Virus record (IMG/VR): IMGVR_UViG_2711768064_000002
DNA from: a virus
Taxonomy: Duplodnaviria; Heunggongvirae; Uroviricota; Caudoviricetes
Length of the DNA stretch: 35,802 nt
Reading direction: 5' to 3' (one strand)
Of this stretch, positions 1 through 35,802 are shown piece after piece (within the stretch, counting starts at the first letter, position 1; the number at the start of each line of letters is the position of its first letter). The notes below the pieces were generated by a model, which was given only the letters and a program-made list of their open reading frames with translations, made no database searches and was not told the origin of the DNA. The position numbers and the translations under genes are program-made.

Positions 1-318
1 ATGAAAAAGATAGCTGCTATATCATTAATTAGTATTTTTATTGTGTCTGGTTGTGCTGTGCATAATGATGAGACAAGTATCGGTAAATTTGGTCTTGCAT
101 ATAAAAGTAATATTCAGCGTAAACTCGATAACCAATACTACACCGAAGCCGAAGCTTCTTTAGCCAGGGGCAGAATATCTGGTGCAGAAAATATAGTAAA
201 AAATGATGCAGCCCATTTCTGTGTTACTCAGGGCAAAAAAATGCAGATAGTTGACCTGAAGACAGAAGGTGCAGGATTACATGGCGTCGCTCGTCTGACA
301 TTCAAATGTGGAGAGTGA
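1..318 (+). CDS. yegR: Small putative lipoprotein, 105 aa (host flank)
   Basis: ORF with N-terminal signal-like MKKIAAISLISIFIVSGCA, Cys at a lipobox-like position; sits outside attL. Symbol from recalled E. coli K-12 gene order yegQ-cyaR-...-yegR, not verified. Confidence 0.55.
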   Translation: MKKIAAISLISIFIVSGCAVHNDETSIGKFGLAYKSNIQRKLDNQYYTEAEASLARGRISGAENIVKNDAAHFCVTQGKKMQIVDLKTEGAGLHGVARLTFKCGE

Positions 319-475
319 GAATATTTTTTGGTAAGCGTCAAACATGCGCGTTCTGGTTGTGCTTAGCCGGAACCTGTGCGAGCACGATGCCGTTACGTGA
401 AAGGCATCGTGCTATGAAGGGAGATTCTATCGATGTGGTCAATGGAAGACGGTGACCAGGGATAGGGCTTATGCA

Positions 476-503
476 TAAAAAATAGGCCCGTGTAAGGGAG
501 ATT
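476..503. repeat. attL core (taaaaaataGgcccgtgtaagggagatt)
   Basis: Direct repeat of 34269..34296 with one mismatch (485 G vs 34278 A); lies next to the int 3' end. Confidence 0.85.
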
Positions 504-582
504 TAGGGTGTCACCAGTAGGGGCTTTCAACGGTACAATGCGGGTTTGAGCGGCATAAATTACCACTGAAAGCCCTTAAACG

Positions 583-1596
583 TTACTCTACTGTGGACAC
601 TGTGTGGACACTCTCGACCTCAGTACCACCTCTTAGCGGATTAAGAGAAATGGCGTCCTGAAGGTACTCTGGCGCAAAATGAGCGTAAACCATAGTTTGC
701 TCAATCCGCGTGTGACCTAGTATCCGTTGTAGCGTGATAATACTTCCTCCATTAATCATGAAATGAGTGGCAAAGCTGTGCCTTAGTGCATGTGTAGCTT
801 GCCCCATTGGCAAATCCGGTTTTATTGCTTTCATTGTTCGTCTGAAGCGAGGGTAATCAGCATCAGGGAATAAAAAACCTCGTTTGTTATCCGCGATCAT
901 TTTGGCAACAGCCTCTGAGATCGGGACGGTGCGTGGTTTGTTTGTTTTCGTTTTAACAAACGTGACGCGGTTATGGATGATATTTTCTGCTTTCAAACGA
1001 GCTGCTTCTCCCCAACGTGCTCCAGTACTCAGGCAAAGAATCGCAATCTTTTTGTTGTCGCCGTCAAGAGCAGCAAGCAGTAAGGCAATTTCTTCCTGCG
1101 TGAGATAGCCTGTGTCTGGTTTTTCCTCCTTAAGCCTTTTTGTCCCTCTGATAGGGTGCTCACCAAAGAATAACTCCGCTTCAATCAGGGCTGTAAACAT
1201 GCCGCTAATACATGTTAAATCACGATTGATACTCGAAGGTTTAATACCCTGACTTCTTCGGGTGGCGCAGTACTGGCTGATAAGCGATTTCGTAATTTGA
1301 AATGCGCATGGGTCATTCGTTATTTTTGTGAAGATTTCAATTTTCCCAAGATTAGATTTCCCATGCTCTTCGTGTTTACCCTTTAAATCCCACCAGATCT
1401 GTGTCAGCTCCGACAGACGTCGCTTGTCTGTTGGTTTTGATAGCCATTCTTTATTGTGGTGGTTGTACAACGTGTATTTCTCGAAAGCGACAGCTTCGCT
1501 TTTCTTATCAAACTTCCTACGGATGCGTTTTCCATTACGTCCAGTAGGGCGGATGTCCACTTCATATCGACCATCATCGAGTTTTTTGATTGCCAT
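583..1596 (-). CDS. int: Tyrosine integrase (P2 Int-like), 337 aa
   Basis: ORF adjacent to attL; C-terminal catalytic motifs ALRHSFATHF and GHTRIEQTMVYAH (R-HxxR-Y). Confidence 0.93.
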   Translation of the reverse strand: MAIKKLDDGRYEVDIRPTGRNGKRIRRKFDKKSEAVAFEKYTLYNHHNKEWLSKPTDKRRLSELTQIWWDLKGKHEEHGKSNLGKIEIFTKITNDPCAFQITKSLISQYCATRRSQGIKPSSINRDLTCISGMFTALIEAELFFGEHPIRGTKRLKEEKPDTGYLTQEEIALLLAALDGDNKKIAILCLSTGARWGEAARLKAENIIHNRVTFVKTKTNKPRTVPISEAVAKMIADNKRGFLFPDADYPRFRRTMKAIKPDLPMGQATHALRHSFATHFMINGGSIITLQRILGHTRIEQTMVYAHFAPEYLQDAISLNPLRGGTEVESVHTVSTVE

Positions 1597-1711
1597 CAGA
1601 AAACCCTCCGAGTGGTGTGTTTTTTTGCGACTACTAATCGCTTTTTTCGTGGTGGCTGAAATTTAGCCACCAATAGTAGGCACTTGTGATGAATATATTC
1701 ACGATGAATTG

Positions 1712-2011
1712 TTAACCAGTCTTTTGACCGGAGTGGGGCGACGTTGTTTCGTTTTGCCCAAAGTGTGCGAGAGCGGGCGCAATTTGCCCGGACTCAGGAG
1801 CGATCTGATTGGTCATGAACCATAAAGTGTATTTGGTGAATTGTGGGGTCTGCAGGATGTTCATCATGACATCTGTTGGAGGTGTTGAACGACCACTTTC
1901 ATAGTAACTCAGCGTGCCATACGGAACCCCTGTTAAATCAGCAAGTTGTTGTCTGCTCAAATACTCTGATTTTCGCATTAAGACTATCTTCTCGCTTATC
2001 GTGTTTGACAT
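1712..2011 (-). CDS. C: Immunity repressor C, 99 aa, HTH
   Basis: 99-aa ORF divergent from cox; HTH segment LSRQQLADLTGVPYGTLSYYESG; size and position match P2 C. Confidence 0.88.
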   Translation of the reverse strand: MSNTISEKIVLMRKSEYLSRQQLADLTGVPYGTLSYYESGRSTPPTDVMMNILQTPQFTKYTLWFMTNQIAPESGQIAPALAHFGQNETTSPHSGQKTG

Positions 2012-2125
2012 GGTGTTTAGATCTCAATAGTATTTAGTTTAGATGTAGATTGTTTAGTGCTTGGATGTGGGCACTAAAAGGCATTATAAGACATTAAACG
2101 CAATTCATGAGGGCTAGAGGACGAC
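2012..2125. promoter_or_regulatory. Divergent early promoter/operator region (Pc/Pe switch)
   Basis: 114-bp AT-rich interval between divergent C and cox; reiterated TTTAG-containing motifs (tatttagtttagatgtagattgtttag) plausible C operator half-sites. Exact -35/-10 not resolved. Confidence 0.55.
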
Positions 2126-2401
2126 ATGAGCAAGCAAGTAACACTCATGACTGATGCGATTCCTTATCAGGAGTTCGCAAAACTAATAGGAAAATCGACA
2201 GGAGCGGTTCGTCGGATGATCGATAAAGGAAAGCTGCCTGTAATTGATATGACCGATCCACAATCAGCTTCAGGTCGTGCAGGTGAATATTGGGTATACC
2301 TTCCGGCATGGAATAACGGACTAAAACTGGCTTATGAAAGCCGCCCTAAAGAGATTCGTGACGGCTGGTTGATGTGGTTAGGTCTCGGTGAACCACGTTA
2401 A
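2126..2401 (+). CDS. cox: Cox excisionase / transcriptional regulator, 91 aa
   Basis: 91-aa ORF starting MSKQVTLMTDAIPYQEFAKLIGKSTGAVRRMIDKGKLP, recognised from memory as P2 Cox; first gene of early rightward operon. Confidence 0.9.
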   Translation: MSKQVTLMTDAIPYQEFAKLIGKSTGAVRRMIDKGKLPVIDMTDPQSASGRAGEYWVYLPAWNNGLKLAYESRPKEIRDGWLMWLGLGEPR

Positions 2402-2582
2402 GGAGAACCGTATGAATGAGCCTCGTTGTATTGCTCAGTTACTGCGTAACGAAAGCCCCAGGGCGATTGACTTCACCATCACCCACGGTAAGGGGCGTAA
2501 GGGAATCATTATCCGCACCAAAAAACAGAGTCCGTTAAAAAAGGCTCTGACCTTTCTGAAAAGCCGGAGGGTATGGAAATGA
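2388..2582 (+). CDS. Small early protein (P2 orf78-like), 64 aa; alternative start at 2412
   Basis: ORF overlapping cox stop and B start, typical of the tightly packed P2 early operon. Confidence 0.6.
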   Translation: MNHVKENRMNEPRCIAQLLRNESPRAIDFTITHGKGRKGIIIRTKKQSPLKKALTFLKSRRVWK

Positions 2583-3079
2583 CAGTGATGACGCTCAATC
2601 TCGTTGAAAAACAGCCAGCAGCTATGCGCCGGATAATTGGCAAGCATCTTGCCGTCCCTCGCTGGCAGGATACATGTGATTATTATAATCAGATGATGGA
2701 GCGCGAACGGCTAACGGTTTGCTTTCATGCACAGTTAAAACAGCGTCACGCAACGATGCGTTTTGAAGAAATGAACGACGTCGAACGTGAACGGCTGGTT
2801 TGTGCAATTGATGAATTGCGTGGGGCATTCTCAAAACGCCGTCAGGTCGGCGCAAGTGAGTATGCATATATTAGTTTTTTAACAGTCAGTCAGCGTCGCA
2901 CTTTATTTATGCACGCACGACTGACAGAAAAAGAATTCAACCAGCCATACTGGCGAATTAATGAAGAATCATGTTACTGGCGTGATGCTTTATTCCGTGC
3001 ATTACGTGAATTATTCAGCCTGTTTGAGTATGCACCGACAATTCTGACGTCGGTAAAACCAGAGCAATATCTGCATTAA
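2573..3079 (+). CDS. B: Replication protein B (helicase loader-like), 168 aa
   Basis: Position and size match P2 B (about 166 aa) between cox/orf78 and orf80. Confidence 0.8.
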   Translation: MEMTVMTLNLVEKQPAAMRRIIGKHLAVPRWQDTCDYYNQMMERERLTVCFHAQLKQRHATMRFEEMNDVERERLVCAIDELRGAFSKRRQVGASEYAYISFLTVSQRRTLFMHARLTEKEFNQPYWRINEESCYWRDALFRALRELFSLFEYAPTILTSVKPEQYLH

Positions 3080-3109
3080 GTAATTAATCAGAGTTTTTAA
3101 CGCACTTAA

Positions 3110-3367
3110 TTGTGCGGGGCTTCTTTTTGCCTGGAGAACGTCATGCATACAGTTTCCGAAAATCAGTGCGGTAAATACGCATTACTGCTGCAACAGGCCA
3201 GAACCGATGCACAGGCCGACGCAGCGACGCGCTTTTCTTCTCATCTTGACGCCATGATTCGCCACATCACAAAGGCGGAGTTATCCCGCGTGGAGATAGT
3301 CGAGCTGCTCAGTCAGGAGTCGGAAAAATTTCACAATATCGGATTGTCTCGCGGGGAGGTGCTTTGA
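3110..3367 (+). CDS. Early hypothetical protein (P2 orf80-like), 85 aa; alternative start at 3143
   Basis: ORF in early operon between B and A. Confidence 0.6.
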
Positions 3368-3669
3368 TGTCCTGTTCTCGTTCAGTTGTATTACTGAATA
3401 ACGCCTTAAAAATCACCGTTATGAAAAATGGCGATTTATCTCTTATTCAACTTGGTCTTGATAAAGAAAAACGCGAAATAACTGAGTCTGTTATCGCGAT
3501 TTATCAGAACGAATTAAATCTCCTGTCTGATGTGGTCAATTTACTTGTTAAACGCGCTGTATTTCACAAGCAAATCTCCTCCGTGGATGAACTGACGAAA
3601 TTAACGACAGAAATTGCCAGCTATTGCGCTGATGAATTTAAAAAACTTAACGACAAAAGGAGCTGGTAA
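3364..3669 (+). CDS. Early hypothetical protein (P2 orf81-like), 101 aa; alternative start at 3421
   Basis: ORF with overlapping stop/start coupling to neighbours. Confidence 0.6.
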
Positions 3670-3893
3670 TGCCGGACAACGTAGATTTTATTCAGGAACA
3701 ACAGGCTGAATTACTGGAGCGTCAGATTAACGCGGCAAGGGTAAAACATTGCGGTGCTTCTGCGCTGGTTTGCGAAGAGTGTGACGCGCCAATACCTGCT
3801 GCCCGTCGTGCGGCTTACCCGTCAGCCACGCGTTGTGTTTCCTGTCAGTCAGTCTTTGAAGCAAAAAACAAACATTACCGGAGAACGGCATGA
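3669..3893 (+). CDS. TraR/DksA-family C4 zinc-finger protein (P2 orf82-like), 74 aa
   Basis: CxxC...CxxC spacing (CGASALVCEECDAPI...RCVSCQ) typical of DksA/TraR zinc fingers. Confidence 0.7.
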   Translation: MPDNVDFIQEQQAELLERQINAARVKHCGASALVCEECDAPIPAARRAAYPSATRCVSCQSVFEAKNKHYRRTA

Positions 3894-4165
3894 GTATTCG
3901 TATTGAAATTGGCGAACGTTATGTCGTTACCAGTGACAGCTTTCAGTTTATTCTCCACGAGAAAAAGAGAGCGGAAAGCGGTAAAAACGCCGGTCAGGAA
4001 TGGCTGGCGGTGGTTGGTTATTACCCGAAATTAAGCCAGCTCGTTTCCGGCCTGATGCATCACGATATTCTGACCGGAAGCGCAAAGTCTTTTGCTGATT
4101 TAAACGCGCAGGTTGAGCAACTCAGCAAGCGTTGTTCAGAGGCTTTTGGCTCATATGGCCGTTAA
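3890..4165 (+). CDS. Early hypothetical protein (P2 orf83-like), 91 aa
   Basis: ORF directly upstream of and overlapping the A start. Confidence 0.6.
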   Translation: MSIRIEIGERYVVTSDSFQFILHEKKRAESGKNAGQEWLAVVGYYPKLSQLVSGLMHHDILTGSAKSFADLNAQVEQLSKRCSEAFGSYGR

Positions 4166-6431
4166 AGCCTCCGGGCGTTTTGTCCCTCCGTCAGCATTTG
4201 CCGCAGGCACCGGTAAGACGTTTACCGGTGCTTATGCATGGAACGCGCCACGCGAGGCTGTCGGGCGCGAAAGACCCCTTACACGTGACGAGATGCGTCA
4301 GGTGCAAGGTGTTTTATCCACGATTAATCGCCAGCCTTACTTTTTGCGCTCGCTGTTTACTTCACGCTATGACTACATCCGGCGCAATAAAAGCCCGGTG
4401 CACGGGTTTTATTTCCTCACATCCACTTTTCAGCGTCGTTTATGGCCGCGCATTGAGCGCGTTAATCAGCGCCATGAAATGAACACCGACGCGTCGTTGC
4501 TGTTTCTGGCAGAGCGTGACCACTATGCGCGCCTGCCTGGAATGAATGACAAGGAGCTGAAAAAGTTTGCCGCCCGTATCTCATCGCAGCTTTTCATAAT
4601 GTATGAGGAACTCTGCGATGCCTGGGTGGATGCGCATGGCGAGAAAGAATCGCTGTTTACGGATGAGGCGCAGGCTCACCTGTATGGTCATGTTGCTGGC
4701 GCTGCACGTGCTTTCAATATTTCCCCGCTCTACTGGAAAAAATACCGTAAAGGACAGATGACCACGAGGCAGGCATATTCTGCCATTGCCCGCCTGTTTA
4801 ACGATGAGTGGTGGACTCATCAGCTTAAAGGCCAGCGTATGCGCTGGCATGAGGCGTTACTGATTGCTGTCGGGGAGGTCAATAAAGACCGTTCTCCTTA
4901 TGCCAGTAAACATGCCATTCGTGATGTGCGTGCACGCCGCCAGGCAAATCTGGAATTTCTTAAATCGTGTGACCTTGAAAACAGGGAAACCGGCGAGCGC
5001 ATCGACCTTATCAGTAAGGTGATGGGCAGTATTTCTAATCCTGAAATTCGCCGGATGGAGCTGATGAACACCATTGCCGGTATTGAGCGTTACGCCGCAG
5101 CAGAGGGTGATGTGGGGATGTTTATCACGCTGACCGCGCCGTCAAAGTATCACCCGACACGTCAGGTCGGAAAAGGCGAAAGTAAAACCGTCCAGCTAAA
5201 TCACGGCTGGAACGATGAGGCATTTAATCCAAAGGATGCGCAGCGTTATCTCTGCCATATCTGGAGCCTGATGCGCACGGCATTCAAGGATAATGATTTA
5301 CAGGTCTACGGTTTGCGTGTCGTCGAGCCACACCACGACGGAACGCCGCACTGGCATATGATGCTTTTTTGTAATCCACGCCAGCGTAACCAGATTATTG
5401 AAATCATGCGTCGCTATGCGCTCAAAGAGGATGGCGACGAAAGAGGAGCCGCGCGAAACCGTTTTCAGGCAAAACACCTTAACCGGGGCGGTGCTGCGGG
5501 ATATATCGCGAAATACATCTCAAAAAACATCGACGGCTATGCACTGGATGGTCAGCTCGATAATGATACCGGTAGGCCGCTGAAAGACACAGCTGCGGCT
5601 GTTACCGCATGGGCGTCAACGTGGCGCATTCCGCAATTTAAAACGGTTGGTCTGCCGACAATGGGGGCTTACCGTGAACTACGCAAATTGCCTCGCGGCG
5701 TCAGCATTGCTGATGAGTTTGACGAGCGCGTCGAGGCTGCACGCGCCGCTGCAGACAGTGGTGATTTTGCGTTGTATATCAGCGCGCAGGGCGGGGCAAA
5801 TGTCCCGCGCGATTGTCAGACTGTCAGGGTCGCCCGTAGCCCGTCGGATGACGTTAACGAGTACGAGGAAGAAGTCGAGAGAGTGGTCGGCATTTACGCG
5901 CCGCATCTCGGCGCGCGTCATATTCATATCACCAGAACGACGGACTGGCGCATTGTTCCGAAAGTGCCGGTCGTTGAGCCTTTGACTTTAAAAAGCGGCA
6001 TCGCCGCGCCTCGGAGTCCTGTCAATAACTGTGGAAAGCTCACCGGTGGTGATACTTCGTTACCGGCTCCCACACCTTCTGAGCACGCCGCAGCCGTGCT
6101 TAATCTGGTTGATGACGGTGTTATCGAATGGAATGACCCGGAGGTCGTGAGGGCGCTCAGGGGCGCATTAAAACACGGCCTGAGAACACCAAACCGTCAG
6201 CAAAGAAACGGAAGCCCGTTAAAACCGAATGAAATAGCGCCATCGGCCAGGCTGACCCGGTCGGAGCGTATGCAAATTACCCGTATCCGCGTTGACCTTG
6301 CTCAGAACGGTATCAGGCCGCAGCGATGGGAGCTTGAGGCGCTGGCGCGTGGCGCGACCGTAAATTATTACGGGAAATCTTTCAATTATCAGGTCGCTGA
6401 TGAGTGGCCTGGATTTTTGTTACCCATTTGA
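4155..6431 (+). CDS. A: Replication initiator A (rolling-circle HUH endonuclease), about 758 aa; ORF opens at 4113
   Basis: Long ORF; HUH-type motif HHDGTPHWHMMLF and downstream GYIAKYISKNIDGY (catalytic Tyr region). Start at MAVKASGRF chosen from recalled P2 gpA N-terminus. Confidence 0.9.
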   Translation: MAVKASGRFVPPSAFAAGTGKTFTGAYAWNAPREAVGRERPLTRDEMRQVQGVLSTINRQPYFLRSLFTSRYDYIRRNKSPVHGFYFLTSTFQRRLWPRIERVNQRHEMNTDASLLFLAERDHYARLPGMNDKELKKFAARISSQLFIMYEELCDAWVDAHGEKESLFTDEAQAHLYGHVAGAARAFNISPLYWKKYRKGQMTTRQAYSAIARLFNDEWWTHQLKGQRMRWHEALLIAVGEVNKDRSPYASKHAIRDVRARRQANLEFLKSCDLENRETGERIDLISKVMGSISNPEIRRMELMNTIAGIERYAAAEGDVGMFITLTAPSKYHPTRQVGKGESKTVQLNHGWNDEAFNPKDAQRYLCHIWSLMRTAFKDNDLQVYGLRVVEPHHDGTPHWHMMLFCNPRQRNQIIEIMRRYALKEDGDERGAARNRFQAKHLNRGGAAGYIAKYISKNIDGYALDGQLDNDTGRPLKDTAAAVTAWASTWRIPQFKTVGLPTMGAYRELRKLPRGVSIADEFDERVEAARAAADSGDFALYISAQGGANVPRDCQTVRVARSPSDDVNEYEEEVERVVGIYAPHLGARHIHITRTTDWRIVPKVPVVEPLTLKSGIAAPRSPVNNCGKLTGGDTSLPAPTPSEHAAAVLNLVDDGVIEWNDPEVVRALRGALKHGLRTPNRQQRNGSPLKPNEIAPSARLTRSERMQITRIRVDLAQNGIRPQRWELEALARGATVNYYGKSFNYQVADEWPGFLLPI

Positions 6432-6690
6432 GTAAAAATGCAGCGTGATTTTATATGCCTTTGAATGGGTTATGCGAAGCGCCTCTAAGGCAGATGAGGA
6501 GCAATAGCATGCTGAAGTAGAAGGCTAAATTGTATTGAATCGCTAGCATGTAATTTAAAGCAGCTATTTGATTCGAGTCATAAAAGAGCATCTATTTCGG
6601 CTAATAAAACCATTGCGAGTGACCTTTTGTCGAAGCATAATTCATCTCGAGCGAAGTCTTGCTAGTCTTTCATCGGAATGATGACAGGCG

Positions 6691-6722
6691 CAAAAAAACC
6701 ACCCTGGCAGGTGGTTTTTTTG
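6691..6722. terminator. Bidirectional rho-independent terminator
   Basis: aaaaaaaccaccctggcaggtggttttttt: GC stem flanked by an A-run and a T-run, so it can terminate on either strand. Confidence 0.7.
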
Positions 6723-6733
6723 TTTGAAGCATA

Positions 6734-6847
6734 CTAAAGAATAATACTTACATGGATATTACTGACGTTTACTGACAAACCACTTGGACTACCATATGGA
6801 TAGCCAAAGAGGGCCAGAACGAGAATGCAGTAATAGCACTTCTTCAT
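6734..6847 (-). CDS. 37-aa hydrophobic small protein (MKKCYYCILVLALFGYPYGSPSGLSVNVSNIHVSIIL)
   Basis: Not in the ORF track (under 60 aa). Preceded by SD-like aggagg (rc of 6851..6856) and followed by the 6691..6722 terminator. Function unknown. Confidence 0.4.
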   Translation of the reverse strand: MKKCYYCILVLALFGYPYGSPSGLSVNVSNIHVSIIL

Positions 6848-7419
6848 ATCTCCTCCTGTAAGCAGAGGGCAATTTCCGCCGATATATGCGCTTCTAAGGC
6901 GGAGTTACTATTTAGCGAAGTCTTGCCCTGAAATAATGCTCTGTTTAAACGCAAAGTGATCTGGCATATCACCGAACAGAGAGCCTGAACAACACAACAT
7001 ATAGTATGTCGTTGTTTCTGGTTGCATTTTATGTTGTGTAATCCTGGTTTTGCATCAAGGATGTTTGAGCTTTTTTTGATATAGCTCAAAGTAAAAAGCA
7101 GAGACTACGGATGATAAGGTATTGAAAGCAATGTAAATTTTTTAAAGTTATTGGCGGCTAAAAAATGCACGGTTTCAATATGGTGGACTTAAATAAGCAA
7201 TTAAAAAAGTCATAAATATCACTAAAATCATGGTGTTACGTTTTTTTTGTGGGAGCTGCGGTGACGCTTAAGTTGATTTGTCATTAAATAAGCCGTGCAT
7301 GCAACAAGTGAATGTTTTTGCATGCGTCGGGGATGCCCGTTCCGGCTGCTTGCGGTCAGAGCTGGTGCGGATCCATAGTATCTATGCAACTGCATTAAAA
7401 CCGCCACATGAAGCGGGCG

Positions 7420-7438
7420 GGCGAGGCGGGGAAAGCAC
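7420..7438. other. cos cohesive-end site (GGCGAGGCGGGGAAAGCAC)
   Basis: Exact match to the 19-nt P2/186 cohesive-end sequence as I recall it; sits between A and Q as expected in the prophage. Confidence 0.8.
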
Positions 7439-7592
7439 TGCGCGCAAAATGTTCTTGAAATATTTGTGACATAAGCTAAGACACAAAATGATTGAAGGGC
7501 AGAGCAAATCCTACAGTCCTATGCTATTGTCTCATGTAATGCAGATAAGTTGAAAATTATCTTAAAATATAAGAGTAAAGACATTAAAAGGA

Positions 7593-9860
7593 TTGGTTAT
7601 GAATAATAACTCTAAGTTATTAAGCTCTATCTCGGTTGAATCTGATTTCGAGAACCTTATAAAACTATATGCAAATGAGTTATTTGGTGGTGAAACATAT
7701 CTGATCGGTGGTCCTTGGGATAATGGAAAGGATTTGGTAATAAAAAAGGGGAATAGAGAGTTAAAGCAAGCTGTACAAATATCTATTCAAGAGAAAAATA
7801 TTGAAAGTAAGATTGCTCAAGATATTAAAAAAGTGGCGAAATTGGTTGATGATCATTATTACCCGCCTGTATTATATTTTTTTTGGAGTCATTCAATATC
7901 TGAGCATTTATTGGATAAGATAAGAACAAATGCTCTTAAGGAAGATTTGATTAGATTGGAGTTTTATGATGCCAAACGGATCTCTCAAGATATTACAGAT
8001 AAATACCCAGGGTTATTGAATTACTTAATAAAAGATATACATAAGATAAGTTCTAATACTGAAGATGCAATTAACTTGCAACAAAGAGCATTTTATGAAT
8101 ATTTATTGTTAAGCAAAGATAGTGCTAATTTAAAAAATGAAATAATAAAAGCTAGTATTATGTCTAATTTATATGATGGCGGGAAGTCTGCTGATGATAT
8201 TCTAGAGAATCTAAAAGGTGTTAGTCTTACAAAACGTAGTTTACAGGGTAGACTGCAAAACCTAATTCATCAAAATAAAATTAGATTGAATGATGGTATA
8301 TATAGCCTGTCACCAGAGGAAATTAAAAAGCTTGAGAATATAAATCTCCGTGAAATTGTCAGAAAAGAAGAGTTGTTATCAGTAATAAATAATGAGTTGC
8401 CCAGAAATACAAGTAAGAATCTGGCTGTTCAAGTTGTTGATTTAATAATAAAGGCTTATGAAGAATCAATAAATGTCCAATTAACAGAAAGTAAATTTGA
8501 GCCTCCAAAATTACAGATATTCAAAACTATAGTACATAATTTAAAGGTGTTGATACGGCAGGAATATGATTTGGATGATGAGTCTTCGGATGCTTTAGCA
8601 AAAAAGCTAATGGAGTTGGCTGGTCAAAATGACTATTTATCCGAGCATTGCTCTGCTAAATTATGTGTGAATCTTTTAAGTGATCGGAAATTAGAGAAAT
8701 ATATTGAAAATAAAAATTTTTATATCTACTTTGATGCGCCTGTTCTTATTCCATATTTGATAACTCTTATGTTTGGAGATTTTGAGCTTTTTGATAAGTC
8801 GATTAAAAATATAAATTTACTGAGAGAGTGCATAAATCCCCTCAAAAATAAACATCTGAGAGTTTCTAATGAACATTTTGAAGAAACTGCAAGGCACTAC
8901 TCTGAAGCTGAAAAATTAAGTCAGTTTGTAACTGAAGATTTAATTAGTCAACTTGGTGAGTCGAAAAATGTATACTTTAATGTTTATATGCGGTGGAAAA
9001 ACAAACAGCCTAAACGTACAGATTTTTACGATTTTACTTATGCTTTTCTAGGGTTGGATAAAGATGATATTTATGCGGGGTATAAGCATGACACATTTGC
9101 GCAATGCATTCATAATTTACTAGCGTCAGCAAATATTGTTGTAATTGATAATAAAGACTCGGTGTCACAAGACTTTGTATTTAAAATAAAGCAAAAACTT
9201 AAAAGGGATTTGAATTCTTCACGTCCCGTTCGAGCCATAGAAAATGATGTTATATGTGCTGCAACTTTGAGTGATGAAACCCTACATCTTGATTCCAATG
9301 GTTACTTCAGTACTCCCATGCTAATAACACTTGATAGATCTCAATATCTATTGAGAAGCATAGTAAGAAATGAAAGGAGACATGCTGAATGGTTGGTTTA
9401 TACCCCTCAAAGAGCAATTGAACGTCTTTCCTTGGTGGGTTTAAAAATATCATCGGAATCGTTAAAGGATGGTGTTTTAGCAACCATATCAGAAGAATAT
9501 TTCTTTAAAGAAAGTTCCAGTAGTTTGATTGATACTTTGGCTATTATCATTGGAGATAATCAAGCAAGGCAAGGAGATGTTATTAGGCTTGCATCGCTTT
9601 TAAAAAGAAAGGTCAATGAGGAATCTATTGAGAATTCAGAAATTGATATTGAACACTATAATAACATTAGTTATGTGCTTCTTTTCATTCATCGTGAATT
9701 TAAATCTGAATTTTCAAATATAATAAAAATTTTTGCTGAGGATAGTAGGCGAGATAAACTGGTTGAAGTTTTGTTATCCACTATTCAAGGAGTTTTTGAT
9801 GAGAGTAAAAAGGAAATCTTGCGCTCAAATATAGGACGGTTGTTGGCTGAAATGGGATGA
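7593..9860 (+). CDS. Cargo protein of unknown function, 755 aa, AT-rich; possible N-terminal PD-(D/E)xK/Mrr-like nuclease fold
   Basis: Long uninterrupted ORF with Lys/Asn/Ile-rich composition unlike the GC-rich phage backbone. Motif weakly similar to Mrr-type nuclease cores: DNGKDLVIKKGNRELKQAVQISIQEK. Possible Rx4H at RNERRH. Confidence 0.85.
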   Translation: MVMNNNSKLLSSISVESDFENLIKLYANELFGGETYLIGGPWDNGKDLVIKKGNRELKQAVQISIQEKNIESKIAQDIKKVAKLVDDHYYPPVLYFFWSHSISEHLLDKIRTNALKEDLIRLEFYDAKRISQDITDKYPGLLNYLIKDIHKISSNTEDAINLQQRAFYEYLLLSKDSANLKNEIIKASIMSNLYDGGKSADDILENLKGVSLTKRSLQGRLQNLIHQNKIRLNDGIYSLSPEEIKKLENINLREIVRKEELLSVINNELPRNTSKNLAVQVVDLIIKAYEESINVQLTESKFEPPKLQIFKTIVHNLKVLIRQEYDLDDESSDALAKKLMELAGQNDYLSEHCSAKLCVNLLSDRKLEKYIENKNFYIYFDAPVLIPYLITLMFGDFELFDKSIKNINLLRECINPLKNKHLRVSNEHFEETARHYSEAEKLSQFVTEDLISQLGESKNVYFNVYMRWKNKQPKRTDFYDFTYAFLGLDKDDIYAGYKHDTFAQCIHNLLASANIVVIDNKDSVSQDFVFKIKQKLKRDLNSSRPVRAIENDVICAATLSDETLHLDSNGYFSTPMLITLDRSQYLLRSIVRNERRHAEWLVYTPQRAIERLSLVGLKISSESLKDGVLATISEEYFFKESSSSLIDTLAIIIGDNQARQGDVIRLASLLKRKVNEESIENSEIDIEHYNNISYVLLFIHREFKSEFSNIIKIFAEDSRRDKLVEVLLSTIQGVFDESKKEILRSNIGRLLAEMG

Positions 9861-9875
9861 TTTCTTGGTTATTGA

Positions 9876-9910
9876 ACGGCACTATGGTCGTTGCTTATAG
9901 TGCCGTTTTA
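9876..9910. terminator. Stem-loop terminator between cargo gene and Q 3' end
   Basis: aacggcactat..atagtgccgtt 11-bp stem followed by tttt; lies between convergent genes. Confidence 0.65.
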
Positions 9911-9951
9911 AGGTGTCGTGCCATTATGAATGGCATATCCGAGTTTATATA

Positions 9952-10986
9952 TTAGGTATCGCAAGTATCTAGTGAGTAGTTTTTAAAGCGGATGACCTCC
10001 TGACCGAGCCAGCCGTTTATCTCGCGGATCCTGTCCTGTAACGGGATAAGCTCATTGCGGACAAAGACCTTTGCCACTTTCTCAATATCGCCCAGTGACC
10101 CGACGTTCTCCGGCTTGCCGCCCATCAACTGAAAGGGGATGCGGTGCGCGTCCAGTAGGTCAGCGGCGCTGGCTTTTTTGATATTAAAAAAATCGTCCTT
10201 CGTTGCGACTTCACTGAGCGGGATAATTTTAATGCCGTCGGCTTTCCCCTGTGGGGCATAGAGAAACAGATTTTTAAAGTTGTTGCGGCCTTTCGACTTC
10301 ACCATGTTTTCGCGGAGCATTTCGATATCGTTGCGATCCTGCACGGCATCAGTGACGTACATGATGTATCCGGCATGTGCGCCGTTTTCGTAATACTTGC
10401 GGCGGAACAGCGTGGCCGACTCATTCAGCCAGGCAGAGTTAAGGGCGCTGAGATATTCCGGCAGGCCGTACAACTCCTGATTAATATCCGGCTCCAGCAG
10501 GTGAAACACGGAGCCGGGCGCGAAGGCTGTCGGTTCGTTGAAGGACGGCACCCACCAGTAAACATCCTCTTCCACCCCACGGCGGGTATATTTTGCCGGT
10601 GAGGTTTCCAGTCTGATGACCTTACCGGTGGTGCTGTAACGCTTTTCCAGAAACGCATTACCGAACACCAGAAAATCCAGCACAAAGCGGCTGAAATCCT
10701 GTTGTGAAAGCCACGGATGCGGGATAAATGTCGAGGCCAGAATATTACGTTTGACGTAAATCGGTGAGCTGTGATGTACGGCAGCACGCAGGCTTTTTGC
10801 CAGACCGGTAAAGCTGACCGGTGGCTCATACCATCTGCCGTTACTGATGCACTCGACGTAATCCAGAATGTCACGGCGGTCGAGTACCGGCACCGGCTCA
10901 CCAAAGGTGAATGCCTCCATTTTCGGGGCGCTGGCGGTGATTGTTTTTGCCGCAGGTTGCGGTGTTTTCCCTTTTTTCTTGCTCAT
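9952..10986 (-). CDS. Q: Portal protein Q, 344 aa
   Basis: Size identical to P2 Q; leftward late operon next to cos; start overlaps P stop. Confidence 0.92.
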   Translation of the reverse strand: MSKKKGKTPQPAAKTITASAPKMEAFTFGEPVPVLDRRDILDYVECISNGRWYEPPVSFTGLAKSLRAAVHHSSPIYVKRNILASTFIPHPWLSQQDFSRFVLDFLVFGNAFLEKRYSTTGKVIRLETSPAKYTRRGVEEDVYWWVPSFNEPTAFAPGSVFHLLEPDINQELYGLPEYLSALNSAWLNESATLFRRKYYENGAHAGYIMYVTDAVQDRNDIEMLRENMVKSKGRNNFKNLFLYAPQGKADGIKIIPLSEVATKDDFFNIKKASAADLLDAHRIPFQLMGGKPENVGSLGDIEKVAKVFVRNELIPLQDRIREINGWLGQEVIRFKNYSLDTCDT

Positions 10987-12758
10987 CAGTAAAACTCCAG
11001 AATGGTGGATGTCAGCGGGGTGCTGATACCGGCGGTGAGTGGCTCATTTAACAGGGCGTGCATGGTCGCCCAGGCGAGGTCGGCGTGGCTGGCTTCCTCG
11101 CTGCGGCTGGCCTCATAGGTGGCGCTGCGTCCGCTGCTGGTCATGGTCTTGCGGATAGCCATAAACGAGCTGGTGATGTCGGTGGCGCTGACGTCGTATT
11201 CCAGACAGCCACGGCGGATAACGTCTTTTGCCTTGAGCACCATTGCGGTTTTCATTTCCGGCGTGTAGCGGATGTCGCGCGCGGCAGGATAGAACGAGCG
11301 CACGAGCTGGAACACGCCGACACCGAGGCCGGTGGCATCAATACCGATGTATTCGACGTTGTATTTTTCGGTGAGTTTGCGGATGGATTCCGCCTGGGTG
11401 GCAAAGTCCATGCCTTTCCACTGGTGACGCTCAAGTATTCTGAATTTGCCACCGGCAACCACCGGCGGTGCCAGTACCACGCATCCGGCGCTGTCGCCAC
11501 GGTGTGACGGGTCGTAACCAATCCAGACCGGGCGTGAGCCGAACGGATTGGCGGCAAACGGCGCATAGTCTTCCCATTCTTCCAGCGTGTCGACCATGCA
11601 GCGTTGCAACTCCTCGAACGGGAACACCGACGCCTTGTCGTCAACAAATTCACACATGAACAGGTTTTTAAAATCGTCGGCGCTGTTTTCGCGTTTGAGC
11701 TGCTCAATGTCGAACAGCGTGCAGCCGCCTTTCAGGGCGTCCTCAATGGTGACAATCTGCCGCCACTGGCCGTCCGCACAGAGAAGACCTCCGGCAAGTG
11801 CGTTATGACTGACGTCGATTTCCACGCGTTCAGCGGCGCTGGCGCGTCCCCGGTTAAACAGTTCACCCGACCAGAACGGGTAGGCGTCGTGCGCCAGCGT
11901 GGACGGGGTGGAGAAATAGGTCGAACGCAGGTGACTCTGTGAGGCCATACCTGATGCCACCTTACGCAGTACCTGAAAATTCGGGATCCAGAAAATCTCG
12001 TCGACGTACAGGTCGCCGTTATGGCTCTGCGCGGTGTTGGAGTTGGTGCCGAGAAAAATCAGTTTTGCGCCGTTATTGCCCAGGACAATTGGGTCACCGG
12101 TCAGGTCAACGTCAACCAGACGGGCAAAGGCGATGATGTATTCGCGGAACACATACGCCTGCGTTTTACTGGCCGACAGAAAAATCTGGTTATGGCCGGT
12201 TTTCAGGGCGCGCAGCAGCGCCTCGCGGGAAAAATAAAACGTTGCGCCAATCTGGCGGGATTTCAGGATATCGCGGATGCGGTGCTCAAGCCCGGCGCGA
12301 TACCAGTGCAACTGATATTCGAAAGACTGCTCAAAGAAAATCTGCTCCAGCTTTTCGATGGCTTCGTCGCTGAAAAAATTCTTTTTCGGTTTGCGGCGCC
12401 CGCCTTTGTTGCGGTTAGCGACGTTCGGATTAAGGTCTGCCTCGTTGCCGGTCTGACTGTAGCGGTTGACCCGCGCCAGCCGTTCAATCTGGCGTCCCAG
12501 CAGGTCAATTTCCTTGAAGTCACCGCCGGTTTTCTGCGGTTTGATGATGAGCTGGGTCAGCCGCGCTTCCAGACTCATTTCGACACGGCTGATGGGGGCA
12601 ACGCTGTCCCAGCCGTCGCGCTGTTTCCAGCTCTGCACCGTCGGGCGTTTCATCTGCAACATGGCGGCAATCTGCGGCACGGAAAACCCCTGCCAGTACA
12701 GCAGCGCCGCCTGACGACGCGGGTCGTGTAAAAGAGTGGTGTCTGTGGTGATGGTCAT
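10986..12758 (-). CDS. P: Terminase large subunit P (ATPase), 590 aa; ORF extends to 12788
   Basis: Start at MTITTDTTLLHDPRR gives 590 aa as in P2 P; Walker-like ATPase context; translationally coupled to Q. Confidence 0.92.
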   Translation of the reverse strand: MTITTDTTLLHDPRRQAALLYWQGFSVPQIAAMLQMKRPTVQSWKQRDGWDSVAPISRVEMSLEARLTQLIIKPQKTGGDFKEIDLLGRQIERLARVNRYSQTGNEADLNPNVANRNKGGRRKPKKNFFSDEAIEKLEQIFFEQSFEYQLHWYRAGLEHRIRDILKSRQIGATFYFSREALLRALKTGHNQIFLSASKTQAYVFREYIIAFARLVDVDLTGDPIVLGNNGAKLIFLGTNSNTAQSHNGDLYVDEIFWIPNFQVLRKVASGMASQSHLRSTYFSTPSTLAHDAYPFWSGELFNRGRASAAERVEIDVSHNALAGGLLCADGQWRQIVTIEDALKGGCTLFDIEQLKRENSADDFKNLFMCEFVDDKASVFPFEELQRCMVDTLEEWEDYAPFAANPFGSRPVWIGYDPSHRGDSAGCVVLAPPVVAGGKFRILERHQWKGMDFATQAESIRKLTEKYNVEYIGIDATGLGVGVFQLVRSFYPAARDIRYTPEMKTAMVLKAKDVIRRGCLEYDVSATDITSSFMAIRKTMTSSGRSATYEASRSEEASHADLAWATMHALLNEPLTAGISTPLTSTILEFY

Positions 12759-12931
12759 GAATACCTCGCCGTGATGAATACACGGCAAGGCTACTGAGTC
12801 GCGCCCCGCGATTCGCTAAGGTGCTGTTGTGTCAGTGATAAGCCATCCGGGACTGATGGCGGAGGATGCGCATCGTCGGGAAACTGATGCCGACATGTGA
12901 CTCCTCTAATCACTATTCAGGACTCCTGACA
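12759..12931. promoter_or_regulatory. Divergent late promoter region (PP/PO), Ogr-dependent
   Basis: Intergenic between divergent P and O; contains TGT..ACA-type elements (ctgttgtgtcagtg...gacatgtgac). Inferred from P2 organisation. Confidence 0.5.
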
Positions 12932-13786
12932 ATGGCAAAAAAAGTCTCAAAATTCTTTCGTATCGGCGTTGAGGGTGACACCTGTGACGGGCGTGTCATC
13001 AGTGCGCAGGATATTCAGGAAATGGCCGAAACCTTTGACCCGCGTGTCTATGGTTGCCGCATTAACCTGGAACATCTGCGCGGCATCCTGCCTGACGGTA
13101 TTTTTAAGCGTTATGGCGATGTGGCCGAACTGAAGGCCGAAAAGATTGACGATGATTCGGCGCTGAAAGGCAAATGGGCGCTGTTTGCGAAAATCACCCC
13201 GACCGATGACCTTATCGCGATGAACAAGGCCGCGCAGAAGGTCTACACCTCAATGGAAATTCAGCCGAACTTTGCCAACACCGGCAAATGTTATCTGGTG
13301 GGGCTGGCCGTCACCGATGACCCGGCAAGCCTCGGTACGGAATACCTGGAATTCTGCCGCACGGCAAAACACAACCCCCTGAACCGCTTCAAATTAAGCC
13401 CTGAAAACCTGATTTCAGTGGCAACGCCCGTTGAGCTGGAATTTGAAGACCTGCCTGAAACCGTGTTCACCGCCCTGACCGAAAAGGTGAAGTCCATTTT
13501 TGGCCGCAAACAGGCCAGCGATGATGCCCGTCTGAATGACGTGCATGAAGCGGTGACCGCTGTTGCTGAACATGTGCAGGAAAAACTGAGCGCCACTGAG
13601 CAGCGCCTTGCTGAGATGGAAACCGCCTTTTCCGCACTTAAGCAGGATGTGACTGACAGGGCGGATGAAACCAGTCAGGCATTCACCCGCCTGAAAAACA
13701 GTCTCGACCACACCGAAAGTCTGACCCAGCAGCGTCGCAGCAAGGCCACCGGCGGTGGCGGTGATGCCCTGATGACGAACTGCTGA
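12932..13786 (+). CDS. O: Capsid scaffolding protein O, 284 aa
   Basis: Start MAKKVSKFF preceded by RBS; size equals P2 O. Confidence 0.9.
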   Translation: MAKKVSKFFRIGVEGDTCDGRVISAQDIQEMAETFDPRVYGCRINLEHLRGILPDGIFKRYGDVAELKAEKIDDDSALKGKWALFAKITPTDDLIAMNKAAQKVYTSMEIQPNFANTGKCYLVGLAVTDDPASLGTEYLEFCRTAKHNPLNRFKLSPENLISVATPVELEFEDLPETVFTALTEKVKSIFGRKQASDDARLNDVHEAVTAVAEHVQEKLSATEQRLAEMETAFSALKQDVTDRADETSQAFTRLKNSLDHTESLTQQRRSKATGGGGDALMTNC

Positions 13787-13844
13787 CCGGCGTCAGTCAG
13801 TCCGGGAAAACCTTCACGATTAACCCTTAATTTCAGGAAAAACT

Positions 13845-14918
13845 ATGCGCCAGGAAACCCGCTTTAAATTTAATGCCTACCTGTCCCGTGTTGCCGAACT
13901 GAACGGCATCGACGCCGGTGATGTGTCGAAAAAATTCACCGTTGAACCGTCGGTCACCCAGACCCTGATGAACACCATGCAGGAGTCCTCTGACTTTCTG
14001 ACCCGCATCAACATTGTGCCGGTCAGCGAAATGAAAGGGGAAAAAATTGGCATCGGTGTCACCGGCTCCATCGCCAGCACCACCGACACCGCCGGTGGCA
14101 CCGAGCGTCAGCCGAAGGACTTCTCGAAGCTGGCGTCCAGTAAGTACGAATGCGACCAGATTAACTTCGATTTTTATATCCGCTACAAAACGCTGGACCT
14201 GTGGGCGCGTTATCAGGATTTCCAGCTCCGTATCCGTAACGCCATTATCAAACGCCAGTCCCTTGATTTAATCATGGCCGGTTTTAACGGCGTGAAGCGT
14301 GCCGAAACCTCTGACCGCAGCAGCAATCCGATGCTGCAGGATGTGGCGGTCGGCTGGCTGCAGAAATACCGCAATGAAGCACCGGCGCGCGTGATGAGCA
14401 AGGTCACTGACGAGGAAGGGCACACCACCTCTGAGGTCATCCGCGTGGGTAAGGGCGGTGATTATGCCAGCCTCGATGCACTGGTGATGGATGCGACCAA
14501 CAACCTGATTGAGCCGTGGTATCAGGAAGACCCTGACCTTGTGGTGATTGTGGGGCGTCAGCTGCTGGCGGACAAATATTTCCCCATCGTCAACAAGGAG
14601 CAGGACAACAGCGAAATGCTGGCCGCTGACGTCATCATCAGCCAGAAACGCATCGGTAACCTGCCAGCGGTACGCGTCCCGTACTTCCCGGCGGATGCGA
14701 TGCTCATCACGAAGCTGGAAAACCTGTCCATCTACTACATGGATGACAGCCATCGCCGCGTGATTGAGGAAAACCCGAAACTCGACCGCGTGGAGAACTA
14801 CGAGTCAATGAACATTGATTACGTGGTGGAAGACTACGCCGCCGGTTGTCTGGTGGAAAAAATTAAGGTCGGTGATTTCTCCACACCGGCTAAGGCGACC
14901 GCAGAGCCGGGAGCGTAA
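13845..14918 (+). CDS. N: Major capsid protein N, 357 aa
   Basis: Size and position as P2 N. Confidence 0.92.
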   Translation: MRQETRFKFNAYLSRVAELNGIDAGDVSKKFTVEPSVTQTLMNTMQESSDFLTRINIVPVSEMKGEKIGIGVTGSIASTTDTAGGTERQPKDFSKLASSKYECDQINFDFYIRYKTLDLWARYQDFQLRIRNAIIKRQSLDLIMAGFNGVKRAETSDRSSNPMLQDVAVGWLQKYRNEAPARVMSKVTDEEGHTTSEVIRVGKGGDYASLDALVMDATNNLIEPWYQEDPDLVVIVGRQLLADKYFPIVNKEQDNSEMLAADVIISQKRIGNLPAVRVPYFPADAMLITKLENLSIYYMDDSHRRVIEENPKLDRVENYESMNIDYVVEDYAAGCLVEKIKVGDFSTPAKATAEPGA

Positions 14919-14921
14919 CCG

Positions 14922-15665
14922 ATGACGAGTCCCGCACAGCGCCACATGATGCGGGTCTCGGCAGCGATGACCGCGCAGCGGGAAGCCGCCCCGCTGCGAC
15001 ATGCAACTGTCTATGAGCAGATGCTGGTTAAGCTCGCCGCAGACCAGCGCACACTGAAAGCGATTTATTCAAAAGAGCTGAAGGCCGCGAAAAAACGCGA
15101 ACTGCTGCCGTTCTGGTTGCCGTGGGTGAACGGCGTGCTGGAGCAGGGCAAAGGTGCACAGGATGACATTCTGATGACGGTCATGCTGTGGCGTCTGGAT
15201 ACCGGCGATATTGCCGGTGCGCTGGAGATTGCCCGTTATGCCCTGAAGTACGGTCTGACCATGCCGGGTAAACACCGCCGCACCCCGCCGTACATGTTCA
15301 CCGAGGAGGTGGCGCTCGCGGCCATGCGTGCTCACGCTGCCGGTGAGTCTGTGGATACCCGCCTGCTGACGGAGACCCTTGAACTGACCGCCACGGCTGA
15401 CATGCCTGATGAAGTGCGCGCAAAGCTGCACAAAATCACCGGTCTGTTTCTGCGTGATGGTGGTGATGCCGCCGGTGCGCTGGCGCACCTGCAACGTGCG
15501 ACACAGCTTGACTGTCAGGCAGGCGTCAAAAAAGAGATTGAACGACTGGAGCGGGAGCTGAAACCGAAGCCGGAGCCGCAGCCCAAAGCGGCCACCCGCG
15601 CCCCGCGTAAGACCCGGAGCGTGACACCGGCAAAACGTGGACGCCCGAAAAAGAAAGCCAGTTAA
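14922..15665 (+). CDS. M: Terminase small subunit M, 247 aa
   Basis: Size and position as P2 M; basic Lys/Arg/Pro-rich C-terminus. Confidence 0.9.
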   Translation: MTSPAQRHMMRVSAAMTAQREAAPLRHATVYEQMLVKLAADQRTLKAIYSKELKAAKKRELLPFWLPWVNGVLEQGKGAQDDILMTVMLWRLDTGDIAGALEIARYALKYGLTMPGKHRRTPPYMFTEEVALAAMRAHAAGESVDTRLLTETLELTATADMPDEVRAKLHKITGLFLRDGGDAAGALAHLQRATQLDCQAGVKKEIERLERELKPKPEPQPKAATRAPRKTRSVTPAKRGRPKKKAS

Positions 15666-15764
15666 CAACCGAATGCGCCCCGCGCCAGGGCGGCACGCCG
15701 GTCAGTGAGGGTGAATCACCTGACGCTGTACCGGCGTCCACCGCCCGACTTTTCAGAGGTAGTC

Positions 15765-16274
15765 ATGATGACGCTGATTATTCCGCGAAAGGAGGCTCCC
15801 GTGTCCGGTGAGGGTACGGTGGTCATCCCGCAACCGGCAGGCGACGAGCCGGTGATTAAAAACACGTTCTTTTTTCCCGATATCGACCCGAAGCGCGTCC
15901 GGGAACGTATGCGCCTTGAGCAGACCGTCGCCCCCGCCCGTCTGCGTGAGGCCATCAAGTCAGGCATGGCGGAGACGAATGCGGAGCTGTACGAGTACCG
16001 CGAACAGAAAATTGCCGCCGGTTTTACGCGTCTGGTGGACGTTCCGGCGGACGACATCGACGGTGAAAGCATCAAAGTTTTTTACTACGAGCGCGCCGTG
16101 TGTGCGATGGCGACCGCGTCGCTTTATGAGCGTTACCGCGGCGTGGATGCCAGTGCGAAAGGCGACAAGAAGGCCGACAGCATTGACAGCACCATTGATG
16201 AGCTGTGGCGGGATATGCGCTGGGCGGTGGCGCGTATCCAGGACAAGCCGCGCTGCATCGTGAGTCAAATCTGA
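15765..16274 (+). CDS. L: Capsid completion protein L, 169 aa; ORF opens at 15705
   Basis: Start at MMTLIIP gives the P2 L length. Confidence 0.85.
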   Translation: MMTLIIPRKEAPVSGEGTVVIPQPAGDEPVIKNTFFFPDIDPKRVRERMRLEQTVAPARLREAIKSGMAETNAELYEYREQKIAAGFTRLVDVPADDIDGESIKVFYYERAVCAMATASLYERYRGVDASAKGDKKADSIDSTIDELWRDMRWAVARIQDKPRCIVSQI

Positions 16275-16477
16275 TGAAGACCTTTGCGCTACAGGGCGAC
16301 ACGCTCGACGCCATTTGTGTCCGGTATTACGGGCGCACTGAGGGCGTGGTTGAGACCGTGCTCGCCGCAAATCCGGGACTGGCTGAACTGGGCGCGGTGC
16401 TGCCACACGGCACCGCCGTCGAACTGCCCGACGTTCAGACCGCGCCCGTGGCTGAAACTGTCAATCTGTGGGAGTAA
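16274..16477 (+). CDS. X: Tail protein X, 67 aa
   Basis: MKTFALQGDTLDAICVRYYGRTEGVV recognised as P2 X; ATGA start/stop overlap with L. Confidence 0.88.
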   Translation: MKTFALQGDTLDAICVRYYGRTEGVVETVLAANPGLAELGAVLPHGTAVELPDVQTAPVAETVNLWE

Positions 16478-16480
16478 CGC

Positions 16481-16762
16481 ATGACAGCAGAAGAAAAAAG
16501 CGTCCTGTCGCTTTTCATGATTGGGGTGCTGATTGTTGTCGGCAAGGTGCTTGCCGGTGGTGAACCCATCACCCCGCGTCTGTTTATCGGGCGCATGTTG
16601 CTCGGTGGTTTTGTCTCGATGGTTGCCGGTGTTGTTCTGGTGCAGTTTCCTGACCTGTCACTGCCTGCGGTGTGCGGCATCGGCTCCATGCTGGGTATCG
16701 CCGGTTATCAGGTGATTGAGATTGCCATTCAGCGCCGCTTTAAGGGCAGGGGGAAACAGTAA
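16481..16762 (+). CDS. Y: Holin Y, 93 aa
   Basis: Small protein with hydrophobic helices (LSLFMIGVLIVVGKVLAGG..., MLLGGFVSMVAGVVLV) immediately upstream of the endolysin. Confidence 0.88.
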   Translation: MTAEEKSVLSLFMIGVLIVVGKVLAGGEPITPRLFIGRMLLGGFVSMVAGVVLVQFPDLSLPAVCGIGSMLGIAGYQVIEIAIQRRFKGRGKQ

Positions 16763-17259
16763 TGCCGGTAATTAACACGCATCAGAATATCGCCGCCTTT
16801 CTCGACATGCTGGCCGTGTCCGAAGGGACGGCGAACCATCCGCTGACGAAAAACCGGGGCTATGACGTGATAGTCACCGGACTGGATGGAAAGCCGGAAA
16901 TCTTCACCGACTACAGTGACCACCCGTTCGCACATGGCCGACCGGCGAAGGTGTTTAACCGTCGCGGTGAAAAATCCACGGCCTCCGGTCGCTATCAGCA
17001 GCTTTACCTGTTCTGGCCGCATTACCGCAAACAGCTTGCCCTGCCGGATTTCAGTCCGTTGTCACAGGACAGACTCGCCATTCAGTTGATCCGCGAACGC
17101 GGTGCGCTGGATGACATCCGGGCGGGACGCATTGAGCGCGCCATTTCACGCTGTCGCAATATCTGGGCGTCCCTGCCGGGTGCCGGTTACGGTCAGCGTG
17201 AGCATTCACTGGAAAAACTGGTCACCGTCTGGCGTACCGCCGGCGGCGTACCGGCTTAA
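16762..17259 (+). CDS. K: Endolysin K (lysozyme), 165 aa
   Basis: Position after the holin; size matches P2 K. Confidence 0.9.
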   Translation: MPVINTHQNIAAFLDMLAVSEGTANHPLTKNRGYDVIVTGLDGKPEIFTDYSDHPFAHGRPAKVFNRRGEKSTASGRYQQLYLFWPHYRKQLALPDFSPLSQDRLAIQLIRERGALDDIRAGRIERAISRCRNIWASLPGAGYGQREHSLEKLVTVWRTAGGVPA

Positions 17260-17273
17260 ACGGAGTAAATACC

Positions 17274-17699
17274 ATGAAGAAATTATCCCTTTCACTGATG
17301 CTGAACGTGTCGCTGGCGCTGATGCTGGCACTGTCCCTGATTTACCCGCAGAGCGTGGCCGTCAGTTTTGTCGCCGCCTGGGCGATTCTGGTGACGGTTA
17401 TCTGTGTGGTTGCCGGTGGTGTCGGCGTGTATGCCACTGAGTATGTGCTGGAACGCTACGGGCGGGAGCTGCCGCCGGAATCGCTGGCCGTGAAGATTGT
17501 CACGTCGCTGTTTTTGCAGCCGGTGCCGTGGCGCAGACGGGCGGCGGCTCTGGTAGTGATGGTGGCGACGTTTATCTCGCTGGTCGCTGCCGGGTGGATT
17601 TTTACTGCGCTGATTTATCTCGTGGCATCGGTGTTTTTCCGGCTGATACGTACGGCCTGCCGTCAGCGTTTTGAGGGGCGGGAACCATGTCAAAGCTGA
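17274..17699 (+). CDS. lysA: Lysis timing protein LysA (membrane), 141 aa
   Basis: Multi-TM hydrophobic 141-aa protein after K, as in P2. Confidence 0.85.
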   Translation: MKKLSLSLMLNVSLALMLALSLIYPQSVAVSFVAAWAILVTVICVVAGGVGVYATEYVLERYGRELPPESLAVKIVTSLFLQPVPWRRRAAALVVMVATFISLVAAGWIFTALIYLVASVFFRLIRTACRQRFEGREPCQS

Positions 17700-18112
17700 T
17701 GATTGTGCTGGTTGTGTTGTTATCACTGGCGGTGGCCGGTCTGTTTCTGGTGAAACACAAAAATGCCAGCCTGCGCGCCTTGCTGGACAGGGCGAACAAC
17801 GTCGCCAGCGGTCAGCAGACGACCATCGCCATGCTGAAAAACCAGCTTCATGTTGCCCTTACCAGGGCAGACAAAAACGAGCTGGCGCAGGTGGCACTGC
17901 GTCAGGAACTGGAGAACGCCGCGAAACGTGAAGCACAGCGCGAGAAAACCATCACGAGGTTACTTAATGAAAACGAGGATTTTCGCCGCTGGTATGGCGC
18001 TGACCTGCCTGATGCTGTGCGCCGGTTGCACCAGCGTCCGGCCTGCACTGACGCCAGTGATTGTCGCCAACGCCTGCCCGAAAGTGAGCCTTTGCCCGAT
18101 GCCGGGCAGTGA
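17687..18112 (+). CDS. lysB: LysB (Rz-like spanin component), 141 aa
   Basis: N-terminal TM helix then coiled-coil-like region; P2 lysB size. Confidence 0.85.
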   Translation: MSKLMIVLVVLLSLAVAGLFLVKHKNASLRALLDRANNVASGQQTTIAMLKNQLHVALTRADKNELAQVALRQELENAAKREAQREKTITRLLNENEDFRRWYGADLPDAVRRLHQRPACTDASDCRQRLPESEPLPDAGQ

Positions 18113-18257
18113 CCCGCAGACGAACGGCGATTTAAGTGCCGATATCCGGCAGCTTGAGAACGCGCTGGCACGCTGTGCCAGCCAGGTAAAAATGATTAAA
18201 CACTGTCAGGACGAAAACGATGCTCAAACCCGACAGCCTGCGCAGGGCGCTGACTGA
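17967..18257 (+). CDS. lysC: LysC (Rz1-like lipoprotein in +1 frame within lysB), 96 aa
   Basis: Embedded frame begins MKTRIFAAGMALTCLMLCAGC (lipobox LCAGC); 96 aa as in P2 lysC. Confidence 0.75.
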   Translation: MKTRIFAAGMALTCLMLCAGCTSVRPALTPVIVANACPKVSLCPMPGSDPQTNGDLSADIRQLENALARCASQVKMIKHCQDENDAQTRQPAQGAD

Positions 18258-18687
18258 TGCCGTCACGGTGCTGAAAACCAGTCCCGATATGCTGCGGATA
18301 TTCGTGGATAACGGGAGTATTGCCTCCACACTGGCGGCGTCGTTGTCATTCGAAAAGCGTTACACGCTCAATGTCATTGTGACCGACTTTACCGGTGATT
18401 TTGACCTGCTCATCGTGCCGGTGCTGGCGTGGCTGCGGGAAAATCAGCCCGACATCATGACCACCGACGAAGGTCAGAAAAAGGGCTTCACGTTTTATGC
18501 AGACATCAACAATGACAGCAGCTTTGATATCAGCATCAGCCTGATGCTGACCGAGCGCACGCTGGTCAGTGAGGTGGACGGCGCACTGCATGTGAAGAAT
18601 ATCCCGGAACCCCCGCCGCCGGAGCCGGTCACCCGCCCGATGGAGCTGTATATCAATGGCGAACTGGTGAGCAAGTGGGATGAATGA
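18220..18687 (+). CDS. R: Tail completion protein R, 155 aa
   Basis: Size and position as P2 R. Confidence 0.88.
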   Translation: MLKPDSLRRALTDAVTVLKTSPDMLRIFVDNGSIASTLAASLSFEKRYTLNVIVTDFTGDFDLLIVPVLAWLRENQPDIMTTDEGQKKGFTFYADINNDSSFDISISLMLTERTLVSEVDGALHVKNIPEPPPPEPVTRPMELYINGELVSKWDE

Positions 18688-19132
18688 GTTTAAGCGTTTT
18701 GAAGACCGGCTGACCGGACTGATTGAGTCGCTGTCACCGTCAGGGCGTCGGCGACTGAGTGCCGAACTGGCGAAACGTCTGCGGCAGAGTCAGCAGCGTC
18801 GGGTGATGGCTCAGAAAGCCCCGGACGGCACACCCTACGCGCCACGCCAGCAGCAGAGCGCCAGAAAAAAGACTGGTCGTGTTAAGCGAAAAATGTTTGC
18901 GAAACTTATCACCAGTCGTTTTTTGCATATCCGCGCCAGCCCGGAACAGGCATCAATGGAGTTTTACGGCGGGAAGTCGCCGAAAATTGCCAGTGTGCAT
19001 CAGTTCGGTCTGTCGGAAGAAAACCGAAAAGACGGTAAGAAAATTGATTATCCGGCGCGTCCTCTGCTCGGCTTTACCGGTGAGGATGTGCAGATGATTG
19101 AAGAGATTATCCTGGCTCACCTGAATCGTTAG
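18680..19132 (+). CDS. S: Tail completion protein S, 150 aa
   Basis: Size and position as P2 S. Confidence 0.88.
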   Translation: MNEFKRFEDRLTGLIESLSPSGRRRLSAELAKRLRQSQQRRVMAQKAPDGTPYAPRQQQSARKKTGRVKRKMFAKLITSRFLHIRASPEQASMEFYGGKSPKIASVHQFGLSEENRKDGKKIDYPARPLLGFTGEDVQMIEEIILAHLNR

Positions 19133-19207
19133 CTTTAATCATCTGAGAATATAAGATAGAAATCAATTGATTAGCATAATTTATTTTGAATTTTAATGTT
19201 AATAAAT

Positions 19208-19232
19208 AAAAGGCCAGTTATTGGCCTTTTAT
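19208..19232. terminator. Bidirectional rho-independent terminator
   Basis: aaaaggccagttattggcctttt: stem ggcca/tggcc flanked by A- and T-runs, between convergent S and the antisense cargo gene. Confidence 0.7.
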
Positions 19233-19234
19233 CA

Positions 19235-20308
19235 TTACTTTCCATTTTTTAATGAATTGATTAACGATGCTATTTGCTCAATGCCATCAAATGTAGATGG
19301 TATCTTATCATCGGATAGCATGATGTTTGAAAATACTACGTCTTCGAATTTTGAAAGCGCTTCCGGATTGTTTTTCCTTATCTCTGAGGAATAGTCGCTA
19401 TAACTCTGAATGAACTGACAAAGGCTCTTTCTGAGTTCTATTTGCATAATCTGAGTTCGTAACGATATATGATTTAGCAGTACAACTCTAAAGTAATACA
19501 TGAAAATCAATGTAACTGATGCAAAAGGTAGTGCTGACATAAAATATGTGGCAGCATTTGTCGTTTCGAGAGTTGGTAATTTATGCATTCCATAGTATAT
19601 CAGCGGGGAGGGAATGATTATAGCCAAGATGATAAGAATTATTCTTGATAGCATGATTTCACTTTCTTTCTTTTTGCCAAGTGAATTAAAGCCTTCAAAC
19701 AATCCAACAAAATTAAATGCGACCTCATACCCTTTTAATGACTCTTTAATTGACTCTATTTTGGCATGTTGCTCCTTTAAGAAGGAGTCGCACTTTTCGA
19801 AAAATTGACGCCCTTCGTTTAAACTATCAATGTATTTTTTATATGTGTCAACATTGCTGGAGCTTAAAACTTCTTTAACCATTGCTAATGGCAGTTCTCT
19901 AAGAGAAAAGTCTATCTGTGCTCTGCTCCGCTCATCGAATTCATTATAGTTATACAGAGCAAAATCCTTGATGGTTCTTAGTGGTGAAAAGTGAGACTCT
20001 ATTTCCGGAGAGAGAATGCTTGGTTCAATGATAAATCTAAAAAAGCAAGTAAATATAAGGTTGATGCTGTTGTTATCTTCTCCCTTCTCTCTTAAGAAAC
20101 TTTTAAAGGTGTCGCCAATCATAGCAATGTTGTACTGGGATTTTTTGTCCCAATCTTCAGGGTTTTCGGAAATGAAGTTTATTGCTTGAGCAATTATTTT
20201 GTTTCTGTTTGATTCAAAGTTTGTGCTGGGAGTCAGCGTGTTCAAAAAGACCAGATAATCTTTGAACAATTCTTTCATTGTTTCTGACGAGAAAAAGTAA
20301 GTACTCAT
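19235..20308 (-). CDS. AT-rich cargo membrane protein with two predicted TM helices, about 357 aa; ORF opens at 20404 (389 aa)
   Basis: Soluble N-terminal region then hydrophobic helices IMLSRIILIILAIIIPSPLIYYGM and FMSALPFASVTLIFMYYFRVVLL. Start at MSTYFF (20308) preferred because the 20404 start overlaps the V start. Confidence 0.8.
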   Translation of the reverse strand: MSTYFFSSETMKELFKDYLVFLNTLTPSTNFESNRNKIIAQAINFISENPEDWDKKSQYNIAMIGDTFKSFLREKGEDNNSINLIFTCFFRFIIEPSILSPEIESHFSPLRTIKDFALYNYNEFDERSRAQIDFSLRELPLAMVKEVLSSSNVDTYKKYIDSLNEGRQFFEKCDSFLKEQHAKIESIKESLKGYEVAFNFVGLFEGFNSLGKKKESEIMLSRIILIILAIIIPSPLIYYGMHKLPTLETTNAATYFMSALPFASVTLIFMYYFRVVLLNHISLRTQIMQIELRKSLCQFIQSYSDYSSEIRKNNPEALSKFEDVVFSNIMLSDDKIPSTFDGIEQIASLINSLKNGK

Positions 20309-20394
20309 AATGGATTTTGTTGTCCCTTGTTGTTCTGTGCACCAGAAATCATGGTGTGATTTACTTCGAGATAGTACAGAATCATTATTATCGA
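20309..20394. promoter_or_regulatory. Late promoter region upstream of V (PV); likely also holds the cargo gene promoter
   Basis: Intergenic between divergent cargo gene and V; TGT-rich element ttgttgtcccttgttgttctgtgcacc. Inferred from P2 organisation. Confidence 0.45.
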
Positions 20395-21024
20395 ATGAAT
20401 GCACAATACAATGAAATTCTTCGCTTTATACGCAATATGATTCGCACTGGCATTATCGTCGAAACCGACCTTAATGCCGGTCGCTGCCGTGTGCAGACCG
20501 GCGGCATGTGCACCGACTGGCTTCAGTGGCTGACCCATCGCGCCGGGCGTTCGCGCACATGGTGGGCACCTTCCGTGGGGGAACAGGTGCTGATTCTGGC
20601 CGTGGGTGGTGAACTCGACACGGCGTTCGTTCTGCCGGGGATTTATTCCGGCGATAACCCCGCGCCGTCTGCGTCGGCGGATGCCCTGCATATCCGTTTC
20701 CCTGACGGGGCGGTGATTGAATATGAACCCGAAACCAGTGCACTCATGGTAAGCGGAATTAAAACGGCCAGCGTGACGGCTTCTGATTCTGTTACTGCCA
20801 CGGTGCCGGTGGTCATGGTGAAAGCATCAACCCGCATCACCCTGGACACACCGGAGGTGGTCTGCACCAACAGGCTGATTACCGGCACGCTGGAAGTGCA
20901 GAAGGGCGGGACGATGCGCGGCAACATTGAACACACCGGCGGTGAACTCTCATCAAACGGTAAGGTACTGCATACCCATAAACACCCCGGCGACAGCGGC
21001 GGCACAACCGGGAGTCCTCTATGA
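20395..21024 (+). CDS. V: Baseplate spike/assembly protein V, about 209 aa; ORF opens at 20317
   Basis: NMIRTGIIVETDLNAGRCRVQTGGMCTDWLQWL recognised as P2 V. Confidence 0.9.
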   Translation: MNAQYNEILRFIRNMIRTGIIVETDLNAGRCRVQTGGMCTDWLQWLTHRAGRSRTWWAPSVGEQVLILAVGGELDTAFVLPGIYSGDNPAPSASADALHIRFPDGAVIEYEPETSALMVSGIKTASVTASDSVTATVPVVMVKASTRITLDTPEVVCTNRLITGTLEVQKGGTMRGNIEHTGGELSSNGKVLHTHKHPGDSGGTTGSPL

Positions 21025-21368
21025 CAGCGCGTTATCTTGGAATGAATCGCAGTGATGGCCTGACTGTCACTGACCTTGAGCATATCAGCCAGAGTATCGG
21101 CGATATCCTGCGCACGCCGGTCGGCTCACGGGTGATGCGTCGTGATTACGGCTCATTGCTGGCGTCAATGATTGACCAGCCGCAGACCCCGGCGCTTGAG
21201 TTGCAGATTAAGGTCGCCTGTTACATGGCGGTGCTGAAATGGGAACCCCGCGTCACCCTGTCATCCGTCACCACTGAGCGCAGTTTTGACGGGCGAATGA
21301 CGGTCACGTTAACCGGCCAGCACAACGACACCGGCCAGCCACTTTCGTTAACCATCCCTGTGAGTTGA
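21021..21368 (+). CDS. W: Baseplate protein W, 115 aa
   Basis: Size and position as P2 W (GPW/gp25 family). Confidence 0.9.
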   Translation: MTARYLGMNRSDGLTVTDLEHISQSIGDILRTPVGSRVMRRDYGSLLASMIDQPQTPALELQIKVACYMAVLKWEPRVTLSSVTTERSFDGRMTVTLTGQHNDTGQPLSLTIPVS

Positions 21369-21372
21369 AACC

Positions 21373-22281
21373 ATGCCGATTATCGACCTGAACCAGCTAC
21401 CCGTACCGGATGTGGTCGAGGAGCTGGACTTTGAAACCATTCTTGCCGAACGCAAGGCGACACTGATTTCCCTTTACCCGGAAGACCAGCAGGAGGCGGT
21501 TGCCCGTACCCTGACGCTGGAATCCGAGCCTCTCGTCAAACTGCTGGAGGAAAATGCTTATCGTGAGCTTATCTGGCGTCAGCGTGTGAATGAGGCCGCA
21601 CGGGCGGTAATGCTGGCCTGTGCCGCCGGTAATGACCTTGATGTGATTGGTGCCAATTACAACACCACGCGCCTGATTATCACCCCGGCGGATGATTCGA
21701 CCATCCCGCCGACACCGGCAGTGATGGAATCTGACACCGATTATCGTCTGCGTATTCAGCAGGCGTTTGAAGGTTTAAGCGTCGCCGGGTCGGTGGGTGC
21801 CTATCAGTATCATGGCCGCAGTGCTGACGGGCGTGTCGCGGATATCTCTGTCACCAGTCCGTCTCCGGCCTGCGTCACCATCTCCGTGCTGTCACGTGAA
21901 AATAACGGTGTCGCATCCGAAGACCTGCTGGCTGTGGTGCGTAACGCCCTTAATGGCGAGGACGTCAGGCCGGTGGCCGACCGCGTGACCGTGCAGTCTG
22001 CCGCCATCGTTGAATACCAGATAAACGCCACGCTTTACCTTTATCCTGGTCCCGAAAGCGAACCCATCCGCGCTGCCGCCGTGAAAAAACTGGAAGCGTA
22101 TATCACGGCACAGCACCGGCTGGGGCGCGACATCCGACTGTCTGCCATTTATGCCGCTTTGCATGTGGAAGGCGTGCAGCGTGTCGAGCTGGCCGCACCA
22201 CTGGCCGACATTGTGCTCAACAGTACGCAGGCGTCTTTCTGCACCGAATACAGCGTCGTGACCGGAGGCTCGGATGAGTGA
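21373..22281 (+). CDS. J: Baseplate protein J, 302 aa
   Basis: Size and position as P2 J. Confidence 0.9.
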   Translation: MPIIDLNQLPVPDVVEELDFETILAERKATLISLYPEDQQEAVARTLTLESEPLVKLLEENAYRELIWRQRVNEAARAVMLACAAGNDLDVIGANYNTTRLIITPADDSTIPPTPAVMESDTDYRLRIQQAFEGLSVAGSVGAYQYHGRSADGRVADISVTSPSPACVTISVLSRENNGVASEDLLAVVRNALNGEDVRPVADRVTVQSAAIVEYQINATLYLYPGPESEPIRAAAVKKLEAYITAQHRLGRDIRLSAIYAALHVEGVQRVELAAPLADIVLNSTQASFCTEYSVVTGGSDE

Positions 22282-22804
22282 TTCGCGCCTGCTGCCGACC
22301 GGCTCATCAGCGCTTGAAATTGCTGCCGCGAAAGCCTGTGCGGAAATTGAAAAAACGCCGGTCAGTATTCGTGAACTGTGGAACCCGGACACCTGCCCGG
22401 CAAATCTGCTGCCGTGGCTGGCGTGGGCGTTTTCAGTCGACAGGTGGGATGAAAAGTGGCCGGAAGTGACAAAACGCGCCGTTATCCGCGATGCCTATTT
22501 CATCCACTGTCATAAAGGCACTATCGGCGCAATTCGGCGTGTGGTGGAGCCGCTCGGCTATCTCATCAACGTGACGGAGTGGTGGGAAAACAGTGACCCG
22601 CCAGGCACCTTCCGGCTTGATATTGGTGTACTGGAAAGTGGCATCACAGAGGCAATGTATCAGGAAATGGAACGGCTTATTGCTGATGCCAAACCTGCAA
22701 GCCGTCATCTTATTGGCCTGAACATTACCCGGGACATTCCCGGCTACCTGTTCGCCGGTGGTGTGGCTTACGACGGCGATGTAATTACGGTTTACCCCGG
22801 ATAA
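22274..22804 (+). CDS. I: Baseplate/tail protein I, 176 aa
   Basis: Size and position as P2 I. Confidence 0.9.
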   Translation: MSDSRLLPTGSSALEIAAAKACAEIEKTPVSIRELWNPDTCPANLLPWLAWAFSVDRWDEKWPEVTKRAVIRDAYFIHCHKGTIGAIRRVVEPLGYLINVTEWWENSDPPGTFRLDIGVLESGITEAMYQEMERLIADAKPASRHLIGLNITRDIPGYLFAGGVAYDGDVITVYPG

Positions 22805-22814
22805 GTGAGGAATA

Positions 22815-24860
22815 ATGAGCACAAAATTCAAAACCGTTATCACCACTGCCGGTGCAGCAAAGCTGGCAGCGGCAACCGCACCGGGAGGGCGGAAGGTCAA
22901 CATTACCACGATGGCCGTCGGGGATGGCGGTGGTAAATTGCCTGTCCCGGATGCCGGACAGACCGGGCTTATCCACGAAGTCTGGCGACATGCGCTGAAC
23001 AAAATCAGCCAGGACAAACGAAACAGTAATTATATTATCGCAGAGCTGGTTATTCCGCCGGAGGTGGGCGGCTTCTGGATGCGTGAGCTTGGCCTGTACG
23101 ATGATGCGGGAACGTTAATTGCCGTGGCGAACATGGCCGAAAGTTATAAGCCAGCTCTTGCCGAAGGCTCAGGGCGTTCGCAGACCTGTCGCATGGTCAT
23201 CATCGTCAGCAGTGTGGCCTCAGTGGAGCTGACCATTGACACCACAACGGTGATGGCGACGCAGGATTACGTTGATGACAAAATTGCAGAGCATGAACAG
23301 TCACGACGTCACCCGGACGCCTCGCTGACCGCAAAAGGTTTTACTCAGTTAAGCAATGCGACCAACAGCACGTCTGAAACACTGGCCGCAACGCCGAAAG
23401 CGGTTAAGGCCGCATATGACCTTGCTAACGAGAAATATACCGCACAGGACGCTACCACAGCGCGAAAAGGTCTTGTCCAGCTAAGTAGTGCGACCAACAG
23501 CATGTCTGAAACGCTCGCCGCAACACCAAAAGCCGTTAAGACGGTAATGGATGAAACGAACAAGAAAGCGCCATTAAACAGCCCTGCACTGACCGGAACG
23601 CCAACGACGCCAACTGCGCGACAGGGAACGAATAATACTCAGATCGCAAACACGGCTTTCGTTATGGCCGCGATTGCCGCCCTTGTAGACTCGTCGCCTG
23701 ACGCACTGAATACGCTGAACGAGCTGGCGGCGGCGCTGGGCAATGACCCGAATTTTGCTACCACCATGACTAATGCGCTTGCGGGTAAGCAACCGAAAGA
23801 TGCCACTTTGACGGCGCTGGCGGGGCTTGCTACTGCGGCAGACAGGTTTCCGTATTTTACGGGGAATGATGTTGCCAGCCTGGCGACCCTGACAAAAGTC
23901 GGGCGGGATATTCTGGCTAAATCGACCGTTGCCGCCGTTATCGAATATCTCGGTTTACAGGAAACGGTAAACAGGGCCGGGAACGCCGTGCAAAAAAATG
24001 GCGATACCTTGTCCGGCGGGCTTACTTTTGAAAACGACTCAATCCTTGCCTGGATTCGAAATACTGACTGGGCAAAGATTGGATTTAAAAATGATGCCGA
24101 CAGCGATACTGATTCATATATGTGGTTTGAAACAGGTGACAACGGCAATGAATATTTCAAATGGAGAAGTCGCCAGAGCACCACAACAAAAGACCTGATG
24201 AATCTTAAATGGGATGCTCTGTATGTTCTTGTTAAAGCCCTTTTCAGTAGTGAAGTAAAAATATCTACAGTCAATGCGCTGAGGATATTTAATTCATCTT
24301 TTGGTGCTATTTTTCGCCGTTCTGAAGAAAACCTGTATATCATTCCTACACGAGAAAATGAGGGTGAAAATGGAGATATTGGGCCATTAAGGCCATTCGG
24401 CATCAACTTAAGAACAGGAGTTGTGTCTGTTGGTAATGGTGCCAGGATTGATGGCGGGCTGGCACTTGGCACGAATAACGCGTTGGGTGGGAACTCTATT
24501 GTTCTTGGTGATAACGACACCGGATTTAAACAAAATGGCGATGGTAATCTGGATGTTTATGCTAATAACGTCCATGTTATGCGCTTTGTTTCCGGAAGCA
24601 TTCAAAGTAATAAGACCATAAATATTACGGGGCGTGTTAATCCCTCGGATTACGGTAACTTTGATTCCCGCTATGTGAGAGATATCAGACTTGGCACACG
24701 TGTTGTCCAGACCATGCAGAAAGGGGTGATGTATGAGAAAGCAGGGCACGTAATTACCGGGCTTGGTATTGTCGGTGAAGTCGATGGTGATGACCCCGCA
24801 GTATTCAGGCCAATACAAAAATACATCAATGGCACATGGTATAACGTCGCACAGGTGTAA
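22815..24860 (+). CDS. H: Tail fiber protein H, 681 aa
   Basis: Conserved N-terminus, internal repeats, AT-richer C-terminal region; position between I and G. Confidence 0.9.
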   Translation: MSTKFKTVITTAGAAKLAAATAPGGRKVNITTMAVGDGGGKLPVPDAGQTGLIHEVWRHALNKISQDKRNSNYIIAELVIPPEVGGFWMRELGLYDDAGTLIAVANMAESYKPALAEGSGRSQTCRMVIIVSSVASVELTIDTTTVMATQDYVDDKIAEHEQSRRHPDASLTAKGFTQLSNATNSTSETLAATPKAVKAAYDLANEKYTAQDATTARKGLVQLSSATNSMSETLAATPKAVKTVMDETNKKAPLNSPALTGTPTTPTARQGTNNTQIANTAFVMAAIAALVDSSPDALNTLNELAAALGNDPNFATTMTNALAGKQPKDATLTALAGLATAADRFPYFTGNDVASLATLTKVGRDILAKSTVAAVIEYLGLQETVNRAGNAVQKNGDTLSGGLTFENDSILAWIRNTDWAKIGFKNDADSDTDSYMWFETGDNGNEYFKWRSRQSTTTKDLMNLKWDALYVLVKALFSSEVKISTVNALRIFNSSFGAIFRRSEENLYIIPTRENEGENGDIGPLRPFGINLRTGVVSVGNGARIDGGLALGTNNALGGNSIVLGDNDTGFKQNGDGNLDVYANNVHVMRFVSGSIQSNKTINITGRVNPSDYGNFDSRYVRDIRLGTRVVQTMQKGVMYEKAGHVITGLGIVGEVDGDDPAVFRPIQKYINGTWYNVAQV

Positions 24861-24863
24861 TTT

Positions 24864-25391
24864 ATGCAGCATTTAAAAAATATTACTGCGGGTAATCCAA
24901 AAACTGTTGCCCAATATCAACTGACAAAAAATTTTGATGTTATCTGGTTATGGTCCGAAGAGGGAAAAAACTGGTATGAGGAAGTAAGTAATTTTCAGGA
25001 AGACACGATAAAGATTGTTTACGACGAGAATAATATAATTTTCGGCATCACCAGAGATGCTTCAACGCTTAACCCTGAAGGTTTCAGCGTTGTCGAGGTT
25101 CCTGATATTACCTCCAACCGACGTGCTGATGACTCAGGTAAATGGATGTTTAAGGATGGTGCCGTGATTAAGCGGATTTATACGGCAGATGAACAGGAGC
25201 AACAGGCAGAATCACAAAAGGCAGCTTTACTTTCCGAAGCTGAATCCGTGATTTTGCCGCTGGAACGCGCTGTCAGGCTGAATATGGCGACGGATGAGGA
25301 ACGCAGCCGACTGGAAGCATGGGAACGCTACAGCGTTCTGGTCAGTCGTGTGGATCCTGCAAATCCCGAATGGCCGGAAATGCCGCAATAA
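24864..25391 (+). CDS. G: Tail fiber assembly chaperone G, 175 aa
   Basis: Follows H; size as P2 G. Confidence 0.88.
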
Positions 25392-25668
25392 GTTGTATGA
25401 TCTCTGGTGTGAGCTTACATATCTATAGCACAGAGTAAAGCCTAATCTGACAGTCCGCTATGTGCCAATAGCAGACATCCACACAATTATGTAAAATAGG
25501 CTAGTGAGTCAGCATTCATGTAGTTCAGATCATCTATAGCTGAAATCACGATCGCTTAACAGTGATTCACTCATAACTGCTAGCGAGCAATGTTCTTGTT
25601 TGAACCTCAAGTTGAAACCACAAAATCGAAAGGTTAAATAATCGATTATCCAAATAGAAGGCAATTCA

Positions 25669-27108
25669 ATGGGAAATCACGATTTTATTAAATATATTAT
25701 ATTATTTGGCTTGTCTGGGATAATGTTGGCTATGCTAGTGCTCTTTATTTCCTCTGTAGCATATTATTTTTTCACCCATAATAAAGGAGTTCTTCAGTAT
25801 ATAATTAAAACTATTTCCATAGGCCTTGTAACTATTCCAGTCGCAATAATACTAATCGTTGCACTCGTCCATTATGTTGTCTGGCAAAAAGGGATTTCAA
25901 CGGCATGGCGTTTTATATTCCACTCGACTAAAACAACAACCGTGAATGATATTGCTAATGCTGAATCAGAAGATGTTATTGTTCACCTTGTTCATGGAAC
26001 ATTCGAGACGAATGCATCTTGGACACAACCTGAGTCAAAAATGTGCAAATCAATTAACTCAAGGAATCCCAATATTGGTATATCTCGATTTAAATGGGAT
26101 GGCAAAAACTCTGCATCCTCTCGTAAACAAGCGGCATATCAATTAGGAATGCATATTGATAACTCTCCTGCAAAATACAATTATATTATTGCACATAGCC
26201 ATGGGGCAGCTATTGTAAGAGAAATGTCTTATTTACGAAGTGATATTGCAAAAAAAATTCAAGGCGTATGTCTTTTGTCACCACCGTTCATCTTTCGACG
26301 TAGGATAAAAAGAACGTCAGGTGCTTTAATTAATCTTATTGATATTAGCGGAACTTTGGCCATTCAATTGTTACTTGCAGTATTTTTTGTACCTTTGAAT
26401 CTATATAATATTAATTATGCAGCAGTAATTTTTTTTGTTTCAATATTTGCAGAAATTATAATCTCCAAAAAATATAAAAAAGAATTTTTGCAGGAAGTTG
26501 AGAGTGGCGAGCACTGTGAAGCGGTTGATTTTAGGAATGTTGAAATTTATCACGCAATTGGTGATGAAGCCGATTCAGGCCTAAGATTTGTAAGTTCACT
26601 TCACGAAGGATGTTTTGCAATTCTTTCCCAGCTAAAAAAAGCTCAAGTAAGTCATAAAAAGCTAACACATTGGTCAGCAGTTTTAAGCTACCTATTTTAT
26701 ATTTCCATGAGTGTATTAATATGGTTCTTCTATCCTGAAGAAAAATCATGGATTATAGTATTATTAGTAAGCTTTGTATTAACTTCTATTTCTCACATTT
26801 GGCAAAGGTTGAAACCATCAAAGGATGTTCCTCATGTTTTACTTATTGCAGCAATACCAGTTGCGATTTTTTCATTTTGGTTGGCTGTAGCTAAGGCCAT
26901 AGCTTATGGAGATTTGCGATTAATATTTTGCCCGGAAGTTTTTATTGCATCATCTGAAACTCCAGCTGGAGATCATAAAGTTATTAAATTTGCTCCACAG
27001 AATGATGGTATATTAATACACTCAACACACTCGCATCCGGAGGCTATAATTAATGTTTCTGAATGGTTATATTGCTCTGAGAATAAAAGGGTAAATGGTG
27101 AATCATAG
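25669..27108 (+). CDS. AT-rich cargo polytopic membrane protein with serine-hydrolase-like motifs, 479 aa
   Basis: N-terminal TM helices, then VIVHLVHGTFE (HG oxyanion-like) and IIAHSHGAAIV (GxSxG-like elbow), further TM segments, C-terminal ILIHSTHSH. Occupies the Z/fun position between G and FI. Confidence 0.85.
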   Translation: MGNHDFIKYIILFGLSGIMLAMLVLFISSVAYYFFTHNKGVLQYIIKTISIGLVTIPVAIILIVALVHYVVWQKGISTAWRFIFHSTKTTTVNDIANAESEDVIVHLVHGTFETNASWTQPESKMCKSINSRNPNIGISRFKWDGKNSASSRKQAAYQLGMHIDNSPAKYNYIIAHSHGAAIVREMSYLRSDIAKKIQGVCLLSPPFIFRRRIKRTSGALINLIDISGTLAIQLLLAVFFVPLNLYNINYAAVIFFVSIFAEIIISKKYKKEFLQEVESGEHCEAVDFRNVEIYHAIGDEADSGLRFVSSLHEGCFAILSQLKKAQVSHKKLTHWSAVLSYLFYISMSVLIWFFYPEEKSWIIVLLVSFVLTSISHIWQRLKPSKDVPHVLLIAAIPVAIFSFWLAVAKAIAYGDLRLIFCPEVFIASSETPAGDHKVIKFAPQNDGILIHSTHSHPEAIINVSEWLYCSENKRVNGES

Positions 27109-27441
27109 ATTAATATAACCACCATAAATTAATTTGTAATATACTTCCCTGCTAAATTCGCAGGGGAGTATAAAAATATACTAGCTCAGTGGAGTCTTGT
27201 GCTGAGTTAGTACATGTTAACAAGATATTTATTCACCACTAAATAATTAGCTAGAACAATAAGAATAATTTTGGGCAGTAAAGACAGGATGTAAACTACA
27301 CTTATTCCAGTATGTTGGTTATCGTAGTTATATATGATGAGCTCTAAAGTCCGCTTCTCGCTCAAAGCAGACTGTCAGATTTGATAGCGTTTTGGCTATG
27401 TAAATTGTCAGTCGGGAAATAAGTGAGTACAAATCATGACA

Positions 27442-27470
27442 GGCGGGCGGATTGTCCGCCTTTTCTTTAT
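27442..27470 (+). terminator. Rho-independent terminator downstream of cargo gene
   Basis: ggcgga-ttg-tccgcc hairpin followed by ttttcttt. Confidence 0.6.
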
Positions 27471-27565
27471 CTGTTGTTTCATCCACTGACCAGCCAGGTC
27501 AAATAGCGTCTCATGCTCTGCACAACAGAAAATACCACTCACCCATTAACCACGGAGTTAAACGG
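27471..27565 (+). promoter_or_regulatory. Late promoter region upstream of FI (PF)
   Basis: tgttg ... caaca inverted element (27471..27525) upstream of FI RBS ggag; inferred from P2 late promoter architecture. Confidence 0.45.
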
Positions 27566-28756
27566 ATGAGTGACTATCATCACGGCGTGCAGGTGCTGGA
27601 GATTAACGACGGCACCCGCGTCATTTCCACCGTATCCACTGCCATTGTCGGCATGGTCTGCACGGCCAGCGATGCGGATGCGGAAACCTTCCCCCTCAAT
27701 AAACCGGTGCTGATTACCAATGTGCAGAGTGCAATTGCAAAGGCCGGTAAAAAAGGCACGCTGGCGGCATCGTTGCAGGCCATCGCCGACCAGTCAAAAC
27801 CGGTCACCGTTGTTGTGCGTGTGGAAGACGGCACCGGCGACGACGAGGAAACGAAACTCGCGCAGACCGTTTCCAATATCATCGGCACCACCGACGAAAA
27901 CGGTCAGTACACCGGACTGAAAGCCCTGCTGGCGGCGGAGTCGGTAACTGGTGTTAAACCGCGTATTCTCGGCGTGCCGGGACTGGACACCAAAGAGGTG
28001 GCTGTTGCACTGGCATCAGTCTGTCAGAAGCTGCGCGCTTTCGGGTATATCAGCGCATGGGGCTGTAAAACCATTTCCGAGGTGAAAGCCTACCGCCAGA
28101 ATTTCAGCCAGCGTGAACTGATGGTTATCTGGCCGGATTTCCTCGCATGGGATACGGTCACCAGTACCACCGCCACCGCGTATGCCACCGCCCGTGCGCT
28201 GGGTCTGCGTGCCAGAATCGACCAGGAGCAGGGCTGGCATAAAACGCTGTCCAACGTCGGGGTAAACGGTGTTACCGGCATCAGTGCCTCTGTATTCTGG
28301 GATTTGCAGGAGTCCGGCACCGATGCTGACCTGTTGAATGAGTCAGGTGTCACAACGCTGATTCGCCGCGACGGTTTCCGCTTCTGGGGTAACCGTACCT
28401 GCTCTGATGACCCGCTGTTCCTCTTTGAAAACTACACCCGCACCGCGCAGGTGCTGGCCGATACGATGGCTGAGGCGCACATGTGGGCGGTGGACAAGCC
28501 CATCACCGCAACGCTGATTCGCGACATCGTTGACGGCATCAATGCCAAATTCCGTGAGCTGAAAACAAACGGCTATATCGTGGATGGCTCATGCTGGTTC
28601 AGCGAAGAATCCAACGATGCGGAAACCCTCAAGGCCGGAAAACTGTATATCGACTACGACTATACACCGGTGCCTCCTCTCGAAAACCTGACCCTGCGCC
28701 AGCGTATTACCGATAAATACCTGGCAAATCTGGTCACCTCGGTTAACAGCAATTAA
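27566..28756 (+). CDS. FI: Tail sheath protein FI, 396 aa; ORF opens at 27452
   Basis: Start MSDYHHGVQVLEIN with RBS; 396 aa as P2 FI. Confidence 0.92.
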   Translation: MSDYHHGVQVLEINDGTRVISTVSTAIVGMVCTASDADAETFPLNKPVLITNVQSAIAKAGKKGTLAASLQAIADQSKPVTVVVRVEDGTGDDEETKLAQTVSNIIGTTDENGQYTGLKALLAAESVTGVKPRILGVPGLDTKEVAVALASVCQKLRAFGYISAWGCKTISEVKAYRQNFSQRELMVIWPDFLAWDTVTSTTATAYATARALGLRARIDQEQGWHKTLSNVGVNGVTGISASVFWDLQESGTDADLLNESGVTTLIRRDGFRFWGNRTCSDDPLFLFENYTRTAQVLADTMAEAHMWAVDKPITATLIRDIVDGINAKFRELKTNGYIVDGSCWFSEESNDAETLKAGKLYIDYDYTPVPPLENLTLRQRITDKYLANLVTSVNSN

Positions 28757-28768
28757 GGAGCCTGACCG

Positions 28769-29287
28769 ATGGCAATGCCGCGCAAACTCAAGTTAATGAA
28801 CGTCTTTCTGAACGGCTACAGCTATCAGGGCGTTGCAAAGTCCGTCACGCTGCCAAAACTGACCCGTAAGCTCGAAAACTATCGCGGTGCGGGGATGAAC
28901 GGCAGCGCACCGGTAGACCTCGGTCTTGATGACGATGCGCTGTCAATGGAGTGGTCGCTCGGGGGCTTCCCGGATTCGGTTATCTGGGAGCTTTACGCCG
29001 CAACCGGTGTGGATGCCGTACCGATTCGTTTTGCTGGCTCTTACCAGCGCGACGATACCGGCGAAACGGTGGCCGTCGAGGTGGTCATGCGTGGCCGTCA
29101 GAAAGAAATCGACACCGGCGAGGGTAAACAGGGAGAAGACACCGAGTCGAAAATCTCCGTGGTCTGCACCTATTTCCGGCTGACGATGGACGGTAAGGAG
29201 CTGGTCGAAATCGACACCATTAACATGATTGAGAAGGTGAACGGCGTCGACCGGCTGGAGCAACACCGCCGCAATATCGGCCTGTGA
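28769..29287 (+). CDS. FII: Tail tube protein FII, 172 aa
   Basis: Size and position as P2 FII. Confidence 0.92.
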   Translation: MAMPRKLKLMNVFLNGYSYQGVAKSVTLPKLTRKLENYRGAGMNGSAPVDLGLDDDALSMEWSLGGFPDSVIWELYAATGVDAVPIRFAGSYQRDDTGETVAVEVVMRGRQKEIDTGEGKQGEDTESKISVVCTYFRLTMDGKELVEIDTINMIEKVNGVDRLEQHRRNIGL

Positions 29288-29343
29288 TTTTCATCCGGTC
29301 AGCCAGGCTGACCGGTTAACCCCGATTCATAAGTGAGAAAACC

Positions 29344-29619
29344 ATGAACAAAGAAAATGTGATTACCCTGGACAATCCGGTCAAGCGTGGTGAGCAGGTT
29401 ATCGAACAGGTCACGCTGATGAAACCCAATGCCGGGACGCTGCGCGGTGTCAGTCTGGCAGCGGTCGCGAACTCCGAAGTCGATGCACTGATTAAGGTGC
29501 TGCCGCGCATGACAGCACCGATGCTGACCGAGCAGGAGGTCGCCGCGCTGGAACTGCCTGACCTTGTGGCGCTGGCCGGTAAGGTGGTCGGTTTTTTGTC
29601 GCCGAACTCGGTGCAGTGA
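29344..29619 (+). CDS. E: Tail assembly chaperone E, 91 aa
   Basis: Size and position as P2 E; ends just after a T-run slippery site. Confidence 0.88.
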   Translation: MNKENVITLDNPVKRGEQVIEQVTLMKPNAGTLRGVSLAAVANSEVDALIKVLPRMTAPMLTEQEVAALELPDLVALAGKVVGFLSPNSVQ

Positions 29620-29771
29620 CGTTTCCGAAAAATCTGTCGGTCGATGACCTGATGGCGGATGTGGCTGTGATATTTCACTGGCCGCCATCAGAACTGTACC
29701 CCATGAGCCTGACCGAACTCATCACATGGCGCGAAAAGGCGCTCTGGCGAAGCGGAAACACGAATGAGTAA
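29344..29771 (+). CDS. E': E+E' (-1 programmed frameshift product); shift at about 29592..29598
   Basis: Slippery run ggttttttg at the E 3' end; -1 frame stays open from there to taa at 29769..29771, overlapping the T start. Mirrors the tail chaperone frameshift of P2. Confidence 0.65.
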
Positions 29772-32211
29772 CAATGTAAAATTACAGGTATTGCTCAGGG
29801 CTGTTGACCAGGCATCCCGCCCGTTTAAATCCATCCGCACAGCGAGTAAGTCGCTGTCGGGGGATATCCGGGAAACACAAAAATCACTGCGCGAGCTGAA
29901 CGGTCACGCATCCCGTATTGAGGGATTCCGCAAGACCAGTGCACAGCTCGCCGTGACTGGTCATGCACTTGAAAAGGCACGGCAGGAGGCCGAAGCCCTT
30001 GCCACACAGTTTAAAAATACCGAACGACCGACCCGTGCTCAGGCGAAAGTGCTGGAATCCGCAAAGCGAGCGGCGGAGGACTTACAGGCGAAATATAACC
30101 GCCTGACGGATTCCGTTAAACGCCAGCAGCGGGAACTGGCCGCTGTGGGAATTAATACCCGCAATCTTGCACATGATGAGCAGGGGCTGAAAAACCGTAT
30201 CAGTGAAACCACCGCACAGCTTAACCGTCAGCGCGACGCACTGGCGCGTGTCAGTGCACAACAGGCAAAACTTAACGCAGTAAAACAGCGTTATCAGGCC
30301 GGAAAGGAACTGGCCGGAAATATGGCCTCAGTGGGCGCTGCCGGTGTGGGGATTGCTGCTGCGGGAACGATGGCCGGTGTTAAGCTGCTGATGCCCGGTT
30401 ATGAGTTTGCGCAGAAAAACTCAGAATTGCAGGCTGTGCTCGGTGTGGCAAAAGACTCCGCCGAAATGGCCGCATTACGCAAACAGGCGCGCCAGCTCGG
30501 CGACAATACCGCCGCCTCGGCAGATGATGCAGCCGGTGCGCAGATTATTATTGCGAAAGCCGGTGGGGATGTTGATGCCATTCAGGCGGCAACGCCGGTC
30601 ACGCTGAACATGGCGCTGGCGAACCGCCGCACGATGGAAGAAAACGCCGCCCTGCTGGTGGGGATGAAATCCGCCTTTCAGCTTTCAAACGATAAGGTCG
30701 CTCATATCGGGGATGTTCTCTCCATGACGATGAACAAAACCGCCGCCGATTTTGACGGCATGAGCGATGCGCTGACCTATGCCGCACCTGTGGCAAAAAA
30801 TGCCGGTGTCAGCATTGAAGAAACCGCCGCAATGGTCGGGGCGCTGCATGATGCAAAAATCACAGGCTCAATGGCGGGGACGGGAAGCCGTGCCGTGTTA
30901 AGCCGCCTGCAGGCACCGACGGGAAAAGCGTGGGATGCACTGAAAGAGCTTGGTGTGAAAACCTCAGACAGCAAGGGAAACACCCGACCAGTATTTACCA
31001 TTCTGAAAGAAATGCAGGCCAGTTTTGAGAAAAACCGGCTCGGTACTGCCCAGCAGGCCGAATACATGAAAACCATTTTCGGGGAGGAGGCCAGCTCAGC
31101 CGCCGCTGTGCTGATGACTGCCGCGTCAACCGGAAAGCTGGACAAACTGACCGCTGCGTTTAAAGCCTCAGACGGGAAGACCGCCGAGCTGGTAAATATC
31201 ATGCAGGACAACCTCGGCGGTGACTTTAAGGAGTTTCAGTCCGCTTATGAGGCGGTGGGGACTGACCTGTTTGACCAGCAGGAAGGCGCGCTGCGTAAGC
31301 TCACGCAGACGGCCACAAAGTATGTGTTAAAACTTGACGGCTGGATACAGAAAAACAAATCACTGGCGTCAACCATCGGCCTCATTGCCGGTGGCGCACT
31401 GGCGCTTACTGGCATCATCGGTGCCATTGGCCTTGTAGCCTGGCCGGTTATCACTGGCATCAATGCCATTATCGCGGCAGCAGGCGCAATGGGGGCAATC
31501 TTCACGACGGTTAGCAGTGCTGTTATGACGGCCATCGGGGCGATTAGCTGGCCGGTTGTGGCCGTGGTGGCCGCCATTGTCGCCGGGGCGTTGCTTATCC
31601 GTAAATACTGGGAGCCTGTCAGCGCATTCTTTGGCGGTGTGGTTGAAGGGCTGAAAGCGGCATTTGCGCCGGTGGGGGAACTGTTCACGCCACTGAAGCC
31701 GGTGTTTGACTGGCTGGGTGAAAAGTTACAGGCCGCGTGGCAGTGGTTTAAAAACCTGATTGCCCCGGTCAAAGCCACCCAGGACACCCTGAACCGTTGC
31801 CGTGACACGGGCGTCATGTTCGGGCAGGCACTGGCTGACGCGCTGATGCTGCCGCTTAATGCGTTCAACAAACTGCGCAGTGGCATTGACTGGGTACTGG
31901 AAAAACTCGGTGTTATCAACAAAGAGTCAGACACACTTGACCAGACCGCCGCCAGAACTCAAGCCGCCACGTATGGCAGCGGTGGTTATATTCCGGCGAC
32001 CAGCTCTTATGCAGGCTATCAGGCTTATCAGCCGGTCACGGCACCGGCTGGCCGCTCTTATGTAGACCAGAGTAAAAACGAATATCACATCAACCTGACG
32101 GGTGGTACTGTGCCGGGGACACAGCTTGACCGCCAGTTACAGGATGCGCTTGAAAAATACGAGCGGGATAAACGTGCGCGCGCCCGTGCCAGCATGATGC
32201 ATGACGGTTAA
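29764..32211 (+). CDS. T: Tail tape measure protein T, 815 aa
   Basis: Long Ala/Gly-rich protein with coiled-coil N-terminus and hydrophobic central segment; P2 T position. Confidence 0.92.
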   Translation: MSNNVKLQVLLRAVDQASRPFKSIRTASKSLSGDIRETQKSLRELNGHASRIEGFRKTSAQLAVTGHALEKARQEAEALATQFKNTERPTRAQAKVLESAKRAAEDLQAKYNRLTDSVKRQQRELAAVGINTRNLAHDEQGLKNRISETTAQLNRQRDALARVSAQQAKLNAVKQRYQAGKELAGNMASVGAAGVGIAAAGTMAGVKLLMPGYEFAQKNSELQAVLGVAKDSAEMAALRKQARQLGDNTAASADDAAGAQIIIAKAGGDVDAIQAATPVTLNMALANRRTMEENAALLVGMKSAFQLSNDKVAHIGDVLSMTMNKTAADFDGMSDALTYAAPVAKNAGVSIEETAAMVGALHDAKITGSMAGTGSRAVLSRLQAPTGKAWDALKELGVKTSDSKGNTRPVFTILKEMQASFEKNRLGTAQQAEYMKTIFGEEASSAAAVLMTAASTGKLDKLTAAFKASDGKTAELVNIMQDNLGGDFKEFQSAYEAVGTDLFDQQEGALRKLTQTATKYVLKLDGWIQKNKSLASTIGLIAGGALALTGIIGAIGLVAWPVITGINAIIAAAGAMGAIFTTVSSAVMTAIGAISWPVVAVVAAIVAGALLIRKYWEPVSAFFGGVVEGLKAAFAPVGELFTPLKPVFDWLGEKLQAAWQWFKNLIAPVKATQDTLNRCRDTGVMFGQALADALMLPLNAFNKLRSGIDWVLEKLGVINKESDTLDQTAARTQAATYGSGGYIPATSSYAGYQAYQPVTAPAGRSYVDQSKNEYHINLTGGTVPGTQLDRQLQDALEKYERDKRARARASMMHDG

Positions 32212-32225
32212 GGAGGTGACGAAAA

Positions 32226-32705
32226 ATGATGCTCGCGTTAGGTATGTTTGTTTTTATGCGCCAGACGCTGCCACACCAGACCATGCAGCGTGAATCAGAT
32301 TATCGCTGGCCGTCAAATTCCCGTATCGGTAAACGGGATGCCTTTCAGTTTCTCGGCGTTGGCGAGGAAAACATCACGCTTGCCGGTGTGCTTTATCCCG
32401 AGCTGACCGGCGGAAAGCTGACGATGACCACGCTCAGGCTGATGGCAGAGGAAGGTCGGGCGTGGCCGTTGCTGGATGGCACCGGCATGATTTACGGCAT
32501 GTATGTCATCAGCAGGGTGAGTGAAACAGGGAGTATTTTCTTTGCAGACGGCACACCCCGAAAAATTGATTTTACGCTGTCGCTCACCCGCGTTGATGAA
32601 TCACTGGCCGCGCTTTATGGCGATATCGGTAAACAGGCGGAATCGCTCATCGGTAAGGCTGGCAGTATGGCGACTAAATTCACGGGTATGACGGGGGCGG
32701 GATAA
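32226..32705 (+). CDS. U: Tail protein U, 159 aa
   Basis: Size and position as P2 U. Confidence 0.9.
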   Translation: MMLALGMFVFMRQTLPHQTMQRESDYRWPSNSRIGKRDAFQFLGVGEENITLAGVLYPELTGGKLTMTTLRLMAEEGRAWPLLDGTGMIYGMYVISRVSETGSIFFADGTPRKIDFTLSLTRVDESLAALYGDIGKQAESLIGKAGSMATKFTGMTGAG

Positions 32706-33868
32706 TGCTGGATGCGCTGACATTTGATGCAGGCAGTACGCTGACACCGGATTACATGCTGATGCTCGACAGCAGGGATATTACCGGCAATATCAGCGAC
32801 CGTCTGATGAGCATGACCCTGACGGATAACCGGGGCTTTGAGGCTGACCAGCTTGATATTGAACTGAACGATGCCGACGGGCAGGTCGGGCTGCCGGTTC
32901 GTGGCGCTGTCCTGACGGTGTATATCGGCTGGAAAGGTTTTGCCCTGGTATGCAAAGGGAAATTTACCGTTGATGAGGTTGAACACCGGGGCGCGCCGGA
33001 TGTGGTTACCATCCGCGCCCGGAGTGCAGATTTTCGCGGGACGCTCAATTCCCGCCGGGAAGGCTCATGGCATGACACCACGCTCGGTGCGATTGTTGAG
33101 GCGATAGCCTCCCGTAACAGGCTGGAAGCCAGTGTCGCGCCGTCACTGGCCGGAATTAAAATCCCGCACATCGACCAGTCGCAGGAGTCTGATGCAAAAT
33201 TCCTGACCCGCCTTGCTGAACGCAACGGCGGTGAGGTGTCGGTAAAAATGGGAAAATTGTTGTTTCTCAAAGCGGGGCAGGGGGTGACGGCCAGTGGTAA
33301 AAAAATCCCGCAGATTACCATCACCCGCAGCGACGGCGACCGTCATCATTTTGCGATTGCTGACCGTGGAGCCTACACCGGCGTAACGGCAAAGTGGTTA
33401 CACACCAAAGACCCGAAGCCGCAAAAGCAGAAGGTAAAACTGAAACGCAAAAAGAAAGAGAAACACCTGCGCGCACTGGAGCACCCGAAAGCGAAACCGG
33501 TCAGGCAGAAGAAAGCGCCAAAAGTACCGGAAGCGCGCGAAGGTGAATACATGGCCGGTGAGGCTGACAACGTTTTTGCCCTGACCACGGTATATGCCAC
33601 GAAAGCACAGGCCATGCGTGCTGCTCAGGCGAAGTGGGATAAACTGCAACGGGGCGTTGCGGAGTTCTCCATCATCCTGGCTACCGGTCGTGCAGATATT
33701 TACACGGAAACACCGGTCAGAGTGTCAGGCTTTAAGCGCGTCATAGACGAGCAGGACTGGACAATCACTAAGGTGACACATTTTCTGAATAATAGCGGCT
33801 TCACGACGTCCTTGGAGCTTGAGGTCAGGCTTTCTGATGTGGAGTACGAAACAGAAGATGATGAGTGA
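32705..33868 (+). CDS. D: Tail protein D (late control gene D), 387 aa
   Basis: Size and position as P2 D. Confidence 0.9.
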   Translation: MLDALTFDAGSTLTPDYMLMLDSRDITGNISDRLMSMTLTDNRGFEADQLDIELNDADGQVGLPVRGAVLTVYIGWKGFALVCKGKFTVDEVEHRGAPDVVTIRARSADFRGTLNSRREGSWHDTTLGAIVEAIASRNRLEASVAPSLAGIKIPHIDQSQESDAKFLTRLAERNGGEVSVKMGKLLFLKAGQGVTASGKKIPQITITRSDGDRHHFAIADRGAYTGVTAKWLHTKDPKPQKQKVKLKRKKKEKHLRALEHPKAKPVRQKKAPKVPEAREGEYMAGEADNVFALTTVYATKAQAMRAAQAKWDKLQRGVAEFSIILATGRADIYTETPVRVSGFKRVIDEQDWTITKVTHFLNNSGFTTSLELEVRLSDVEYETEDDE

Positions 33869-33949
33869 TGTTTTGTTTTTATCTGTTTGTTTTATAAGGA
33901 TAAATTAACTAAAATGGCACCATTAACAAAACCGGAAGAGGTGCTCGCG

Positions 33950-34168
33950 ATGTTTCATTGTCCTTTATGCCAGCATGCCGCACATGCGCGTACAAGCCGC
34001 TATATCACTGACACGACAAAAGAGCGTTATCACCAGTGCCAGAACGTGAATTGCAGCGCCACGTTCATCACTTATGAGTCGGTACAGCGATACATCGTGA
34101 AGCCGGGAGAAGTCCACGCCGTGAGGCCGCACCCGTTGCCGTCAGGGCAGCAAATTATGTGGATGTAA
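33950..34168 (+). CDS. ogr: Ogr late transcription activator (zinc finger), 72 aa; ORF opens at 33887
   Basis: MFHCPLCQHAAHARTSRYITDTTKERYHQCQNVNCSATF: C4 zinc-finger recognised as P2 Ogr. Confidence 0.9.
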   Translation: MFHCPLCQHAAHARTSRYITDTTKERYHQCQNVNCSATFITYESVQRYIVKPGEVHAVRPHPLPSGQQIMWM

Positions 34169-34180
34169 TTACAAACAGAA

Positions 34181-34205
34181 AGCCCCTCAGTCGAGGGGCT
34201 TTTTT
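34181..34205 (+). terminator. Rho-independent terminator after ogr
   Basis: agcccctc-agtc-gaggggct followed by ttttt. Confidence 0.85.
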
Positions 34206-34268
34206 GTCGATGTGGTCAATGTGTGGACGTGACCAGAAATAAATCCTTTTATTTCAATTTGTTGTACG

Positions 34269-34296
34269 TAAAAAATAAGCCCGTGTAAGGGAGATT
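34269..34296. repeat. attR core (taaaaaataAgcccgtgtaagggagatt)
   Basis: Direct repeat of attL; coincides with the 3' end of the sRNA gene. Confidence 0.85.
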
Positions 34297-34356
34297 ACAC
34301 AGGCTAAGGAGGTGGTTCCTGGTACAGCTAGCATTTTATGGGTTATGTTTTTCAGC
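34270..34356 (-). ncRNA. cyaR: CyaR (RyeE) small regulatory RNA, 87 nt
   Basis: Minus strand reads gctgaaaaacataacccataaaatgctagctgtaccaggaaccacctccttagcctgtgtaatctcccttacacgggcttatttttt, matching CyaR as I recall it, including the terminator hairpin and U-tail. Confidence 0.8.
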
Positions 34357-34440
34357 GAAACGGATGATAACCTTAATAAATGCAGCTGTATGTGATCGGT
34401 TTCTAAGAATTTTCCATCCGGGAAAAATAATCGAAATTAA

Positions 34441-35802
34441 TCACTTACCGTGGGGATTACGCGTGGTTTCCCCGGAGAAATTACGCATCAGCAGCGCGTA
34501 ATTGAGCTCAAGATCCTGCGGGACCGGGAGCCACACAGTATAACCATCGCCTGGTGCTATCGGCATAGCTTCGCCTTTGGCGTTTTCCATGTGCTCAAGG
34601 GTAAAATTAATGTTGCCTTGCGGCGTCATCAGCTCAAGGCTGTCGCCAACGGAGAATTTATTTTTCACCGCTACCGCCGCGAGGTCCCCCTTGCGCTCAC
34701 CGGTAAACTCACCAACAAACTGCTGGCGGTCAGAAACTGAATAACCGTATTCGTAGTTCTGATAATCGTCGTGAGTATGACGACGCAGGAAACCTTCGGT
34801 ATAGCCACGATGCGCCAGACCTTCCAGAGTTTCCAGCAGGCTGGTATCGAACGGTTTTCCCGCAGCGGCGTCATCGATAGCTTTGCGGTAAACCTGTGCG
34901 GTGCGTGCACAATAGTAGAAAGATTTGGTACGACCTTCGATTTTCAGCGAATGCACGCCCATTTTGGTCAGGCGTTCTACATGGGCGATGGCGCGCAGAT
35001 CTTTCGAGTTCATGATGTAAGTGCCGTGCTCATCTTCAAACGCGGTCATATACTCGCCCGGACGCTGGGCCTCTTCGATCATAAACACTTTGTCGGTTGG
35101 TGCGCCGATACCCAGCGTCGGCTCAACATTTTGCACCGGAATCGGCTCGTACTTGTGTACGATGTTGCCAACATCATCTTCTTTCCCTTCCTGGACGTTG
35201 TACTCCCAGCGGCAGGCGTTGGTGCAGGTGCCCTGGTTCGGGTCGCGCTTGTTGATATAGCCAGAGAGCAGGCAGCGACCGGAGTAGGCCATGCACAGCG
35301 CGCCGTGAACGAAGATCTCGATCTCCATATCCGGCACCTGATTGCGGATCTCTTCAATCTCTTCCAGCGACAGCTCGCGAGAGAGGATCACGCGGGTCAG
35401 GCCCATTTGCTGCCAGAATTTCACCGTCGCCCAGTTCACGGCGTTAGCCTGCACCGAAAGGTGGATCGGCATTTCAGGGAAGTGCTCACGCACCAGCATA
35501 ATCAGCCCTGGATCGGACATAATCAGCGCATCCGGCCCCATTTCCACCACCGGTTTCAGGTCACGGATAAAGGTTTTCAGCTTGGCGTTGTGCGGTGCAA
35601 TGTTGACCACGACATAAAACTTTTTCCCCAGCGCGTGGGCTTCATTGATGCCGAGCTGAAGATTTTCGTGGTTGAATTCGTTGTTGCGCACACGCAGGGA
35701 ATAACGCGGCTGGCCCGCATAAACAGCATCTGCGCCATAAGCGAAAGCGTAACGCATATTTTTCAGCGTTCCCGCCGGGGAAAGGAGTTCCGGTTTAAAC
35801 AT
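34441..35802 (-). CDS. yegQ: Peptidase U32-family protein (YegQ/TrhP-like), 453 aa
   Basis: Full-length ORF starting at the window edge (MFKPELLSPAGTLKNMRYAFAYGADAVYAGQPRYSLR); GC-normal host-like composition; recalled as neighbour of cyaR in E. coli. Confidence 0.75.
   Translation of the reverse strand: MFKPELLSPAGTLKNMRYAFAYGADAVYAGQPRYSLRVRNNEFNHENLQLGINEAHALGKKFYVVVNIAPHNAKLKTFIRDLKPVVEMGPDALIMSDPGLIMLVREHFPEMPIHLSVQANAVNWATVKFWQQMGLTRVILSRELSLEEIEEIRNQVPDMEIEIFVHGALCMAYSGRCLLSGYINKRDPNQGTCTNACRWEYNVQEGKEDDVGNIVHKYEPIPVQNVEPTLGIGAPTDKVFMIEEAQRPGEYMTAFEDEHGTYIMNSKDLRAIAHVERLTKMGVHSLKIEGRTKSFYYCARTAQVYRKAIDDAAAGKPFDTSLLETLEGLAHRGYTEGFLRRHTHDDYQNYEYGYSVSDRQQFVGEFTGERKGDLAAVAVKNKFSVGDSLELMTPQGNINFTLEHMENAKGEAMPIAPGDGYTVWLPVPQDLELNYALLMRNFSGETTRNPHGK

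Follow-up and report, generated by a model that had tools for sequence, protein, structure and literature searches.

A probable decayed P2-type P arm beside the attachment site at cyaR and the probable origin of the yegR island of Escherichia coli

The DNA analysed here, hereafter the window (the whole stretch of 35,802 nt of the IMG/VR virus record IMGVR_UViG_2711768064_000002), contains a P2-like prophage at the classical P2 site adjoining cyaR, together with bacterial DNA on both sides (Table 1). On the left, yegR and a short intergenic region lead to the attL core, which is followed by the P´ arm of the prophage and then by int. On the right, ogr ends at 34168, the terminator, P arm and IHF site come next (34179-34271), and yegQ (trhP) lies beyond cyaR on the minus strand. 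CyaR was the only Rfam hit in the window. The right end of the prophage is 99.2% identical to phage P2, and the annotations of the P2 record AF063097 (terminator, Int P arm, IHF, Int core, Cox and Int P´ arm) were mapped onto the window. Two further observations concern the prophage and its ends. The attL core (AAAAAATAGGCCC...) and the attR core (AAAAAATAAGCCC...) differ by a single base, at window 485 (G) versus 34278, and the empty-site alleles that we read have A at the base equivalent to 485; a host-allele SNP on the left side of the strand-exchange point, or else a mutation acquired later, could account for the difference. Inside the prophage, 23333-23567 holds a tandem direct repeat of 103-nt units that are 132 nt apart and 75% identical (repeat family D1).

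Table 1. Positions of the features discussed, in window coordinates
Feature	Position	Strand	Remarks
yegR	1..318	+	105-aa predicted lipoprotein; named yegR in matching genomes
First predicted hairpin 3´ of yegR	346..379	+	MFE fold of 319-476; alignable with L091
Perfect 11-bp inverted repeat (agcacgatgcc / ggcatcgtgct), 11-nt loop, without T tract	381..413	+	
GAAGGGAGATT, core-end-like 11-mer of ambiguous status	416..426	+	10/11 versus att core end
Probable decayed P arm (Int arm-type binding region, predicted from homology) of an ancient P2-type attR	430..459	+	
Spacer at the place of the phage IHF site, 16 nt shorter, unrecognisable as an IHF site	460..476	+	
attL core of the present prophage, AAAAAATAGGCCCGTGTAAGGGAGATT	477..503	+	
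P´ arm of the present prophage: Cox-binding region and Int arm repeats	504..617	+	P2 annotation transferred
Two P´-arm Int repeats TGTGGACA of the present prophage	592-599, 603-610	+	
ogr/F-operon rho-independent terminator of the present prophage	34179..34202	+	P2 24265-24288 mapped, 99.2% identity
P-arm Int binding site of the present prophage; intact counterpart of 430-459	34207..34234	+	
P-arm repeats TGTGGTCA and TGTGGACG	34211-34218 and 34222-34229	+	
IHF site in the P arm of the present prophage	34238..34271	+	P2 annotation mapped
attR core AAAAAATAAGCCCGTGTAAGGGAGATT; provides the 3´ half of the cyaR terminator	34270..34296	+	
cyaR (RyeE) sRNA gene; terminator overlaps the att core	34273..34358	-	Rfam RF00112, 100.7 bits, E = 3.5e-19

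A sequence-only reading of this DNA had claimed that a segment of the left flank, between yegR and the attL core, resembles the right-end sequence just past the ogr terminator, and this proved correct with its coordinates within 1 nt. The resemblance consists of two exact copies, 430-444 (TCGATGTGGTCAATG) with 34207-34221 and 452-459 (GTGACCAG) with 34229-34236, separated by 7 nt that are unlike (GAAGACG in the flank versus TGTGGAC in the phage). The 15-mer of 430-444 occurs at these two sites only within the window, and an ungapped register extending over 416-464 and 34193-34241 shows 71% identity (repeat family D5). Local alignment of 319-476 against 34170-34270, with the att core excluded, gave a score of 38, while shuffled sequences gave 14.8 +/- 2.4 and none of 2000 reached 38. 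The distance to the core also matches in the two copies save for a 16-nt shortening of the flank (33777 nt from start to start, versus 33793 for the cores). The phage-like homology to the left of the prophage is therefore real and not a product of chance. The phage partner (34207-34234) is the site annotated in P2 as 'protein_bind Int, P arm' (AF063097 24293-24320), while the P2 IHF site (24324-24357) corresponds to window 34238-34271 and is what the flank lacks.

The arm-type sites bound by Int have the consensus tgTGGaCa (PMC3448106). The first arm repeat of the flank, TGTGGTCA at 434-441, is intact and identical to that of the phage, whereas the position of the second repeat reads GGAAGACG where the phage has TGTGGACG and is degenerate, so that 430-459 does not contain two matches to the consensus about 11 nt apart. 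The distal GTGACCAG is again intact. Past it, the IHF-site region of the phage is replaced in the flank by a shorter, unrelated 17 nt (460-476), which is 16 nt short and gave no alignment to the P2 IHF site; an IHF site with phage-like spacing is thus lacking. In a multi-species alignment with P2-type prophages that occupy cyaR in Citrobacter, Enterobacter, Huaxiibacter and Escherichia, the flank kept the register of their P arms, in the order of T-run remnant, arm repeats and core. As far as can be judged from homology and register, 430-459 would correspond to a decayed P arm that probably extends over about 416-476. In E. coli the first arm repeat has been kept without any change (15/15) while its neighbours decayed, which is slightly unexpected under uniform neutral decay and counts slightly against regarding the block as a fossil.

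Upstream of this block is the perfect 11-bp inverted repeat without a U-tract that the sequence-only reading had described, and we found it as described: 381-391 pairs with 403-413 across the 11-nt loop, and a terminator scan gave no terminator-like site in 1-700. The stem is followed by ATGAAGGGAG, without a T tract, and the hairpin was therefore ruled out as a canonical rho-independent terminator. Its place is roughly that of the ogr/F-operon terminator of P2, though it lies 16 nt upstream of the P-arm remnant, compared with 4 nt between that terminator and the P arm. The stem is kept in the E. coli and Shigella alleles read here (with one G-T pair in TUM2826), with variation in the loop, and alignment showed that the hairpin is absent from L091, a divergent Escherichia lineage whose yegQ is 92% identical to that of E. 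coli. The hairpin may be a decayed terminator of an ancient element or a structure of the yegR 3´ end.

The neighbouring gaagggagatt (416-426) had been called core-end-like, and 10 of its 11 letters do agree with the final 11 nt of the core (11/11 in the TUM2826 allele); that it is a core remnant was not established. At random, 0.49 such 11-mers with at most one mismatch are expected per window, and there is a second one at 7937, so the 11-mer alone is weak evidence. In the 16 nt upstream of it we saw, by eye only, no convincing match to the left part of the 27-nt core. Support for GAAGGGAGATT as a second att core ends at the 11-mer itself. The same 11 nt stand in ungapped register with GAGGGGCTTTT at 34193-34203; their alleles are GAAGGAGGATT in ATCC 8739 and Shigella and TAAGGGAGATT in TUM2826, and they are not alignable in L091. 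The 11-mer may be fortuitous, or a vestige of a core older still, or what decay has left of the 3´ half (descending stem and T run) of an ancient terminator.

The flank is a nearly universal part of the E. coli chromosome. Window 1-503 was found in 5382 of 5426 complete E. coli genomes, and in about 4200 of the 5426 the flank is contiguous with the core and cyaR, that is, the site is empty. Empty sites were counted with a 160-nt flank-core-cyaR probe, taken from an empty site, that had to match over at least 80% of its length at one place; 4203 genomes gave such a match, and in the rows sampled nearly all matches were one contiguous piece. The empty sites of ATCC 8739 and TUM2826 were read directly: the hairpin, the arm-like block and the short spacer abut the core and cyaR. 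Flank matches in the empty-site genomes stop at 503, and one E. coli genome (L124) is 100% identical to window 1-520. This distribution marks the flank as ordinary host DNA and not as a product of the recent history of this strain. The earlier suggestion of a scar of a P2-like integration at the same site thus holds in kind, given the Int P-arm homology and its register, but the scar is neither recent nor specific to this strain or prophage. Against a scar, the same reading had set host DNA at unoccupied sites with no phage homology beyond the core; the flank is indeed present as host DNA at about 4200 empty attB sites, but the phage homology beyond the core persists. We also noted that in some E. 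coli (TUM2826; L003 1825-1994) an AT-rich segment of ~170 nt lies directly 3´ of the yegR stop codon. The same segment, diverged, is present in L091 and is absent from the window (where its site is about 323/324) and from ATCC 8739; it appears to have been deleted in most E. coli.

The arrangement that preceded the flank can be seen in other species. A conserved cyaR segment was used to scan a single genome of each species, which yielded 117 loci; in 56 of the 117 species, 73-135 nt (median 82) separate the att core from the start codon of yegS. Among those with this island-free arrangement is Escherichia sp. E1V33, and its bacterial-side flank (B arm) is clearly homologous to the one adjoining yegS in E. 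coli. In E. coli and L091, yegS and cyaR are parted by an island that carries yegR and measures 796 nt and 1022 nt, respectively. The island has a GC content of 38.8%, versus 49.8% for yegS and 54.4% for yegQ. The window does not reach its yegS end, which we read in other E. coli genomes, L124 among them. At this end L091 has ATAAACCGTCAGTCTGCATAAGAGAGATT exactly at the position of the E1V33 core (anchored z = 5.2, 0/5000 shuffles). The corresponding sequence in E. coli, ATAAAAAGTCAGTTCAAGTATGGAGGATT, is marginal (anchored z = 2.4; 81/5000 shuffles, p about 0.016), and the case for a decayed core there consequently leans on L091 and on the positional coincidence. Immediately past this putative core, E. 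coli has 30 nt, 22 of which agree with the beginning of the phage P´ arm (anchored z = 5.5, 0/5000).

At the other end of the island, L091 retains a part of the P arm that was lost in E. coli, from the IHF site (GTAACCAGAAACAAATCTTTTAATTCAATTGGTTACGTA; score 49, 0/2000 shuffles). In the second arm repeat, E. coli and L091 alike read AAG where the phage has GTG; this favours a single ancient event common to both lineages and separate decay thereafter. L091 is closer to the island-free E1V33 (95% in yegQ) than to E. coli, so that a loss of the island in the E1V33 lineage, or its transfer by homologous recombination, is needed. Collectively, the island shows four of the five characters by which we judged prophage fossils: core repeats at both ends, arm homology inside each of them, an empty orthologous site and an atypical base composition. 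Searches for residual integrase or phage genes in the island found none, as blastn and peptide tblastn against the interior of the P2-like prophage gave no significant match except the P arm. With no integrase or P2 gene in the island, it is by the att arms that the element is identified as P2-type.

The sole gene remaining inside the island is yegR. Its family (PF27694) is tiny and sporadic, and YegR gave no match in our local copy of Pfam. Distant homologues lie in unrelated, partly IS-rich contexts; in Enterobacter sp. BIDMC 29 (L125 6001-6318), a homologue with 51% identity is found beside an MFS transporter gene in an IS-rich region with an omptin gene. Judged from these contexts, yegR would be consistent with a mobile orphan gene, but the homologues give no support for a P2 gene. 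YegR also has a strong PHROG match (phrog_21109), but this match and those from tblastn trace to prophage records that include host flank; they are therefore not independent evidence, and YegR was rejected as phage cargo. When the flank was searched against the phage database, only two matches were obtained, both with host flank, vB_EcoM-720R8 (ON470606.1) and 'Phage TP' (AY639599.1), in which the host DNA comprises gatR-yegS-yegR or yegR-yegQ. No free phage with the hairpin or the remaining intergenic region was found in this search. The listing of yegR as a phage protein family is thus an annotation artefact of 'phage' records that include host DNA.

Taken together, 430-459 is very probably the decayed P arm of an attR left by an ancient P2-type integrating element and fixed in E. 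coli. We suggest that an ancestor of E. coli received, at the 3´ end of its cyaR gene, either a P2-like prophage or some other element whose attP was of the P2 type. Nearly all of this element would then have been lost and a roughly 0.8-kb AT-rich island fixed in the species. Read from yegS, the remaining order would be a decayed core with the start of a P´ arm, AT-rich DNA, yegR, hairpins, the decayed P arm and the intact core, with the decay presumably neutral. The core next to cyaR is likely to have been kept intact by selection on the cyaR terminator, half of which it encodes, and, being intact, would have remained a usable attB for modern P2-like phages. The present prophage would have re-used this ancient core, giving an attL in which the core is flanked by the degenerate old P arm in bacterial DNA and by a new P´ arm in phage DNA.

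Other origins of the homology were weighed against this ancient attR. Similarity by chance, without biological meaning, would suffice for the 11-mer at 416-426 taken alone. For the main block (430-459) chance was refuted, as its score was reached by 0/2000 shuffles, it stands in register relative to the core, and L091 and the left end of the island provide independent support; we give coincidence practically no weight. A recent scar confined to this strain, in which a prior P2-like prophage integrated and was then excised or deleted in its recent ancestry, would fit a homology that directly adjoins the core of the resident prophage, and K-12 is an example of P2 remnants forming at the cyaR locus. 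This reading is refuted by distribution and must be considered very improbable: the block is found in about 99% of complete E. coli genomes and at the empty sites counted above, a diverged form exists in L091, and precise Int-mediated excision does not leave arm sequence behind. The direction of transfer could also be reversed, with P2-type phages having taken their P arm from the E. coli flank, since aberrant excision can move flanking host DNA into a phage genome. There is very little likelihood of this as well. The intact version, with two repeats and an IHF site, sits in the phages; the same P arm is present in cyaR prophages of Citrobacter, Enterobacter, Huaxiibacter and other Escherichia, with ancestral host flanks lacking the arm; and the host copy is itself part of an inserted AT-rich island, which the ancestral arrangement lacks.

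A functional role for the block was weighed as well, and we consider it unlikely. P2 Int might still bind TGTGGTCA at 434-441 in an extended attB, favouring locI or altering attL x attR excision. The first repeat with its flanks, 15/15 identical to the phage amid decayed neighbours, would be explained in this way; seen from the core, the repeat has the side and the orientation expected of an arm site, and P2 prefers locI in E. coli C. Against such a role, the flank has a degenerate second repeat and no IHF site, and its spacing to the core is reduced by 16 nt, so that the P-arm architecture required by P2 is missing, and the 15-nt block is not conserved in L091 (8/15 identity) and carries a substitution in Shigella (TCCATGTGG). 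Moreover, the core alone is classically enough for the attB of a tyrosine integrase (PMC3448106). Should the canonical P2 attB, improbable as we think it, act as a 'pseudo-attR' with a preserved repeat possibly bound by Int, it could add to the strong preference of P2 for locI, an attL with arm-type sites on both sides of the core could change the protein needs or the efficiency of excision, and a host attachment site would have been shaped by, and still be exploiting, an earlier integration. The 'unusually extended att homology' offered by the sequence-only reading is apt as a description, and is accounted for by descent rather than by a demonstrated function.

Read as the remnant of an ancient attR, the block changes how a textbook attachment site is seen: the classical P2 attB, locI at the 3´ end of cyaR, would very probably have originated as the attR of an ancient P2-type element, with yegR, an orphan gene, as what remains inside a P2-type fossil. 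In the literature on yegR, ogrK, CyaR and P2, the original locI sequence papers excepted, we found no paper describing the yegR island in these terms. Homology between a prophage end and the host flank at cyaR is accordingly no evidence of recent tandem integration or imprecise excision. Programs that call prophage boundaries are prone to over-extend P2-like prophages into yegR, and two 'phage' records already contain it. The fossil reveals no new mechanism; it adds a clear example of how integration recurs at the 3´ ends of sRNAs, hot spots where scars gather.

The cyaR 3´ end is such a recurrent hot spot, for several element types. Independent decayed P arms adjoin the core in other genera (L007, L080 and L056), and in 30 species islands of 224-4407 nt part yegS from the core. 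In L011, L024, L084 and L098 the yegS end of the island holds a partial copy of the core, at the place of the ancestral one. These four and L066 are Enterobacteriaceae islands of 1-2.2 kb in which the core copy is identical up to about GTAAGGG and lies 78-93 nt from the yegS start. Nine Enterobacter spp. loci (L010, L042, L065, L067, L068, L073, L095, L108 and L110) have a conserved island of ~633 nt from yegS to the cyaR core, in which an open reading frame appears to reach the core; at the yegS end of this island no copy of the core was seen. The stem of the cyaR terminator also varies among the loci compared (L007-L123), in paired variants: E. coli has CCCGTG...CACAGG and most genera have CCTGCG...CGCAGG. 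A mixed stem, CCTGCG...CACAGG, is seen in Escherichia sp. E1V33 and E. albertii, as expected if a phage with a different core allele supplied the left half of the core.

The closest parallel is the K-12 remnant, a comparison that the sequence-only reading had proposed and that we carried out. In K-12-type strains the flank runs to 494 inside the attL core and is followed by a truncated D gene (yegZ, or D´), ogrK, a complete P arm and the attR core, so that this remnant lies to the right of the same old flank. The deletion joint can be read in the K-12-type genome L002 (2978-3000, equivalent to window 477-494) as ...aagcccgtgta/gcagagttc.... The two scars share the locus and the att core; in K-12 too the attR side is kept and the int side deleted, the core is kept as cyaR terminator, and a decaying P2-type prophage leaves its right end beside cyaR. 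The K-12 remnant, however, is young, with a P arm, terminator and ogr nearly identical to P2, with P2 genes present, and it occurs in some strains only, whereas the old scar is far older, holds no P2 gene, shows 71% identity over 49 nt with a 16-nt deletion, and is found in nearly all E. coli. The old scar lies to the left of the K-12 remnant and K-12 has both; it thus carries two generations of P2-type fossils in tandem, of which the yegZ-ogrK remnant is the second.

Compared with the P arm of P2 attP (AF063097 24293-24357), the old scar is homologous to the Int P-arm footprint, faces the same way on the same side of the core, and has an identical first repeat. It differs in its degenerate second repeat, the missing IHF site and a spacing shorter by 16 nt, and in lying in a host attB/attL rather than a phage attP. 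The yegR island also resembles the islands with degenerate core repeats found at the 3´ ends of tRNA, tmRNA and sRNA genes. Like these, it is AT-rich, carries orphan cargo (yegR) and lies at an sRNA 3´ end, with one intact and one decayed core and with orthologous empty sites. Unlike them, it is only about 0.8 kb long and has no integrase, and remnants of both arms are recognisable, making it assignable to a P2-type attP.

Follow-up and report, generated by a model that had tools for sequence, protein, structure and literature searches.

Among type I toxin-antitoxin (TA) systems, the closest to the locus described here are tisB/istR-1, zorO/orzO and shoB/ohsC, with which it would share a small hydrophobic peptide and an adjoining short, separately promoted sRNA, about 14–18 nt of complementarity that is seen as a direct DNA repeat, and a long, structured leader whose target site is well before the RBS. 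A further likeness would be a stress-responsive repressor acting on toxin transcription, which is LexA for tisB (PMC4147584, PMC3919570). The DNA upstream of our peptide gene is related to another described element, the nrdDG promoter of E. coli, which serves the anaerobic (class III) ribonucleotide reductase. In nrdDG, the FNR sites lie at -64.5 and about -33 relative to the transcription start site. From sequence comparison, we consider it somewhat probable that the locus is a type I TA-like cassette, in which an sRNA would repress a small peptide gene, ORF37, placed under an nrdDG-like promoter.

The locus lies in a P2-like prophage, between the end of gene A (6431) and cos, in a window of 35.8 kb (the whole stretch of DNA that was analysed; features in the table). 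By blastn of 6300-7600 against P2 27500-33593, only the A end (to 6415) and the final 48 bp, with cos (7391-7438), aligned, and no homology to P2 orf91-tin-old (P2 30316-33380) was found; these three genes are therefore absent, as the earlier note on this DNA had claimed. It had also described about 1 kb without a long ORF, and indeed no ORF within 6432-7419 exceeds 81 aa; every feature that it listed was found at its position. The filler at 6432-6566 is P2-specific and appears unconstrained, and the view of the interval as merely conserved noncoding cos-flanking DNA holds only for 7268-7419. Judged from its relatives, the block 6600-7166, starting at ~6600, is a conserved, self-contained and horizontally mobile two-gene cassette.

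Features of the gene A-cos interval, with positions in the window
Feature	Coordinates	Strand	Remarks
Repeat A1	6471..6494		in filler 6432-6566, outside module
sRNA sigma-70 promoter, predicted	6613..6641	plus	-35 TTGCGA 6613-6618, 17-bp spacer, -10 CATAAT 6636-6641; promoter scan
sRNA, predicted	6649-6724	plus	~76 nt; candidate antitoxin; convergent to ORF37
sRNA 5' seed (repeat B1)	6649-6664	plus	
sRNA hairpin 2	6665-6689	plus	variable
sRNA terminator hairpin and U-run	6690-6724	plus	
Bidirectional intrinsic terminator	6691..6722	both	A7-CCACC-CTGGCA-GGTGG-T7; common to sRNA and ORF37 mRNA
ORF37	6847..6734	minus	MKKCYYCILVLALFGYPYGSPSGLSVNVSNIHVSIIL; 37-aa hydrophobic peptide, candidate toxin
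SD AGGAGG	6857..6852	minus	serves ORF37
Long-range helix, 3' arm	6867..6872	minus	UUGCCC; beside C-rich anti-SD stretch; 5' arm 6928..6923
Leader stem-loop SL2	6875..6903	minus	UCCGCC...GGCGGA; holds repeat A2; 8 pairs, 6 with compensatory changes
sRNA-binding site (repeat B2), predicted	6914..6927	minus	ORF37 leader, about 67-80 nt upstream of AUG
Leader stem-loop SL1	6939..6981	minus	CUCUGUU...GGUGAU..AUCAC...AACAGAG; 13 pairs, 5 with compensatory changes
NrdR-box pair, predicted	6992-7007, 7024-7039	minus	16-bp linker; bracketing -10
ORF37 mRNA -10, predicted	7031..7026	minus	TAAAAT; inferred TSS near 7019
FNR-type sites, predicted	7045-7058, 7076-7089	minus	TGGTTTTGCATCAA, TTGATATAGCTCAA; 31 bp apart
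Upstream nrdDG-like part	7090..7166	minus	AAAGTAAAAAGCAGAG..ACGGATGA..ATGTAAATTTTTTAA; K-12 alignment; partly conserved in other lineages
cos-proximal flank	7268-7419		matches right genome ends of 186, SEN1, EtG, Yersinia P2-like phages and others
P2 cosR 19-mer	7420-7438		GGCGAGGCGGGGAAAGCAC; 19-nt cohesive end; P2 cosR annotated and aligned

The module is found at 82-99.9% identity across about 149 E. coli genomes, in P2-like prophages, and at 72-74% identity in an N15-like phage next to a protelomerase (L015), in inovirus prophages next to secretin/Zot (L039-L041), in conjugative elements of the TraI...integrase kind (L055, L057) and in Klebsiella plasmids. Plasmid copies number 423, mostly conjugative and of Klebsiella, and annotation of the module is almost always missing. 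Among 70 loci with sufficient flanking sequence, 69 carried the sRNA and the ORF at one terminator, and the remaining one (L055) has both, separated by an insertion; no orphan sRNA or orphan ORF was seen in this set. A UTR-pattern scan of IMG/VR added no lineages to those from the terminator scan, and literature searches, including peptide and seed strings, returned nothing on the module. A preprint on Pas-sRNA proved unrelated to it, and K. pneumoniae MGH 78578, the strain of a dRNA-seq/RIL-seq paper looked at for transcripts, carries a plasmid, pKPN3, that lacks the module.

All 18 variants of ORF37 are intact at 37-39 aa, with a median dN/dS of 0.23 (range 0.12-0.41) and the third codon position most variable (22/13/33 variable sites at the three positions). 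By this pattern of substitution, ORF37 is a real gene whose coding sequence is under purifying selection, and the hydrophobic minus-strand ORF with an SD-like sequence pointed out before is thus borne out. The peptide (GRAVY 0.7-0.95) has basic N-terminal residues followed by a hydrophobic segment, and is small (<60 aa) and hydrophobic as are type I toxins, and it may be toxic to the membrane; its hydrophobic segment spans only about 13-16 aa, and the tail after it, rich in Ser, Asn and Val, is unlike classical type I toxins. A HMMER search over 1.84 billion proteins recovered its own relatives, at 56-59% identity, and nothing else. No match to ORF37, the other micro-ORFs or the 755-aa neighbour was found in Pfam, NCBIfam, PHROG or PADLOC; ORF37 showed no similarity to known toxin families, and neither sequence nor profile comparison linked the locus to the TisB, ZorO, ShoB, Ldr, Ibs, DinQ and Hok families or their sRNAs.

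The predicted sRNA has, in silico, its own promoter and terminator at the same locus, as type I antitoxins do. Its -10 is invariant, and TTGCG of the -35 is kept in nearly all lineages, including the non-P2 ones. The RNA folds at -31.9 kcal/mol (z = -5.1), and about 14 of 17 variants retain seed, hairpin and terminator, though the sequence of hairpin 2 is wholly different; changes in the hairpins are compensatory, G.U pairs favour the plus strand, and the seed is nearly invariant. Because the sequences cannot be aligned at hairpin 2, RNAalifold on the MAFFT alignment was blind to it, and per-sequence folds were used. The terminator, also recognized in the earlier note, is a hairpin flanked by A7 and T7 and so can stop transcription on both strands; a simple terminator scan missed it, its A/T runs having been absorbed into the stem. 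It is invariant across all module lineages, even those found via the protein instead of the terminator.

Read on the minus strand, this terminator shares 27 identical nt with the 3' stem-loop of ColE1-type RNAI of small plasmids, and a terminator scan of genome contigs mostly returned ColE1-like small plasmids and contaminant contigs that share only these 27 nt. No Rfam family reached its gathering score for the sRNA, and in E-value mode 6200-7700 gave only sub-threshold RNAI and Phe-leader matches, due to the terminator. An assignment to ColE1 RNAI (RF00106) was rejected, the scores of 26.2 and 22.3 bits falling short of the threshold of 47; true RNAI genes share only the 27-nt terminal stem-loop. 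The hairpin is identical (in the mRNA) or complementary (in the sRNA) to kissing stem-loop 3 of RNAI in a ColE1-like plasmid group, and cross-talk with copy control is a speculative possibility.

The two predicted RNAs are connected by repeat B, AGCGAAGTCTTGC, which occurs exactly at 6650-6662 and 6914-6926 and is the sole 13-mer repeat of the interval (1.3% of shuffles produced one of this length); within 2 mismatches, these are the only two occurrences in the entire window. Since the two predicted transcripts come from opposite strands, this direct DNA repeat would become RNA complementarity. Positions 2-15 of B1-B2 form standard pairs in all nine lineage variants, with both partners changed in four pairs, G.U wobble in seven cells and no broken pair, whereas 27-44% of cells pair in slid controls. 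Three of the double-sided changes belong to the L057/L055 lineage (G>A, U>C and G>A, matched in the leader; the L057 seed allele is G5A/U9C/G13A) and the fourth to L039, and the compensatory changes come largely from one divergent lineage; single-sided changes are all transitions toward G.U for a plus-strand sRNA against a minus-strand mRNA. In each of the seven lineages tested, RNAduplex anchored its best duplex on B2. This covariation points to base-pairing of the sRNA with the putative toxin mRNA over 14-16 bp, as in type I systems, and part of the signal could be mimicked by concerted evolution of two DNA repeats.

B2 sits between SL1 and SL2 and overlaps the 5' arm of a long-range helix. 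Covariation in the two stem-loops was obtained by RNAalifold on 10 leader variants, and the DNA of SL1 is strongly conserved in all lineages. The long-range helix, of 6-7 bp, recurs in all 10 variants with different sequences (GGGCAA/UUGCCC, GGUGGCA/UGCCACC, GGUGACA/UGUCACC and others). The suggestion of a small structured RNA has held, repeat B being the footprint of a predicted sRNA-mRNA duplex. Of the two recurring blocks reported at the outset, B is exact, and A is real yet weak: it consists of TATGCG plus a 14/16 match (6479-6494 versus 6888-6903) after a 5-nt indel, with a local score reached in 2.3% of shuffles (p about 0.02). A2 is retained and A1 diverges in the groups at 82% and 93% identity. 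A1 is probably a chance match or a relic outside the module; as it is beyond the module and unconserved, the idea of A and B as one duplicated unit is not supported, and a role of repeat A as a second pairing block is likewise rejected.

Homology between the promoter region of ORF37, 6992-7166, and the promoter of E. coli nrdDG takes in the FNR sites as well as the NrdR boxes. Over about 175 bp of regulatory DNA, order and orientation are the same, with two FNR sites 31 bp apart, a -10, and an NrdR box that overlaps or flanks the promoter (PMC12176259, PMC2892513), and the NrdR-box region is homologous to the nrdDG NrdR probe that was bound experimentally (PMC12176259). With a PWM trained on six E. 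coli NrdR boxes, the box at 6992-7007 was the top match of the window (19.5 bits, above every training box), and the one at 7024-7039 was weak (8.9 bits, sixth in the window); the proximal box is degenerate in the P2 lineage and good in others. Identity of the FNR-site region to the DNA preceding nrdD is about 80% in all 5426 E. coli genomes, the site at 7076-7089 matches 9/10 consensus positions, as do only three sites in the window, and the half-sites TTGAT and ATCAA are kept in all module lineages. The nrdDG-type arrangement of two FNR sites and two NrdR boxes, as given by homology and motif scoring, suggests that NrdR and FNR may bind and control this promoter. Leader and ORF of the module have no similarity to the leader and coding start of nrdD.

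Combining these features, we propose that a minus-strand mRNA starting near 7019 would carry a structured leader of ~170 nt (SL1, sRNA site, SL2, long-range helix and anti-SD) and encode ORF37, and that a convergent plus-strand sRNA of ~76 nt would be made from its own near-consensus promoter, both transcripts stopping at the one bidirectional terminator. Pairing would join the initial 14-16 nt of the sRNA to a leader site lying 67-80 nt before the AUG. Because this site overlaps an arm of the long-range helix, binding is expected to act on the leader: it may remodel it, occlude a standby or entry site, or form a substrate for RNase III, leaving ORF37 untranslated. Given the homology of its promoter to that of host nrdDG, the mRNA would be made mainly in anaerobiosis and when NrdR repression lifts at low dATP. 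The biological role may be maintenance of the element, or a conditional growth arrest that is useful to the prophage. An extended form of this, which we rate as rather improbable, is a mobile suicide or arrest switch gated by nucleotide pool and oxygen, that is, an abortive-infection or maintenance type I TA reading dNTP status: the borrowed NrdR/FNR operator would fire the membrane peptide when dATP collapses, as in takeover by a lytic phage or replication stress in the anaerobic gut, and peptide would be made once the mRNA outruns the constitutive sRNA.

The same architecture could belong to a small membrane protein that is sRNA-regulated and non-toxic, an accessory or lysogenic-conversion product made during anaerobiosis or nucleotide stress, such as a membrane-complex modulator or exclusion factor. 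All the structural evidence is equally compatible with this, the peptide is atypical (a short hydrophobic core, a conserved G-x-S-x-(W/L) and a tail of alternating polar and hydrophobic residues), and the locus lies in the known P2 gpA-gpQ accessory hotspot. We nevertheless think it unlikely, because a dedicated, tightly linked sRNA, strict co-occurrence and presence on mobile elements of five unrelated kinds, about 400 large plasmids among them, are hallmarks of addiction modules rather than of niche accessory peptides. It is quite improbable that the sRNA acts chiefly in trans on host or phage genes, with the ORF37 leader as one target or a sponge. Its 5' seed, hairpin and U-rich terminator are a typical build of Hfq-type sRNAs, and near-invariance of the seed would suit such a role; yet the seed co-varies with its cis-linked site, and has no further match within 2 mismatches in the 35.8 kb, and the sRNA is never found without ORF37.

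If B1 and B2 acted as DNA, that is, as protein operators, recombination sites or iteron-like repeats, co-changing direct repeats would also be expected, from gene conversion or a shared DNA-binding protein, but the module has no gene for such a protein, the single-sided differences are all wobble-compatible transitions (no transversions and no A.C-type combinations), B1 lies precisely at the +1 of a conserved promoter, with a covarying hairpin and a terminator behind it, and B2 occupies a single-stranded linker between covarying RNA stems, all of which makes this highly improbable. The interval does fill the slot of P2 orf91-tin-old, with a true cos flank common to P2-like phages at 7268-7419 and filler (6432-6566) and A1 that seem unconstrained, so that an insertion/deletion scar, a decayed remnant of cargo or plain packaging DNA might be suspected. 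Such a reading is barely tenable: ORF37 is under purifying selection, the RNA covaries, and the block moves intact among unrelated mobile elements, on plasmids and other phages without a P2 cos, which already contradicts it for 6600-7166. The interpretation in the earlier note therefore survives as regards a type I toxin-like locus and structured RNA, and falls as regards the scar or remnant and the joint A and B duplication; the toxin-like peptide locus was largely right, with toxicity still putative, the micro-ORF being a conserved coding gene and the terminator common to both genes.

PGAP leaves a widespread cassette blank (149 E. coli genomes, 423 plasmids and several phage types), within the much-studied P2 gpA-gpQ defence hotspot and on large Klebsiella plasmids of resistance/virulence type, and some P2 hotspots scored as empty or short are actually occupied. 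Should the peptide be toxic, the type I TA systems would gain a further family, one with a clean, comparatively validated sRNA-leader duplex. If controlled as proposed, it would be the first such pair tied to NrdR/FNR (dNTP and oxygen) logic, coupling maintenance or defence of a mobile element to nucleotide status.

Compared with known systems, the module resembles hok/sok in its presence on conjugative plasmids and prophages, with a plausible maintenance role, and in a highly structured toxin mRNA with SD sequestration that is probably translationally inert. It differs in that ORF37 has no Hok/Gef domain and is 37 aa long, against about 50 aa for Hok, and in that its sRNA is not a cis-antisense RNA overlapping the leader or mok. 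Like ralR/ralA of the rac prophage, it would be a type I pair borne by a prophage, with complementarity that is short (about 16 nt) and non-overlapping (PMC4041452), whereas RalR is an ordinary-size DNase instead of a membrane peptide and the target of RalA is in the coding region. Relative to nrdDG, the promoter drives a 37-aa ORF rather than nrdD, and ~10 bp are inserted between box and -10. From tisB/istR-1, zorO/orzO and shoB/ohsC it is set apart by a lack of similarity in peptide or sRNA sequence and by its architecture, as those pairs are divergent and, in tisB/istR-1, non-overlapping, whereas the module genes converge on one bidirectional terminator. Its predicted inputs are FNR and NrdR as against LexA, and it travels on phages, ICEs and plasmids, whereas those three pairs occupy fixed chromosomal sites.

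P2 proper can be aligned with this P2-like (Peduovirus) prophage only up to 6415 and then from 7391 on, so that orf91, tin and old are absent, and no ORF longer than 81 aa lies within 6432-7419. This bears out what an earlier note, made from the sequence alone, had said about tin, old and long ORFs between gene A and cos; the 37-aa ORF (ORF37), the terminator and the two repeat blocks were also found where it had placed them, and its observation overall was confirmed. ORF37 is a real gene: all 18 protein variants over all loci are intact and 37-39 aa long (for example, MKRLSYCIILLTLLGYPLGSQSGWSVDISNISVSIVM, MNRVCLCILVLTLFGYPVGSQSGWSIYVSHINVNISL and MNRRHFLCVIVLAVISQLLTGQSNWLINVSQISISISV), pairwise dN/dS is 0.12-0.41 (median 0.23; the most distant pairs have saturating dS), variable sites per codon position number 22/13/33, and the stop changes from TAG to TAA in the 82%-identity group. 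The encoded hydrophobic peptide (GRAVY 0.73-0.95) has one or two N-terminal basic residues, an apolar segment of 13-16 aa and a Ser/Asn/Val/Ile-rich tail, and matched no family in Pfam, NCBIfam, PHROG or PADLOC. Gene callers often lengthen it to 88-149 aa by in-frame leader read-through (window 6908-7027, minus strand; database proteins P0004, P0007 and P0015). Database calls of 88-97 aa are of this kind. The long calls are annotation artefacts. This window has a stop codon there at 6908-6910; the T/G polymorphism creating this stop is the base directly before B2, the leader copy of repeat B.

Features of the ORF37 module and its surroundings (window coordinates)
Feature	Position	Strand	Details
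Gene A, end	6431		
sRNA promoter, predicted	6613-6641	plus	TTGCGA-17-CATAAT; near-consensus, promoter scan
Bidirectional terminator	6691-6722		A7-stem-T7 hairpin
ORF37	6847..6734	minus	SD AGGAGG at 6857..6852
Leader SL2	6903..6875	minus	8 pairs, 6 compensatory
Leader SL1	6981..6939	minus	13 pairs, 5 compensatory
Predicted NrdR box	6992-7007		19.5 bits, top match in window
Predicted NrdR box	7024-7039		8.9 bits, rank sixth; 16 bp from the other box, overlaps -10 TAAAAT
Putative FNR site TGGTTTTGCATCAA	7045-7058		31 bp downstream of TTGATATAGCTCAA, same spacing as nrdDG
Putative FNR site TTGATATAGCTCAA	7076-7089		9/10 to FNR consensus
P2 cosR 19-mer GGCGAGGCGGGGAAAGCAC	7420-7438		
Portal gene Q	10986..9952		

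Of 5426 complete E. coli genomes, about 149 carry the block at 6432-7274 (82-99.9% identity), with nothing annotated in it by PGAP, and three sequenced phages have it too. It includes the module of ORF37 and a predicted convergent small RNA (sRNA) gene; conservation peaks from about 6600 to 7166. Outside P2-like phages, the module core is kept at 72-74% identity. It adjoins protelomerase and CI-like repressor genes in an N15-like phage (L015), lies beside secretin, Zot and DUF2523 genes in inovirus prophages (L039-L041, L056, Kluyvera), and is flanked by TraI/DsbA-like genes and an integrase in Enterobacter and Leclercia loci (L055, L057); 423 plasmids carry the module, 394 of them Klebsiella plasmids, mostly conjugative IncFIB/FII. 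The sRNA and ORF37 occur together in 69 of the 70 loci with enough flank, and in the 70th (L055, Enterobacter MAG, 4617-5720) both are present, split by an insertion of about 0.9 kb with the terminator duplicated at its bounds. Contig L100 holds two different module variants. The earlier note had also read the unequal spacing of its repeat blocks as a possible insertion/deletion scar, or the interval as a decayed cargo remnant; this is rejected, because the block recurs as a conserved core on several unlike kinds of element. A cos-specific element is likewise contradicted by the N15-like phage, inovirus, TraI/integrase and plasmid loci, and neither a decayed scar nor such an element would spread across mobile elements as the module does.

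The gpA-gpQ region is a known defence hotspot of P2 (PMC9122126). A 755-aa ORF of about 30% GC between cos and Q (7593-9860, plus strand), with no match in Pfam, NCBIfam, PHROG or PADLOC, is likely an uncharacterised cargo of this hotspot, on the Q side of cos and not the A side; its insertion begins 8 bp past the cohesive end. In MET_P1_103_31 and 'P2DC1', cargo genes are placed between the module block and cos. The whole A-to-Q gap of the E. coli EN-1077 prophage (L004, 2278-3360) is 1083 bp of module and cos alone, so that gene callers see an empty hotspot although ORF37 and the sRNA gene are there. The last codons of gene A (6389-6412, plus strand) contain a terminator-like hairpin with a T-run, which, together with the bidirectional terminator, would shield the module from early-operon read-through.

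Judging from its promoter, which is kept in lineages outside P2, the sRNA is predicted to start at about 6649, where repeat copy B1 begins. In the fold of the predicted 76-nt transcript (-31.9 kcal/mol, z = -5.1), a 5' seed is followed by a hairpin and then by the terminator. Across 17 sequence variants, seed and terminator hardly change; the middle hairpin is wholly different in sequence, yet formed in nearly all of them (arms such as GUCUUUCAUC/GAUGACAGGC, GUCCUAA/UUAGGGC, GUCUUCUUC/GAAGGAGAC and GUCACC/GGUGGC), and is beyond the reach of RNAalifold on a sequence alignment. The conserved U.G pairs of this stem are possible on the plus strand alone. Read on the minus strand, 6693-6719 is 27/27 identical to RNAI stem-loop 3 of ColE1-like small plasmids (L064, L066, L045, L074, L023 and about 25 other contig matches). 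In these plasmids, whose RNAI genes are bona fide (79-97 bits), this 3' stem-loop is the kissing SL3 and terminator; its exact complement is formed by the plus-strand sRNA hairpin. Many such contigs, about 2.5 kb long, come from assemblies of unrelated taxa, Streptomyces and Micromonospora among them, and resemble contamination. The identity accounts for the weak Rfam RNAI matches; these come from the terminator stem-loop only, the rest being unlike RNAI, and the sRNA was rejected as an RNAI. RNA cross-talk with ColE1-like plasmids is possible, as is the mere sharing of a successful terminator.

Repeat B, 13 nt long and identical in its two copies (6650-6662 and 6914-6926), is the sole such repeat in the interval; 1.3% of shuffles gave a 13-mer repeat, and the 35.8-kb window has no third copy of repeat B within two mismatches. 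As the sRNA and ORF37 genes lie on opposite strands, this direct DNA repeat makes their transcripts complementary. RNAduplex gave sRNA nt 1-16 with the ORF37 leader, 65-80 nt upstream of the AUG, as the best interaction in all seven lineages tested, and duplex positions 2-15 form standard pairs in 9/9 lineage variants. Four pairs are changed on both sides, three in the L057/L055/L096 lineage (G-C to A-U, U-A to C-G, G-C to A-U) and the fourth in L039/L103; another seven cells hold G.U, no pair is broken, and slid control registers pair in only 27-44% of cells. A purely DNA-level repeat is argued against by the single-sided differences, all of them transitions in the sole direction that yields G.U for a plus-strand sRNA and a minus-strand mRNA. 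Repeat B probably represents an RNA-RNA duplex of the predicted sRNA and the ORF37 leader. The other block, repeat A (a 14/16 match and a hexamer with a 5-nt indel between; shuffle p about 0.02), is treated as chance or a relic; its first copy (6471-6494) decays among relatives and belongs to P2-specific filler that is not conserved.

Applied to ten leader variants, RNAalifold gave SL1, SL2, one arm of which is the second copy of repeat A, and a short helix between a C-rich stretch and the SD. A long-range helix of 6-7 bp, GGGCAA (6928..6923) with UUGCCC (6872..6867), is present in 10/10 variants with differing sequences. Its first arm is the 5' edge of the sRNA site, so that the helix and sRNA binding are mutually exclusive, and its second lies just upstream of the anti-SD. 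This suggests a structural switch in the leader, which may act on the SD.

By sequence comparison, the ORF37 promoter is an nrdDG promoter homologue. Window 7049-7166 is about 80% identical to the nrdD-treC intergenic region in 5426/5426 E. coli genomes, oriented with transcription toward ORF37; the alignment reaches 6992, and the leader and ORF have no similarity to nrdD. Within it lie the 57-bp nrdDG fragment that binds NrdR-ATP/dATP (PMC12176259), 2449-2505 in locus L003, and FNR sites, one of which overlaps an NrdR box like the site described in Salmonella (PMC2892513). The NrdR boxes were scored over the whole window with a PWM built from the six E. coli boxes. Both FNR-type sites are kept in all module lineages, and relative to a TSS predicted near 7019 from the -10, they would lie at about -63.5 and -32.5, in line with the positions reportedly found by Boston and Atlung (2003). 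The nrdD homology runs about 80 bp past the distal FNR site (7090-7166; L003 2545-2618), and this upstream block, AAAGTAAAAAGCAGAG...ATGTAAATTTTTTAA, is partly kept in other module lineages.

Conservation, coding selection, structure and pairing of the module are demonstrated by these comparisons, and it is very probably a functional sRNA and small-protein unit with RNA pairing. We infer its transcription, repression, regulation and toxicity as follows. A constitutive sRNA would pair in the leader and keep a structured, poorly translatable ORF37 mRNA in check; transcription of the latter would be under the control of FNR (anaerobiosis) and of NrdR, whose repression is relieved at low dATP. An excess of mRNA over sRNA, or loss of the element together with its supply of sRNA, would allow synthesis of the hydrophobic peptide, which would probably harm or depolarise the membrane. 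The type I toxin-like peptide that the earlier note had offered as an alternative is supported in silico, and we lean towards a type I toxin-antitoxin, which would be new, widespread and so far unannotated, with an unusual borrowed promoter. The hotspot paper (PMC9122126) and a 2026 survey (PMC13586616) do not mention the module, and literature text searches with the ORF37 peptide or the seed sequence gave no match. An assignment to hok/sok was rejected. Like tisB/istR-1, zorO/orzO and shoB/ohsC, the module would use a trans-encoded sRNA with short complementarity, whose target site in a long leader is far upstream. It is not a member of any of these families, as it has no sequence or profile similarity to them, is convergent whereas they are divergent, and differs in its predicted regulatory inputs, FNR and NrdR.

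Follow-up and report, generated by a model that had tools for sequence, protein, structure and literature searches.

The window analysed here, a stretch of 35,802 nt, carries a P2-type prophage framed by two copies of the att core GCCCGTGTAAGGGAGATT, which is the longest exact direct repeat between the window ends. Its main features, with genes A and Q as given by the list of open reading frames, are the following.

486..503, P2-type att core, left copy
4113..6431, plus strand, gene A (replication endonuclease), left border of the cos-proximal hotspot
6432..7385, A-side arm (position of old and tin in P2), gene-less filler of about 40-44% GC
7386..7445, plus strand, cos core, made up of a left flank of about 34 bp, the cohesive end of 19 nt (7420..7438) and then TGCGCGC (7 bp)
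7446..9962, plus strand, AT-rich cargo cassette of 2517 bp, delimited by the blastn breakpoints against the empty prophage L291
7599..9860, plus strand, cargo gene, 753 aa, RefSeq WP_053286240, predicted Mrr-like, winged-helix and PIN-like domains
9874..9909, plus strand, stem-loop followed by UUUU, likely terminator of the cargo gene
about 9918..9936, second hairpin
9952..10986, minus strand, gene Q (portal), right border of the hotspot
10986..12788, minus strand, gene P
34279..34296, P2-type att core, right copy

The prophage between the att cores measures 33,793 bp, close to the 33,593 bp of P2 because the classical A-side arm, that of old and tin, is empty. The DNA of gene A is 98.7% identical to that of Ecol_AZ159, where it is annotated as a replication endonuclease. 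No ORF of at least 100 aa is listed in the A-side arm. The segment 6432..7419, which comprises this arm and most of the cos core, is covered to at least 80% in 148 E. coli genomes and bears no annotated feature among the 12 matches listed; an Rfam scan gave a sub-threshold RNAI-like match only (6690..6800), which we regard as chance. L195, which holds another copy of the cargo gene, differs from the window by an indel on the A side. At the other border, Q has 344 aa as in P2; over residues 1-341 its identity to relatives reaches 100%, and the final three residues are changed (..LDTCDT versus ..LDTDND in P2).

Separated from the end of A by 988 bp, the 19-mer GGCGAGGCGGGGAAAGCAC (7420..7438, plus strand) occurs once in the window and is identical at 19 of 19 positions to the annotated cosL/cosR of phage P2 (AF063097). 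In 100 shuffles no match to it was found even when up to three mismatches were allowed, so that none is expected by chance. When the sequences are lined up on cos, the core 7386..7445 is common to P2, to its satellite P4, to the window and to a 186-like prophage of Rahnella, and all four diverge right after position +7. The stretch shared by P2 and P4 amounts to about 56-60 bp and likewise ends at cos+7, in line with the conserved core of about 55 bp around the P2/P4 cohesive end attributed to Ziermann & Calendar (1990) in the passage of PMC5694545 that cites them. The window retains this core whole apart from one or two substitutions in the left flank, and its +1 base after cos is a T, as in P2. 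Judged by both its cohesive end and its core, 7420..7438 is a predicted cos of the P2/P4 type, at which cleavage by the P2 terminase would give 5' overhangs of 19 nt.

The limits of the cassette were obtained by blastn against L291, a near-identical sister prophage with an empty locus. Homology stops at 7445 and restarts at 9963, and the flanks are 98-99% identical. Where L291 has its native cos-Q spacer of 174 bp, the window has the 2517-bp cassette, which replaced this spacer together with the tQ terminator and the last Q codons; the right junction thus falls inside the final codons of Q, whose length is kept. The GC content of the cassette is 29-35% (about 31%) versus about 55% for the backbone. 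Its only long ORF, and the only one between cos and Q, is 7593/7599..9860 on the plus strand, which counts 753 aa when started at the ATG. When 50,697 phage records were searched by megablast with the cassette, the cos core alone was retrieved. The preliminary description had placed a 19-nt cos about 1 kb after A and a cargo gene between cos and Q, at the extreme left end of the linear virion DNA. These statements hold: the interval 7420..9951 opens with the first base of cos and closes just short of the Q stop, and the ATG of the cargo gene lies 180 nt from the predicted left end. It had also supposed that the site still permits packaging, which is reasonable in view of the homology to P2, P4 and L291, spanning the whole cos core and breaking at cos+7. 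Since the left junction of the cassette falls exactly at the end of the cos core, packaging should be unaffected.

The cargo gene and Q are convergent, and the hairpins at 9874..9909 and about 9918..9936 are likely to separate cargo transcription from that of Q and P. The region 9861..9951 folds more stably than expected as RNA on both strands (z = -4.1 on the plus strand and -4.5 on the minus strand). The hairpin at 9874..9909 was overlooked by the terminator scan because of its long loop and was picked up by folding. As for promoters, a scan gave fewer sites than shuffled sequences did, and none upstream of the cargo ATG was convincing.

The predicted structure of the cargo protein, a confident model, displays an Mrr-like PD-(D/E)xK fold at about residues 1-135, a winged helix at about 198-237, then a helical linker followed by a PIN-like domain at about 374-615. 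A restriction-endonuclease-like fold and a PIN fold are both present in this model. Pfam and NCBIfam scans of the protein gave no meaningful match, no curated Pfam PIN profile scored above threshold for it, and PADLOC-DB v2 returned no family at E <= 1; a distant homologue matches PIN_12 weakly and under the cut-off (E = 0.0055). Neither the full profile nor sub-profiles for the N- and C-terminal parts retrieved more than chance-level matches from the PDB sequences, and Foldseek against the viral structures of BFVD found nothing significant. Residues D379, E429, D550 and D579 are invariant across 31 homologues and D565 nearly so, which makes them candidate active-site residues of the PIN-like domain. 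The catalytic motif of Mrr-type nucleases is D...(Q/E)xK. D45 and Q60 are invariant and the lysine position is occupied in the window by a serine (Q60-I-S62); the eight representative homologues compared all have S or T there. Because a serine stands in place of the canonical lysine, the N-terminal domain may be inactive. Compared with Avs4, which has an N-terminal Mrr-like nuclease, and with the PIN toxins of the VapC type, the cargo protein has neither a STAND/ATPase module nor an antitoxin partner, and it lacks both a sequence-profile match and the Mrr-type catalytic lysine.

At 50% identity the family falls into about 500 clusters, and the N-terminal module is a different one in some of its members. 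In the contexts examined the homologues are always solo genes, located in prophages or islands, and no antitoxin-sized ORF was seen beside the cargo gene or its homologues in any of them. A homologue 71% identical to the cargo protein occupies the same cos-Q position in the Rahnella P2/186-like prophage, whose Q and P are 67% and 72% identical to those of the window; the cargo has thus diverged about as much as these genes. The other copy in L195 carries a nonsense mutation. A literature search found no paper text naming WP_053286240, which appears in a supplementary table only, namely as a one-gene 'hypothetical' entry of the gpA-gpQ hotspot in Table S5 of Rousset et al. 2022 (PMC9122126).

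Altogether, we consider it quite probable that 7446..9962 is a horizontally acquired AT-rich cassette lying in the cos-Q arm of the P2-family hotspot and encoding a probable anti-phage nuclease. In the 753-aa product, an Mrr-like nuclease fold would be joined to a winged helix and to a PIN-like domain whose acidic residues are conserved. This protein would most likely act as a lysogen-expressed, single-protein anti-phage nuclease of the abortive-infection type, by analogy with defence systems that other P2-like prophages carry at this position. Other Q-side cargoes include DRT2, retron RT-IV, PDC-S25, PDC-M38 and an ATPase resembling HEC-02/PD-T4-4, as well as AriA/Old-like, NsnA-like and PDC-S02 proteins. 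The cargo gene would then be a candidate for single-gene defence, its anti-phage role being predicted from the structural model.

On the other hand, the cargo might be a moron of a different kind, such as a regulator (given its winged helix), a host-fitness factor like ctx, or else a selfish toxin or addiction nuclease. This idea would fit the silence of PADLOC, the fact that ctx of phage phiCTX, at the same site, is a cytotoxin and not a defence gene, and the frequency of PIN domains as toxin modules of toxin-antitoxin systems. Nevertheless, the antitoxin-sized partner is missing, the protein has a nuclease architecture of several domains, the gene occurs alone in prophage hotspots and islands, and this site houses defence cargoes elsewhere. 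These points make the idea rather unlikely, and we favour an anti-phage function.

A second concern is that the prophage might be defective, or 7420..7438 not used as cos, the cassette being then housed in a decaying element. Supporting this idea, among complete E. coli genomes that of strain 1218KP alone has the cargo gene, and it carries the same cassette in a decayed prophage where A and P are truncated and IS elements lie close by; moreover, a solo homologue of Enterobacter, between baeR and yegQ, resembles a prophage remnant. Against it, the reading frames of A, Q and P are uninterrupted in the window, as are those of the complete head, tail and lysis set, both att cores are present at a distance of 33.8 kb, the cos core is intact apart from the substitutions in its left flank, and the flanks are 98-99% identical to those of a prophage with intact annotation. 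Decay of the window prophage thus appears improbable, and we retain a cassette carried by a P2-type prophage with an intact cos core.

We also considered whether recombination at the common cos core could have brought the cassette in from a P4-like satellite. A parallel can indeed be drawn with the P4 hotspot, in which variable DNA also begins at cos+8, lies on the same side of the cohesive end and has the same orientation towards it; in P4 itself, gop, beta and cII directly follow cos. P4 is a separate element, whose hotspot is bordered by psu...cos...int. Moreover, the occupied cos-Q interval of E. coli E24377A has a P4-type +1 base (GCACC). However, the cargo gene is absent from all 43 sampled P4-like loci, the +1 base of the window is the T of P2, and the Rahnella copy again lies in a P2/186-like phage, diverged about like Q and P. 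A satellite origin is therefore very improbable and, in our data, unsupported; acquisition among P2-like phages is preferred.

How often, then, is the cos-Q arm used? In P2 (AF063097) this interval is 167 bp long and holds the tQ terminator only, old and tin being located between A and cosR. The window has its Q side filled instead, and the preliminary description was right to find the placement unlike that of P2. It had further implied that such a placement is unusual, and this part is unsupported because relatives of P2 commonly carry a gene between cos and Q. Comparing the spacing across species-representative P2-like prophages, we found more than 500 bp of AT-rich DNA in the cos-Q interval of 32 of 77, with ORFs of at least 80 aa in almost all of the 32. 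Among E. coli P2-type loci with near-identical Q, Q-side cargo was seen in 3/79 IMG/VR loci and in 1/117 of a second IMG/VR sample, which adds little independent information on frequency because it largely overlaps the first; of 5426 complete E. coli genomes, one has this exact locus. The arms of the hotspot are thus used unevenly, with about 1-4% Q-side occupation in E. coli P2-type prophages versus about 40% elsewhere. The A side has a median length of 1505 bp in loci with an occupied Q side versus 2711 bp in those with a native one (p = 0.001, phylogenetically uncorrected), and such a trade-off in size between the two sides would point to a genome-size (capsid) constraint.

The closest known arrangement is that of phiCTX, in which a lone foreign gene with its own terminators separates the left cohesive end from the portal gene. 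The order cosL-ctx-Q is found in the record NC_003278 and was reported by Hayashi (1993) and Nakayama (1999), according to the passage of PMC5694545 that cites them. Both ctx and the window cargo are read away from cos and converge on Q. The two differ in that ctx encodes a pore-forming cytotoxin and the window gene a predicted nuclease-type protein, in cos sequence and in host, and in the size of the interval (about 1.4 kb for phiCTX versus 2.5 kb). The cosL-gpQ interval has been called a hotspot for foreign genes (PMC5694545). In the excerpts available of Rousset et al. (PMC9122126), the P2 defence hotspot is defined as gpA..gpQ, which therefore takes in the cos-Q arm. As in the window, the hotspot described in those excerpts and in the available portion of the 2026 paper of the Moura de Sousa group (PMC13586616) is bordered by A and Q and filled with AT-rich cassettes, hypervariable between near-identical phages; the former study covers 18,150 gpA-gpQ loci and the latter 8,165 P2-like prophages. 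There, the locus is set by its flanking genes and the sides of cos are kept together, whereas the window is empty on the A side and filled on the Q side. That the site would be an unusual, previously unrecognised one by the packaging signal, teaching something new on the tolerance of P2 cos, is hardly credible: the gene-free interval of P2 and the rarity of Q-side cargo in E. coli would suit it, but the cases of phiCTX, P4 and E24377A, the 32 occupied loci, the cosL-gpQ hotspot and 55-bp core already in PMC5694545 and the listing of WP_053286240 in PMC9122126 contradict it. The placement of the cassette is nothing new, given the phiCTX precedent from the 1990s and its position inside the published P2 hotspot.

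Every Q-side cargo examined begins right after cos+7. A possible explanation could come from the P2 terminase: because it packages P4, which is unrelated beyond +7, the left-end side would need nothing past +7 for cos recognition. If so, the sharp junction at cos+7 would be a boundary set by selection, and not a site-specific insertion point. Related phages would probably exchange their cassettes by recombining in the conserved flanks, that is, the A side and cos core on one hand and Q on the other.

A bolder proposal, which we advance tentatively, is that the 753-aa protein founds an undescribed single-gene anti-phage family, long held in the cos-Q arm by P2/186-like phages of different genera, the two arms being used unevenly by lineage and trading off in size.

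The coincidence of the cargo junctions with the end of the cos core, to the nucleotide, provides a sequence-level estimate of the minimal left-end DNA of the terminase. The P2-family hotspot consists of two arms with lineage-specific use, which existing surveys, in the parts available, apparently do not split. Finally, the cargo of the window is an uncharacterised protein with several predicted nuclease domains, which would make it a reasonable candidate for defence screens.

Judged by its sequence, the window carries what looks like a complete P2-like prophage, in a chromosomal site of E. coli type. Att cores of the P2 type at 486 and 34279 delimit an element of 33,793 bp (33,593 bp for P2). 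Its genes are arranged as int, C, cox, B-region, A, Q, P, then head, lysis and tail genes, and ogr. The features discussed here are the following.

4113..6431, + strand: A, from the gene list
7420..7438: 19-nt cohesive end, identical to the annotated cosL/cosR of P2 (AF063097)
7599..9860, + strand: cargo ORF, 753 aa; no other substantial ORF lies between cos and Q
9952..10986, - strand: Q
10986..12788, - strand: P
19235..20404, - strand: second AT-rich cargo ORF, 389 aa, between tail genes S and V, ~35% GC
25669..27108, + strand: third AT-rich cargo ORF, 479 aa, between G and FI (Z/fun position), ~35% GC

The preliminary description had placed a 19-nt cos about 1 kb past A, with a cargo gene between cos and Q, and had judged this arrangement unlike that of P2. 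All three points were borne out. The exact copy of the P2 cohesive end lies 988 bp after the end of A and occurs once in the window; no match to this 19-mer with up to 3 mismatches was obtained in 100 shuffles. In P2, by contrast, cos and Q are separated by 167 bp containing the tQ terminator alone, and old and tin occupy the interval from A to cosR.

The implication that the site is out of the ordinary is not supported. Phage phiCTX (NC_003278) has the same architecture (cosL 1..21; ctx 362..1222, +; Q 1417..2469, -), and in P4 gop, beta and cII directly follow cos on the same side as the window cargo. In 79 IMG/VR loci selected for a Q that shares 98-100% of matched residues with that of the window, the native cos-to-Q spacing of ~187 bp is found in 75, a deletion in one and a cargo of 1.5-2.1 kb in three, while a second sample, drawn mostly from the same loci, gave one Q-side cargo in 117. 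A survey of one genome per species (P2-like loci L211-L290, 77 counted) gave 32 loci with more than 500 bp, namely 553-4235 bp, between the Q stop and the seventh base after the cohesive end (+7). These 32 intervals have a GC content of 31-50%, against 50-60% in their flanks, and almost all contain ORFs of at least 80 aa, the largest of 918 aa. Within E. coli, phages of the P2 lineage proper thus seldom have Q-side cargo (~1-4% of P2-type loci), and elsewhere it is common (~41% of species representatives), phylogeny being ignored in these figures. A pattern search for cos up to +7 followed by a non-T base returned nine further distinct Q-side cassettes. E. coli E24377A (~6989-8965 in its locus) combines a window-like A-side filler with another Q-side cargo, made up of an AAA ATPase of 433 aa and a 145-aa ORF. 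Proteins of the IMG/VR Q-side cassettes match models for DRT2, retron RT-IV, PDC-S25 (SIR2-like), PDC-M38, HEC-02/PD-T4-4-like ATPases, AriA/Old-like, NsnA-like and PDC-S02. The Q-side arm is thus a regular, defence-rich part of the hotspot.

In the literature, the P2 hotspot was defined as gpA..gpQ, 'adjacent to the cos site' (Rousset et al. 2022, PMC9122126), and a 2026 NAR survey (PMC13586616) uses the same borders and reports that defence genes are almost never exchanged between P2 and P4; in the available text of both papers the A side and the Q side of cos are treated together. The window cargo protein (RefSeq WP_053286240) is in the supplementary table of Rousset et al., where it stands as a 'hypothetical' arrangement of one gene, present in two assemblies.

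The other arm, 6432..7419, contains no gene. It is present in 148 E. coli genomes (at least 80% coverage), and no feature is annotated in it among the 12 matches listed; the classical old/tin arm is here gene-less filler. Within it are a hairpin carrying a T-run (~6690..6722) and, on the - strand, a short ORF of hydrophobic character (~6849..6733). An RNAI-like Rfam match at 6690..6800 is below threshold (E = 0.064) and probably due to chance. Since the A-side and Q-side arms total 988 + 2513 bp in the window and 3255 + 167 bp in P2, genome size is preserved. In the species-representative loci the two arm sizes are inversely related (Spearman rho = -0.28, p = 0.015, phylogeny ignored), and loci with an occupied Q side tend to have a shorter A side (median 1505 bp versus 2711 bp for native loci; Mann-Whitney p = 0.001, phylogeny ignored).

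The cassette limits could be placed with a sister prophage of E. coli Ecol_AZ159, which is empty between A and Q and is 98.7% identical to the window over the left 7.0 kb and 98.0% over the right 5.8 kb. Homology ends at 7445, 7 bp beyond the cohesive end, and restarts at 9963, so that 2517 bp have taken the place of 174 bp of native DNA (spacer, tQ and last Q codons). The cassette has a GC content of 29-35%, against ~55% for the backbone. Q keeps its 344-aa length with its final three residues changed (..LDTCDT versus ..LDTDND in P2). RNA folding predicts two strong hairpins in the 91 nt between the cargo and Q stops (z = -4.1 for the + strand and -4.5 for the - strand); on the cargo strand, the first hairpin precedes UUUU and is thus a plausible replacement terminator. 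Several unrelated Q-side cassettes, those of the window (9940..9962) and of L083, L116 and L143, close on the right with a hairpin and then an AT-rich stretch resembling 'TTTATATA' that continues into a rewritten Q C-terminus. Replacement of the last few Q codons thus seems tolerated. An otherwise near-identical IMG/VR copy of the locus (L195; 16 differences in 2.6 kb) has a C-to-T at the equivalent of window 8922, turning cargo Q442 into a stop codon; the window copy is intact.

The left junction coincides with the limit of the packaging signal. When the window, P2, P4 and a Rahnella 186-like prophage are aligned on cos, all four share (GCAAC)TGCATTAAAACCGCC..AAGCGGGCGG, the 19-nt end and (T/C)GCGCGC, and each diverges straight past +7. 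This stretch agrees with the '55-bp core' that PMC5694545 credits to Ziermann & Calendar 1990. P2 terminase is established to package P4 (restated in PMC9122126), whose sequence past +7 is unrelated; we infer that no DNA past +7 is required on the Q side of cos. On this view the junction is sharp because recombinants cutting into the cos core would be selected against, not through a dedicated integration mechanism. In E24377A (NC_009801) the cohesive end is followed by the C of P4 (GCACCGCGCG), versus T in P2, which hints at a satellite-derived junction.

The cargo protein has no match in Pfam, NCBIfam, PADLOC or PDB sequence searches. A word-indexed search gave 46 homologues, none of which has a name, from Enterobacterales, Vibrio, Aeromonas and Pseudomonas, and in a profile search 499 of 1.84 billion cluster representatives matched at E <= 0.001. 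Most are ~750-780 aa long. Some of ~810-840 aa (P0131, P0146, P0166, P0174, P0181, P0189) have a different N-terminus and align only from query residue ~150 onward, which suggests an exchangeable N-terminal domain; P0131 and P0146 show weak, sub-threshold DUF4062 matches there. An AlphaFold2 model (31 sequences; mean pLDDT 81, pTM 0.67) resembles the Mrr-like PD-(D/E)xK nucleases AspBHI (10.3), AF1548 (9.9), FokI (8.6) and MspJI (8.3), as well as Avs4 and LlaBIII chains. In this N-terminal domain D45 and Q60 are invariant and a serine (S62) occupies the usual lysine position, so the predicted nuclease domain may be non-catalytic. D379, E429, D550 and D579 are also invariant among homologues, as would be expected of a putative PIN active site.

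In every context examined the homologue is a solo gene. Rahnella bonaserana has a 71%-identical copy in the same arm and at the same junction, with a 186-type cos (GGCGTGGCGGGGATAGCAT+TGCGCGC) on one side and the portal gene on the other. The cargo has diverged about as much as its phage neighbours (Q 67%, P 72%, A 55%), which suggests long residence at the cos-Q site rather than recent capture. Of the other homologues, Klebsiella aerogenes has one where a lambdoid prophage ends, islands of Vibrio have one beside an integrase, Erwinia has one downstream of smpB, and in the Enterobacter cloacae complex one stands alone between baeR and a yegQ/trhP homologue. Among complete E. coli genomes the cassette is found in 1218KP (NZ_CM173878) alone, in a decayed prophage with truncated A and P and with IS3 and IS903B nearby, in the same chromosomal neighbourhood as the Enterobacter copy. 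The cargo gene may outlive its phage. From these contexts and the content of the cos-Q site elsewhere, we lean, by a little over even chance, towards an anti-phage role as its most likely function.

Neither the 389-aa ORF, at the position of orf30 in P2, nor the 479-aa ORF matched in Pfam and PADLOC scans; with the cos-Q cargo, the prophage thus holds three uncharacterised accessory genes.

The cos-Q cargo is therefore real, and nothing out of the ordinary among P2-family phages: the gene, catalogued though uncharacterised, occupies a known accessory-gene site within a published hotspot. What interest remains is in the cargo protein, a candidate for defence, and in the match, exact to the nucleotide, of the cargo junctions to the end of the cos core.

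What the first reader, a model, noticed from the sequence alone, without database searches (positions are those of the whole stretch)
7593..9860. Large AT-rich cargo gene (755 aa) between cos and the portal gene: candidate single-gene anti-phage system
In P2 the portal gene Q lies close to cos, and the accessory genes tin/old sit between A and cos. Here the A-to-cos interval has no long ORF, and a 2.3-kb gene sits between cos (7420..7438) and the Q 3' end. Its composition is strongly AT-rich against a GC-rich backbone, with its own terminator (9876..9910), so it looks like a horizontally acquired moron. P2-like prophage variable loci are known hotspots for defence genes. The N-terminus has a motif weakly resembling a PD-(D/E)xK/Mrr-type nuclease core, and a possible Rx4H (RNERRH) lies further in. 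I cannot assign it to any family I know.
Basis: partly seen in the sequence, partly recalled or inferred. Interest (0 to 1): 0.85.

Follow-up and report, generated by a model that had tools for sequence, protein, structure and literature searches.

The report
Two-nuclease defence candidate in prophage
A real, horizontally acquired 753-residue gene next to the cos site of a P2-like prophage encodes an uncharacterised protein with a restriction-enzyme-like domain, a DNA-binding winged helix and an intact PIN nuclease; it is very probably a single-gene anti-phage immunity protein, which a published machine-learning screen has already flagged but nobody has tested.

Summary
The ORF at 7593..9860 is real, though its true start is probably the ATG at 7599 (753 aa, RefSeq WP_053286240.1, 'hypothetical'). 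It has 31.6% GC in a 53-60% GC P2-like prophage. It lies between an exact P2 cos site (7420-7438) and the portal gene, and a strong terminator hairpin follows it.

A near-identical prophage has only about 175 bp at this position, and another carries an AriA-like ATPase pair there. The cargo module is therefore 7446-9963, in a slot whose contents differ between related prophages.

- an N-terminal Mrr-like PD-(D/E)xK fold;
- a winged helix;
- a PIN domain whose acidic tetrad D379/E429/D550/D579 is conserved down to 15% identity.

The family has about 500 clusters at 50% identity and never has a conserved neighbouring gene. In some members the Mrr-like module is replaced by a DUF4062/TIR-like NADase domain or by a possibly HEPN-like module. 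Swapping of this kind is typical of immune sensor-effector proteins.

DefensePredictor (Science 2026, Table S10) lists this exact protein as a predicted, untested defence gene with log-odds 13.

Verdict: a well-supported but unvalidated single-gene defence candidate. It is a new domain combination within a known kind of system.

The parts
7420..7438 (.). P2-type cos site (19-nt cohesive end), the left border of the slot
   Evidence: Exact GGCGAGGCGGGGAAAGCAC. The same site lies upstream of the homologue in L010, L011 and L001, and variants with 2-3 mismatches occur in L002, L014 and L008. Its identity with the P2 cos sequence rests on my own knowledge.
7446..9963 (+). Cargo module (moron): the AT-rich segment that replaces ~175 bp of GC-rich spacer found in an otherwise near-identical prophage
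   Evidence: Against the Ecol_AZ159 prophage (L021), BLASTN homology ends at window 7445 (100% over 146 bp) and resumes at 9964. L021 has only ~175 bp between cos and the portal gene. GC is 0.28-0.35.
7588..7592 (+). Ribosome-binding site AAGGA, 6 nt before the ATG
   Evidence: Read directly from the sequence. An (A/G)AGGA or GGAG motif is conserved upstream of the homologues.
7599..9860 (+). Coding sequence, 753 aa plus stop (WP_053286240.1)
   Evidence: It has 46 close clusters and 499 clusters at 50% identity. dN is 0.20-0.59 with dS saturated.
7599..8003 (+). Residues 1-135: Mrr-like PD-(D/E)xK-fold domain. D41, G43, D45, Q60, K71 and D124 are invariant; the canonical Lys position is S62.
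8076..8309 (+). Residues 160-237: winged helix-turn-helix, with K179 nearly invariant
8313..8678 (+). Residues 239-360: five long helices linking the winged helix to the PIN domain
   Evidence: AlphaFold2 model, helices 239-266, 276-298, 305-323, 327-342 and 345-360.
8712..9443 (+). Residues 372-615: PIN nuclease domain with helical insertions. The acidic tetrad is D379, E429, D550 and D579; N457 is also invariant.
9453..9857 (+). Residues 619-753: C-terminal all-helical domain of unknown role; D645 is at least 90% conserved
   Evidence: Model; conservation.
9874..9912 (+). Intrinsic terminator hairpin and U run
   Evidence: -18.7 kcal/mol, z = -3.96.
9952..10986 (-). Portal gene Q, the right border of the slot. 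Its last three codons and its stop lie inside the cargo module.
4113..6431 (+). Replication gene A, the left flank of the hotspot locus

Best explanation
The gene encodes a stand-alone anti-phage immunity protein carried as cargo in the cos-proximal hotspot of a P2-like prophage.

The protein is one chain with five parts: an N-terminal Mrr-like nuclease-fold module, a winged helix that binds nucleic acid, a long helical linker, a catalytically intact PIN nuclease and a helical C-terminal domain. I infer that it is held inactive in the lysogen. On infection by another phage, the conserved core (winged helix, linker, PIN, C-terminal helices) would recognise a phage-derived nucleic acid or protein cue. 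The protein would then degrade nucleic acid: RNA or structured DNA through the PIN site, and DNA through the Mrr-like module if that site is active. This would stop the infection, probably at the cost of the infected cell.

Shown here: the gene is real, horizontally acquired, under purifying selection and single-gene; the three folds; conservation of the PIN tetrad (three residues invariant, D379 at least 90%); the hotspot position; and the swapping of the N-terminal module for a TIR-like domain in sister proteins.

Inferred: the defence phenotype, autoinhibition, the trigger, the substrates, and which domain is sensor and which is effector.
For: 1. **Hotspot position with variable occupancy.** The published P2 defence hotspot is gpA-cos-gpQ (PMC9122126). 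The same cos-Q slot is empty in Ecol_AZ159 and holds an AAA ATPase matching PDC-M29A (2e-31) and AriA (7e-26) plus a small ORF in E24377A. Homologues sit in the A-Q locus of at least two other, divergent P2-like prophages: Rahnella L002 (gpA 55% identical) and L014 (gpA 59% identical). In L014 the gene lies on the other side of cos, with a PDC-S49-like gene across cos from it.
2. **Mobility and single-gene status.** Homologues occur in integrase/IS/resolvase islands of Vibrio, Pseudomonas and Klebsiella, at a 186-like prophage edge in Pantoea, and on an IncFII conjugative plasmid. None has a conserved partner. All copies keep 28-33% GC whatever the host.
4. **Active-site conservation.** E429, N457, D550 and D579 are invariant and D379 is at least 90% conserved across 95 members down to 15% identity.
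6. **Independent prediction.** DefensePredictor lists this exact accession with mean log-odds 13.06, against a strict cut-off of 4, as a 'Predicted novel defense gene'.
7. **Retention in a decayed prophage.** In strain 1218KP the prophage has lost most of A, the terminase and the head and tail genes, yet the cargo gene is 100% intact.
8. **Precedent.** One-protein PIN systems without an antitoxin defend E. coli, and their catalytic residues are required (DS-3).
Against: - There is no phenotype for any family member.
- No PADLOC model matches, and there is no hit in 50,697 sequenced phages.
- The Mrr-like motif lacks the canonical Lys (S62 here; Thr in 80 of 95 members and Ser in 6), so that module may not cleave DNA.
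- No consensus sigma-70 promoter was found between cos and the ATG, so expression in the lysogen is unproven.
- DefensePredictor's overall validation rate was 45%, and its score partly reuses the same context signal.
- Some DUF4062-type members lie inside polysaccharide-synthesis loci rather than recognisable defence islands.
- The division into sensor and effector is inference from architecture only.
Confidence: 0.6

Rival explanations
1. This reverses the proposed roles but is still defence. The PIN domain is the constant effector, an RNase cutting tRNA, rRNA or mRNA as VapC does. The N-terminal Mrr-like module would be a catalytically dead sensor that binds DNA or DNA ends, as in Shedu, where one nuclease core is regulated by diverse N-terminal sensor domains.
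For: The PIN tetrad is the most conserved feature of the family. The canonical Lys of the Mrr-like motif is missing in most members (Thr in 80 of 95, Ser in 6). A preprint found in the literature search describes Shedu nucleases as sharing a common enzymatic core regulated by diverse sensor domains (title; I did not read the paper). DS-3 shows that a lone PIN can be the essential catalytic part of a one-protein system.
Against: The alternative N-terminal modules are classic effectors, not sensors: DUF4062 is a NADase with its Glu-Tyr motif retained, and the third type may be HEPN. D41, D45, Q60, K71, D75, K78 and D124 of the Mrr-like module are invariant or nearly so, which suggests a working site of some kind.
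Confidence: 0.25
2. The protein is a Type IV-like, modification-dependent restriction enzyme. The winged helix would read modified or otherwise foreign DNA and the Mrr-like domain would cut it directly, without cell death. The PIN domain would be accessory.
Against: The domain order is the reverse of Mrr. The canonical Lys is absent. Sister proteins replace the nuclease with a TIR-like NADase on the same core, which cannot restrict DNA and so argues for a sensor-effector, abortive logic. The intact PIN tetrad is left unexplained.
Confidence: 0.1
3. The gene is not a defence gene. It could be a prophage-stabilising toxin, a nuclease used by the phage itself (host takeover, recombination, anti-satellite or anti-defence), or selfish cargo with no benefit to the host.
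Against: No antitoxin-like neighbour is conserved in any context. The gene is absent from near-identical functional-looking prophages, so the phage does not need it. It occurs outside phages, in chromosomal islands and polysaccharide loci. The plasmid copy is on the opposite strand to the leading-region genes.
Confidence: 0.08
4. The ORF is a chance ORF or a decaying pseudogene.
For: It is AT-rich and annotated only as 'hypothetical'.
Against: The chance of an open frame this long is 2e-30, and the other frames are full of stops. The family has 499 clusters with conserved length and catalytic residues. The structure model is confident.
Confidence: 0.01

Closest known systems
DS-3 (DefensePredictor; WP_022645725.1), a validated one-protein PIN defence system of E. 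coli
   Same: A single gene with a PIN nuclease interrupted by a large helical insertion and no cognate antitoxin; presumed to be autoinhibited. Its catalytic residues are required for defence.
   Different: DS-3 is 340 aa with no Mrr-like domain and no winged helix. hhalign of the 95-sequence family profile against DS-3 gives Prob below 1%. The same holds for the PIN protein of DS-5.
Swarozyc and Evangelion (single-gene DUF4062/TIR-like NADase plus AUX sensor; 2026 preprints)
   Same: The logic is one protein with an N-terminal effector and a C-terminal sensing region that starts with an HTH or winged-helix element. A sister subfamily of the present family carries DUF4062 at the N-terminus.
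   Different: The window protein has an Mrr-like module instead of DUF4062. Its constant region contains an intact PIN nuclease, whereas the Evangelion authors say the AUX regions of both Eva01 and KpSwz lack recognisable conserved domains; they call Eva01's AUX compact, and the Swarozyc authors describe KpSwz AUX as an HTH/winged fold. Homology of the AUX regions could not be tested because I had no sequences.
N-terminal Mrr-like nuclease effectors of Avs4 and of Type ISP enzymes (LlaBIII); Mrr/AspBHI/MspJI Type IV enzymes
   Different: There is no STAND or helicase ATPase. The catalytic Lys is replaced by Ser/Thr. The window protein does not reach any Pfam Mrr_cat score, and only 7 of 60 relatives give weak hits.
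VapC-type PIN toxins and Pfam PIN_12 / DUF4935 (Matelska et al. 2017, PMC5499597)
   Same: The PIN fold, the D-E-D-D tetrad, the long helical insert after strand 2 and monocistronic genes.
   Different: The domain is embedded in a 753-aa multidomain protein with no antitoxin. The only PIN_12 hit is one weak match in a distant member (E 0.0055, below the cut-off).
P2 old and tin (classical cargo of the same locus)
   Same: Accessory phage-exclusion genes carried between gene A and gene Q next to cos (PMC9122126).
   Different: They are unrelated proteins. In P2 they lie on the A side of cos (own knowledge), whereas this gene lies on the Q side. The family occurs on either side in different phages.

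Membership tests
PD-(D/E)xK / Mrr_cat (PF04471) | alpha-beta-beta-beta-alpha-beta restriction-endonuclease fold | tested here: met
PD-(D/E)xK / Mrr_cat (PF04471) | Sequence match to the Pfam model at its gathering score | tested here: not met
   The window protein gives no hit. Seven of 60 relatives give hits at E 0.0076 or weaker.
PD-(D/E)xK / Mrr_cat (PF04471) | Catalytic D ... (D/E/Q)-x-K triad | tested here: inconclusive
   D45 and Q60 are invariant, but the Lys position is S62 (Thr in 80 of 95 members, Ser in 6). K71 on the next helix is invariant and might substitute. I could not superpose coordinates to check this.
PIN domain (VapC-like; PIN_12/DUF4935) | PIN fold | tested here: met
PIN domain (VapC-like; PIN_12/DUF4935) | Four conserved acidic residues (D-E-D-D) | tested here: met
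   E429, D550 and D579 are invariant and D379 is at least 90% conserved in 95 sequences down to 15% identity.
PIN domain (VapC-like; PIN_12/DUF4935) | Pfam PIN_12 match at the gathering score | tested here: not met
   The only hit is P0189, E 0.0055, 17.5 bits against a cut-off of 32.
PIN domain (VapC-like; PIN_12/DUF4935) | Metal-dependent nuclease activity | not testable with these tools
   This needs a biochemical assay.
VapBC-type toxin-antitoxin module | Adjacent cognate antitoxin gene | tested here: not met
   No conserved neighbour in the window or in loci L002-L009, L014, L019 and L023.
Any system in PADLOC-DB v2.0.0 | HMM match | tested here: not met
   No families matched at E up to 10.
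DS-3 / DS-5 (validated PIN defence systems) | Detectable homology | tested here: not met
   hhalign Prob 0.6% and 0.5%.
Swarozyc / Evangelion | DUF4062 (TIR-like) effector domain | tested here: not met
   The window protein has an Mrr-like module. DUF4062 is present only in a sister subfamily.
Swarozyc / Evangelion | Homologous AUX sensor region | not tested
   The sequences of KpSwz and Eva01 were not available to the tools.
Mrr-type Type IV restriction enzyme | N-terminal winged helix followed by C-terminal Mrr_cat; modification-dependent cleavage | tested here: not met
   The domain order is reversed (nuclease fold 1-135, winged helix 160-237). Dependence on DNA modification cannot be tested with these tools.
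P2 cos-proximal defence hotspot cargo (Rousset et al. 2022) | Lies between gpA and gpQ next to cos, in a slot whose content varies between related prophages | tested here: met
   The slot is empty in L021, holds an AriA-like pair in L022 and holds this gene in the window.
   The His of RNERRH varies among close homologues (RRE-IRG, RSF-YPS, and others) and is not a consensus residue in the 95-sequence alignment.

The most novel reading that the evidence does not exclude
The family could be a modular immune scaffold in which a catalytically active PIN nuclease acts as the sensor. It would recognise or process a phage-specific RNA or DNA structure and thereby license interchangeable N-terminal executioner modules: an Mrr-like DNase here, a TIR-like NADase or a HEPN-like RNase in sister proteins. 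That would be a one-protein, ATPase-free counterpart of the Avs and Lamassu logic, in which a nuclease reaction is the recognition step.
Probability: 0.2. Interest if true: 0.75.

Novelty: new variant of a known kind. Interest (0 to 1): 0.55.

Why it matters
If the family is validated, it would add a widespread single-gene immunity family (about 500 clusters at 50% identity, from Enterobacterales, Vibrio and Pseudomonas to far more distant sequences that I did not place taxonomically). Its domain combination (Mrr-like fold, winged helix, PIN) is absent from Pfam and from PADLOC v2.0.0 (2023).

The natural exchange of the N-terminal module (nuclease fold, TIR-like NADase, possibly HEPN) on a constant PIN-containing core offers a ready-made experiment on how sensing is coupled to different effectors. 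It also links the newly described DUF4062 systems to a nuclease-bearing scaffold.

It further shows that the cos-Q side of the P2 hotspot, not only the A-cos side, exchanges cargo.

Tried and rejected
- **HEPN reading of RNERRH.** The motif is not conserved and lies in a PIN helix.
- **Toxin-antitoxin pair.** No conserved neighbour exists. The 91-aa ORF downstream in Vibrio is absent elsewhere.
- **Menshen NsnC.** Its PIN-like domains lack the catalytic residues and it needs NsnA/B ATPases. There is also no PADLOC hit.
- **Homology to DS-3 or DS-5.** hhalign is negative.
- **New P4/P2 systems of the 2026 preprint** (Crouga, Bandua, Aernus, Toga, Reve, Hailong). None has this architecture.
- **Sequence searches of the PDB.** Neither the full-length profile nor the N-terminal profile found anything meaningful.
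- **Foldseek of the whole model against the PDB.** No match at E 0.001 or better, so no solved structure resembles the whole chain.
- **Foldseek against AFDB50.** The library was unavailable.
- **tblastn against 50,697 phage genomes.** No hit.
- **Promoter scan and upstream alignment.** No convincing sigma-70 promoter in the window. A TTGACT-17-TATATT site exists upstream of only one homologue group.
- **Rfam scan of 6300-10100.** Only chance-level hits.
- **dN/dS.** dS is saturated for all but one pair (0.16 for Vibrio), so it gives only qualitative support for purifying selection.
Full report
**Observation.** The window is a complete P2-like prophage lying between yegR and trhP. The ORF reported at 7593..9860 exists. 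Its TTG is probably not the start: the ATG at 7599 has AAGGA six bases upstream, and RefSeq annotates that 753-aa product as WP_053286240.1, 'hypothetical protein'. The gene has 31.6% GC, while the neighbouring phage genes have 52-60%. Given its own composition, an open frame of this length has probability 2e-30, and the other five frames carry 35-118 stops. The 19-mer GGCGAGGCGGGGAAAGCAC lies at 7420-7438. A hairpin at 9874-9908 followed by U's folds at -18.7 kcal/mol (z = -3.96). The interval between gene A and cos has no ORF above 81 aa, and it is conserved without any annotation in 148 complete E. coli genomes.

**Limits of the cargo.** The prophage of strain Ecol_AZ159 is 100% identical to the window over the last 146 bp up to position 7445, and similar again from 9964. 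Between those points it has only ~175 bp of GC-rich spacer before the portal gene. The acquired module is therefore 7446-9963. In E24377A the same slot holds an AAA ATPase that matches the PADLOC models PDC-M29A (2e-31) and AriA (7e-26), plus a 145-aa ORF. Among related prophages the cos-Q slot is thus empty, filled with this gene, or filled with a defence-like ATPase pair. Rousset et al. described the whole gpA-cos-gpQ locus as the P2 defence hotspot (PMC9122126). [quoted passage not shown]

**Family and contexts.** Only 1 of 5426 complete E. coli genomes carries the gene. There it sits in a heavily deleted prophage whose A and terminase genes are fragments, yet the cargo gene is intact. The word-indexed search found 46 clusters of ~753 aa in Enterobacterales, Vibrio, Aeromonas, Shewanella and Pseudomonas, all unnamed and without Pfam domains. 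A profile search of 1.84 billion representatives found 499 clusters at E 0.001 or better, mostly 750-780 aa and matching end to end.

- Homologues occupy the A-Q locus of at least two other divergent P2-like prophages. In Rahnella the gene is on the Q side of cos. In L014 it is on the A side, with a PDC-S49-like P-loop gene across cos.
- One homologue lies at the CI-side edge of a 186-like prophage in Pantoea.
- Others lie in islands with integrases, IS elements or resolvases in Vibrio, P. aeruginosa and K. aerogenes, and in a small island in Aeromonas.
- One lies in the leading region of an IncFII conjugative plasmid of Raoultella, on the opposite strand to its neighbours.

No neighbour is shared between these contexts. 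All copies have 28-33% GC regardless of host, dN is 0.2-0.6, and dS is saturated.

- **Residues ~160-237** match winged-helix regulators: SmtB, MotA, PadR and MarR.

Foldseek finds no solved structure that resembles the whole chain.

Across 95 members down to 15% identity, the invariant residues are E429, N457, D550, D579 and P603, with D379 at least 90% conserved. D379, E429, D550 and D579 form the PIN acidic tetrad, and they sit in the typical PIN sequence contexts (LDT.vL, ND....a.L, T.D).

The N-terminal module conserves D41, G43, D45, Q60, K71 and D124, which resembles the Mrr motifs DGGxD ... Q-x-K. The Lys position, however, is Ser here and Thr in 80 of 95 members. Seven of 60 relatives give weak Mrr_cat hits, and DefensePredictor's HHblits reports a Type IV Mrr domain at Prob 97.1 over 18% of the protein. 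The PIN site therefore looks active, while the activity of the Mrr-like site is open.

- **Helical type.** A second alternative is a ~190-aa helical module with a conserved RNx(x)VHNSP motif and one weak HEPN_Apea hit (E 0.0033). This assignment is tentative.

Exchange of effector-type modules on a constant core is the pattern seen in immune sensor-effector proteins. It argues that the constant part (winged helix, helical linker, PIN, C-terminal helices) carries recognition and regulation, possibly with a nuclease activity of its own.

**Prior knowledge.** The exact accession appears in Table S10 of DefensePredictor (Science 2026, PMC13092281) among 1,041 uncharacterised predicted defence clusters of the E. 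coli pangenome. Its mean log-odds is 13.06 (sd 0.98; strict cut-off 4). It is not among the cloned systems DS-1 to DS-45. That study validated two PIN-containing systems, including the one-protein DS-3 whose catalytic residues are essential. Neither is detectably related to this family.

**Mechanism.** I consider it most likely (about 0.75) that this is an anti-phage gene. More specifically, and with lower confidence, I propose an autoinhibited one-chain nuclease that is activated by a cue from an infecting phage and then degrades nucleic acid, probably aborting the infection. Which domain senses and which one kills is unresolved. The main rival reverses the roles (PIN as effector, Mrr-like module as a dead sensor, as in Shedu). 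A Type IV-like direct restriction mechanism is less likely because sister proteins carry a NADase instead of the nuclease fold. Non-defence roles are disfavoured: near-identical prophages lack the gene, it has no antitoxin, and it occurs outside phages.

**Unknowns.** There is no phenotype. The promoter was not identified. The trigger, substrates and oligomeric state are unknown. I could not inspect model coordinates, run HHpred or search AFDB50.

**Verdict.** This is a real, well-delimited moron that encodes a member of an unnamed, widespread family with a new combination of known defence-type domains. The gene is a good candidate for experiment, but it is not a surprise for this locus and it has already been flagged computationally, so I rate interest as moderate.

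Noticed in passing
window 19235-20404 (-): A second AT-rich cargo ORF (389 aa, GC ~0.36) lies between tail-completion gene S and baseplate gene V. It has no Pfam or PADLOC hit and is present in 60 of 5426 complete E. coli genomes as 'hypothetical'. In the Rahnella prophage the ORF directly after gene S (the locus ends before any V gene) is a PtuA/PDC-M01A-like ATPase (E 6e-135 and 2e-154), so the position downstream of S is also variable.
   Followed up: partly
window 25669-27108 (+): A third AT-rich cargo ORF (479 aa) lies between tail-fibre assembly gene G and sheath gene FI, the classical Z/fun position. Its only hit is a weak Ser_hydrolase match (E 0.0014), with no PADLOC hit. It is present in only 2 of 5426 complete E. 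coli genomes.
   Followed up: partly
window 6440-7400, especially 6733-6846 (-) and 6690-6722: The ~1-kb spacer between gene A and cos is conserved in 148 genomes with no annotated feature. It contains a 37-codon minus-strand ORF (MKKCYYCILVLALFGYPYG...) with a perfect AGGAGG ribosome-binding site. This is followed by a strong bidirectional hairpin terminator (AAAAAAACCACCCTGGCAGGTGGTTTTTTT). It might encode a small hydrophobic protein or toxin. Rfam gave only sub-threshold RNAI-like hits there.
   Followed up: partly
L001 (E. coli 1218KP, NZ_CM173878.1 1768236-1778313): The only complete E. coli genome with this gene carries it in a heavily deleted prophage. Gene A and the terminase gene are fragments and most head and tail genes are gone, with an IS3 next to the integrase, yet the cargo gene is 100% intact.
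   Followed up: yes
L014 11090-12793 (+): In this IMG/VR P2-like prophage the homologue lies on the A side of cos. A 567-aa P-loop protein (Walker A motif GDWGVGKT) matching the PADLOC candidate PDC-S49 (1.5e-22) fills the cos-Q side. Both sides of cos therefore take cargo.
   Followed up: yes
L019 9001-11442, L020 6809-9250; the contig carrying P0199: The DUF4062-bearing members of the family sit inside polysaccharide (capsule or O-antigen-like) biosynthesis gene clusters. One sits next to a SIR2_2 protein. This is an unusual location for a defence-type gene.
   Followed up: no
L023 7001-9262 (Raoultella terrigena IncFII plasmid NZ_CP062917.1): A 65%-identical homologue lies in the leading region of a conjugative plasmid, among ssb, an anti-restriction gene, DNA methylases and umuDC. 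It is on the opposite strand to those genes.
   Followed up: partly
all homologue loci (L002, L003, L007, L008, L009, L014): Every copy of the gene has 28-33% GC, whether its host is Vibrio, Aeromonas, Klebsiella, Pantoea or Rahnella. The low GC seems to be a property of the family rather than a mark of one recent donor.
   Followed up: no

Follow-up and report, generated by a model that had tools for sequence, protein, structure and literature searches.

Phage spanin genes occur in embedded, overlapped and separated architectures, and phage P2 is the named example of the overlapped type (Kongari et al. 2018, PMC6139136). P2 LysB and LysC have been tested experimentally as an overlapped two-component spanin, and spanin complexes are described as fusing the inner and outer membranes once the peptidoglycan has been degraded, which completes lysis (Kongari et al. 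2018, PMC6139136). For P2, the lysC start has been described as lying within lysB, in the +1 frame, and the stop as falling inside R in a different frame (Lynch et al. 2010, PMC3091744, after Markov et al. 2004). In phage lambda, by contrast, Rz1 (46186-46368, 60 aa) lies wholly within Rz (45966-46427).

We describe here a lysB/lysC pair in a 35,802-nt stretch of viral DNA, referred to below as the window, which is a P2-like prophage. We put at about 96% the probability that this region is the two-component spanin of the prophage.

The P2-like prophage and its lysis cassette

The backbone of the window has approximately 97-98% nucleotide identity to phage P2 (AF063097); the alignment consists of five long blocks plus a short one of 48 bp at the cos site. 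Each end of the prophage is marked by one copy of an 18-bp direct repeat, GCCCGTGTAAGGGAGATT (486-503 and 34279-34296). The copy on the right falls within the CyaR/RyeE sRNA gene (34273-34358, minus strand; Rfam RF00112, 100.7 bits), and the integration site therefore overlaps cyaR at one end. On the right flank is a U32 peptidase gene (34441-35802, minus strand), and the prophage is also flanked by an ORF for a small host lipoprotein (window 1-315), whose lipobox, IVSGC, is canonical. In the tail-fibre H/G region, 24239-24654 (H 3' end/G) has no alignment to P2, and 24654-25476 is 86% identical compared with 97-98% elsewhere; this divergence at 24239-25476 is the usual host-range mosaicism.

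The neighbourhood of lysB and lysC corresponds to the P2 late O operon. Directly 5' of lysB, and in the same order as in P2, are the Y holin (16481-16762, plus strand; PF04550 Phage_holin_3_2, E 2.6e-42), the K endolysin (16762-17259, plus) and lysA (17274-17699, plus), the latter two with PHROG matches in the lysis category. Downstream are the tail-completion genes R (18220-18687, plus; PF06891 P2_Phage_GpR, E 4.4e-45) and S. The order Y-K-lysA-lysB/lysC-R-S is that of P2 (GenBank AF063097 / NC_001895), as are the protein lengths of 141 and 96 aa, and the annotated layout of lysB, lysC and R in the P2 record is identical.

Both proteins belong to curated families. LysB matches the equivalog TIGR03495 phage_LysB at 172.9 bits (cutoff 92.75) and phrog_89 'Rz-like spanin' with an E value of 4.5e-60. 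LysC matches the NCBIfam equivalog NF038368 'P2_Rz1' at 125.8 bits (cutoff 27) over profile positions 2-85 of 85, Pfam PF23793 LysC at 60.3 bits (cutoff 27), and phrog_456, likewise a PHROGs 'Rz-like spanin' family, with an E value of 1.2e-31. The initial annotation had read the two genes as a spanin pair and had proposed a comparison with P2 lysC; the matches to NF038368, PF23793 and TIGR03495, together with the P2 identity, make them P2 lysB/lysC, and the comparison returned a LysC that is 92% identical and a P2 record with the same arrangement.

That identity is without gaps (92% for LysC and 96% for LysB), and the mean nucleotide identity of lysB/lysC to P2 is 98% over 651 nt. The +1 register, the Shine-Dalgarno sequence, the LCAGC lipobox, the stop within R and the cysteine pattern are all the same as in P2. 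LysB differs by 5 substitutions and LysC by 8 (K2, R4, M10, A11, V24, R25, L28 and A34), the latter all among residues 2-34 and confined to the signal peptide and the Pro-rich linker. In the LysC signal peptide, 4 of 20 residues differ from those of P2 and the lipobox is identical. No substitution in either protein falls in the lipobox, the cysteines or the C-terminal helix.

Of 5426 complete E. coli genomes, 1609 (about 30%) carry the same DNA, and all eight records among the matches listed (97.3-97.7% identity) have both lysB and lysC annotated. Within the Peduoviridae, the same overlapped +1 arrangement beside R recurs in the PsP3-like SW9 and Midge, in the Fels-2-like RE-2010, in YenM_31.17 and LPM4, and in Burkholderia KS14 and KL3, and these LysB/LysC pairs have an invariant Cys pattern and an NGDL motif in common.

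Frame, start and conservation of lysC

The gene lysB (17687-18112, plus strand, ATG at 17687), which is on the ORF list, encodes a 141-aa i-spanin (Rz-like). The gene lysC (17967-18257, plus strand, ATG at 17967) encodes a 96-aa o-spanin, a predicted Rz1-like outer-membrane lipoprotein precursor, with the translation MKTRIFAAGMALTCLMLCAGCTSVRPALTPVIVANACPKVSLCPMPGSDPQTNGDLSADIRQLENALARCASQVKMIKHCQDENDAQTRQPAQGAD and the N-terminal sequence MKTRIFAAGMALTCLMLCAGCTS. Its frame is +1 relative to lysB (17967 - 17687 = 280), and it starts at 0.66 of the length of lysB. A stretch of 146 nt (17967-18112, plus) is dual-coding, the C-terminal third of lysB doubling as lysC residues 1-49. From the lysB stop, lysC continues for another 145 nt and overlaps the start of R by 38 nt (18220-18257, plus). 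A Shine-Dalgarno sequence, GAGGT, lies inside lysB at 17956-17960 (plus), 6-7 nt upstream of the ATG; its GAGG is kept in 61 of 66 haplotypes, with GAGA in its place in the remaining 5, and the supplement of Kongari et al. 2018 (PMC6139136) gives P2 LysC the same Shine-Dalgarno sequence.

Most of what the initial annotation had said about the gene structure held on re-computation: every coordinate that it gave, among them the lysC start at 17967, was correct, as were its placement of lysC in the 3' half of lysB in a different frame and its statement that the gene passes the lysB stop and overlaps R, and the ribosome-binding site on which it had made the reading depend is present. Its word 'Embedded' has to be replaced. 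Because lysC starts inside lysB in another frame and runs past the lysB stop, the arrangement is overlapped and of the P2 type, and it differs from that of lambda in extending beyond lysB into R.

It could be argued that the +1 ORF is open by chance, in coding DNA rich in GC, and is not expressed, and that the genes here are lysB and R only. Other long non-genic ORFs do occur on both strands, among them an 89-aa antisense ORF (17902-18171, minus strand) opposite lysB/lysC, which is open in 63 of 69 haplotypes, matches no PHROG family and is most likely a passive by-product of coding constraint on the sense strand. The population data speak against chance for lysC itself. The 79 related viral contigs compared comprise 66 distinct haplotypes, and every one of the 66 has an intact lysC in which the start, the stop and the CLMLCAGCTS motif are unchanged. 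It is intact also where the lysB stop is changed; lysB is altered in 5 of the 66, where it reads through the usual stop (18110-18112) or has a premature stop at codon 127. In the 107 nt between the lysB stop and R, where there is no other gene, the lysC frame has 11 synonymous and 9 non-synonymous variants against an expectation of 20% synonymous (p=5.5e-4), whereas the other two frames have no synonymous enrichment over the same 107 nt (p=0.63-0.80). Additionally, variant density is 16.1 per 100 nt in the stretch shared by lysB and lysC compared with 27.1 in the part that is lysB only.

The frame is also kept over longer distances. The LysB-seeded search of viral contigs returned only loci of 95-98% identity, and the divergent relatives were taken from individual GenBank phage records. 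Six phages with a LysB that is 36-64% identical, namely Klebsiella Kp4882-2, Salmonella SW9, Escherichia phage Midge, Aeromonas LPM4, Yersinia YenM_31.17 and Salmonella RE-2010, each have a +1 ORF of 96-104 codons with a lipoprotein signal in the same place. The ORF, the signal peptide and the invariant cysteines are retained in relatives with 33-43% LysC identity. Considering also that the curated family matches are far over their cutoffs and that genetics on P2 lysC has already been published, we regard a chance frame as wholly implausible and lysC as a gene under selection in its own frame.

An upstream in-frame ATG at 17850, which would give a 135-aa lysC product, was considered and rejected. 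The added segment has 1 synonymous and 20 non-synonymous variants, contains stops in 23 of 69 haplotypes and would give an N-terminus without a signal peptide. In divergent relatives, in-frame stops occur 1-29 codons 5' of the lysC start. As the frame shows no sign of coding 5' of ATG 17967, the start of lysC is placed at 17967 and not at ATG 17850.

The predicted LysC lipoprotein, its partner and the hairpin within lysC

The predicted LysC signal peptide (residues 1-20; 17967-18026, plus strand) consists of the n-region MKTR, the uncharged hydrophobic core IFAAGMALTCLML and the lipobox L-C-A-G. It is followed by Cys21 (codon TGC, 18027-18029, plus), the predicted lipid-modified first residue of mature LysC. 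Cys21 is invariant in an alignment of 38 LysC sequences that reaches down to 33% identity, and is therefore the predicted lipidation site. Met1, Gly9, Leu15, Cys37, Cys43 and Pro50 are likewise invariant, as are Gly54-Asp55-Leu56, Ala66, Cys70, Cys80 and Gln81. Cys18 is variable, being at least 90% conserved in the P2 clade and Ser or Leu in relatives.

The initial annotation had claimed both a lipoprotein signal and a lipobox. A signal peptide is predicted ahead of an invariant Cys21; the lipobox is non-canonical, and L-C-A-G-C matched neither [LVIMFA][ASTVICGL][GAS]C nor a PS00013-type pattern. Strict patterns miss it because position -3 is a cysteine (Cys18). The supplement of Kongari et al. 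2018 (PMC6139136) gives P2 LysC, which has the identical lipobox, a 20-residue signal sequence with lipobox 'LCAG', LipoP cleavage sites at 20 and 17, and the entry 'No hit by Prosite', with a mature protein of 76 aa and 4 periplasmic cysteines. The three most distant relatives aligned, namely Aeromonas LPM4, Yersinia YenM_31.17 and Salmonella RE-2010, carry the canonical L-S-G-C lipobox at the same column in place of the C-A-G-C found here. Because Cys21 is invariant, because distant relatives have LSGC and because the same exception is documented for P2, the pattern miss does not refute the lipoprotein reading.

Residue +2 of the mature protein is Thr22 and not Asp, and Thr occupies this position in at least 90% of the aligned homologues. 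Under the Lol sorting rule of E. coli, lipoproteins with a residue other than Asp at +2 go to the outer membrane. Judged from this residue, LysC is predicted to be sorted there. Mature LysC has 76 aa, of which 9% are Pro, and four periplasmic cysteines (Cys37, Cys43, Cys70 and Cys80), all of them invariant; with the two cysteines of LysB, Cys120 and Cys126, they are available for putative intermolecular disulfides. In an AlphaFold model built with 35 homologues, the signal peptide forms a helix (residues 8-19), followed by an extended Pro-rich linker (21-49) and a further helix (56-88), whose core residues 61-80 have pLDDT values of 92-94.

LysB has an N-terminal transmembrane segment at approximately residues 4-22, where the Kyte-Doolittle mean peaks at 3.12 (19 residues, centre at residue 13). 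Its AlphaFold model, made from a single sequence, is one helix over residues 3-115 with a mean pLDDT of 69.5. The model and the hydrophobic N-terminus fit a type II protein of the inner membrane whose periplasmic domain is helical, and the LysC model likewise fits the topology expected of it. PDB sequence searches with LysB and with a LysC profile gave nothing meaningful.

Neither protein resembles its lambda counterpart in sequence: BLASTP found no significant similarity between LysC and Rz1 (E 0.59) or between LysB and Rz (E 0.35). The lambda mechanism would therefore be extended to LysB/LysC on the strength of analogy and of published complementation rather than homology, and the relation of LysB/LysC to Rz/Rz1 is one of functional analogy, as drawn from the spanin literature, and not of family membership. 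The predicted structures differ as well. The periplasmic domain of lambda Rz1 is unstructured, with 10 Pro in 40 mature residues (Kongari 2018, PMC6139136), whereas mature LysC, with its 76 aa and 9% Pro, has a confidently predicted C-terminal helix.

On the precedent of P2 and lambda, the pair would work as follows. The Y holin would release the K endolysin, which would degrade the peptidoglycan. LysB would sit in the inner membrane by its N-terminal transmembrane helix, with a long helical periplasmic domain beyond it. LysC would be translated in the +1 frame, using a separate ribosome-binding site that lies within lysB, exported by its lipoprotein signal peptide, cut before Cys21, lipid-modified, and sorted to the outer membrane because its +2 residue is Thr and not Asp. 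The periplasmic parts of LysB and LysC would then bind each other into a periplasm-spanning bridge that passes through the cell wall, and membrane fusion, which would breach the outer membrane as lysis ends, would follow by analogy with the spanin literature on the same two phages.

A hairpin, GCTGGCAC-GCT-GTGCCAGC, lies inside lysC at 18164-18182 (plus strand) and corresponds to P2 record 8399-8417, annotated as 'putative transcription attenuator, O operon'. The lysC region might accordingly be mainly regulatory, with the hairpin attenuating read-through into R and S and the spanin role secondary. The hairpin is identical in sequence to that of P2, has a predicted 8-bp stem, and sits in a gene whose product the P2 record describes under 'regulation of lysis'. 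By its title, a report by Markov et al. 2004 also connects lysC alleles with growth on a host mutated in the RNA polymerase gene rpoC, a connection which, as far as a title goes, would favour a regulatory role. The structure itself argues otherwise: its fold is unexceptional (z = -1.15; an equal or better fold arises in 24 of 200 shuffles), there is no T-run 3' of the stem, a terminator scan did not report it, and related haplotypes carry variants within the stem at 18170, 18180 and 18181. LysC is moreover strongly conserved at the protein level, and an attenuator would leave a spanin role possible. We therefore consider a mainly regulatory region improbable and retain the reading of LysB/LysC as a spanin.

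More speculatively, Cys18 and the two LipoP-predicted sites (17|18 and 20|21) might give rise to two alternative LysC lipoprotein species, or Cys18 might modulate, and thereby time, processing by signal peptidase II. Independently of this, spanin translation might be coupled to read-through into the tail genes by the hairpin at 18164-18182. These ideas are mentioned as long shots.

Variable loci and the annotation of lysC

Three loci of the prophage carry non-P2 DNA. The AT-rich insert at 7438-9964, between the cos site (7391-7438) and the portal gene Q, occupies the variable locus that holds tin/old in P2. Comparison with Pfam, NCBIfam, PHROGs, PADLOC and GenBank phages gave no match to its 755-aa ORF (7593-9860, plus strand), which may be uncharacterised prophage cargo or an anti-phage gene. 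Between S and V, window 19137-20431 replaces P2 orf30, also a variable locus, with a 389-aa ORF (19235-20404, minus strand). This ORF matched only phrog_9373, a family of unknown function (E 9e-134). Hypothetical proteins that Yersinia P2-like phages encode at the corresponding position share 37-38% identity with it, and ORFs in Klebsiella phage records of about 110 kb share 26-28%. Between G and FI, window 25476-27350 replaces P2 fun(Z) and contains a 479-aa ORF (25669-27108, plus strand). Several long hydrophobic stretches are visible in it by eye, a match to Ser_hydrolase stays below threshold (E 0.0014, 19 bits against a cutoff of 22), and PADLOC, NCBIfam, PHROG and phage-genome comparisons gave no match.

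Public records treat lysC unevenly. Many NCBI LysC entries are 81 aa long and begin at Met16 (MLCAGC...), some are 87 aa, and versions of 52-57 aa also exist. For SW9 and Midge, only a 52-aa C-terminal LysC fragment is annotated, and in LPM4, YenM_31.17 and RE-2010 lysC is unannotated though a full +1 ORF with a lipobox is present.

The frequency of these shorter entries among NCBI cluster representatives raises the alternative that lysC is real and starts internally, at Met16 (81 aa) or at Met10 (87 aa), as it is annotated in many RefSeq/PGAP records. In an 81-aa product, the lipidation cysteine would be preceded by 5 residues only, which leaves no n-region or hydrophobic core, and so no functional export signal. 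Met1, on the other hand, is invariant in the 38 sequences (encoded by GTG, the lysC start codon, in Salmonella RE-2010) and has a Shine-Dalgarno sequence 5' of it, GAGG in most cases, whereas position 10 varies and, in the Aeromonas, Yersinia and Fels-2-like relatives, Leu takes the place of Met16. The in-frame stops that relatives carry a mere 1-4 codons 5' of Met1 bound the start there, and the 96-aa form is the one used for P2 by GenBank and by the table of Kongari et al. 2018 (PMC6139136). An internal start is thus very unlikely, and the correct lysC call is the 96-aa frame from 17967.

In summary, the lysB/lysC pair of this prophage has already been described, is routinely annotated and is a near-identical copy of a textbook gene pair. 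Its discovery value is accordingly small, the pair being already named by standard annotation pipelines, and the three uncharacterised cargo ORFs at the variable loci are the more unusual and the more interesting part of the prophage. The practical value of the lysB/lysC analysis lies in its use as an annotation check, as overlapped o-spanin genes are often missed or truncated at their start.

Follow-up and report, generated by a model that had tools for sequence, protein, structure and literature searches.

The window, by which we mean the whole stretch of 35,802 nucleotides that was analysed, carries a self-contained accessory gene (a "moron", here called the cargo gene) in the orf30 slot of a P2-like prophage, between the late genes S and V (Table 1). 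The annotation of S and V was taken from a 99.7%-identical E. coli RefSeq locus, and by sequence both genes belong to a P2-like prophage. The first-pass annotation had described a minus-strand, AT-rich reading frame at this site, standing as a single antisense gene in the position of P2 orf30, and both descriptions hold. The frame is present (19235..20404, 389 aa if read from a GTG), GC content is 0.34-0.37 over approximately 19150-20350 (35% in the cargo gene) against 0.54 in S and 0.58 in V, and the layout matches that of P2, where the order is O-operon terminator, antisense orf30, Ogr activator site and V. The lysis cassette (Y-K-lysABC) lies no more than 1.5 kb from the cargo gene, which is outside it.

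Table 1. Features of the S-V region, in window coordinates.
Feature	Position	Strand	Evidence
gpS-like tail completion/virion morphogenesis gene (flank)	18680..19132	+	RefSeq annotation of E. coli locus; PF05069 in homologous loci
AT-rich exchangeable module, including the first 12 codons of V	19133..20430	.	megablast and GC profile
Bidirectional intrinsic-terminator-like hairpin common to S (O operon) and cargo transcripts	19206..19232	both	stem-loop and folding energy
Cargo gene: 357 codons (19238..20308) and TAA stop (19235..19237)	19235..20308	-	ORF list, homolog lengths, conserved N-terminus, dN/dS, phrog_9373
Residues 1-150: variable N-terminal all-helical cytoplasmic domain, putative sensor	19859..20308	-	
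Residues 151-197: long connecting helix	19718..19858	-	
Residues 198-243: invariant FNFVGL..GF..LG..K motif into TM helix 1 (~221-241)	19580..19717	-	alignment, hydropathy
Residues 256-279: TM helix 2	19472..19543	-	hydropathy, alignment, column entropy 1.31 bits
Residues 280-357: most conserved part	19238..19471	-	column entropy 0.94-1.11 bits (lowest), invariant columns, dN/dS
5' extension of the maximal GTG frame, most likely non-coding leader and promoter DNA	20309..20404	-	extension in no homolog
Divergent intergenic region, cargo start to V start	20309..20394	.	P2 Ogr-site comparison, other P2-like loci, allele conservation
gpV baseplate spike gene, opens the V late operon (flank)	20395..21024	+	RefSeq annotation; P2 gpV match

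Comparison with homologs places the true start of the cargo gene at the ATG at 20308, since the homologs are 353-358 aa long and share an N-terminal M-x-x-x-F-F motif (F6 invariant) that aligns from this codon. The 389-aa GTG form is unsupported: its extra segment is absent from the homologs examined, and the PHROG profile alignment begins only at residue 44 of that form. The 347-aa call made by PGAP is probably too short. Starting at 20308, the cargo gene leaves 86 bp of divergent intergenic DNA and does not overlap V, so the suggestion that its 5' end might run into the V start falls away. The longest stop-free stretch is 385 codons; shuffling the same 1262 nt 5000 times never produced one longer than 179, and the probability of meeting no stop in 357 codons is approximately 1.6e-12. 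Measured against an 81%-identical allele, the dN/dS of the cargo gene is 0.23, which marks it as protein-coding and under purifying selection.

Both ends of the gene carry candidate regulatory elements. The predicted hairpin 2 nt past the cargo stop codon and 74 nt past the S stop has an 11-bp perfect stem and a 5-nt loop, with an A-run on one side and a T-run on the other, and folds with -14.3 kcal/mol on the plus strand (z -3.7) and -16.2 kcal/mol on the minus strand (z -4.7); the P2 annotation puts the O-operon terminator at the equivalent position. The bidirectional terminator proposed earlier is thus borne out as a predicted structure. At the other end, a degenerate activator-site sequence resembling that of P2 PV lies at ~20328..20358, as judged against the annotated P2 Ogr site and other P2-like loci, and no exact TGT-N12-ACA Ogr box was found upstream of V. 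A consensus scan of the minus strand upstream of 20308 gave no strong sigma-70 match; weak candidates, such as TACTAT at 20375..20370, could be picked out by eye only, and the spacing of the Shine-Dalgarno match is poor. Activator and promoter roles for these elements are suggested by such comparisons, and by the conservation of the region, which is approximately 90% identical between two alleles with 81% identity in their coding sequence, the upstream 160 nt being conserved. Identity to P2 and its relatives by megablast returns only from 20431, so that the swapped AT-rich module reaches inside V; the first-pass annotation had confined the cargo promoter to 20309..20404, but the promoter may extend beyond that interval.

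P2 is said to carry horizontally acquired genes in three regions, the S-V (orf30) interval being one of them (PMC3091744), and in this respect the slot was already known as a site of horizontal transfer. When S, cargo gene and V were used together as a query, 1583 of 5426 E. coli genomes matched, nearly all of the matches in sampled rows covering S and V, and only 60 genomes carried the cargo gene, leaving 96% of the matching genomes without it. In other genomes the slot is either empty or holds a P2 orf30-type, a phrog_10503-type or a RelA/SpoT-family gene. The last of these is a toxSAS-like gene of 359 aa (PADLOC PDC-S33) that lies antisense between S and V in E. coli S88; its phage matches are all below 60% identity, and phage SJ46 was absent from the 15 records listed out of 30 phage records that matched it. 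Divergent alleles of the cargo gene occur on one phage backbone, with S 97% identical at the nucleotide level and the cargo gene 81%. P2-like phages of Citrobacter, Kosakonia and Yersinia have homologs of 37-50% identity in this slot, and further slot homologs were found in phages of Erwinia, Pectobacterium and Pantoea. They stay at 30-37% GC in phages whose hosts differ in GC content, deviating from the flanking phage genes there too. The cargo gene therefore stands as foreign DNA, as first described, but not as a recent one-off insertion, given the homologs in the same slot in several genera. Deviant GC, a predicted terminator of its own and presence/absence polymorphism among otherwise similar phages are the marks by which we call it a moron.

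Of the databases searched, only PHROG gave a family: the cargo protein matches phrog_9373 (E=9.3e-134, profile positions 21-387 of 388), a phage protein family without functional annotation. Clustered at 50% identity, the family comprises 929 clusters. Remote homology and structure searches, which the first-pass annotation had proposed, added no strong structural neighbour or analogue. The cargo protein has no significant Pfam or NCBIfam match, no match in the PDB by sequence or by profile, and none among the defence-protein families of PADLOC-DB v2.0.0 at E<=1; ten divergent family members carry no Pfam domain, and all 42 aligned relatives, scanned against Pfam at E<=1, show no consistent family. 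Homology to a virion or structural protein, which the same annotation had named as evidence that would overturn its reading, was looked for in the family, PHROG and structure searches and not found. No curated database currently annotates the function of this family, and the literature, including work on the orf30 slot and screens of integrons for defence genes, yielded no experimental test of it.

The family is widespread outside phages, including as solitary chromosomal genes. In Vibrio cholerae the homolog is a superintegron cassette, a single open reading frame bounded by attC sites: the locus has more than 20 VCR/attC repeats, and the gene (7001-8071) sits between those at 6846-6940 and 8073-8155, among ParE/Phd and TacA-type toxin-antitoxin cassettes. 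A Klebsiella phage-plasmid carries a homolog antisense among replication genes, one on an integrative element has a putative AbiC next to it, another adjoins a filamentous prophage and has PLDc_2 and AAA_15/21 genes close by, and an Aeromonas homolog comes after the suc operon. Across 39 loci we found no conserved or recurrent neighbour or partner gene. At loci outside mobile elements, housekeeping genes make up most of the neighbourhood, and only a minority of loci have defence genes (scattered dGTPase, JukA, HsdS and PDC matches). We therefore reject strong defence-island enrichment there and consider guilt by association weak in that setting. Integron cassettes and P2 hotspots are themselves documented reservoirs of defence genes (10.1101/2024.07.02.601686; PMC9122126).

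At the level of the protein, the soluble N-terminal domain followed by two transmembrane helices that had been described is there: hydropathy gives two hydrophobic segments (residues ~221-241 and 256-279), the AlphaFold model is helical over both, and the N-terminal domain has a confident predicted fold. That description was incomplete, however, as the approximately 80 residues after the second transmembrane helix are the best conserved part. Invariant positions in the alignment include N199, F200, L203, G206, F207 and K214 leading into the first transmembrane helix (hydropathy peak 222-235) and P261, Y271 and F273 in the second, with R274 nearly so. There follows a polar-striped cytoplasmic helix (N279, S282, Q286, Q289, R293) and then the KFE..FSNI and K-IPSTFDG motifs, the C-terminal motif being kept across phyla. 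The predicted periplasmic loop, by contrast, is variable (approximately 12 residues, entropy 3.39 bits). Within the family, identity is 53% in the C-terminal membrane half and 28% in the N-terminal half. The same asymmetry separates residues 196-357 (dN 0.056, dN/dS 0.12) from residues 1-150 (dN 0.254, dN/dS 0.35). As an average, the value of 0.35 indicates relaxed purifying selection, with no demonstrable positive selection. A variable N half joined to a conserved C half is the usual pattern of a sensor fused to an effector.

One full-length homolog, A0ABY7ARW8 (35% identical to the cargo protein), bears the UniRef name "SLATT-domain protein", which raised the question of whether the family belongs there. 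Proteins with SLATT domains (SLATT_1-6, DUF4231) share with the cargo protein a hairpin of two transmembrane helices and, after it, a conserved helical region in the cytoplasm, a combination predicted in SLATT proteins to act as a pore-forming suicide effector (PMC9226505). A0ABY7ARW8 is nevertheless a hypothetical protein at NCBI with no Pfam match on record, and all other relatives are unnamed. No SLATT family matched the cargo protein at E<=1 in Pfam or NCBIfam, and none is among the 25 Pfam families listed for the 42 relatives scanned. The V. cholerae homolog has a true SLATT_5 cassette 2 kb away, and an alignment was built from that cassette for a profile-profile comparison covering SLATT_5; against these 32 proteins (PF18160), hhalign gave the cargo family a probability of 0.4% (E=0.17). 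SLATT proteins are, moreover, approximately 190-230 aa long and usually paired with a nucleotide synthetase or reverse transcriptase, whereas the cargo protein stands alone and carries 195 additional residues at its N-terminus. In a set of 125 neighbours, the 25 commonest Pfam families include no partner of the SMODS/CD-NTase, SLOG or reverse transcriptase kinds, and the P2 slot has no room for a partner gene. Membership of SLATT is thus unsupported.

We favour, at a probability of roughly 0.45, reading the cargo gene as a single-protein anti-phage system in which a variable sensor is joined to a conserved membrane effector. Several lines of evidence carry this reading: the gene is real and constrained (by dN/dS and by open reading frame length, P ~1e-12); it is an independent unit, antisense to both late operons, with a terminator and base composition of its own; it occupies a recognised exchange slot with divergent alleles on one backbone; it occurs as a single gene without a partner on several unrelated kinds of mobile element; and its two halves evolve differently. 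Counting against it are the lack of homology to validated defence proteins and of a structural analogue, the weak guilt by association outside mobile elements, the relaxed purifying selection (as opposed to positive selection) on the N-terminal domain, and the weak promoter and Shine-Dalgarno signals. In addition, many prophage morons with transmembrane helices serve roles other than defence. As a working description, the product is probably an anti-phage suicide or exclusion protein. It would form a helical hairpin in the inner membrane with both termini in the cytoplasm, the N-terminal helical domain holding the C-terminal module (interfacial FNFVGL helix, two transmembrane helices and the polar-striped helix ending in IPSTFDG) inactive until a phage-derived cue arrives. 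Once triggered, this module would oligomerise and permeabilise or depolarise the membrane, and the damage would abort the infection or block it early. More tentatively, the family may be a new and widespread one-protein form of abortive infection, with a fast-evolving helical sensor of novel fold fused to a two-TM, polar-striped pore module, possibly a distant, partner-independent offshoot of SLATT, that has spread as one gene across the mobile elements of several phyla.

Sequence alone does not separate abortive infection from superinfection exclusion, in which the inner-membrane hairpin would stop DNA entry or an early membrane step and the cell would survive. T4 Imm, P22 SieA and HK97 gp15 are exclusion proteins of such a kind, and a prophage-encoded, membrane-anchored, partner-free single gene at a position conserved in P2-like phages of many genera would suit the same role. 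However, with large conserved cytoplasmic parts and only the short variable loop outside, the protein offers little surface to an incoming phage, and the homologs that sit in integron cassettes or alone in chromosomes need no resident phage. We consider exclusion unlikely; context and domain-level conservation make the abortive-infection idea of the first-pass annotation more plausible. A benefit to the host other than defence (envelope stress tolerance, signalling or transport regulation, acquired by lysogenic conversion), or a neutral passenger, would agree with the housekeeping neighbourhoods outside phages, such as that of the Aeromonas copy, and with the missing tie to any defence family. 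Such explanations are doubtful, in that no metabolic or regulatory partner is conserved and that a patchy distribution tied to mobile elements, lasting AT-richness and allele swapping in a phage hotspot are typical of genes in conflict.

The toxin-antitoxin cassettes around the V. cholerae copy, and the gain that carrier elements would draw from being stabilised, bring to mind a selfish role, either as a fused, toxin-antitoxin-like addiction module keeping prophages and integron arrays stable or as an inhibitor of a membrane-based host defence. We hold this to be quite improbable: the product is one protein, in which nothing points to an unstable antitoxin part, and its absence from so many matching E. 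coli genomes shows that prophage maintenance does not need it. Least of all do we expect a part in the phage life cycle, be it in lysis timing (holin- or antiholin-like) or in tail or baseplate assembly. The lysis cassette is close by, and two transmembrane helices with both ends inside are the topology of class II holins. Those proteins are small, however (~70-150 aa), and the cargo protein, at 357 aa, is several times holin size. It matches no holin family, is transcribed against the late operons behind a predicted terminator, and is missing from P2 and from most of the prophages related to it, in many of which the slot is empty; homologs occur outside phages, and homology to structural proteins is lacking. 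Identity as a class II holin was rejected on its size, antisense orientation, position outside the cassette and lack of a family match.

Should the cargo protein prove to be an anti-phage effector, the orf30 slot, the third classical variable region of P2, would join old/tin and Z/fun as a defence hotspot, and the defence repertoire would gain a compact, partner-free membrane system whose sensor and effector are separable. At least 929 sequence clusters that now lack curated annotation would gain a function. Passing as it does between P2-like phages, phage-plasmids and integron cassettes, the family is also a useful marker for the shuttling of single-gene accessory functions among element types. 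If it has no role in defence, the cargo gene simply adds to the uncharacterised prophage morons, in a slot where foreign genes are known to gather.

Among known systems, P2 Orf30 is comparable in place: it too is antisense and AT-rich in the same slot, flanked likewise by the O-operon terminator and the V late promoter, and a reading of its translated sequence also predicts a membrane protein. It differs in length (261 aa against 357), family (phrog_2407 against phrog_9373) and transmembrane layout, and the two are not homologous by sequence (best BLASTP E=1.6 over 16 residues). Transmembrane effectors are the recognised means of cell suicide in CBASS, retron, RexAB and SLATT-type systems (PMC9122126; PMC9226505), and those of abortive infection are helical inner-membrane proteins, believed to kill by depolarisation, that are found on prophages and in defence hotspots (PMC9122126; 10.1101/2024.07.02.601686). 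The effectors λ RexB and the two-TM proteins of retrons and CBASS, with which the cargo protein has no detected homology, rely on a sensor encoded by another gene (RexA, a reverse transcriptase or a cyclase), whereas the cargo gene has no such partner. CapRel(SJ46) is a fused toxin-antitoxin whose toxic part, it is proposed, is restrained by a variable part until a phage protein is sensed (PMC9712102). The effector there is a tRNA-pyrophosphorylating enzyme where the cargo protein has a membrane hairpin, and the sequences are unrelated; the two are alike in being single polypeptides borne on prophages, and a similar autoinhibition may, hypothetically, operate in the cargo protein.

The window is occupied by a P2-like prophage with an integrase gene at one end and the CyaR sRNA gene at the other; no tRNA gene was found in the window. 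The antisense, AT-rich ORF that the first-pass annotation had placed between S and V is present there, in a block of 34-37% GC flanked by S at 54% and V at 58%. The longest stop-free stretch at this position spans 385 codons, whereas none among 5000 shuffles exceeded 179, and the chance of 357 codons passing without a stop is ~1.6e-12; the ORF is not due to chance. Comparison with an allele 81% identical in DNA gives a dN/dS of 0.23, from which we conclude that this cargo gene is under purifying selection. Homologs are 353-358 aa long and their N-termini (M-x-x-x-F-F, F6 being invariant) line up with the ATG at position 20308; therefore, the product has 357 aa, and the 389-aa form with a GTG start is an artefact of choosing the longest ORF. 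The RefSeq call for the E. coli gene in NZ_AP022482.1, 347 aa from an internal Met (WP_249962873.1; window 20278 rather than 20308), probably starts ten codons too late, as family conservation supports the 357-aa start. Other database entries hold 389-aa or truncated versions. With the start at 20308, the 5' overlap with V suggested earlier disappears, leaving a divergent intergenic region between the two genes.

The bidirectional terminator proposed to be common to the cargo gene and S is matched by a predicted hairpin flanked by an A-run and, on the opposite side, a T-run; its folding energy is -14.3 kcal/mol for the plus strand and -16.2 kcal/mol for the minus strand, well under shuffled controls. 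P2 shows the same arrangement: an annotated O-operon terminator is followed by orf30, which is nonessential and antisense, then by an Ogr activator site and by V. The window has TTGTTGTTCT...AATCATGG at about 20328..20358, which is similar to the activator site at the V promoter in P2 and in a Pectobacterium relative and departs from an exact TGT-N12-ACA. No convincing sigma-70 promoter was found for the cargo gene, all candidates being weak (e.g. TACTAT at 20375..20370). Two alleles with 81% identity in their coding regions share ~90% of the 160 nt upstream, which suggests functional signals in this stretch. Sequence identity to P2 is not regained before 20431, and therefore the AT-rich exchangeable module takes in the first 12 codons of V (20395..20430), so that the N-terminus of V varies among phages with the cargo carried; the cargo promoter could lie within these codons. 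In a 75%-identical allele (L064/L065, named E. albertii), an IS200/IS605-type Y1 transposase gene lies between cargo and S (3657-4091), and the sequence past the cargo stop is unlike the hairpin of the window.

Features of the prophage (nucleotide positions in the window) and of the AlphaFold2 model of the cargo product (residues)
Feature	Position	Strand	Remarks
Integrase gene	583..1596		left end of prophage
Long ORF of old/tin island	7593..9860	+	755 aa from TTG
S, tail-completion gene	18680..19132	+	left flank of cargo gene
Hairpin, perfect 11-bp stem, 5-nt loop	19206..19232		2 nt past cargo stop, 74 nt past S stop
Cargo ORF, maximal form	19235..20404	-	between S and V
Divergent intergenic region	20309..20394		86 bp, between cargo start and V start
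V, baseplate gene	20395..21024	+	right flank of cargo gene
ORF of Z/fun island	25669..27108	+	479 aa
CyaR sRNA gene	34273..34358	-	marks right-hand junction
Compact N-terminal domain	residues 1-150		predicted
Long helix	residues 152-197		predicted
TM hairpin	after long helix		predicted
TM2 extended as cytoplasmic helix	to residue 313		predicted

Hydropathy confirms two transmembrane segments in the product, at residues about 221-241 and 256-279, joined by a short variable loop. Since Lys/Arg-rich sequence borders this hairpin on both sides, both termini should, by the positive-inside rule, be cytoplasmic. AlphaFold2, run with 42 homologs, gave an all-helical model with a mean pLDDT of 79, in which the last 40 residues have low confidence, yet are among the best conserved; the N-terminal domain modelled alone reached a pLDDT of 93 and a pTM of 0.89. 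Neither model had a specific structural neighbour, the full-length one matching generic hairpins and coiled coils only and nothing in BFVD. Searches of Pfam, NCBIfam, PADLOC and the PDB gave nothing significant, and the sole family match was PHROG 9373, of unknown function.

Across the 42 homologs, mean pairwise identity is 28% in the N-terminal half versus 53% in the C-terminal half, and a close allele pair behaves likewise (dN 0.254 and dN/dS 0.35 for residues 1-150, versus 0.056 and 0.12 for residues 196-357). In more distant members tblastn recognises the C-terminal module only, with protein length unchanged. Invariant positions comprise the segment FNFVGL..GF..LG..K ahead of TM1, P261, Y271 and F273 in TM2, a polar stripe with 3-4-3-4 spacing on the helix past TM2 (N279, S282, Q286, Q289, R293), and the motifs KFE..FSNI and K-IPSTFDG.

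Clustered at 50% identity (E<=1e-3), the family amounts to 929 clusters; of the 150 matches listed, almost every one spans the full-length profile. The full gene is found in 60 of 5426 complete E. coli genomes, every time between S and V; an S-cargo-V query matched 1583 E. coli genomes, nearly all of those sampled taking in S and V. Where sampled genomes lacked the cargo gene, the slot was empty or held a P2 orf30-type gene or a phrog_10503 gene. Homologs occupy the same slot, antisense, in P2-like phages of Citrobacter, Kosakonia and Yersinia (37-50% identical) and of Erwinia, Pectobacterium and Pantoea (34-38%, tblastn), and the viable Yersinia phages vB_YenM_31.17 and 06.16-2 also have them. 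Among three phages compared, the cargo has diverged further than V, W or R, its GC still being 30-37%, and in one allele pair DNA identity is 97% for S and 81% for the cargo; on these identities, the cargo is evidently swapped within a conserved phage backbone. The slot of a sister prophage in E. coli S88 (NC_011742.1 2184402-2185481) has an antisense 359-aa RelA/SpoT-family gene, annotated as GTP pyrophosphokinase and matching the PADLOC candidate PDC-S33, which looks like a fused toxSAS-type gene; the phage matches listed for it are mycobacteriophage and Vibrio phage genes ~30% identical.

Other variable regions were also occupied. Yersinia enterocolitica prophages (L008-L010) have an extra insertion separating V from W (2500-5230), in which a RelB/YafQ-type toxin-antitoxin pair lies along with several small ORFs; a second variable slot therefore adjoins the first. 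The window prophage has a second AT-rich island (6600..10000, GC 0.29-0.40) separating replication gene A from portal gene Q, which is the classical old/tin position, and a third (25200..27600, GC 0.33-0.41) separating the sheath gene from the tail-fibre genes, at the Z/fun position. The long ORF of each gave no match in Pfam, PADLOC, PHROGs or the PDB; that of the old/tin island is another uncharacterised hotspot cargo. In this prophage, each of the three variable regions classically known from P2 contains unannotated genes.

Outside P2-like phages, the Vibrio cholerae homolog (within CP080463.1 179126-194196) is a superintegron cassette bounded by attC repeats, in an array of 20+ VCR/attC repeats, among toxin-antitoxin (ParE/Phd, TacA-type) and acetyltransferase cassettes; a true SLATT_5 protein lies in a separate cassette 2 kb away. 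A V. parahaemolyticus homolog (L060/L061) adjoins a filamentous prophage (Rep_trans, Zot) and is followed (8087-12177) by a 143-aa ORF and a PLDc_2 protein, and in L060 also by an AAA_15/AAA_21 ATPase; this region may be a small defence island at a filamentous-phage integration site. Klebsiella phage pJN2-26 (roughly 110 kb) has a homolog antisense among replication genes, and three similar records match too; another homolog neighbours a putative AbiC within an integrative element. Solitary homologs among housekeeping genes occur in Aeromonas and in other bacterial groups, among them Campylobacterota (Sulfuricurvum), Geobacteraceae, Nitrospirales and Bacteroidetes. No neighbour family recurred across the loci compared, and a minority of those outside mobile elements had defence neighbours (dGTPase, JukA, HsdS, PDC candidates).

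The cargo gene is self-contained and present on several unrelated kinds of mobile element. Horizontally acquired genes have already been described from the S-V slot (PMC3091744), which also houses the toxSAS-like gene of S88. Reservoirs of anti-phage systems are documented in P2 hotspots and in the cassettes of chromosomal integrons (PMC9122126; 10.1101/2024.07.02.601686; 10.64898/2026.02.27.708500), and the usual suicide effectors of such systems are transmembrane proteins (PMC9122126, PMC9226505). The pairing of a variable N-terminal half with a membrane module that is conserved fits a fused sensor-effector. For these reasons, we favour, at a probability of about 45%, a single-protein anti-phage function acting on the inner membrane, which would involve a sensing step, autoinhibition within the protein, oligomerisation and pore formation.

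The protein might instead mediate superinfection exclusion without cell death, have an accessory role outside defence, or play a selfish or counter-defence part. A role in the phage life cycle is the least likely explanation, because the gene runs antisense, has a terminator insulating it, is missing from most relatives and is present outside phages as well. The slot, and the general kind of gene (a prophage moron coding for a membrane protein), are already known; we found no experimental test of this protein family in the literature. We regard the family as a well-defined, widespread and testable candidate, one of many such.

UniRef calls one full-length homolog a SLATT-domain protein. SLATT membership is unsupported for the window protein: it matched none of the SLATT models of Pfam and NCBIfam, SLATT is absent from the families listed for the 42 relatives, and profile-profile comparison with 32 true SLATT_5 proteins, the one SLATT subfamily covered, gave a probability of 0.4%, aligning TM2 and the next helix and nothing else. 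The topology is like that of a SLATT-type effector, but SLATT systems are typified by partner genes, and the cargo gene stands without them. P2 Orf30, although unrelated in sequence, has both slot and orientation in common with the cargo gene.

Follow-up and report, generated by a model that had tools for sequence, protein, structure and literature searches.

Tail fibre cassettes of P2-, Mu- and P1-type phages

Several phage groups are known in which the receptor-binding end of the tail fibre and the gene for its chaperone behave as a cassette. A study of the P2 H and G genes from 1992, which described a mosaic with a lower-GC distal H and G, is reportedly the founding example of tail-fibre gene exchange. 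In Mu the corresponding genes S and U lie in the invertible G segment, and in the P1-type phages (P1, P7, D6) they lie in the invertible C segment. In the Xuanwuvirus phage 520873 (NC_049344) a silent cassette lies beside an invertase, and the enzyme flips between this cassette and one alternative. The host-range role of the fibre tip was mapped in the P2-like phages P88 and pro147: moving the 31-aa region HR2 of pro147 into P88 gave P88 the host range of pro147, and an HR1 swap left the plating pattern unchanged (Chen et al., 2017, PMC5285337). Phage pro147 plates on DE048, DH5a, BL21 and MC1061 (PMC5285337).

Here we describe the H/G locus in a stretch of viral DNA of 35,802 nucleotides (IMG/VR record IMGVR_UViG_2711768064_000002; the whole stretch is referred to below as the window). 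Very probably, H is built from exchangeable modules in series, and its distal module together with G belongs to a pool common to P2-, Mu- and P1-type phages. This conclusion is based on direct observations of four kinds: the anatomy of the locus, a step in base composition, the breakpoints of homology, and identity to an allele characterized by experiment. The AT-rich outer half of the locus is a well-known cassette swapped among these phages, which makes the finding an ordinary one, although it is correct. Mosaic H/G genes were already known from P2 (1992) and pro147 (2017), and there is no new biology in it.

In the proposed scheme, H would form a trimeric tail fibre folded by the chaperone G and would consist of three modules: (i) an N-terminal domain of the P2 family, which would plug into the baseplate; (ii) two conserved Phage_fiber_2 repeats, 44 residues each, and a shaft; and (iii) past a relic crossover site, a lower-GC distal receptor-binding module that would travel with G. 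The distal module and G are carried in an invertible segment in Mu, in P1/D6 and in some Peduoviridae (520873, YpM_39), and are fixed in one orientation here, as in P2. Unlike P2 in the segment 24240–24653, the prophage carries the tip allele of pro147 and P2_AC1.

Genes and domains of the H/G locus

The region corresponds to the predicted tail-fibre gene H and chaperone gene G of a P2-like E. coli prophage (Table 1). The late-operon order V-W-J-I-H-G at 20317–25391 is gene for gene that of P2, Wphi and P2_AC1, with H placed directly after I and ahead of the chaperone gene, like P2-type gpH; G starts 4 nt past the H stop codon. At the DNA level H/G is 98.7% identical to P2_AC1 and 96.2% identical to pro147.

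The N-terminal part of H covers the full profile of PF12571 (Phage tail-collar fibre protein, N-terminal; formerly DUF3751) with E = 2.2e-58 at aa 1–151. In 30-aa windows this domain is 87–100% identical to P2 H (97–100% from aa 31), and the same range holds for the whole of aa 1–470, with 97–100% kept up to aa ~450. Further downstream, aa 375–680 match the solved structure of the Mu tail fibre S (5yvq, E = 6.8e-93), and a Pfam Gp34_trimer match was found at aa 419–529. For G, phrog_136 matched at full length, phrog_24494 at aa 1–93 and phrog_3792 at aa 101–175. The NCBIfam search returned no match for H or G.

Table 1. Positions in the window of the genes, domains and segments of the H/G locus
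Feature	Position	Strand	Details
Gene H, predicted tail fibre protein	22815..24860	+	681 aa ORF; Pfam PF12571, PF03406 x2, PF21446
Putative N-terminal baseplate-attachment domain of H (aa 1-151)	22815..23267	+	PF12571
Phage_fiber_2 unit 1 (aa 170-213)	23322..23453	+	PF03406 best stretch aa 170-210; direct repeat family D1
Phage_fiber_2 unit 2 (aa 214-257)	23454..23585	+	24/44 aa and 85/132 nt identical to unit 1
Proximal part of shared distal module (aa ~378-476)	23931..24256	+	DNA 91.7% identical to Mu S, 89.4% to D6 S
Single vestigial gix/cix-like invertase crossover site in H	23938..23963	+	codes for IEYLGLQE
AT-rich tract, distal H and about the first 120 codons of G	24024..25234	+	GC 0.417, two-change-point fit
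Segment not collinear with P2/Wphi H (aa ~476-613)	24240..24653	+	P2 DNA identity 30-40% per 100-nt window
HR1 equivalent (aa 529-612)	24399..24650	+	mapped by alignment with P88 H
HR2 equivalent (aa 633-663, TMQKGVMYEKAGHVITGLGIVGEVDGDDPAV)	24711..24803	+	mapped by alignment with P88 H
Gene G, predicted tail fibre assembly protein / chaperone	24864..25391	+	175 aa; PF02413 Caudo_TAP, E 6.7e-35

It should be mentioned that three antisense ORFs (23639–24520, 24408–24872 and 22433–23017, all on the minus strand) were rejected as genes: Pfam gave no match for any of them, and the gene that they overlap has strong support.

Base composition

A sequence-only reading of the window had described distal H and G as AT-richer than the N-terminal part of H. 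For H this was confirmed, with GC 0.548 over aa 1–395 and 0.434 over aa 396–681; 329 windows of the same size from core genes of the prophage have a mean of 0.567 (sd 0.018), and distal H lies 7.4 sd lower. For G, with an overall GC of 0.451, the description holds for about the first 120 codons only (aa 1–80, GC 0.375) and fails for aa 81–175 (GC 0.516). Maximum-likelihood change points fell at 24024 and 25234 and delimit stretches with GC 0.549, 0.417 and 0.563.

Such AT-richness could be a by-product of the amino-acid composition of a beta-rich fibre tip and no sign of foreign origin. From proximal to distal H, GC1 drops from 0.57 to 0.50 and GC2 from 0.496 to 0.402, and the composition is common to all homologues; since GC2 falls too, amino-acid composition does account for part of the AT-richness. 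As the whole explanation we consider it very unlikely. The drop is steepest at synonymous third positions, where GC3 goes from 0.577 (aa 1–395) to 0.395 (aa 396–681), the neighbouring core genes having GC3 of 0.58–0.68. Moreover, the GC boundary is no more than ~60–85 nt away from the start of the homology to Mu and the P1-type phages, and the conserved 3' end of G is back at GC 0.56.

The same step is present in P2 H/G (0.556 to 0.434, with G at 0.44), and the same distal module has GC of 0.43–0.46 in Mu and D6 and 0.43–0.44 in P2. As both the GC step and the repeats described below also occur in P2, they are family features, not peculiar to this prophage. It follows that the module was acquired before the split between P2 and this phage, and that the step alone is no proof of a recent event.

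Comparison with P2

P2 gpH/gpG (NC_001895) occupy the same operon position and have both repeats, the GC step and the gix-like site in common with our locus. The AT-rich part of the locus, distal H and G, might have come down vertically from the P2 ancestor by ordinary divergence, with no exchange in the lineage. This is consistent with the step seen in P2, with the near identity of H aa 1–470 and with the 89–94% identity of G to P2 G.

The DNA alignment argues against it. Identity to P2 H is 96.2% over 22815–24239, falls abruptly to an unalignable level at 24240 and is back at 86% from 24654 through G. Within the intervening segment only 24447–24565 aligns (81%), out of register. For these comparisons with H of P2 and Wphi we relied on MAFFT and blastn, as blastp reported a C-terminal HSP only. 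Indels of 68 and ~50 codons separate the two genes: block A (H aa 477–545) is missing from P2 H, and P2 H is longer by about 50 residues past aa 606, ahead of the C-terminal domain. The non-collinear segment is also present in P2_AC1, in pro147 and in the silent cassette of 520873, and among 5426 complete E. coli genomes, 47 have it at full length. Uniform composition and full-length collinearity with P2, which the sequence-only reading had named as evidence against a horizontally exchanged module, were both looked for, and neither was seen.

The distal module in other phages

That distal H and G form such a module is further supported by the DNA shared with Mu and D6 and by matches across genera. 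Within positions 20000–29000 of the window, distal H and G are the sole DNA similar to the otherwise unrelated Mu and D6 (83–92%), and the baseplate genes in the same interval gave no DNA match to either phage. At the protein level H aa 378–476 are identical at 93 of 99 positions to Mu S and to P2 H, and at 91 of 99 to D6 S.

In Mu the homology (91.7%) begins exactly at the boundary of the G segment, that is, at gix. The order of domains in the distal part of Mu S, block A included, is the same as here, but blocks A–C and HR2 are merely 17–36% identical. In Mu there is another N-terminal part, a pair of gix sites, an alternative S'/U' cassette and the Gin invertase; our locus lacks all of these. 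In D6 the DNA identity is 89% over 23956–24256 and 82% over 24636–25391, while weaker upstream homology ends at cixR, which is aligned with the gix-like site of our locus. At 939 aa, D6 S is longer, and past cixR it has ~600 nt more; it resembles Mu in its middle blocks and P2 in its C-terminal block.

The silent cassette of 520873 matches 23934–25391 in one piece (93.6%), including the stretch that P2 lacks, and the constant part of the expressed gene of this phage matches 23358–23958 (91%). What is a flipped alternative in 520873 is permanently joined to the constant part of H here. The Yersinia phage vB_YpM_50 matches from 24486 on with 96% identity. Block-wise identities are discordant: HR2 is identical at 31 of 31 residues to YpM_50, at 21 of 31 to P2 and D6 and at 10 of 31 to Mu, whereas block A is identical at 25 of 69 residues to Mu and D6 and absent from P2. 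Sharp breakpoints combined with near-identical sequence in other genera, which purely vertical descent from the P2 ancestor does not allow, are what we observed, and such descent appears extremely improbable.

In comparisons with 12 phages the breakpoints cluster at 23420, 23540–42, 23931–75, 24239–56, 24486, 24636–54 and 24802–25, where HSP ends at conserved motifs may partly reflect motif conservation and not true crossover points. Homology to YpM_50, L-413C and P24E6b stops at 23420, inside repeat unit 1; that to fiAA91-ss (96.4%) and PSP3 breaks off at 23540–23542, inside unit 2; and that to Mu, D6, YpM_39 and 520873 begins or ends at 23931–23975, around the gix-like site. PSP3 G shares DNA with 25230–25384 only. 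Exchange probably proceeded by recombination in conserved stretches, namely the repeats, the region of the crossover site, the segment 24000–24250 and G.

The gix-like site

The site TTATCGAATATCTCGGTTTACAGGAA has three mismatches to Mu gix and is the single match in the 35.8 kb at up to three mismatches, where chance alone would give 0. P2 and P2_AC1 have the site in identical form, and one position distinguishes it from the Sc/Sv site of YpM_39, which bears an invertase. Its location at the junction equivalent to Sc/Sv, together with the invertible cassettes of the close relatives 520873, YpM_39 and P88 (an invertase is annotated in 520873 and YpM_39), might indicate that the locus is a still active, invertible switch of host range, comparable to the G segment of Mu or the C segment of P1. 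We attach practically no weight to this explanation. No inverted repeats flanking H/G were found by the repeat search, and tblastn with Mu Gin over the whole window revealed no serine invertase of the gin/cin/pin/hin type (best E = 2.2). Downstream of G there is no alternative Sv'/U' cassette on the opposite strand; a 479-aa cargo ORF is found there instead, and the matches to U' of Mu and D6 map onto G itself. With one crossover site and no invertase, H/G is not an active invertible switch.

There is a slight chance that the site is not dead, that Din-family invertases acting in trans recognize it and that fixed P2-type fibres acquire new receptor-binding cassettes in this way, through site-specific and not homologous recombination. 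Co-resident prophages might provide such enzymes (e14 Pin, Mu Gin, invertases of Xuanwuvirus). A fusion of P2 residues 1–370 with residues 446–987 of P1 S' is functional with U' (PMC9942202), which means that a joint at the gix-like site is workable. Safe joints for chimeric fibres would be the repeats, the relic of the crossover site near aa 370–380 and the H/G junction, and they could be useful for the retargeting of phages or tailocins.

Phage_fiber_2 repeats

Two segments of about 73 bp encoding near-identical peptides had been noticed at 23336–23408 and 23468–23540. The repeat is real: 60 of 73 nt are identical, whereas in 30 codon shuffles of H the best self-match over 73 nt had a mean of 37.8 and was never above 40. 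The peptides were read correctly (aa 178–199 and 222–243, encoded at 23346–23411 and 23478–23543), but the positions given for them were slightly shifted, with starts that lie 10 nt upstream, 1 nt ahead of a codon boundary and hence out of frame, and with ends 3 nt short.

The repeat search yielded one two-copy direct family, D1 (23333–23435 and 23465–23567; 103 nt, 75% identity, spacing 132 nt). Both copies belong to PF03406 (Phage tail fibre repeat), which matched H with two units (E = 1.7e-40; 136.8 bits against a cutoff of 22); the Pfam unit has ~42 residues, and the match was judged against the gathering score and in a tail fibre protein. The 44-aa units abut, so the repeats are tandem at the protein level. 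Tandem Repeats Finder detected nothing in 22500–25600 down to a minimum score of 30, since there are only two copies and they have diverged too far; they are therefore better described as protein-level Pfam repeats. Both units are found at the same place in H of P2, Wphi and P2_AC1, and the motif also occurs in Mu S and D6 S. A recent slippage-type duplication acting as a length-variable (contingency) tract, as two adjacent in-frame copies at a spacing of 132 nt might suggest, deserves hardly any credence for copies that are merely 64–82% identical in DNA, escape Tandem Repeats Finder, have this distribution among phages and represent a curated Pfam repeat. The repeats sit in the proximal, GC-normal half of H, outside the AT-rich cassette, and matter as module junctions.

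Host range and the pro147 allele

The H proteins of pro147 (NC_028896) and P2_AC1 (NC_070903) each differ from our H at five residues. All differences from pro147 are located at or before aa 389, so the receptor-binding half (aa 390–681) is identical. By this identity, H is probably the receptor-binding fibre of the virion. The HR2 sequence is the same as in pro147 and YpM_50. The tip allele is thus one whose host range was already mapped in pro147 in 2017 (PMC5285337), and the suggestion that the module defines host range is supported by the pro147-identical tip and the published HR2 swap. Host range would be set by the last ~200 residues of H, chiefly aa 633–663, and ~700 bp (H aa ~476–681) would decide what the prophage can infect. 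The receptor is presumably the LPS core.

The chaperone G and its surroundings

The G protein is 84–99% identical to P2 G, Wphi G, Mu U, D6 U and YpM_50 G (84–90% to Mu U), and it is not a divergent part. As summarized in PMC9608196 and PMC7882524, North (2019) found that in the Mu chaperone the N-terminal domain binds the fibre tip and that its conserved C-terminal domain drives trimerization. By analogy with the Mu S–U complex, the N-terminal domain of G would bind the C-terminal end of the fibre.

Strict co-variation of this domain with the H tip was considered and is not supported: pro147 has the same tip and a P2-like G. Between our G and that of pro147 there are 17 residue differences, and between ours and that of P2_AC1 there are three. 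As pro147 has the same HR2 in spite of these 17 differences, the notion that the H tip and G are one unit is only approximately true.

The cargo ORF downstream of G lies on the plus strand and is followed by FI. None of the three neighbouring cargo ORFs had a match in PADLOC, Pfam or NCBIfam. Downstream of G, this prophage, pro147 and P2_AC1 each have a different cargo gene.

Repeats and base composition of the tail fibre gene

An earlier sequence-only reading had proposed that gene H (tail fibre) contains internal repeats and that its distal part, together with gene G (tail fibre chaperone), is an AT-rich, horizontally exchanged module defining host range. The analysis confirmed the observation and supports the interpretation, with refinements concerning the origin of the repeats and the GC step, the extent of divergence and the nature of the module boundary.

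The repeat search revealed a single family with two copies of 103 nt, at 23333-23435 and 23465-23567, which are 75% identical and spaced 132 nt apart. The two 73-nt segments noticed earlier are identical at 60 of 73 nucleotides, against a mean best self-match of 37.8 and a maximum of 40 in codon-shuffled H (n = 30), and are thus real; the peptides quoted for them were correct (aa 178-199 and 222-243), but the coordinates began 10 nt upstream, out of frame. The repeats are two PF03406 'Phage tail fibre repeat' units (Pfam, E = 1.7e-40) of 44 residues, directly adjacent (aa 170-213 and 214-257) and identical at 24 of 44 amino acids and 85 of 132 nucleotides; Tandem Repeats Finder called no repeat for them. 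Both units lie at the equivalent position in P2, Wphi and P2_AC1, and Mu S and D6 S also contain the motif. The repeats thus characterise the family and are not a recent duplication.

GC content falls from 0.548 in H aa 1-395 to 0.434 in aa 396-681, which is 7.4 sd lower than in the prophage core genes (329 windows of equal size), and at third positions it drops from 0.577 to 0.395 (0.58-0.68 in neighbouring core genes), which bears out the AT-richer distal H. A two-change-point fit placed the AT-rich tract at 24024-25234 (successive GC 0.549, 0.417 and 0.563). For G, the claim holds for about the first 120 codons (aa 1-80, GC 0.375) and fails for the rest (aa 81-175, GC 0.516). P2 H/G has an equivalent step (0.556 to 0.434; P2 G, 0.44), and the homologous modules are alike in composition (Mu Sv 0.45 and U 0.44; D6 0.46 and 0.43). 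Both the repeats and the GC step are features inherited within the P2 H/G family.

Origin and boundary of the distal H/G module

The ORF order of the window is that of a near-complete P2-like (Peduovirus) prophage: int-like, A, a cargo island, Q, P, O-N-M-L, lysis genes, R and S, followed by a second cargo island, V-W-J-I-H-G, a third cargo island and FI-FII-E-T-U-D. P2, Wphi and P2_AC1 agree with it gene for gene around H/G, with H/G DNA identity of 98.7% for P2_AC1; the value for pro147 is 96.2%. Host DNA just past the right end, with a Peptidase_U32 gene next to the CyaR sRNA, locates the prophage beside cyaR, where E. coli K-12 holds its cryptic P2 remnant.

When window 20000-29000 was compared with the Mu and D6 tail regions by blastn, matches were confined to distal H and G (Table), and the baseplate genes gave none. 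In addition, H aa 375-680 matched Mu tail fibre S, of which the structure is solved (5yvq), with E = 6.8e-93. The Mu homology starts exactly at the annotated G-segment boundary of Mu, at the sequence TTATCGAATATCTCGGTTTACAGGAA (23938-23963), with three mismatches to Mu gix. This gix-like site occurs once in the window (chance expectation 0), is identical in P2 and P2_AC1, and differs by one mismatch from the site at the Sc/Sv junction of Yersinia phage vB_YpM_39, a carrier of a hin-type invertase. H/G is not an active switch: the window contains no Gin-like invertase (best tblastn E = 2.2), and neither a second crossover site nor an alternative cassette was found in it. It follows that the site is left over from an invertible tail-fibre locus that, as in P2, has become frozen in a single orientation; this relic invertase crossover site is the module boundary. 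A P2(1-370)-P1 S'(446-987) chimera is functional when U' is supplied (PMC9942202), so the crossover-site region is a usable module joint.

The most telling relative is Xuanwuvirus 520873, whose silent cassette, beside a DNA invertase, matches 23934-25391 in one 93.6% piece, and 23358-23958 corresponds (91%) to the constant part of the fibre gene that this phage expresses. Window H-G thus resembles one fixed orientation of such an invertible locus, and the allele fixed in it is the silent cassette of 520873. In 520873 and P88, both Peduoviridae, and in the unclassified YpM_39, the opposite strand carries alternative tail-fibre cassettes in the style of Mu and P1; 520873 and YpM_39 have an annotated DNA invertase next to them.

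Coordinates of features in the window and, where stated, in related phages
Feature	Position (nt)	Strand	Details
A-Q island	6500-9950		GC 0.30-0.35; P2 tin/old position
755-aa ORF	7593-9860	+	in A-Q island
S-V island	19235-20404	-	GC ~0.35; P2 orf30 position
Gene H	22815-24860		681 aa
Gene G	24864-25391		175 aa
Match to Mu S	23931-24256		91.7% DNA identity
Match to D6 S	23956-24256		89.4% DNA identity
Match to D6 S end + U	24636-25391		82% DNA identity
Match to Mu S end + U	24825-25391		83% DNA identity
HR1 equivalent	24399-24650		aa 529-612; alignment with P88 H
HR2 equivalent	24711-24803		aa 633-663; alignment with P88 H
Breakpoint, end of repeat 1	23420		YpM_50, L-413C, P24E6b
Breakpoint, end of repeat 2	23540-23542		fiAA91-ss (96% identity, then nothing), PSP3, 520873
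Breakpoint, gix-like site	23931-23975		Mu, D6, YpM_39, 520873
Breakpoint, end of shared proximal segment	24239-24256		P2, Wphi, Mu, D6
Breakpoint, inside block B	24486		YpM_50, L-413C, P24E6b, YpM_39
Breakpoint, start of C-terminal domain	24636-24654		D6, P2, Wphi
Breakpoint, H/G junction	24802-24825		fiAA91-ss, Mu
G-FI island	25392-27451		GC 0.31-0.39; P2 Z/fun position
479-aa ORF	25669-27108	+	sole ORF of G-FI island; hydrophobic stretches
CyaR/RyeE sRNA	34273-34358	-	Rfam, 100.7 bits; just outside prophage right end
Peptidase_U32 gene	34441-35802	-	adjoins CyaR/RyeE
Alternative-cassette locus, 520873	3336-7993		NC_049344 (L012)
Alternative-cassette locus, YpM_39	1931-6970		L011
Alternative-cassette locus, P88	2273-6406		L013

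Mosaic structure of H and G

Breakpoints of homology with 12 fetched phages were grouped at a few positions (Table), and query start and end points in a wider megablast table fell into the same clusters. DNA identity to P2 is 96.2% across 22815-24239 and 85.5% from 24654 through the end of G, while ~24240-24653 is not alignable (30-40% in 100-nt windows) except for one 119-nt match out of register. In the protein, H aa 1-470 are near-identical to P2 (87-100% in 30-aa windows; 97-100% from aa 31 to ~450). Window H, Mu and D6 have block A (aa 477-545; 25/69 identical), which is missing in P2; block B (aa 546-594) shares 42 of 49 residues with YpM_50 and 35 with P2, whose H has ~50 further residues after it that window H is without. 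High P2 identity resumes in the C-terminal domain. Residues 633-663, the equivalent of HR2 (one of two segments, HR1 and HR2, swapped by Chen et al., 2017), are identical in YpM_50 at all 31 positions, in P2 and D6 at 21 and in Mu at 10. Such discordant block-wise similarities are the hallmark of repeated cassette shuffling. The proposal of an exchanged module is upheld by the restriction of Mu/D6 matches to distal H and G and by the segment unalignable to P2; the true divergence from P2, however, is 24240-24653 plus HR2, not G. Of 5426 complete E. coli genomes, 47 had the P2-divergent segment in full length, with 99.5-99.8% identity in the 15 best of the 47 matches.

In D6 S, the middle blocks are Mu-identical and the C-terminal block (HR2 and the C-terminal end) is P2-identical, and this fibre is a clear three-way mosaic of P1-, Mu- and P2-type fibres.

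G is not a divergent part: its protein is 84-99% identical to P2 G, Wphi G, Mu U, D6 U and YpM_50 G. In PHROGs, aa 1-93 belong to one family and aa 101-175 to another, an N-terminal/C-terminal split consistent with the two domains described for the Mu chaperone: according to the accounts of North et al. (2019) in PMC9608196 and PMC7882524, the N-terminal domain binds the C-terminal part of the fibre and the conserved C-terminal domain mediates oligomerisation. The G of pro147 (L014, 4547-5077) differs from that of the window (24864-25391) at 17 residues and appears P2-like, although the H tips are identical. The same tip with another G implies one more recombination joint where H meets G; it also shows that the G alleles in this group can replace one another under one tip.

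Host range

Only five residues distinguish window H from pro147 H, and none of them lies beyond aa 389, so the entire distal half is identical. Phage pro147 plates on DE048, DH5a, BL21 and MC1061, and P88 acquires the pro147 range when its own HR2 (aa 716-746) is exchanged for that of pro147, but not after the HR1 swap (Chen et al., 2017, PMC5285337). The host-range role suggested for the module is thereby supported, and the tip allele of the window is already host-range mapped. Judging by P2, Mu and P1, the likely target of window H is the LPS core. All of these H/G findings are established biology, already known; the conclusion reportedly stands in the title of a P2 H/G paper of 1992.

Cargo islands

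The A-Q island has the lowest GC content in the prophage, and its 755-aa ORF had no match in Pfam, PADLOC, NCBIfam or PHROGs. In the S-V island, a 389-aa ORF without matches in Pfam, PADLOC and NCBIfam corresponds to phrog_9373 (unknown function; E = 9e-134). The third island separates G from FI. Its 479-aa ORF gave no match in PADLOC, NCBIfam and PHROGs and a sub-threshold Ser_hydrolase match (E = 1.4e-3). This cargo is full-length in just 2 of 5426 complete E. coli genomes, and other E. coli genomes carry different cargo at the site, e.g., Shedu. The ORF is a candidate for a defence or lysogenic-conversion gene of no known type.

Follow-up and report, generated by a model that had tools for sequence, protein, structure and literature searches.

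In a P2-like prophage, a gene lodged between those for the tail proteins G and FI encodes a 479-aa protein that is predicted to carry a catalytically competent alpha/beta-hydrolase core with transmembrane (TM) helices inserted inside the fold, and this gene travels as a sharply bordered single-gene cassette. The DNA analysed, referred to here as the window, is the whole 35,802-nucleotide stretch of the IMG/VR record IMGVR_UViG_2711768064_000002. The complete reading that we put forward, a latent membrane alpha/beta-hydrolase serving as a self-contained single-gene anti-phage effector, is a tentative one, held at slightly less than even confidence, and its parts are graded separately below.

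A mobile single-gene cassette in the fun slot

The cargo ORF (25669-27108, + strand, 479 aa, ATG start, TAG stop) follows the genes for tail fibre H (22815-24860) and tail-fibre assembly protein G (24864-25391; Caudo_TAP, E=7e-35) and precedes that of the sheath protein FI, for which the true start has been placed at 27566 and not at the TTG at 27452. An earlier sequence-only reading had described an AT-rich ORF of this size between G and FI, and its coordinates, the GC drop and the flanking genes have all been verified, the island having a GC content of 34%, with values of 0.30-0.37 over ~25450-27400 against 0.52-0.59 in the flanks. At the composition of the cargo, stop codons are expected about every 14 codons and the probability of 479 stop-free codons is 1.8e-16; moreover, the protein has 58 full-length homolog clusters, and third codon positions take most of the substitutions (51/18/106 and 57/32/107 at codon positions 1/2/3 in two comparisons). 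Consequently, the frame is not a chance one; it is a genuine gene on which purifying selection acts. The same reading had also assigned to the gene its own AT-rich flanking DNA, which holds for 25453-27372 only, as the backbone alignment has identified the remaining "intergenic" DNA as conserved P2 backbone.

The resulting cassette of 1.9 kb contains a single gene and is flanked by palindromes of the form GTCCGC-N12-GCRGAC. At the left junction (25444..25476), where the alignment to the P2/P2-EC48 backbone ends, the core of the P2 "left inverted repeat" (AATCTGACAGTC, 25444-25455, annotated in AJ512681) is overlapped by the left border palindrome GTCCGCTATGTGCCAATAGCAGAC (25453-25476), and at the right junction (27349..27381), where the P2 backbone picks up again, the right border palindrome GTCCGCTTCTCGCTCAAAGCAGAC (27349-27372) overlaps the core of the P2 "right inverted repeat" (GACTGTCAGATT, 27370-27381). 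The cassette of Klebsiella locus L024 is bordered by palindromes of the same type. In P2 itself, the same slot between G and FI, with the same inverted-repeat junctions, is held by Z/fun, which excludes phage T5 and is likewise an AT-rich single-gene cargo. P2 Fun differs in having 299 aa and no Pfam domain, and its comparison with the cargo protein by BLASTP has yielded only E=0.55 over 65 residues, so that homology is ruled out and the question of whether the gene is Z/fun or a substitute, raised from the sequence, is settled in favour of a replacement. The fun locus has been described as a "second defence-enriched locus" with three validated systems, fun being the previously identified defence gene of the P2 reference genome (Vassallo et al., 2022, PMC9519451). 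Of the 584 complete E. coli genomes that have this P2 locus, two carry the cassette.

Beyond P2-like prophages, the 1.9-kb DNA unit has been recovered from a Klebsiella island (96.8%), a Pectobacterium ICE (84.7%), a Proteus island (84.3%) and a Salmonella IncFIB plasmid, which extends its spread to prophage, ICE, genomic islands and plasmid in five genera, and two further prophage slots are occupied by the gene. The cargo gene is thus a horizontally mobile "moron". It is rare: a scan of 100,044 species representatives has found it in six, a number of loci too small to support a formal test of enrichment. In 50,697 deposited phage genomes, DNA matches cover the flanks only and tblastn of the protein has given no match; in PHROGs, the only match is a holin model (E=0.059) over a TM stretch, taken as compositional noise; and in PADLOC-DB v2.0.0, no defence model matches, the single hit, to Cas6 (E=0.037, 11 bits), being noise. 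Queries of the searchable literature by accession, hotspot and hydrolase have returned no paper on this protein family, and no identity to a characterised protein of another function has been found.

The 5' leader of the cassette (25477..25668, + strand) is conserved to the same degree as the coding sequence (0.81-0.98 identity across four cassettes from four genera). A scan for consensus promoters has detected nothing strong on the + strand upstream of the cargo ORF, and the candidate sigma-70 promoter (TTGAAA at 25612-25617, N19, AATAAT at 25637-25642, + strand) is therefore a weak assignment made by eye, its -10 element reading CATAAT in two other cassettes; a Shine-Dalgarno sequence, AGAAGG, is located at 25656-25661 (+ strand). 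Downstream, a hairpin CTTCCCTGC-TAAATTC-GCAGGGGAG (27144..27168, + strand), 36 nt past the stop codon, is kept in all four cassettes while the neighbouring 3' DNA drifts (0.54-0.79 identity), and probably represents a transcript end or stabiliser. As it lacks a T-tract, it has been missed by the terminator scan, in which the only strong terminator (27441-27461) is part of the P2 backbone.

Conservation of the leader and of the 3' hairpin, together with the occurrence of the gene on plasmids, ICE and prophages, would fit an addiction or toxin module that stabilises its host mobile element, the hydrolase being held in check by a small RNA or peptide encoded in cis in the flanks. We regard this as very improbable: comparison of the four cassettes has revealed no second conserved ORF, the leader has no match in Rfam and shows no covariation (RNAalifold covariation term of -0.31, with 1 of 50 pairs compensatory, in an alignment of four sequences that is too small to inform), and the gene also stands alone in chromosomes. 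A 52-aa hydrophobic ORF on the minus strand (27207-27365) has been rejected as a partner gene, as it contains stops in two other cassettes (L012, L014), and the other small ORFs, lying inside the cargo gene, are antisense or out-of-frame artefacts.

Hydrolase core and membrane insertions

The AF2 model of the 479-aa protein (pLDDT 85.8, pTM 0.81) shows the alpha/beta-hydrolase topology, a central parallel beta-sheet with flanking helices, which is distributed over three segments of the gene 25669..27108. The N-terminal half of the core (residues 101-217, 25969..26319, + strand) comprises the predicted strands 103-108, 136-141, 170-176 and 197-203 and contains the two motifs whose likeness to an oxyanion hole and a nucleophile elbow had been proposed from the sequence, namely DVIVHLVHGTFE at residues 101-112, with the oxyanion motif H109-G110-T111 (25993-26001, + strand) after strand 103-108, and IIAHSHGA at residues 173-180, with the elbow A175-H176-S177-H178-G179 directly after strand 170-176 (H176-S177-H178 at 26194-26202, + strand; Ser codon AGC at 26197-26199). 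The proposal has been borne out, as the HG and AHSHG motifs are invariant at their key residues within the family. The middle segment (residues 291-333, 26539..26667, + strand) contributes strand beta7, the invariant G298-D299-E300-A301 and the soluble part of a long helix, the putative catalytic acid D299 (codon 26563-26565, + strand) following strand 291-296. In the C-terminal core (residues 414-475, 26908..27093, + strand), made of strands 424-429 and 437-441 and the final helix 457-475, an invariant SETP occupies residues 429-432 and the putative catalytic base H451 (codon 27019-27021, + strand) is located between strand 437-441 and the last helix.

Across 42 sequences with 19-47% identity, H109, G110, T111, H176, S177, H178, D299, E300, H451 and a few structural residues are invariant, whereas D302 and H454, which have also been considered as catalytic residues, are variable at superfamily depth. 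The order of the catalytic residues is the canonical one, with Ser followed by the acid after beta7 and by His after beta8. From the predicted structure and this conservation, Ser177/Asp299/His451 is well supported as a canonical alpha/beta-hydrolase triad that is predicted to be catalytically competent, so that the fold and triad expected from the motifs are both present in the model.

Locally, Foldseek aligns the protein best with minimal lipases, such as B. subtilis LipA at 20-22% identity, and with cutinase, and in a profile alignment the HG and AHSHG motifs match those of 6tj2 (E=7.7e-4) and RavL (7x2p). The query itself stays below every Pfam and NCBIfam gathering score, with Ser_hydrolase at 19.0 bits (cut-off 22), Hydrolase_4 at 14.3 (27) and BchO at 13.7 (172), the last being the sole NCBIfam match (E=0.024). 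Three homologs pass the Abhydrolase_6 cut-off of 26.3 (P0038 at 26.5, P0079 at 28.7 and P0085 at 27.9), and a fourth, P0069, passes the Pfam thresholds for DUF900 and DUF676.

The hydrophobic helices noted earlier at the N-terminus, in the middle and in the C-terminal half of the protein have been confirmed by hydropathy, which delineates seven segments (10-32, 45-70, 222-243, 248-266, 335-355, 359-379 and 389-411), and by the AF2 helices, and the protein is accordingly predicted to be a polytopic membrane protein. The N-terminal hairpin TM1-TM2 (residues 10-70, 25696..25878, + strand; AF2 helices 2-36 and 38-83) is specific to the subfamily, TM1 being missing in most of the distant relatives, and its trans-side loop contains near-invariant H37 and G40. 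A second hairpin, TM3-TM4 (residues 222-267, 26332..26469, + strand), is inserted after strand beta6, which is the lid or cap position in the canonical topology of alpha/beta hydrolases; it is hydrophobic in 86-95% of distant superfamily members, with a K/R-poor loop and K/R-rich flanks. The second membrane insertion (residues 335-413, 26671..26907, + strand) is composed of TM5, TM6 and helix H7 (389-413), which is highly conserved and uniformly hydrophobic, cannot cross the membrane fully and misfits a simple topology. In the model, three pairs of TM helices and this one conserved hydrophobic helix would thus leave the catalytic face of the fold, the lid position included. The K+R counts of the loops are 3.3-4.8 on the hydrolase side and 0.2-1.4 on the trans side, a bias that, by the positive-inside rule, predicts a catalytic domain on the cytoplasmic face. 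The insertions within the fold date back to the ancestor of a superfamily with 5,446 representatives. Foldseek has returned no match to the full architecture, and no structure with the same membrane-interrupted fold, in the PDB (TM-score normalised to the query <=0.25) or among the viral structures of BFVD.

An alpha/beta-hydrolase fold alone does not tell a lipase from an esterase, thioesterase or peptidase, and the sub-threshold Pfam matches of the query include the S33 aminopeptidase family. The protein might therefore act in defence or exclusion as a membrane-anchored serine peptidase or thioesterase that cuts a membrane-associated protein of phage or host, on the model of Lit, which cleaves EF-Tu. 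We consider this distinctly unlikely, as lipases and cutinases head the list of structural neighbours, the A-H-S-x-G pentapeptide is that of the minimal Bacillus-type lipases, and TM helices in place of the lid suggest entry of the substrate from the bilayer. In our preferred reading, the enzyme would be a phospholipase or an esterase, with lipids of the inner leaflet as its possible substrate.

Genomic neighbourhood and the case for defence

Homologs of the cargo gene have been examined in 18 distinct contexts, six of which adjoin systems recognised by PADLOC or Pfam, three are prophage moron slots, four involve an island, a plasmid or a CHAT protease, and five are solitary; this tally, a small sample without a formal background control, is suggestive of a defence association. 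Direct neighbours include Gabija on two occasions (GajA 3e-210, GajB 4e-140), CBASS, DRT8, type I R-M and the candidates PDC-S35 TIR and PDC-S28, while one homolog adjoins a NACHT STAND NTPase inside an integrase-bounded island and the Chromobacterium homolog lies 120 bp behind a 1,313-aa CHAT protease (E=4e-7). An adjacent gene for a caspase- or trypsin-like protease is absent from the window and from 17 of the 18 contexts. The gene is thus placed recurrently beside defence systems, and this company, taken together with the hotspot of Vassallo et al. (2022, PMC9519451), strengthens the earlier suggestion of an abortive-infection or exclusion effector. On balance, an anti-phage role of the cargo protein appears somewhat more probable than not.

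The same survey has provided material for a different view, in which the protein would be a lysogenic-conversion or housekeeping membrane esterase that plays no part in phage defence and, by constitutive remodelling of envelope lipids or lipid-linked intermediates (e.g., deacylation), alters host physiology, stress tolerance or virulence. The five solitary chromosomal copies (Kluyvera, two Paraburkholderia, Erwinia and Rahnella), which bear no marks of defence or mobile elements, agree with it, as does the wider superfamily, whose 5,446 representatives come largely from the environment, are annotated with generic esterase/lipase names and lack an evident connection to defence, and the hotspots of P2 are known to hold cytolethal distending toxin, partition systems and other cargo unrelated to defence (Rousset, 2022). 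Set against this are the extreme patchiness of the subfamily (6/100,044 species), the movement of the cassette among prophages, ICE, islands and a plasmid, and the repeated Gabija, CBASS, DRT, R-M and TIR neighbours, a pattern that is used for the prediction of defence genes, and a housekeeping function is accordingly judged unlikely.

Occupation of the slot of fun, the known defence gene of P2 (Vassallo et al., 2022, PMC9519451), would also be expected of a stand-in for Fun, that is, a non-lethal superinfection-exclusion factor that keeps an incoming phage from delivering its DNA or from completing an early step at the membrane, with the hydrolase activity being accessory or serving to modify local lipid. 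A protein that is polytopic in the inner membrane, conserves a loop on the trans side (H37, G40) and is encoded by a single gene without a partner is compatible with such a role. We find it improbable, however, since the invariance of the catalytic residues across the superfamily argues that catalysis is central, and the Sie proteins known to us are small and non-enzymatic. A latent lipid hydrolase acting in defence remains our preferred reading.

Relation to known systems and proposed mechanism

The minimal lipases and esterases to which the core is closest (Lip_vut1 6nkc, LipA 1i6w, RavL 7x2p and cutinases) are small, soluble or secreted proteins of ~180-250 aa, whereas the cargo protein adds ~230 TM or hydrophobic residues at the N-terminus, after beta6 and after beta7. 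Alpha/beta-hydrolases that are tethered to or embedded in membranes and act on membrane lipids include the eukaryotic GPI inositol-deacylase PGAP1/Bst1 and Pseudomonas PlaF, in which the TM segments lie at the N- or C-terminus, external to the catalytic fold, and do not, as predicted here, form two bundles within it; distant relatives of the cargo protein have weak PGAP1 matches in Pfam, below threshold.

Among defence systems, the proposed logic is that of the patatin-like CBASS effector CapV, a serine lipid hydrolase reported to abort infection by destroying the inner membrane (PMC12480259), which offers a precedent for membrane-destroying phospholipase effectors. The patatin fold of CapV relies on a Ser-Asp dyad, and the protein, whose gene accompanies that of a CD-NTase, stays soluble until a cyclic nucleotide activates it, in contrast to the canonical triad with invariant His, the predicted permanent membrane integration and the absence of a partner in the present case. 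A CapV-type patatin effector has thus been ruled out by the canonical triad, by the lack of a match to PADLOC effector models and by the lack of a cyclase in the cassette. A precedent for alpha/beta-hydrolases as latent death effectors is given by LcHydrolase, an antiviral zymogen of unknown substrate for which a lid rearrangement has been proposed (Evans et al., 2025, PMC12642450). It is soluble, of ~33 kDa (8.1+4.7+19.8 kDa), and needs a partner caspase-like protease, and it differs from the polytopic, protease-free cargo in architecture and gene context. Rst_Hydrolase-3TM, which pairs a HAD-like hydrolase with a separate transmembrane protein in the P4 hotspot (Rousset et al., 2022), resembles the cargo in combining a hydrolase with TM segments, in being carried at a phage/satellite hotspot and in its presumed abortive infection. 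The cargo differs in being one polypeptide of alpha/beta-hydrolase fold in a different hotspot, that of P2, and identity of the two has been ruled out by fold, by gene number and by the lack of a PADLOC match.

The cargo stands in for Z/fun in the interval that separates the two tail operons of the P2-like prophage. In the mechanism that we propose, the hydrolase would be made in the lysogen from its own promoter and kept latent by an intramembrane "lid". Upon infection by another phage, it would cut ester bonds of inner-leaflet membrane lipids, and the membrane would collapse, so that the infection would be aborted or excluded. The lipid substrate together with the abortive outcome is possible, at clearly lower confidence than the defence role as such, and a membrane-sensing trigger is speculative. 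It weighs against this mechanism that a phospholipase in the membrane calls for tight control, whereas the analysis has found no regulator, partner gene or trigger for the hydrolase.

A more specific version, which we consider somewhat unlikely, would make the protein the founder of a new class of immune devices of one polypeptide, in which TM helices stand in place of the lid and the bilayer itself gates the active site. When an infecting phage perturbs the inner membrane, be it through DNA entry, depolarisation, a holin or another of its membrane proteins, the helix bundle, with the conserved helix 389-413 and the N-terminal hairpin peculiar to the subfamily, would be displaced and expose inner-leaflet phospholipids to Ser177, so that a single protein would both sense and kill.

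Membrane-associated defences are still poorly understood. If the proposal is validated, the cargo would define a new single-gene anti-phage family, absent from PADLOC, PHROGs and the deposited phage genomes and stemming from the fun locus, the less-studied second hotspot of P2, and it would offer a compact and tractable model of a membrane enzyme that is held latent and then triggered. The palindrome-bounded cassette would then also be a clean case for the exchange of defence cargo between hotspots. Even if the protein were not defensive, it would still present a novel and well-defined architecture for a membrane enzyme. Validation would assign a first function to the superfamily with TM helices inside the fold, and should the bilayer-gated version hold, this superfamily would constitute a structurally unprecedented set of >5,000 clusters of intramembrane-gated lipid hydrolases.

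A single-gene cassette in place of Z/fun

The hydrolase gene is located on the plus strand at 25669-27108 (479 aa, ATG start, TAG stop), as the sequence-only reading had placed it, with a Shine-Dalgarno sequence (AGAAGG) 7 nt upstream. It follows the genes for tail fibre H (22815-24860) and tail-fibre assembly protein G (24864-25391; Caudo_TAP, E=7e-35) and precedes tail sheath FI, whose true start has been set at 27566 by alignment to P2. The AT-richness described for the ORF and its flanking DNA has been borne out, with an island of 30-37% GC vs 52-59% in the flanks. At this composition a stop is expected every ~14 codons, and 479 open codons have a probability of ~2e-16. The ORF is a real gene, because 58 clusters of full-length homologs exist and the substitutions between cassettes are dominated by the third codon position (51/18/106 and 57/32/107 for the three positions). 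E. coli TB06052 (L001) is the one complete genome with a near-identical copy of this prophage, and the identical gene there carries the RefSeq label 'hypothetical protein'. The adjacent FI (L001 8167-9164) is annotated as frameshifted, so that this prophage may be defective with its cargo retained intact. Ahead of the cargo island, a GC content of 0.39-0.45 extends across the C-terminal third of H plus G (24000-25400), and suggests that fibre tip and chaperone form a separately exchanged host-range module.

Whether the gene was Z/fun itself or a replacement had been left undecided from the sequence. It is a replacement: the P2 Z/fun product (299 aa, no Pfam domain) has no similarity to the hydrolase (BLASTP E=0.55), which rules out homology to Fun. 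In alignments with P2 and the Z-region record AJ512681, the conserved P2 backbone ends at ~25467-25476 and restarts at ~27349-27351, and the cassette junctions bear the annotated inverted repeat AATCTGACAGTC / GACTGTCAGATT. All E. coli copies read (24 contigs) occupy the G-FI slot, and the cassette is rare cargo, held by 2 of the 584 complete E. coli genomes matching the flanks. The fun locus has been described as the second defence-enriched locus of P2, with three validated systems (Vassallo et al. 2022, PMC9519451); Rousset et al. 2022 have analysed gpA-gpQ, the remaining hotspot of P2.

Copies from other genera share DNA with the window over one common unit each time, namely 1,921 bp at 96.8% identity in a Klebsiella michiganensis island (window 25452-27372), 1,899 bp at 84.7% in a Pectobacterium ICE (25464-27361) and 1,874 bp at 84.3% in a Proteus mirabilis island (25451-27317). 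Both cassette ends carry an imperfect 24-bp palindrome, GTCCGC-N12-GC(A/G)GAC (25453-25476 and 27349-27372). The same palindrome type borders a 97%-identical cassette in the non-P2 Klebsiella island L024 (~4743-4766 and ~6681-6704), and remnants persist in the Pectobacterium ICE and the Proteus island; it may be a recombination site by which cargo is swapped between hotspots of different mobile elements. The non-coding 5' leader of ~190 bp (25477-25668) is 0.81-0.98 identical across four genera, on par with the coding sequence, and has shown no Rfam match, covariation or strong consensus promoter; it may serve as an operator, a leader RNA or a promoter. Downstream of the stop codon a hairpin (27144-27168) is conserved and the remaining 3' region drifts. 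The cassette consists of one gene with no partner, since the sole other candidate, a 52-aa minus-strand ORF, is broken in other cassettes and no RNA family or covariation has been found within the unit. In every host the GC content of the gene lies below the local value, and carriers amount to 6 of 100,044 species-representative genomes.

Fold, catalytic residues and membrane architecture

Against the Pfam and NCBIfam libraries, the hydrolase remains under every curated threshold; its sub-threshold matches agree with one another, as Ser_hydrolase (E=1.4e-3), Hydrolase_4 and the alpha/beta-hydrolase BchO each centre on residues 92-231, and some of its relatives do pass the threshold for Abhydrolase_6, DUF676 or DUF900. 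Searched with a profile, 1.84 billion representatives have yielded 5,446 relatives at the E<=1e-3 level and just 44 at E<=1e-30, and labels across this wider superfamily are generic only ('pimeloyl-ACP methyl ester carboxylesterase', 'esterase/lipase family'). Among 30 aligned relatives, down to 32% identity, the blocks HLVHGTF, AHSHG, GDEAD, SETP and HSTHS are invariant; with 37 distant relatives (19-26% identity) aligned to the subfamily, H109-G110-T111, H176-S177-H178, D299-E300, H451 and a few structural residues are still so. The resemblance of VIVHLVHG and AHSHG to oxyanion-hole and nucleophile-elbow motifs has thus held, as the HG and AHSHG residues are invariant and the motifs run in the canonical order of oxyanion, nucleophile, acid and base, following the model strands 103-108, 170-176, 291-296 and 437-441, respectively. 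The predicted triad has been assigned to S177/D299/H451, because D302 and H454, the other candidates, are not conserved at distant-relative depth. By predicted fold and triad the protein belongs to the alpha/beta-hydrolase superfamily, and its reading as a catalytically competent Ser/Asp/His hydrolase is well supported.

The hydrophobic helices proposed at the N-terminus, mid-protein and in the C-terminal half have been recovered by hydropathy and model as seven segments in three clusters (residues 10-32 and 45-70; 222-243 and 248-266; 335-355, 359-379 and 389-411). Strand beta6 is followed by the second cluster, at the position where alpha/beta-hydrolases carry their lid, and the Asp loop by the third; from the canonical topology of the fold, the two insertions leave the catalytic edge of the sheet. 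They are ancestral, as 86-95% of distant members are hydrophobic there; TM1 is restricted to the hydrolase's own subfamily. Family-wide, the loops beside the soluble parts hold 3.3-4.8 Lys+Arg vs 0.2-1.4 on the opposite side, so that a cytoplasmic placement of the enzyme is a well-supported prediction of the positive-inside rule. It is equally well supported that this is an integral inner-membrane protein whose membrane helices lie on the lid side. The helix at residues 389-413 (window 26833-26907) is uniformly hydrophobic (mean hydrophobicity 0.71, hydrophobic moment 0.18), is ancestral to the superfamily, and has a conservation of 0.72, like the catalytic core, vs 0.39-0.56 for the remaining six hydrophobic helices. 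It does not fit a simple topology: with only ~10 residues before the next core strand, a full membrane crossing is impossible, and the helix may instead be monotopic or form a buried gate or a substrate gate. Among solved structures and predicted viral structures the whole architecture is unmatched (best query-normalised TM-score 0.25), and this membrane-inserted architecture is unprecedented and without characterised relative.

Genomic neighbourhoods and further cargo islands

The 18 distinct contexts comprise three prophage moron slots, six sites beside defence genes, four other mobile or conflict settings and five solitary or uninformative ones (Kluyvera, two Paraburkholderia, Erwinia, Rahnella). 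The moron slots are P2 G-FI, a position upstream of V-W-J-I-H instead in the P2-like viral contig L027 (72%-identical copy), and, in a non-P2 Proteus-type prophage, the end nearest the integrase. The directly adjoining defence genes belong in Pectobacterium to Gabija (GajA 3e-210, GajB 4e-140), in Proteus to CBASS (2TM effector 1e-81, cyclase 1e-136) and in Klebsiella to DRT type 8 (2e-151). In Curvibacter they are a Gabija-like pair recognised by Pfam domains only, a 33%-identical metagenomic member adjoins a type I R-M operon, and the B. pseudomallei copy lies in an island with HsdR and the PADLOC candidate systems PDC-S35 TIR and PDC-S28. Other settings are an integrase/umuDC region of K. 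michiganensis, an integrase-bounded Dickeya island with a 1,635-aa NACHT STAND NTPase, a Salmonella IncFIB plasmid and Chromobacterium piscinae L016. In the last, a single context, the 38%-identical homolog (7001-8452) lies 120 bp 3' of a same-strand gene for a 1,313-aa caspase-like CHAT protease (2939-6880), an arrangement reminiscent of the effector modules in which Evans et al. 2025 describe a protease together with an alpha/beta-hydrolase. On the Salmonella plasmid (L032, CP053577.1), two genes annotated as PAPS reductase and ParB N-terminal domain protein lie at 10213-12086, ~1.8 kb downstream of a 99%-identical copy, and we suspect this pair to be candidate defence genes.

Two further AT-rich islands have been observed in the window. 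The one at ~7000-10000 (30-36% GC) contains a 755-aa ORF (7593-9860, plus strand), another uncharacterised candidate with no Pfam or PADLOC match, which appears to sit at the gpA-gpQ (old/tin) defence hotspot. The other, at ~19000-20000 (35% GC), contains a 389-aa ORF (19235-20404, minus strand), likewise with no Pfam or PADLOC match, with baseplate gene V on one side and the tail-completion genes on the other; this slot holds a gene annotated as a frameshifted hypothetical in E. coli TB06052 and the 72%-identical hydrolase homolog in L027.

A candidate effector of lysogen defence

Because of the hotspot, the mobility of the cassette, its patchy distribution and its defence neighbours, we favour the plausible reading that the hydrolase would guard the lysogen against other phages. 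The lipase-like core, the pentapeptide and the intramembrane lid point, more tentatively and with appreciable doubt, to an inner-leaflet lipid substrate, in which case the activated enzyme would attack this lipid, the membrane would collapse and infection would be aborted. The obvious candidate elements for latency and triggering would be helix 389-413, which is conserved, and the N-terminal hairpin, which is confined to the subfamily and bears a conserved H37/G40 loop on the trans side. A functional precedent for a membrane-collapse effector is CapV (PMC12480259), and the alpha/beta-hydrolase fold has been reported as a latent death effector in protease-activated zymogens, their substrate being unknown in that study (PMC12642450).

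None of the nearest known systems is the hydrolase described here: Rst_Hydrolase-3TM is a HAD-type, two-gene system, CapV is a patatin, and the hydrolase of Evans et al. is soluble and protease-partnered, in each of which respects the present protein differs. No PADLOC model matches it, and no paper mentioning it or its family has been found in the searchable literature library. The cargo has been classified as of the defence-hotspot type with a hydrolase effector, and the hydrolase is, if not yet a discovery, a well-defined and cheaply testable candidate.
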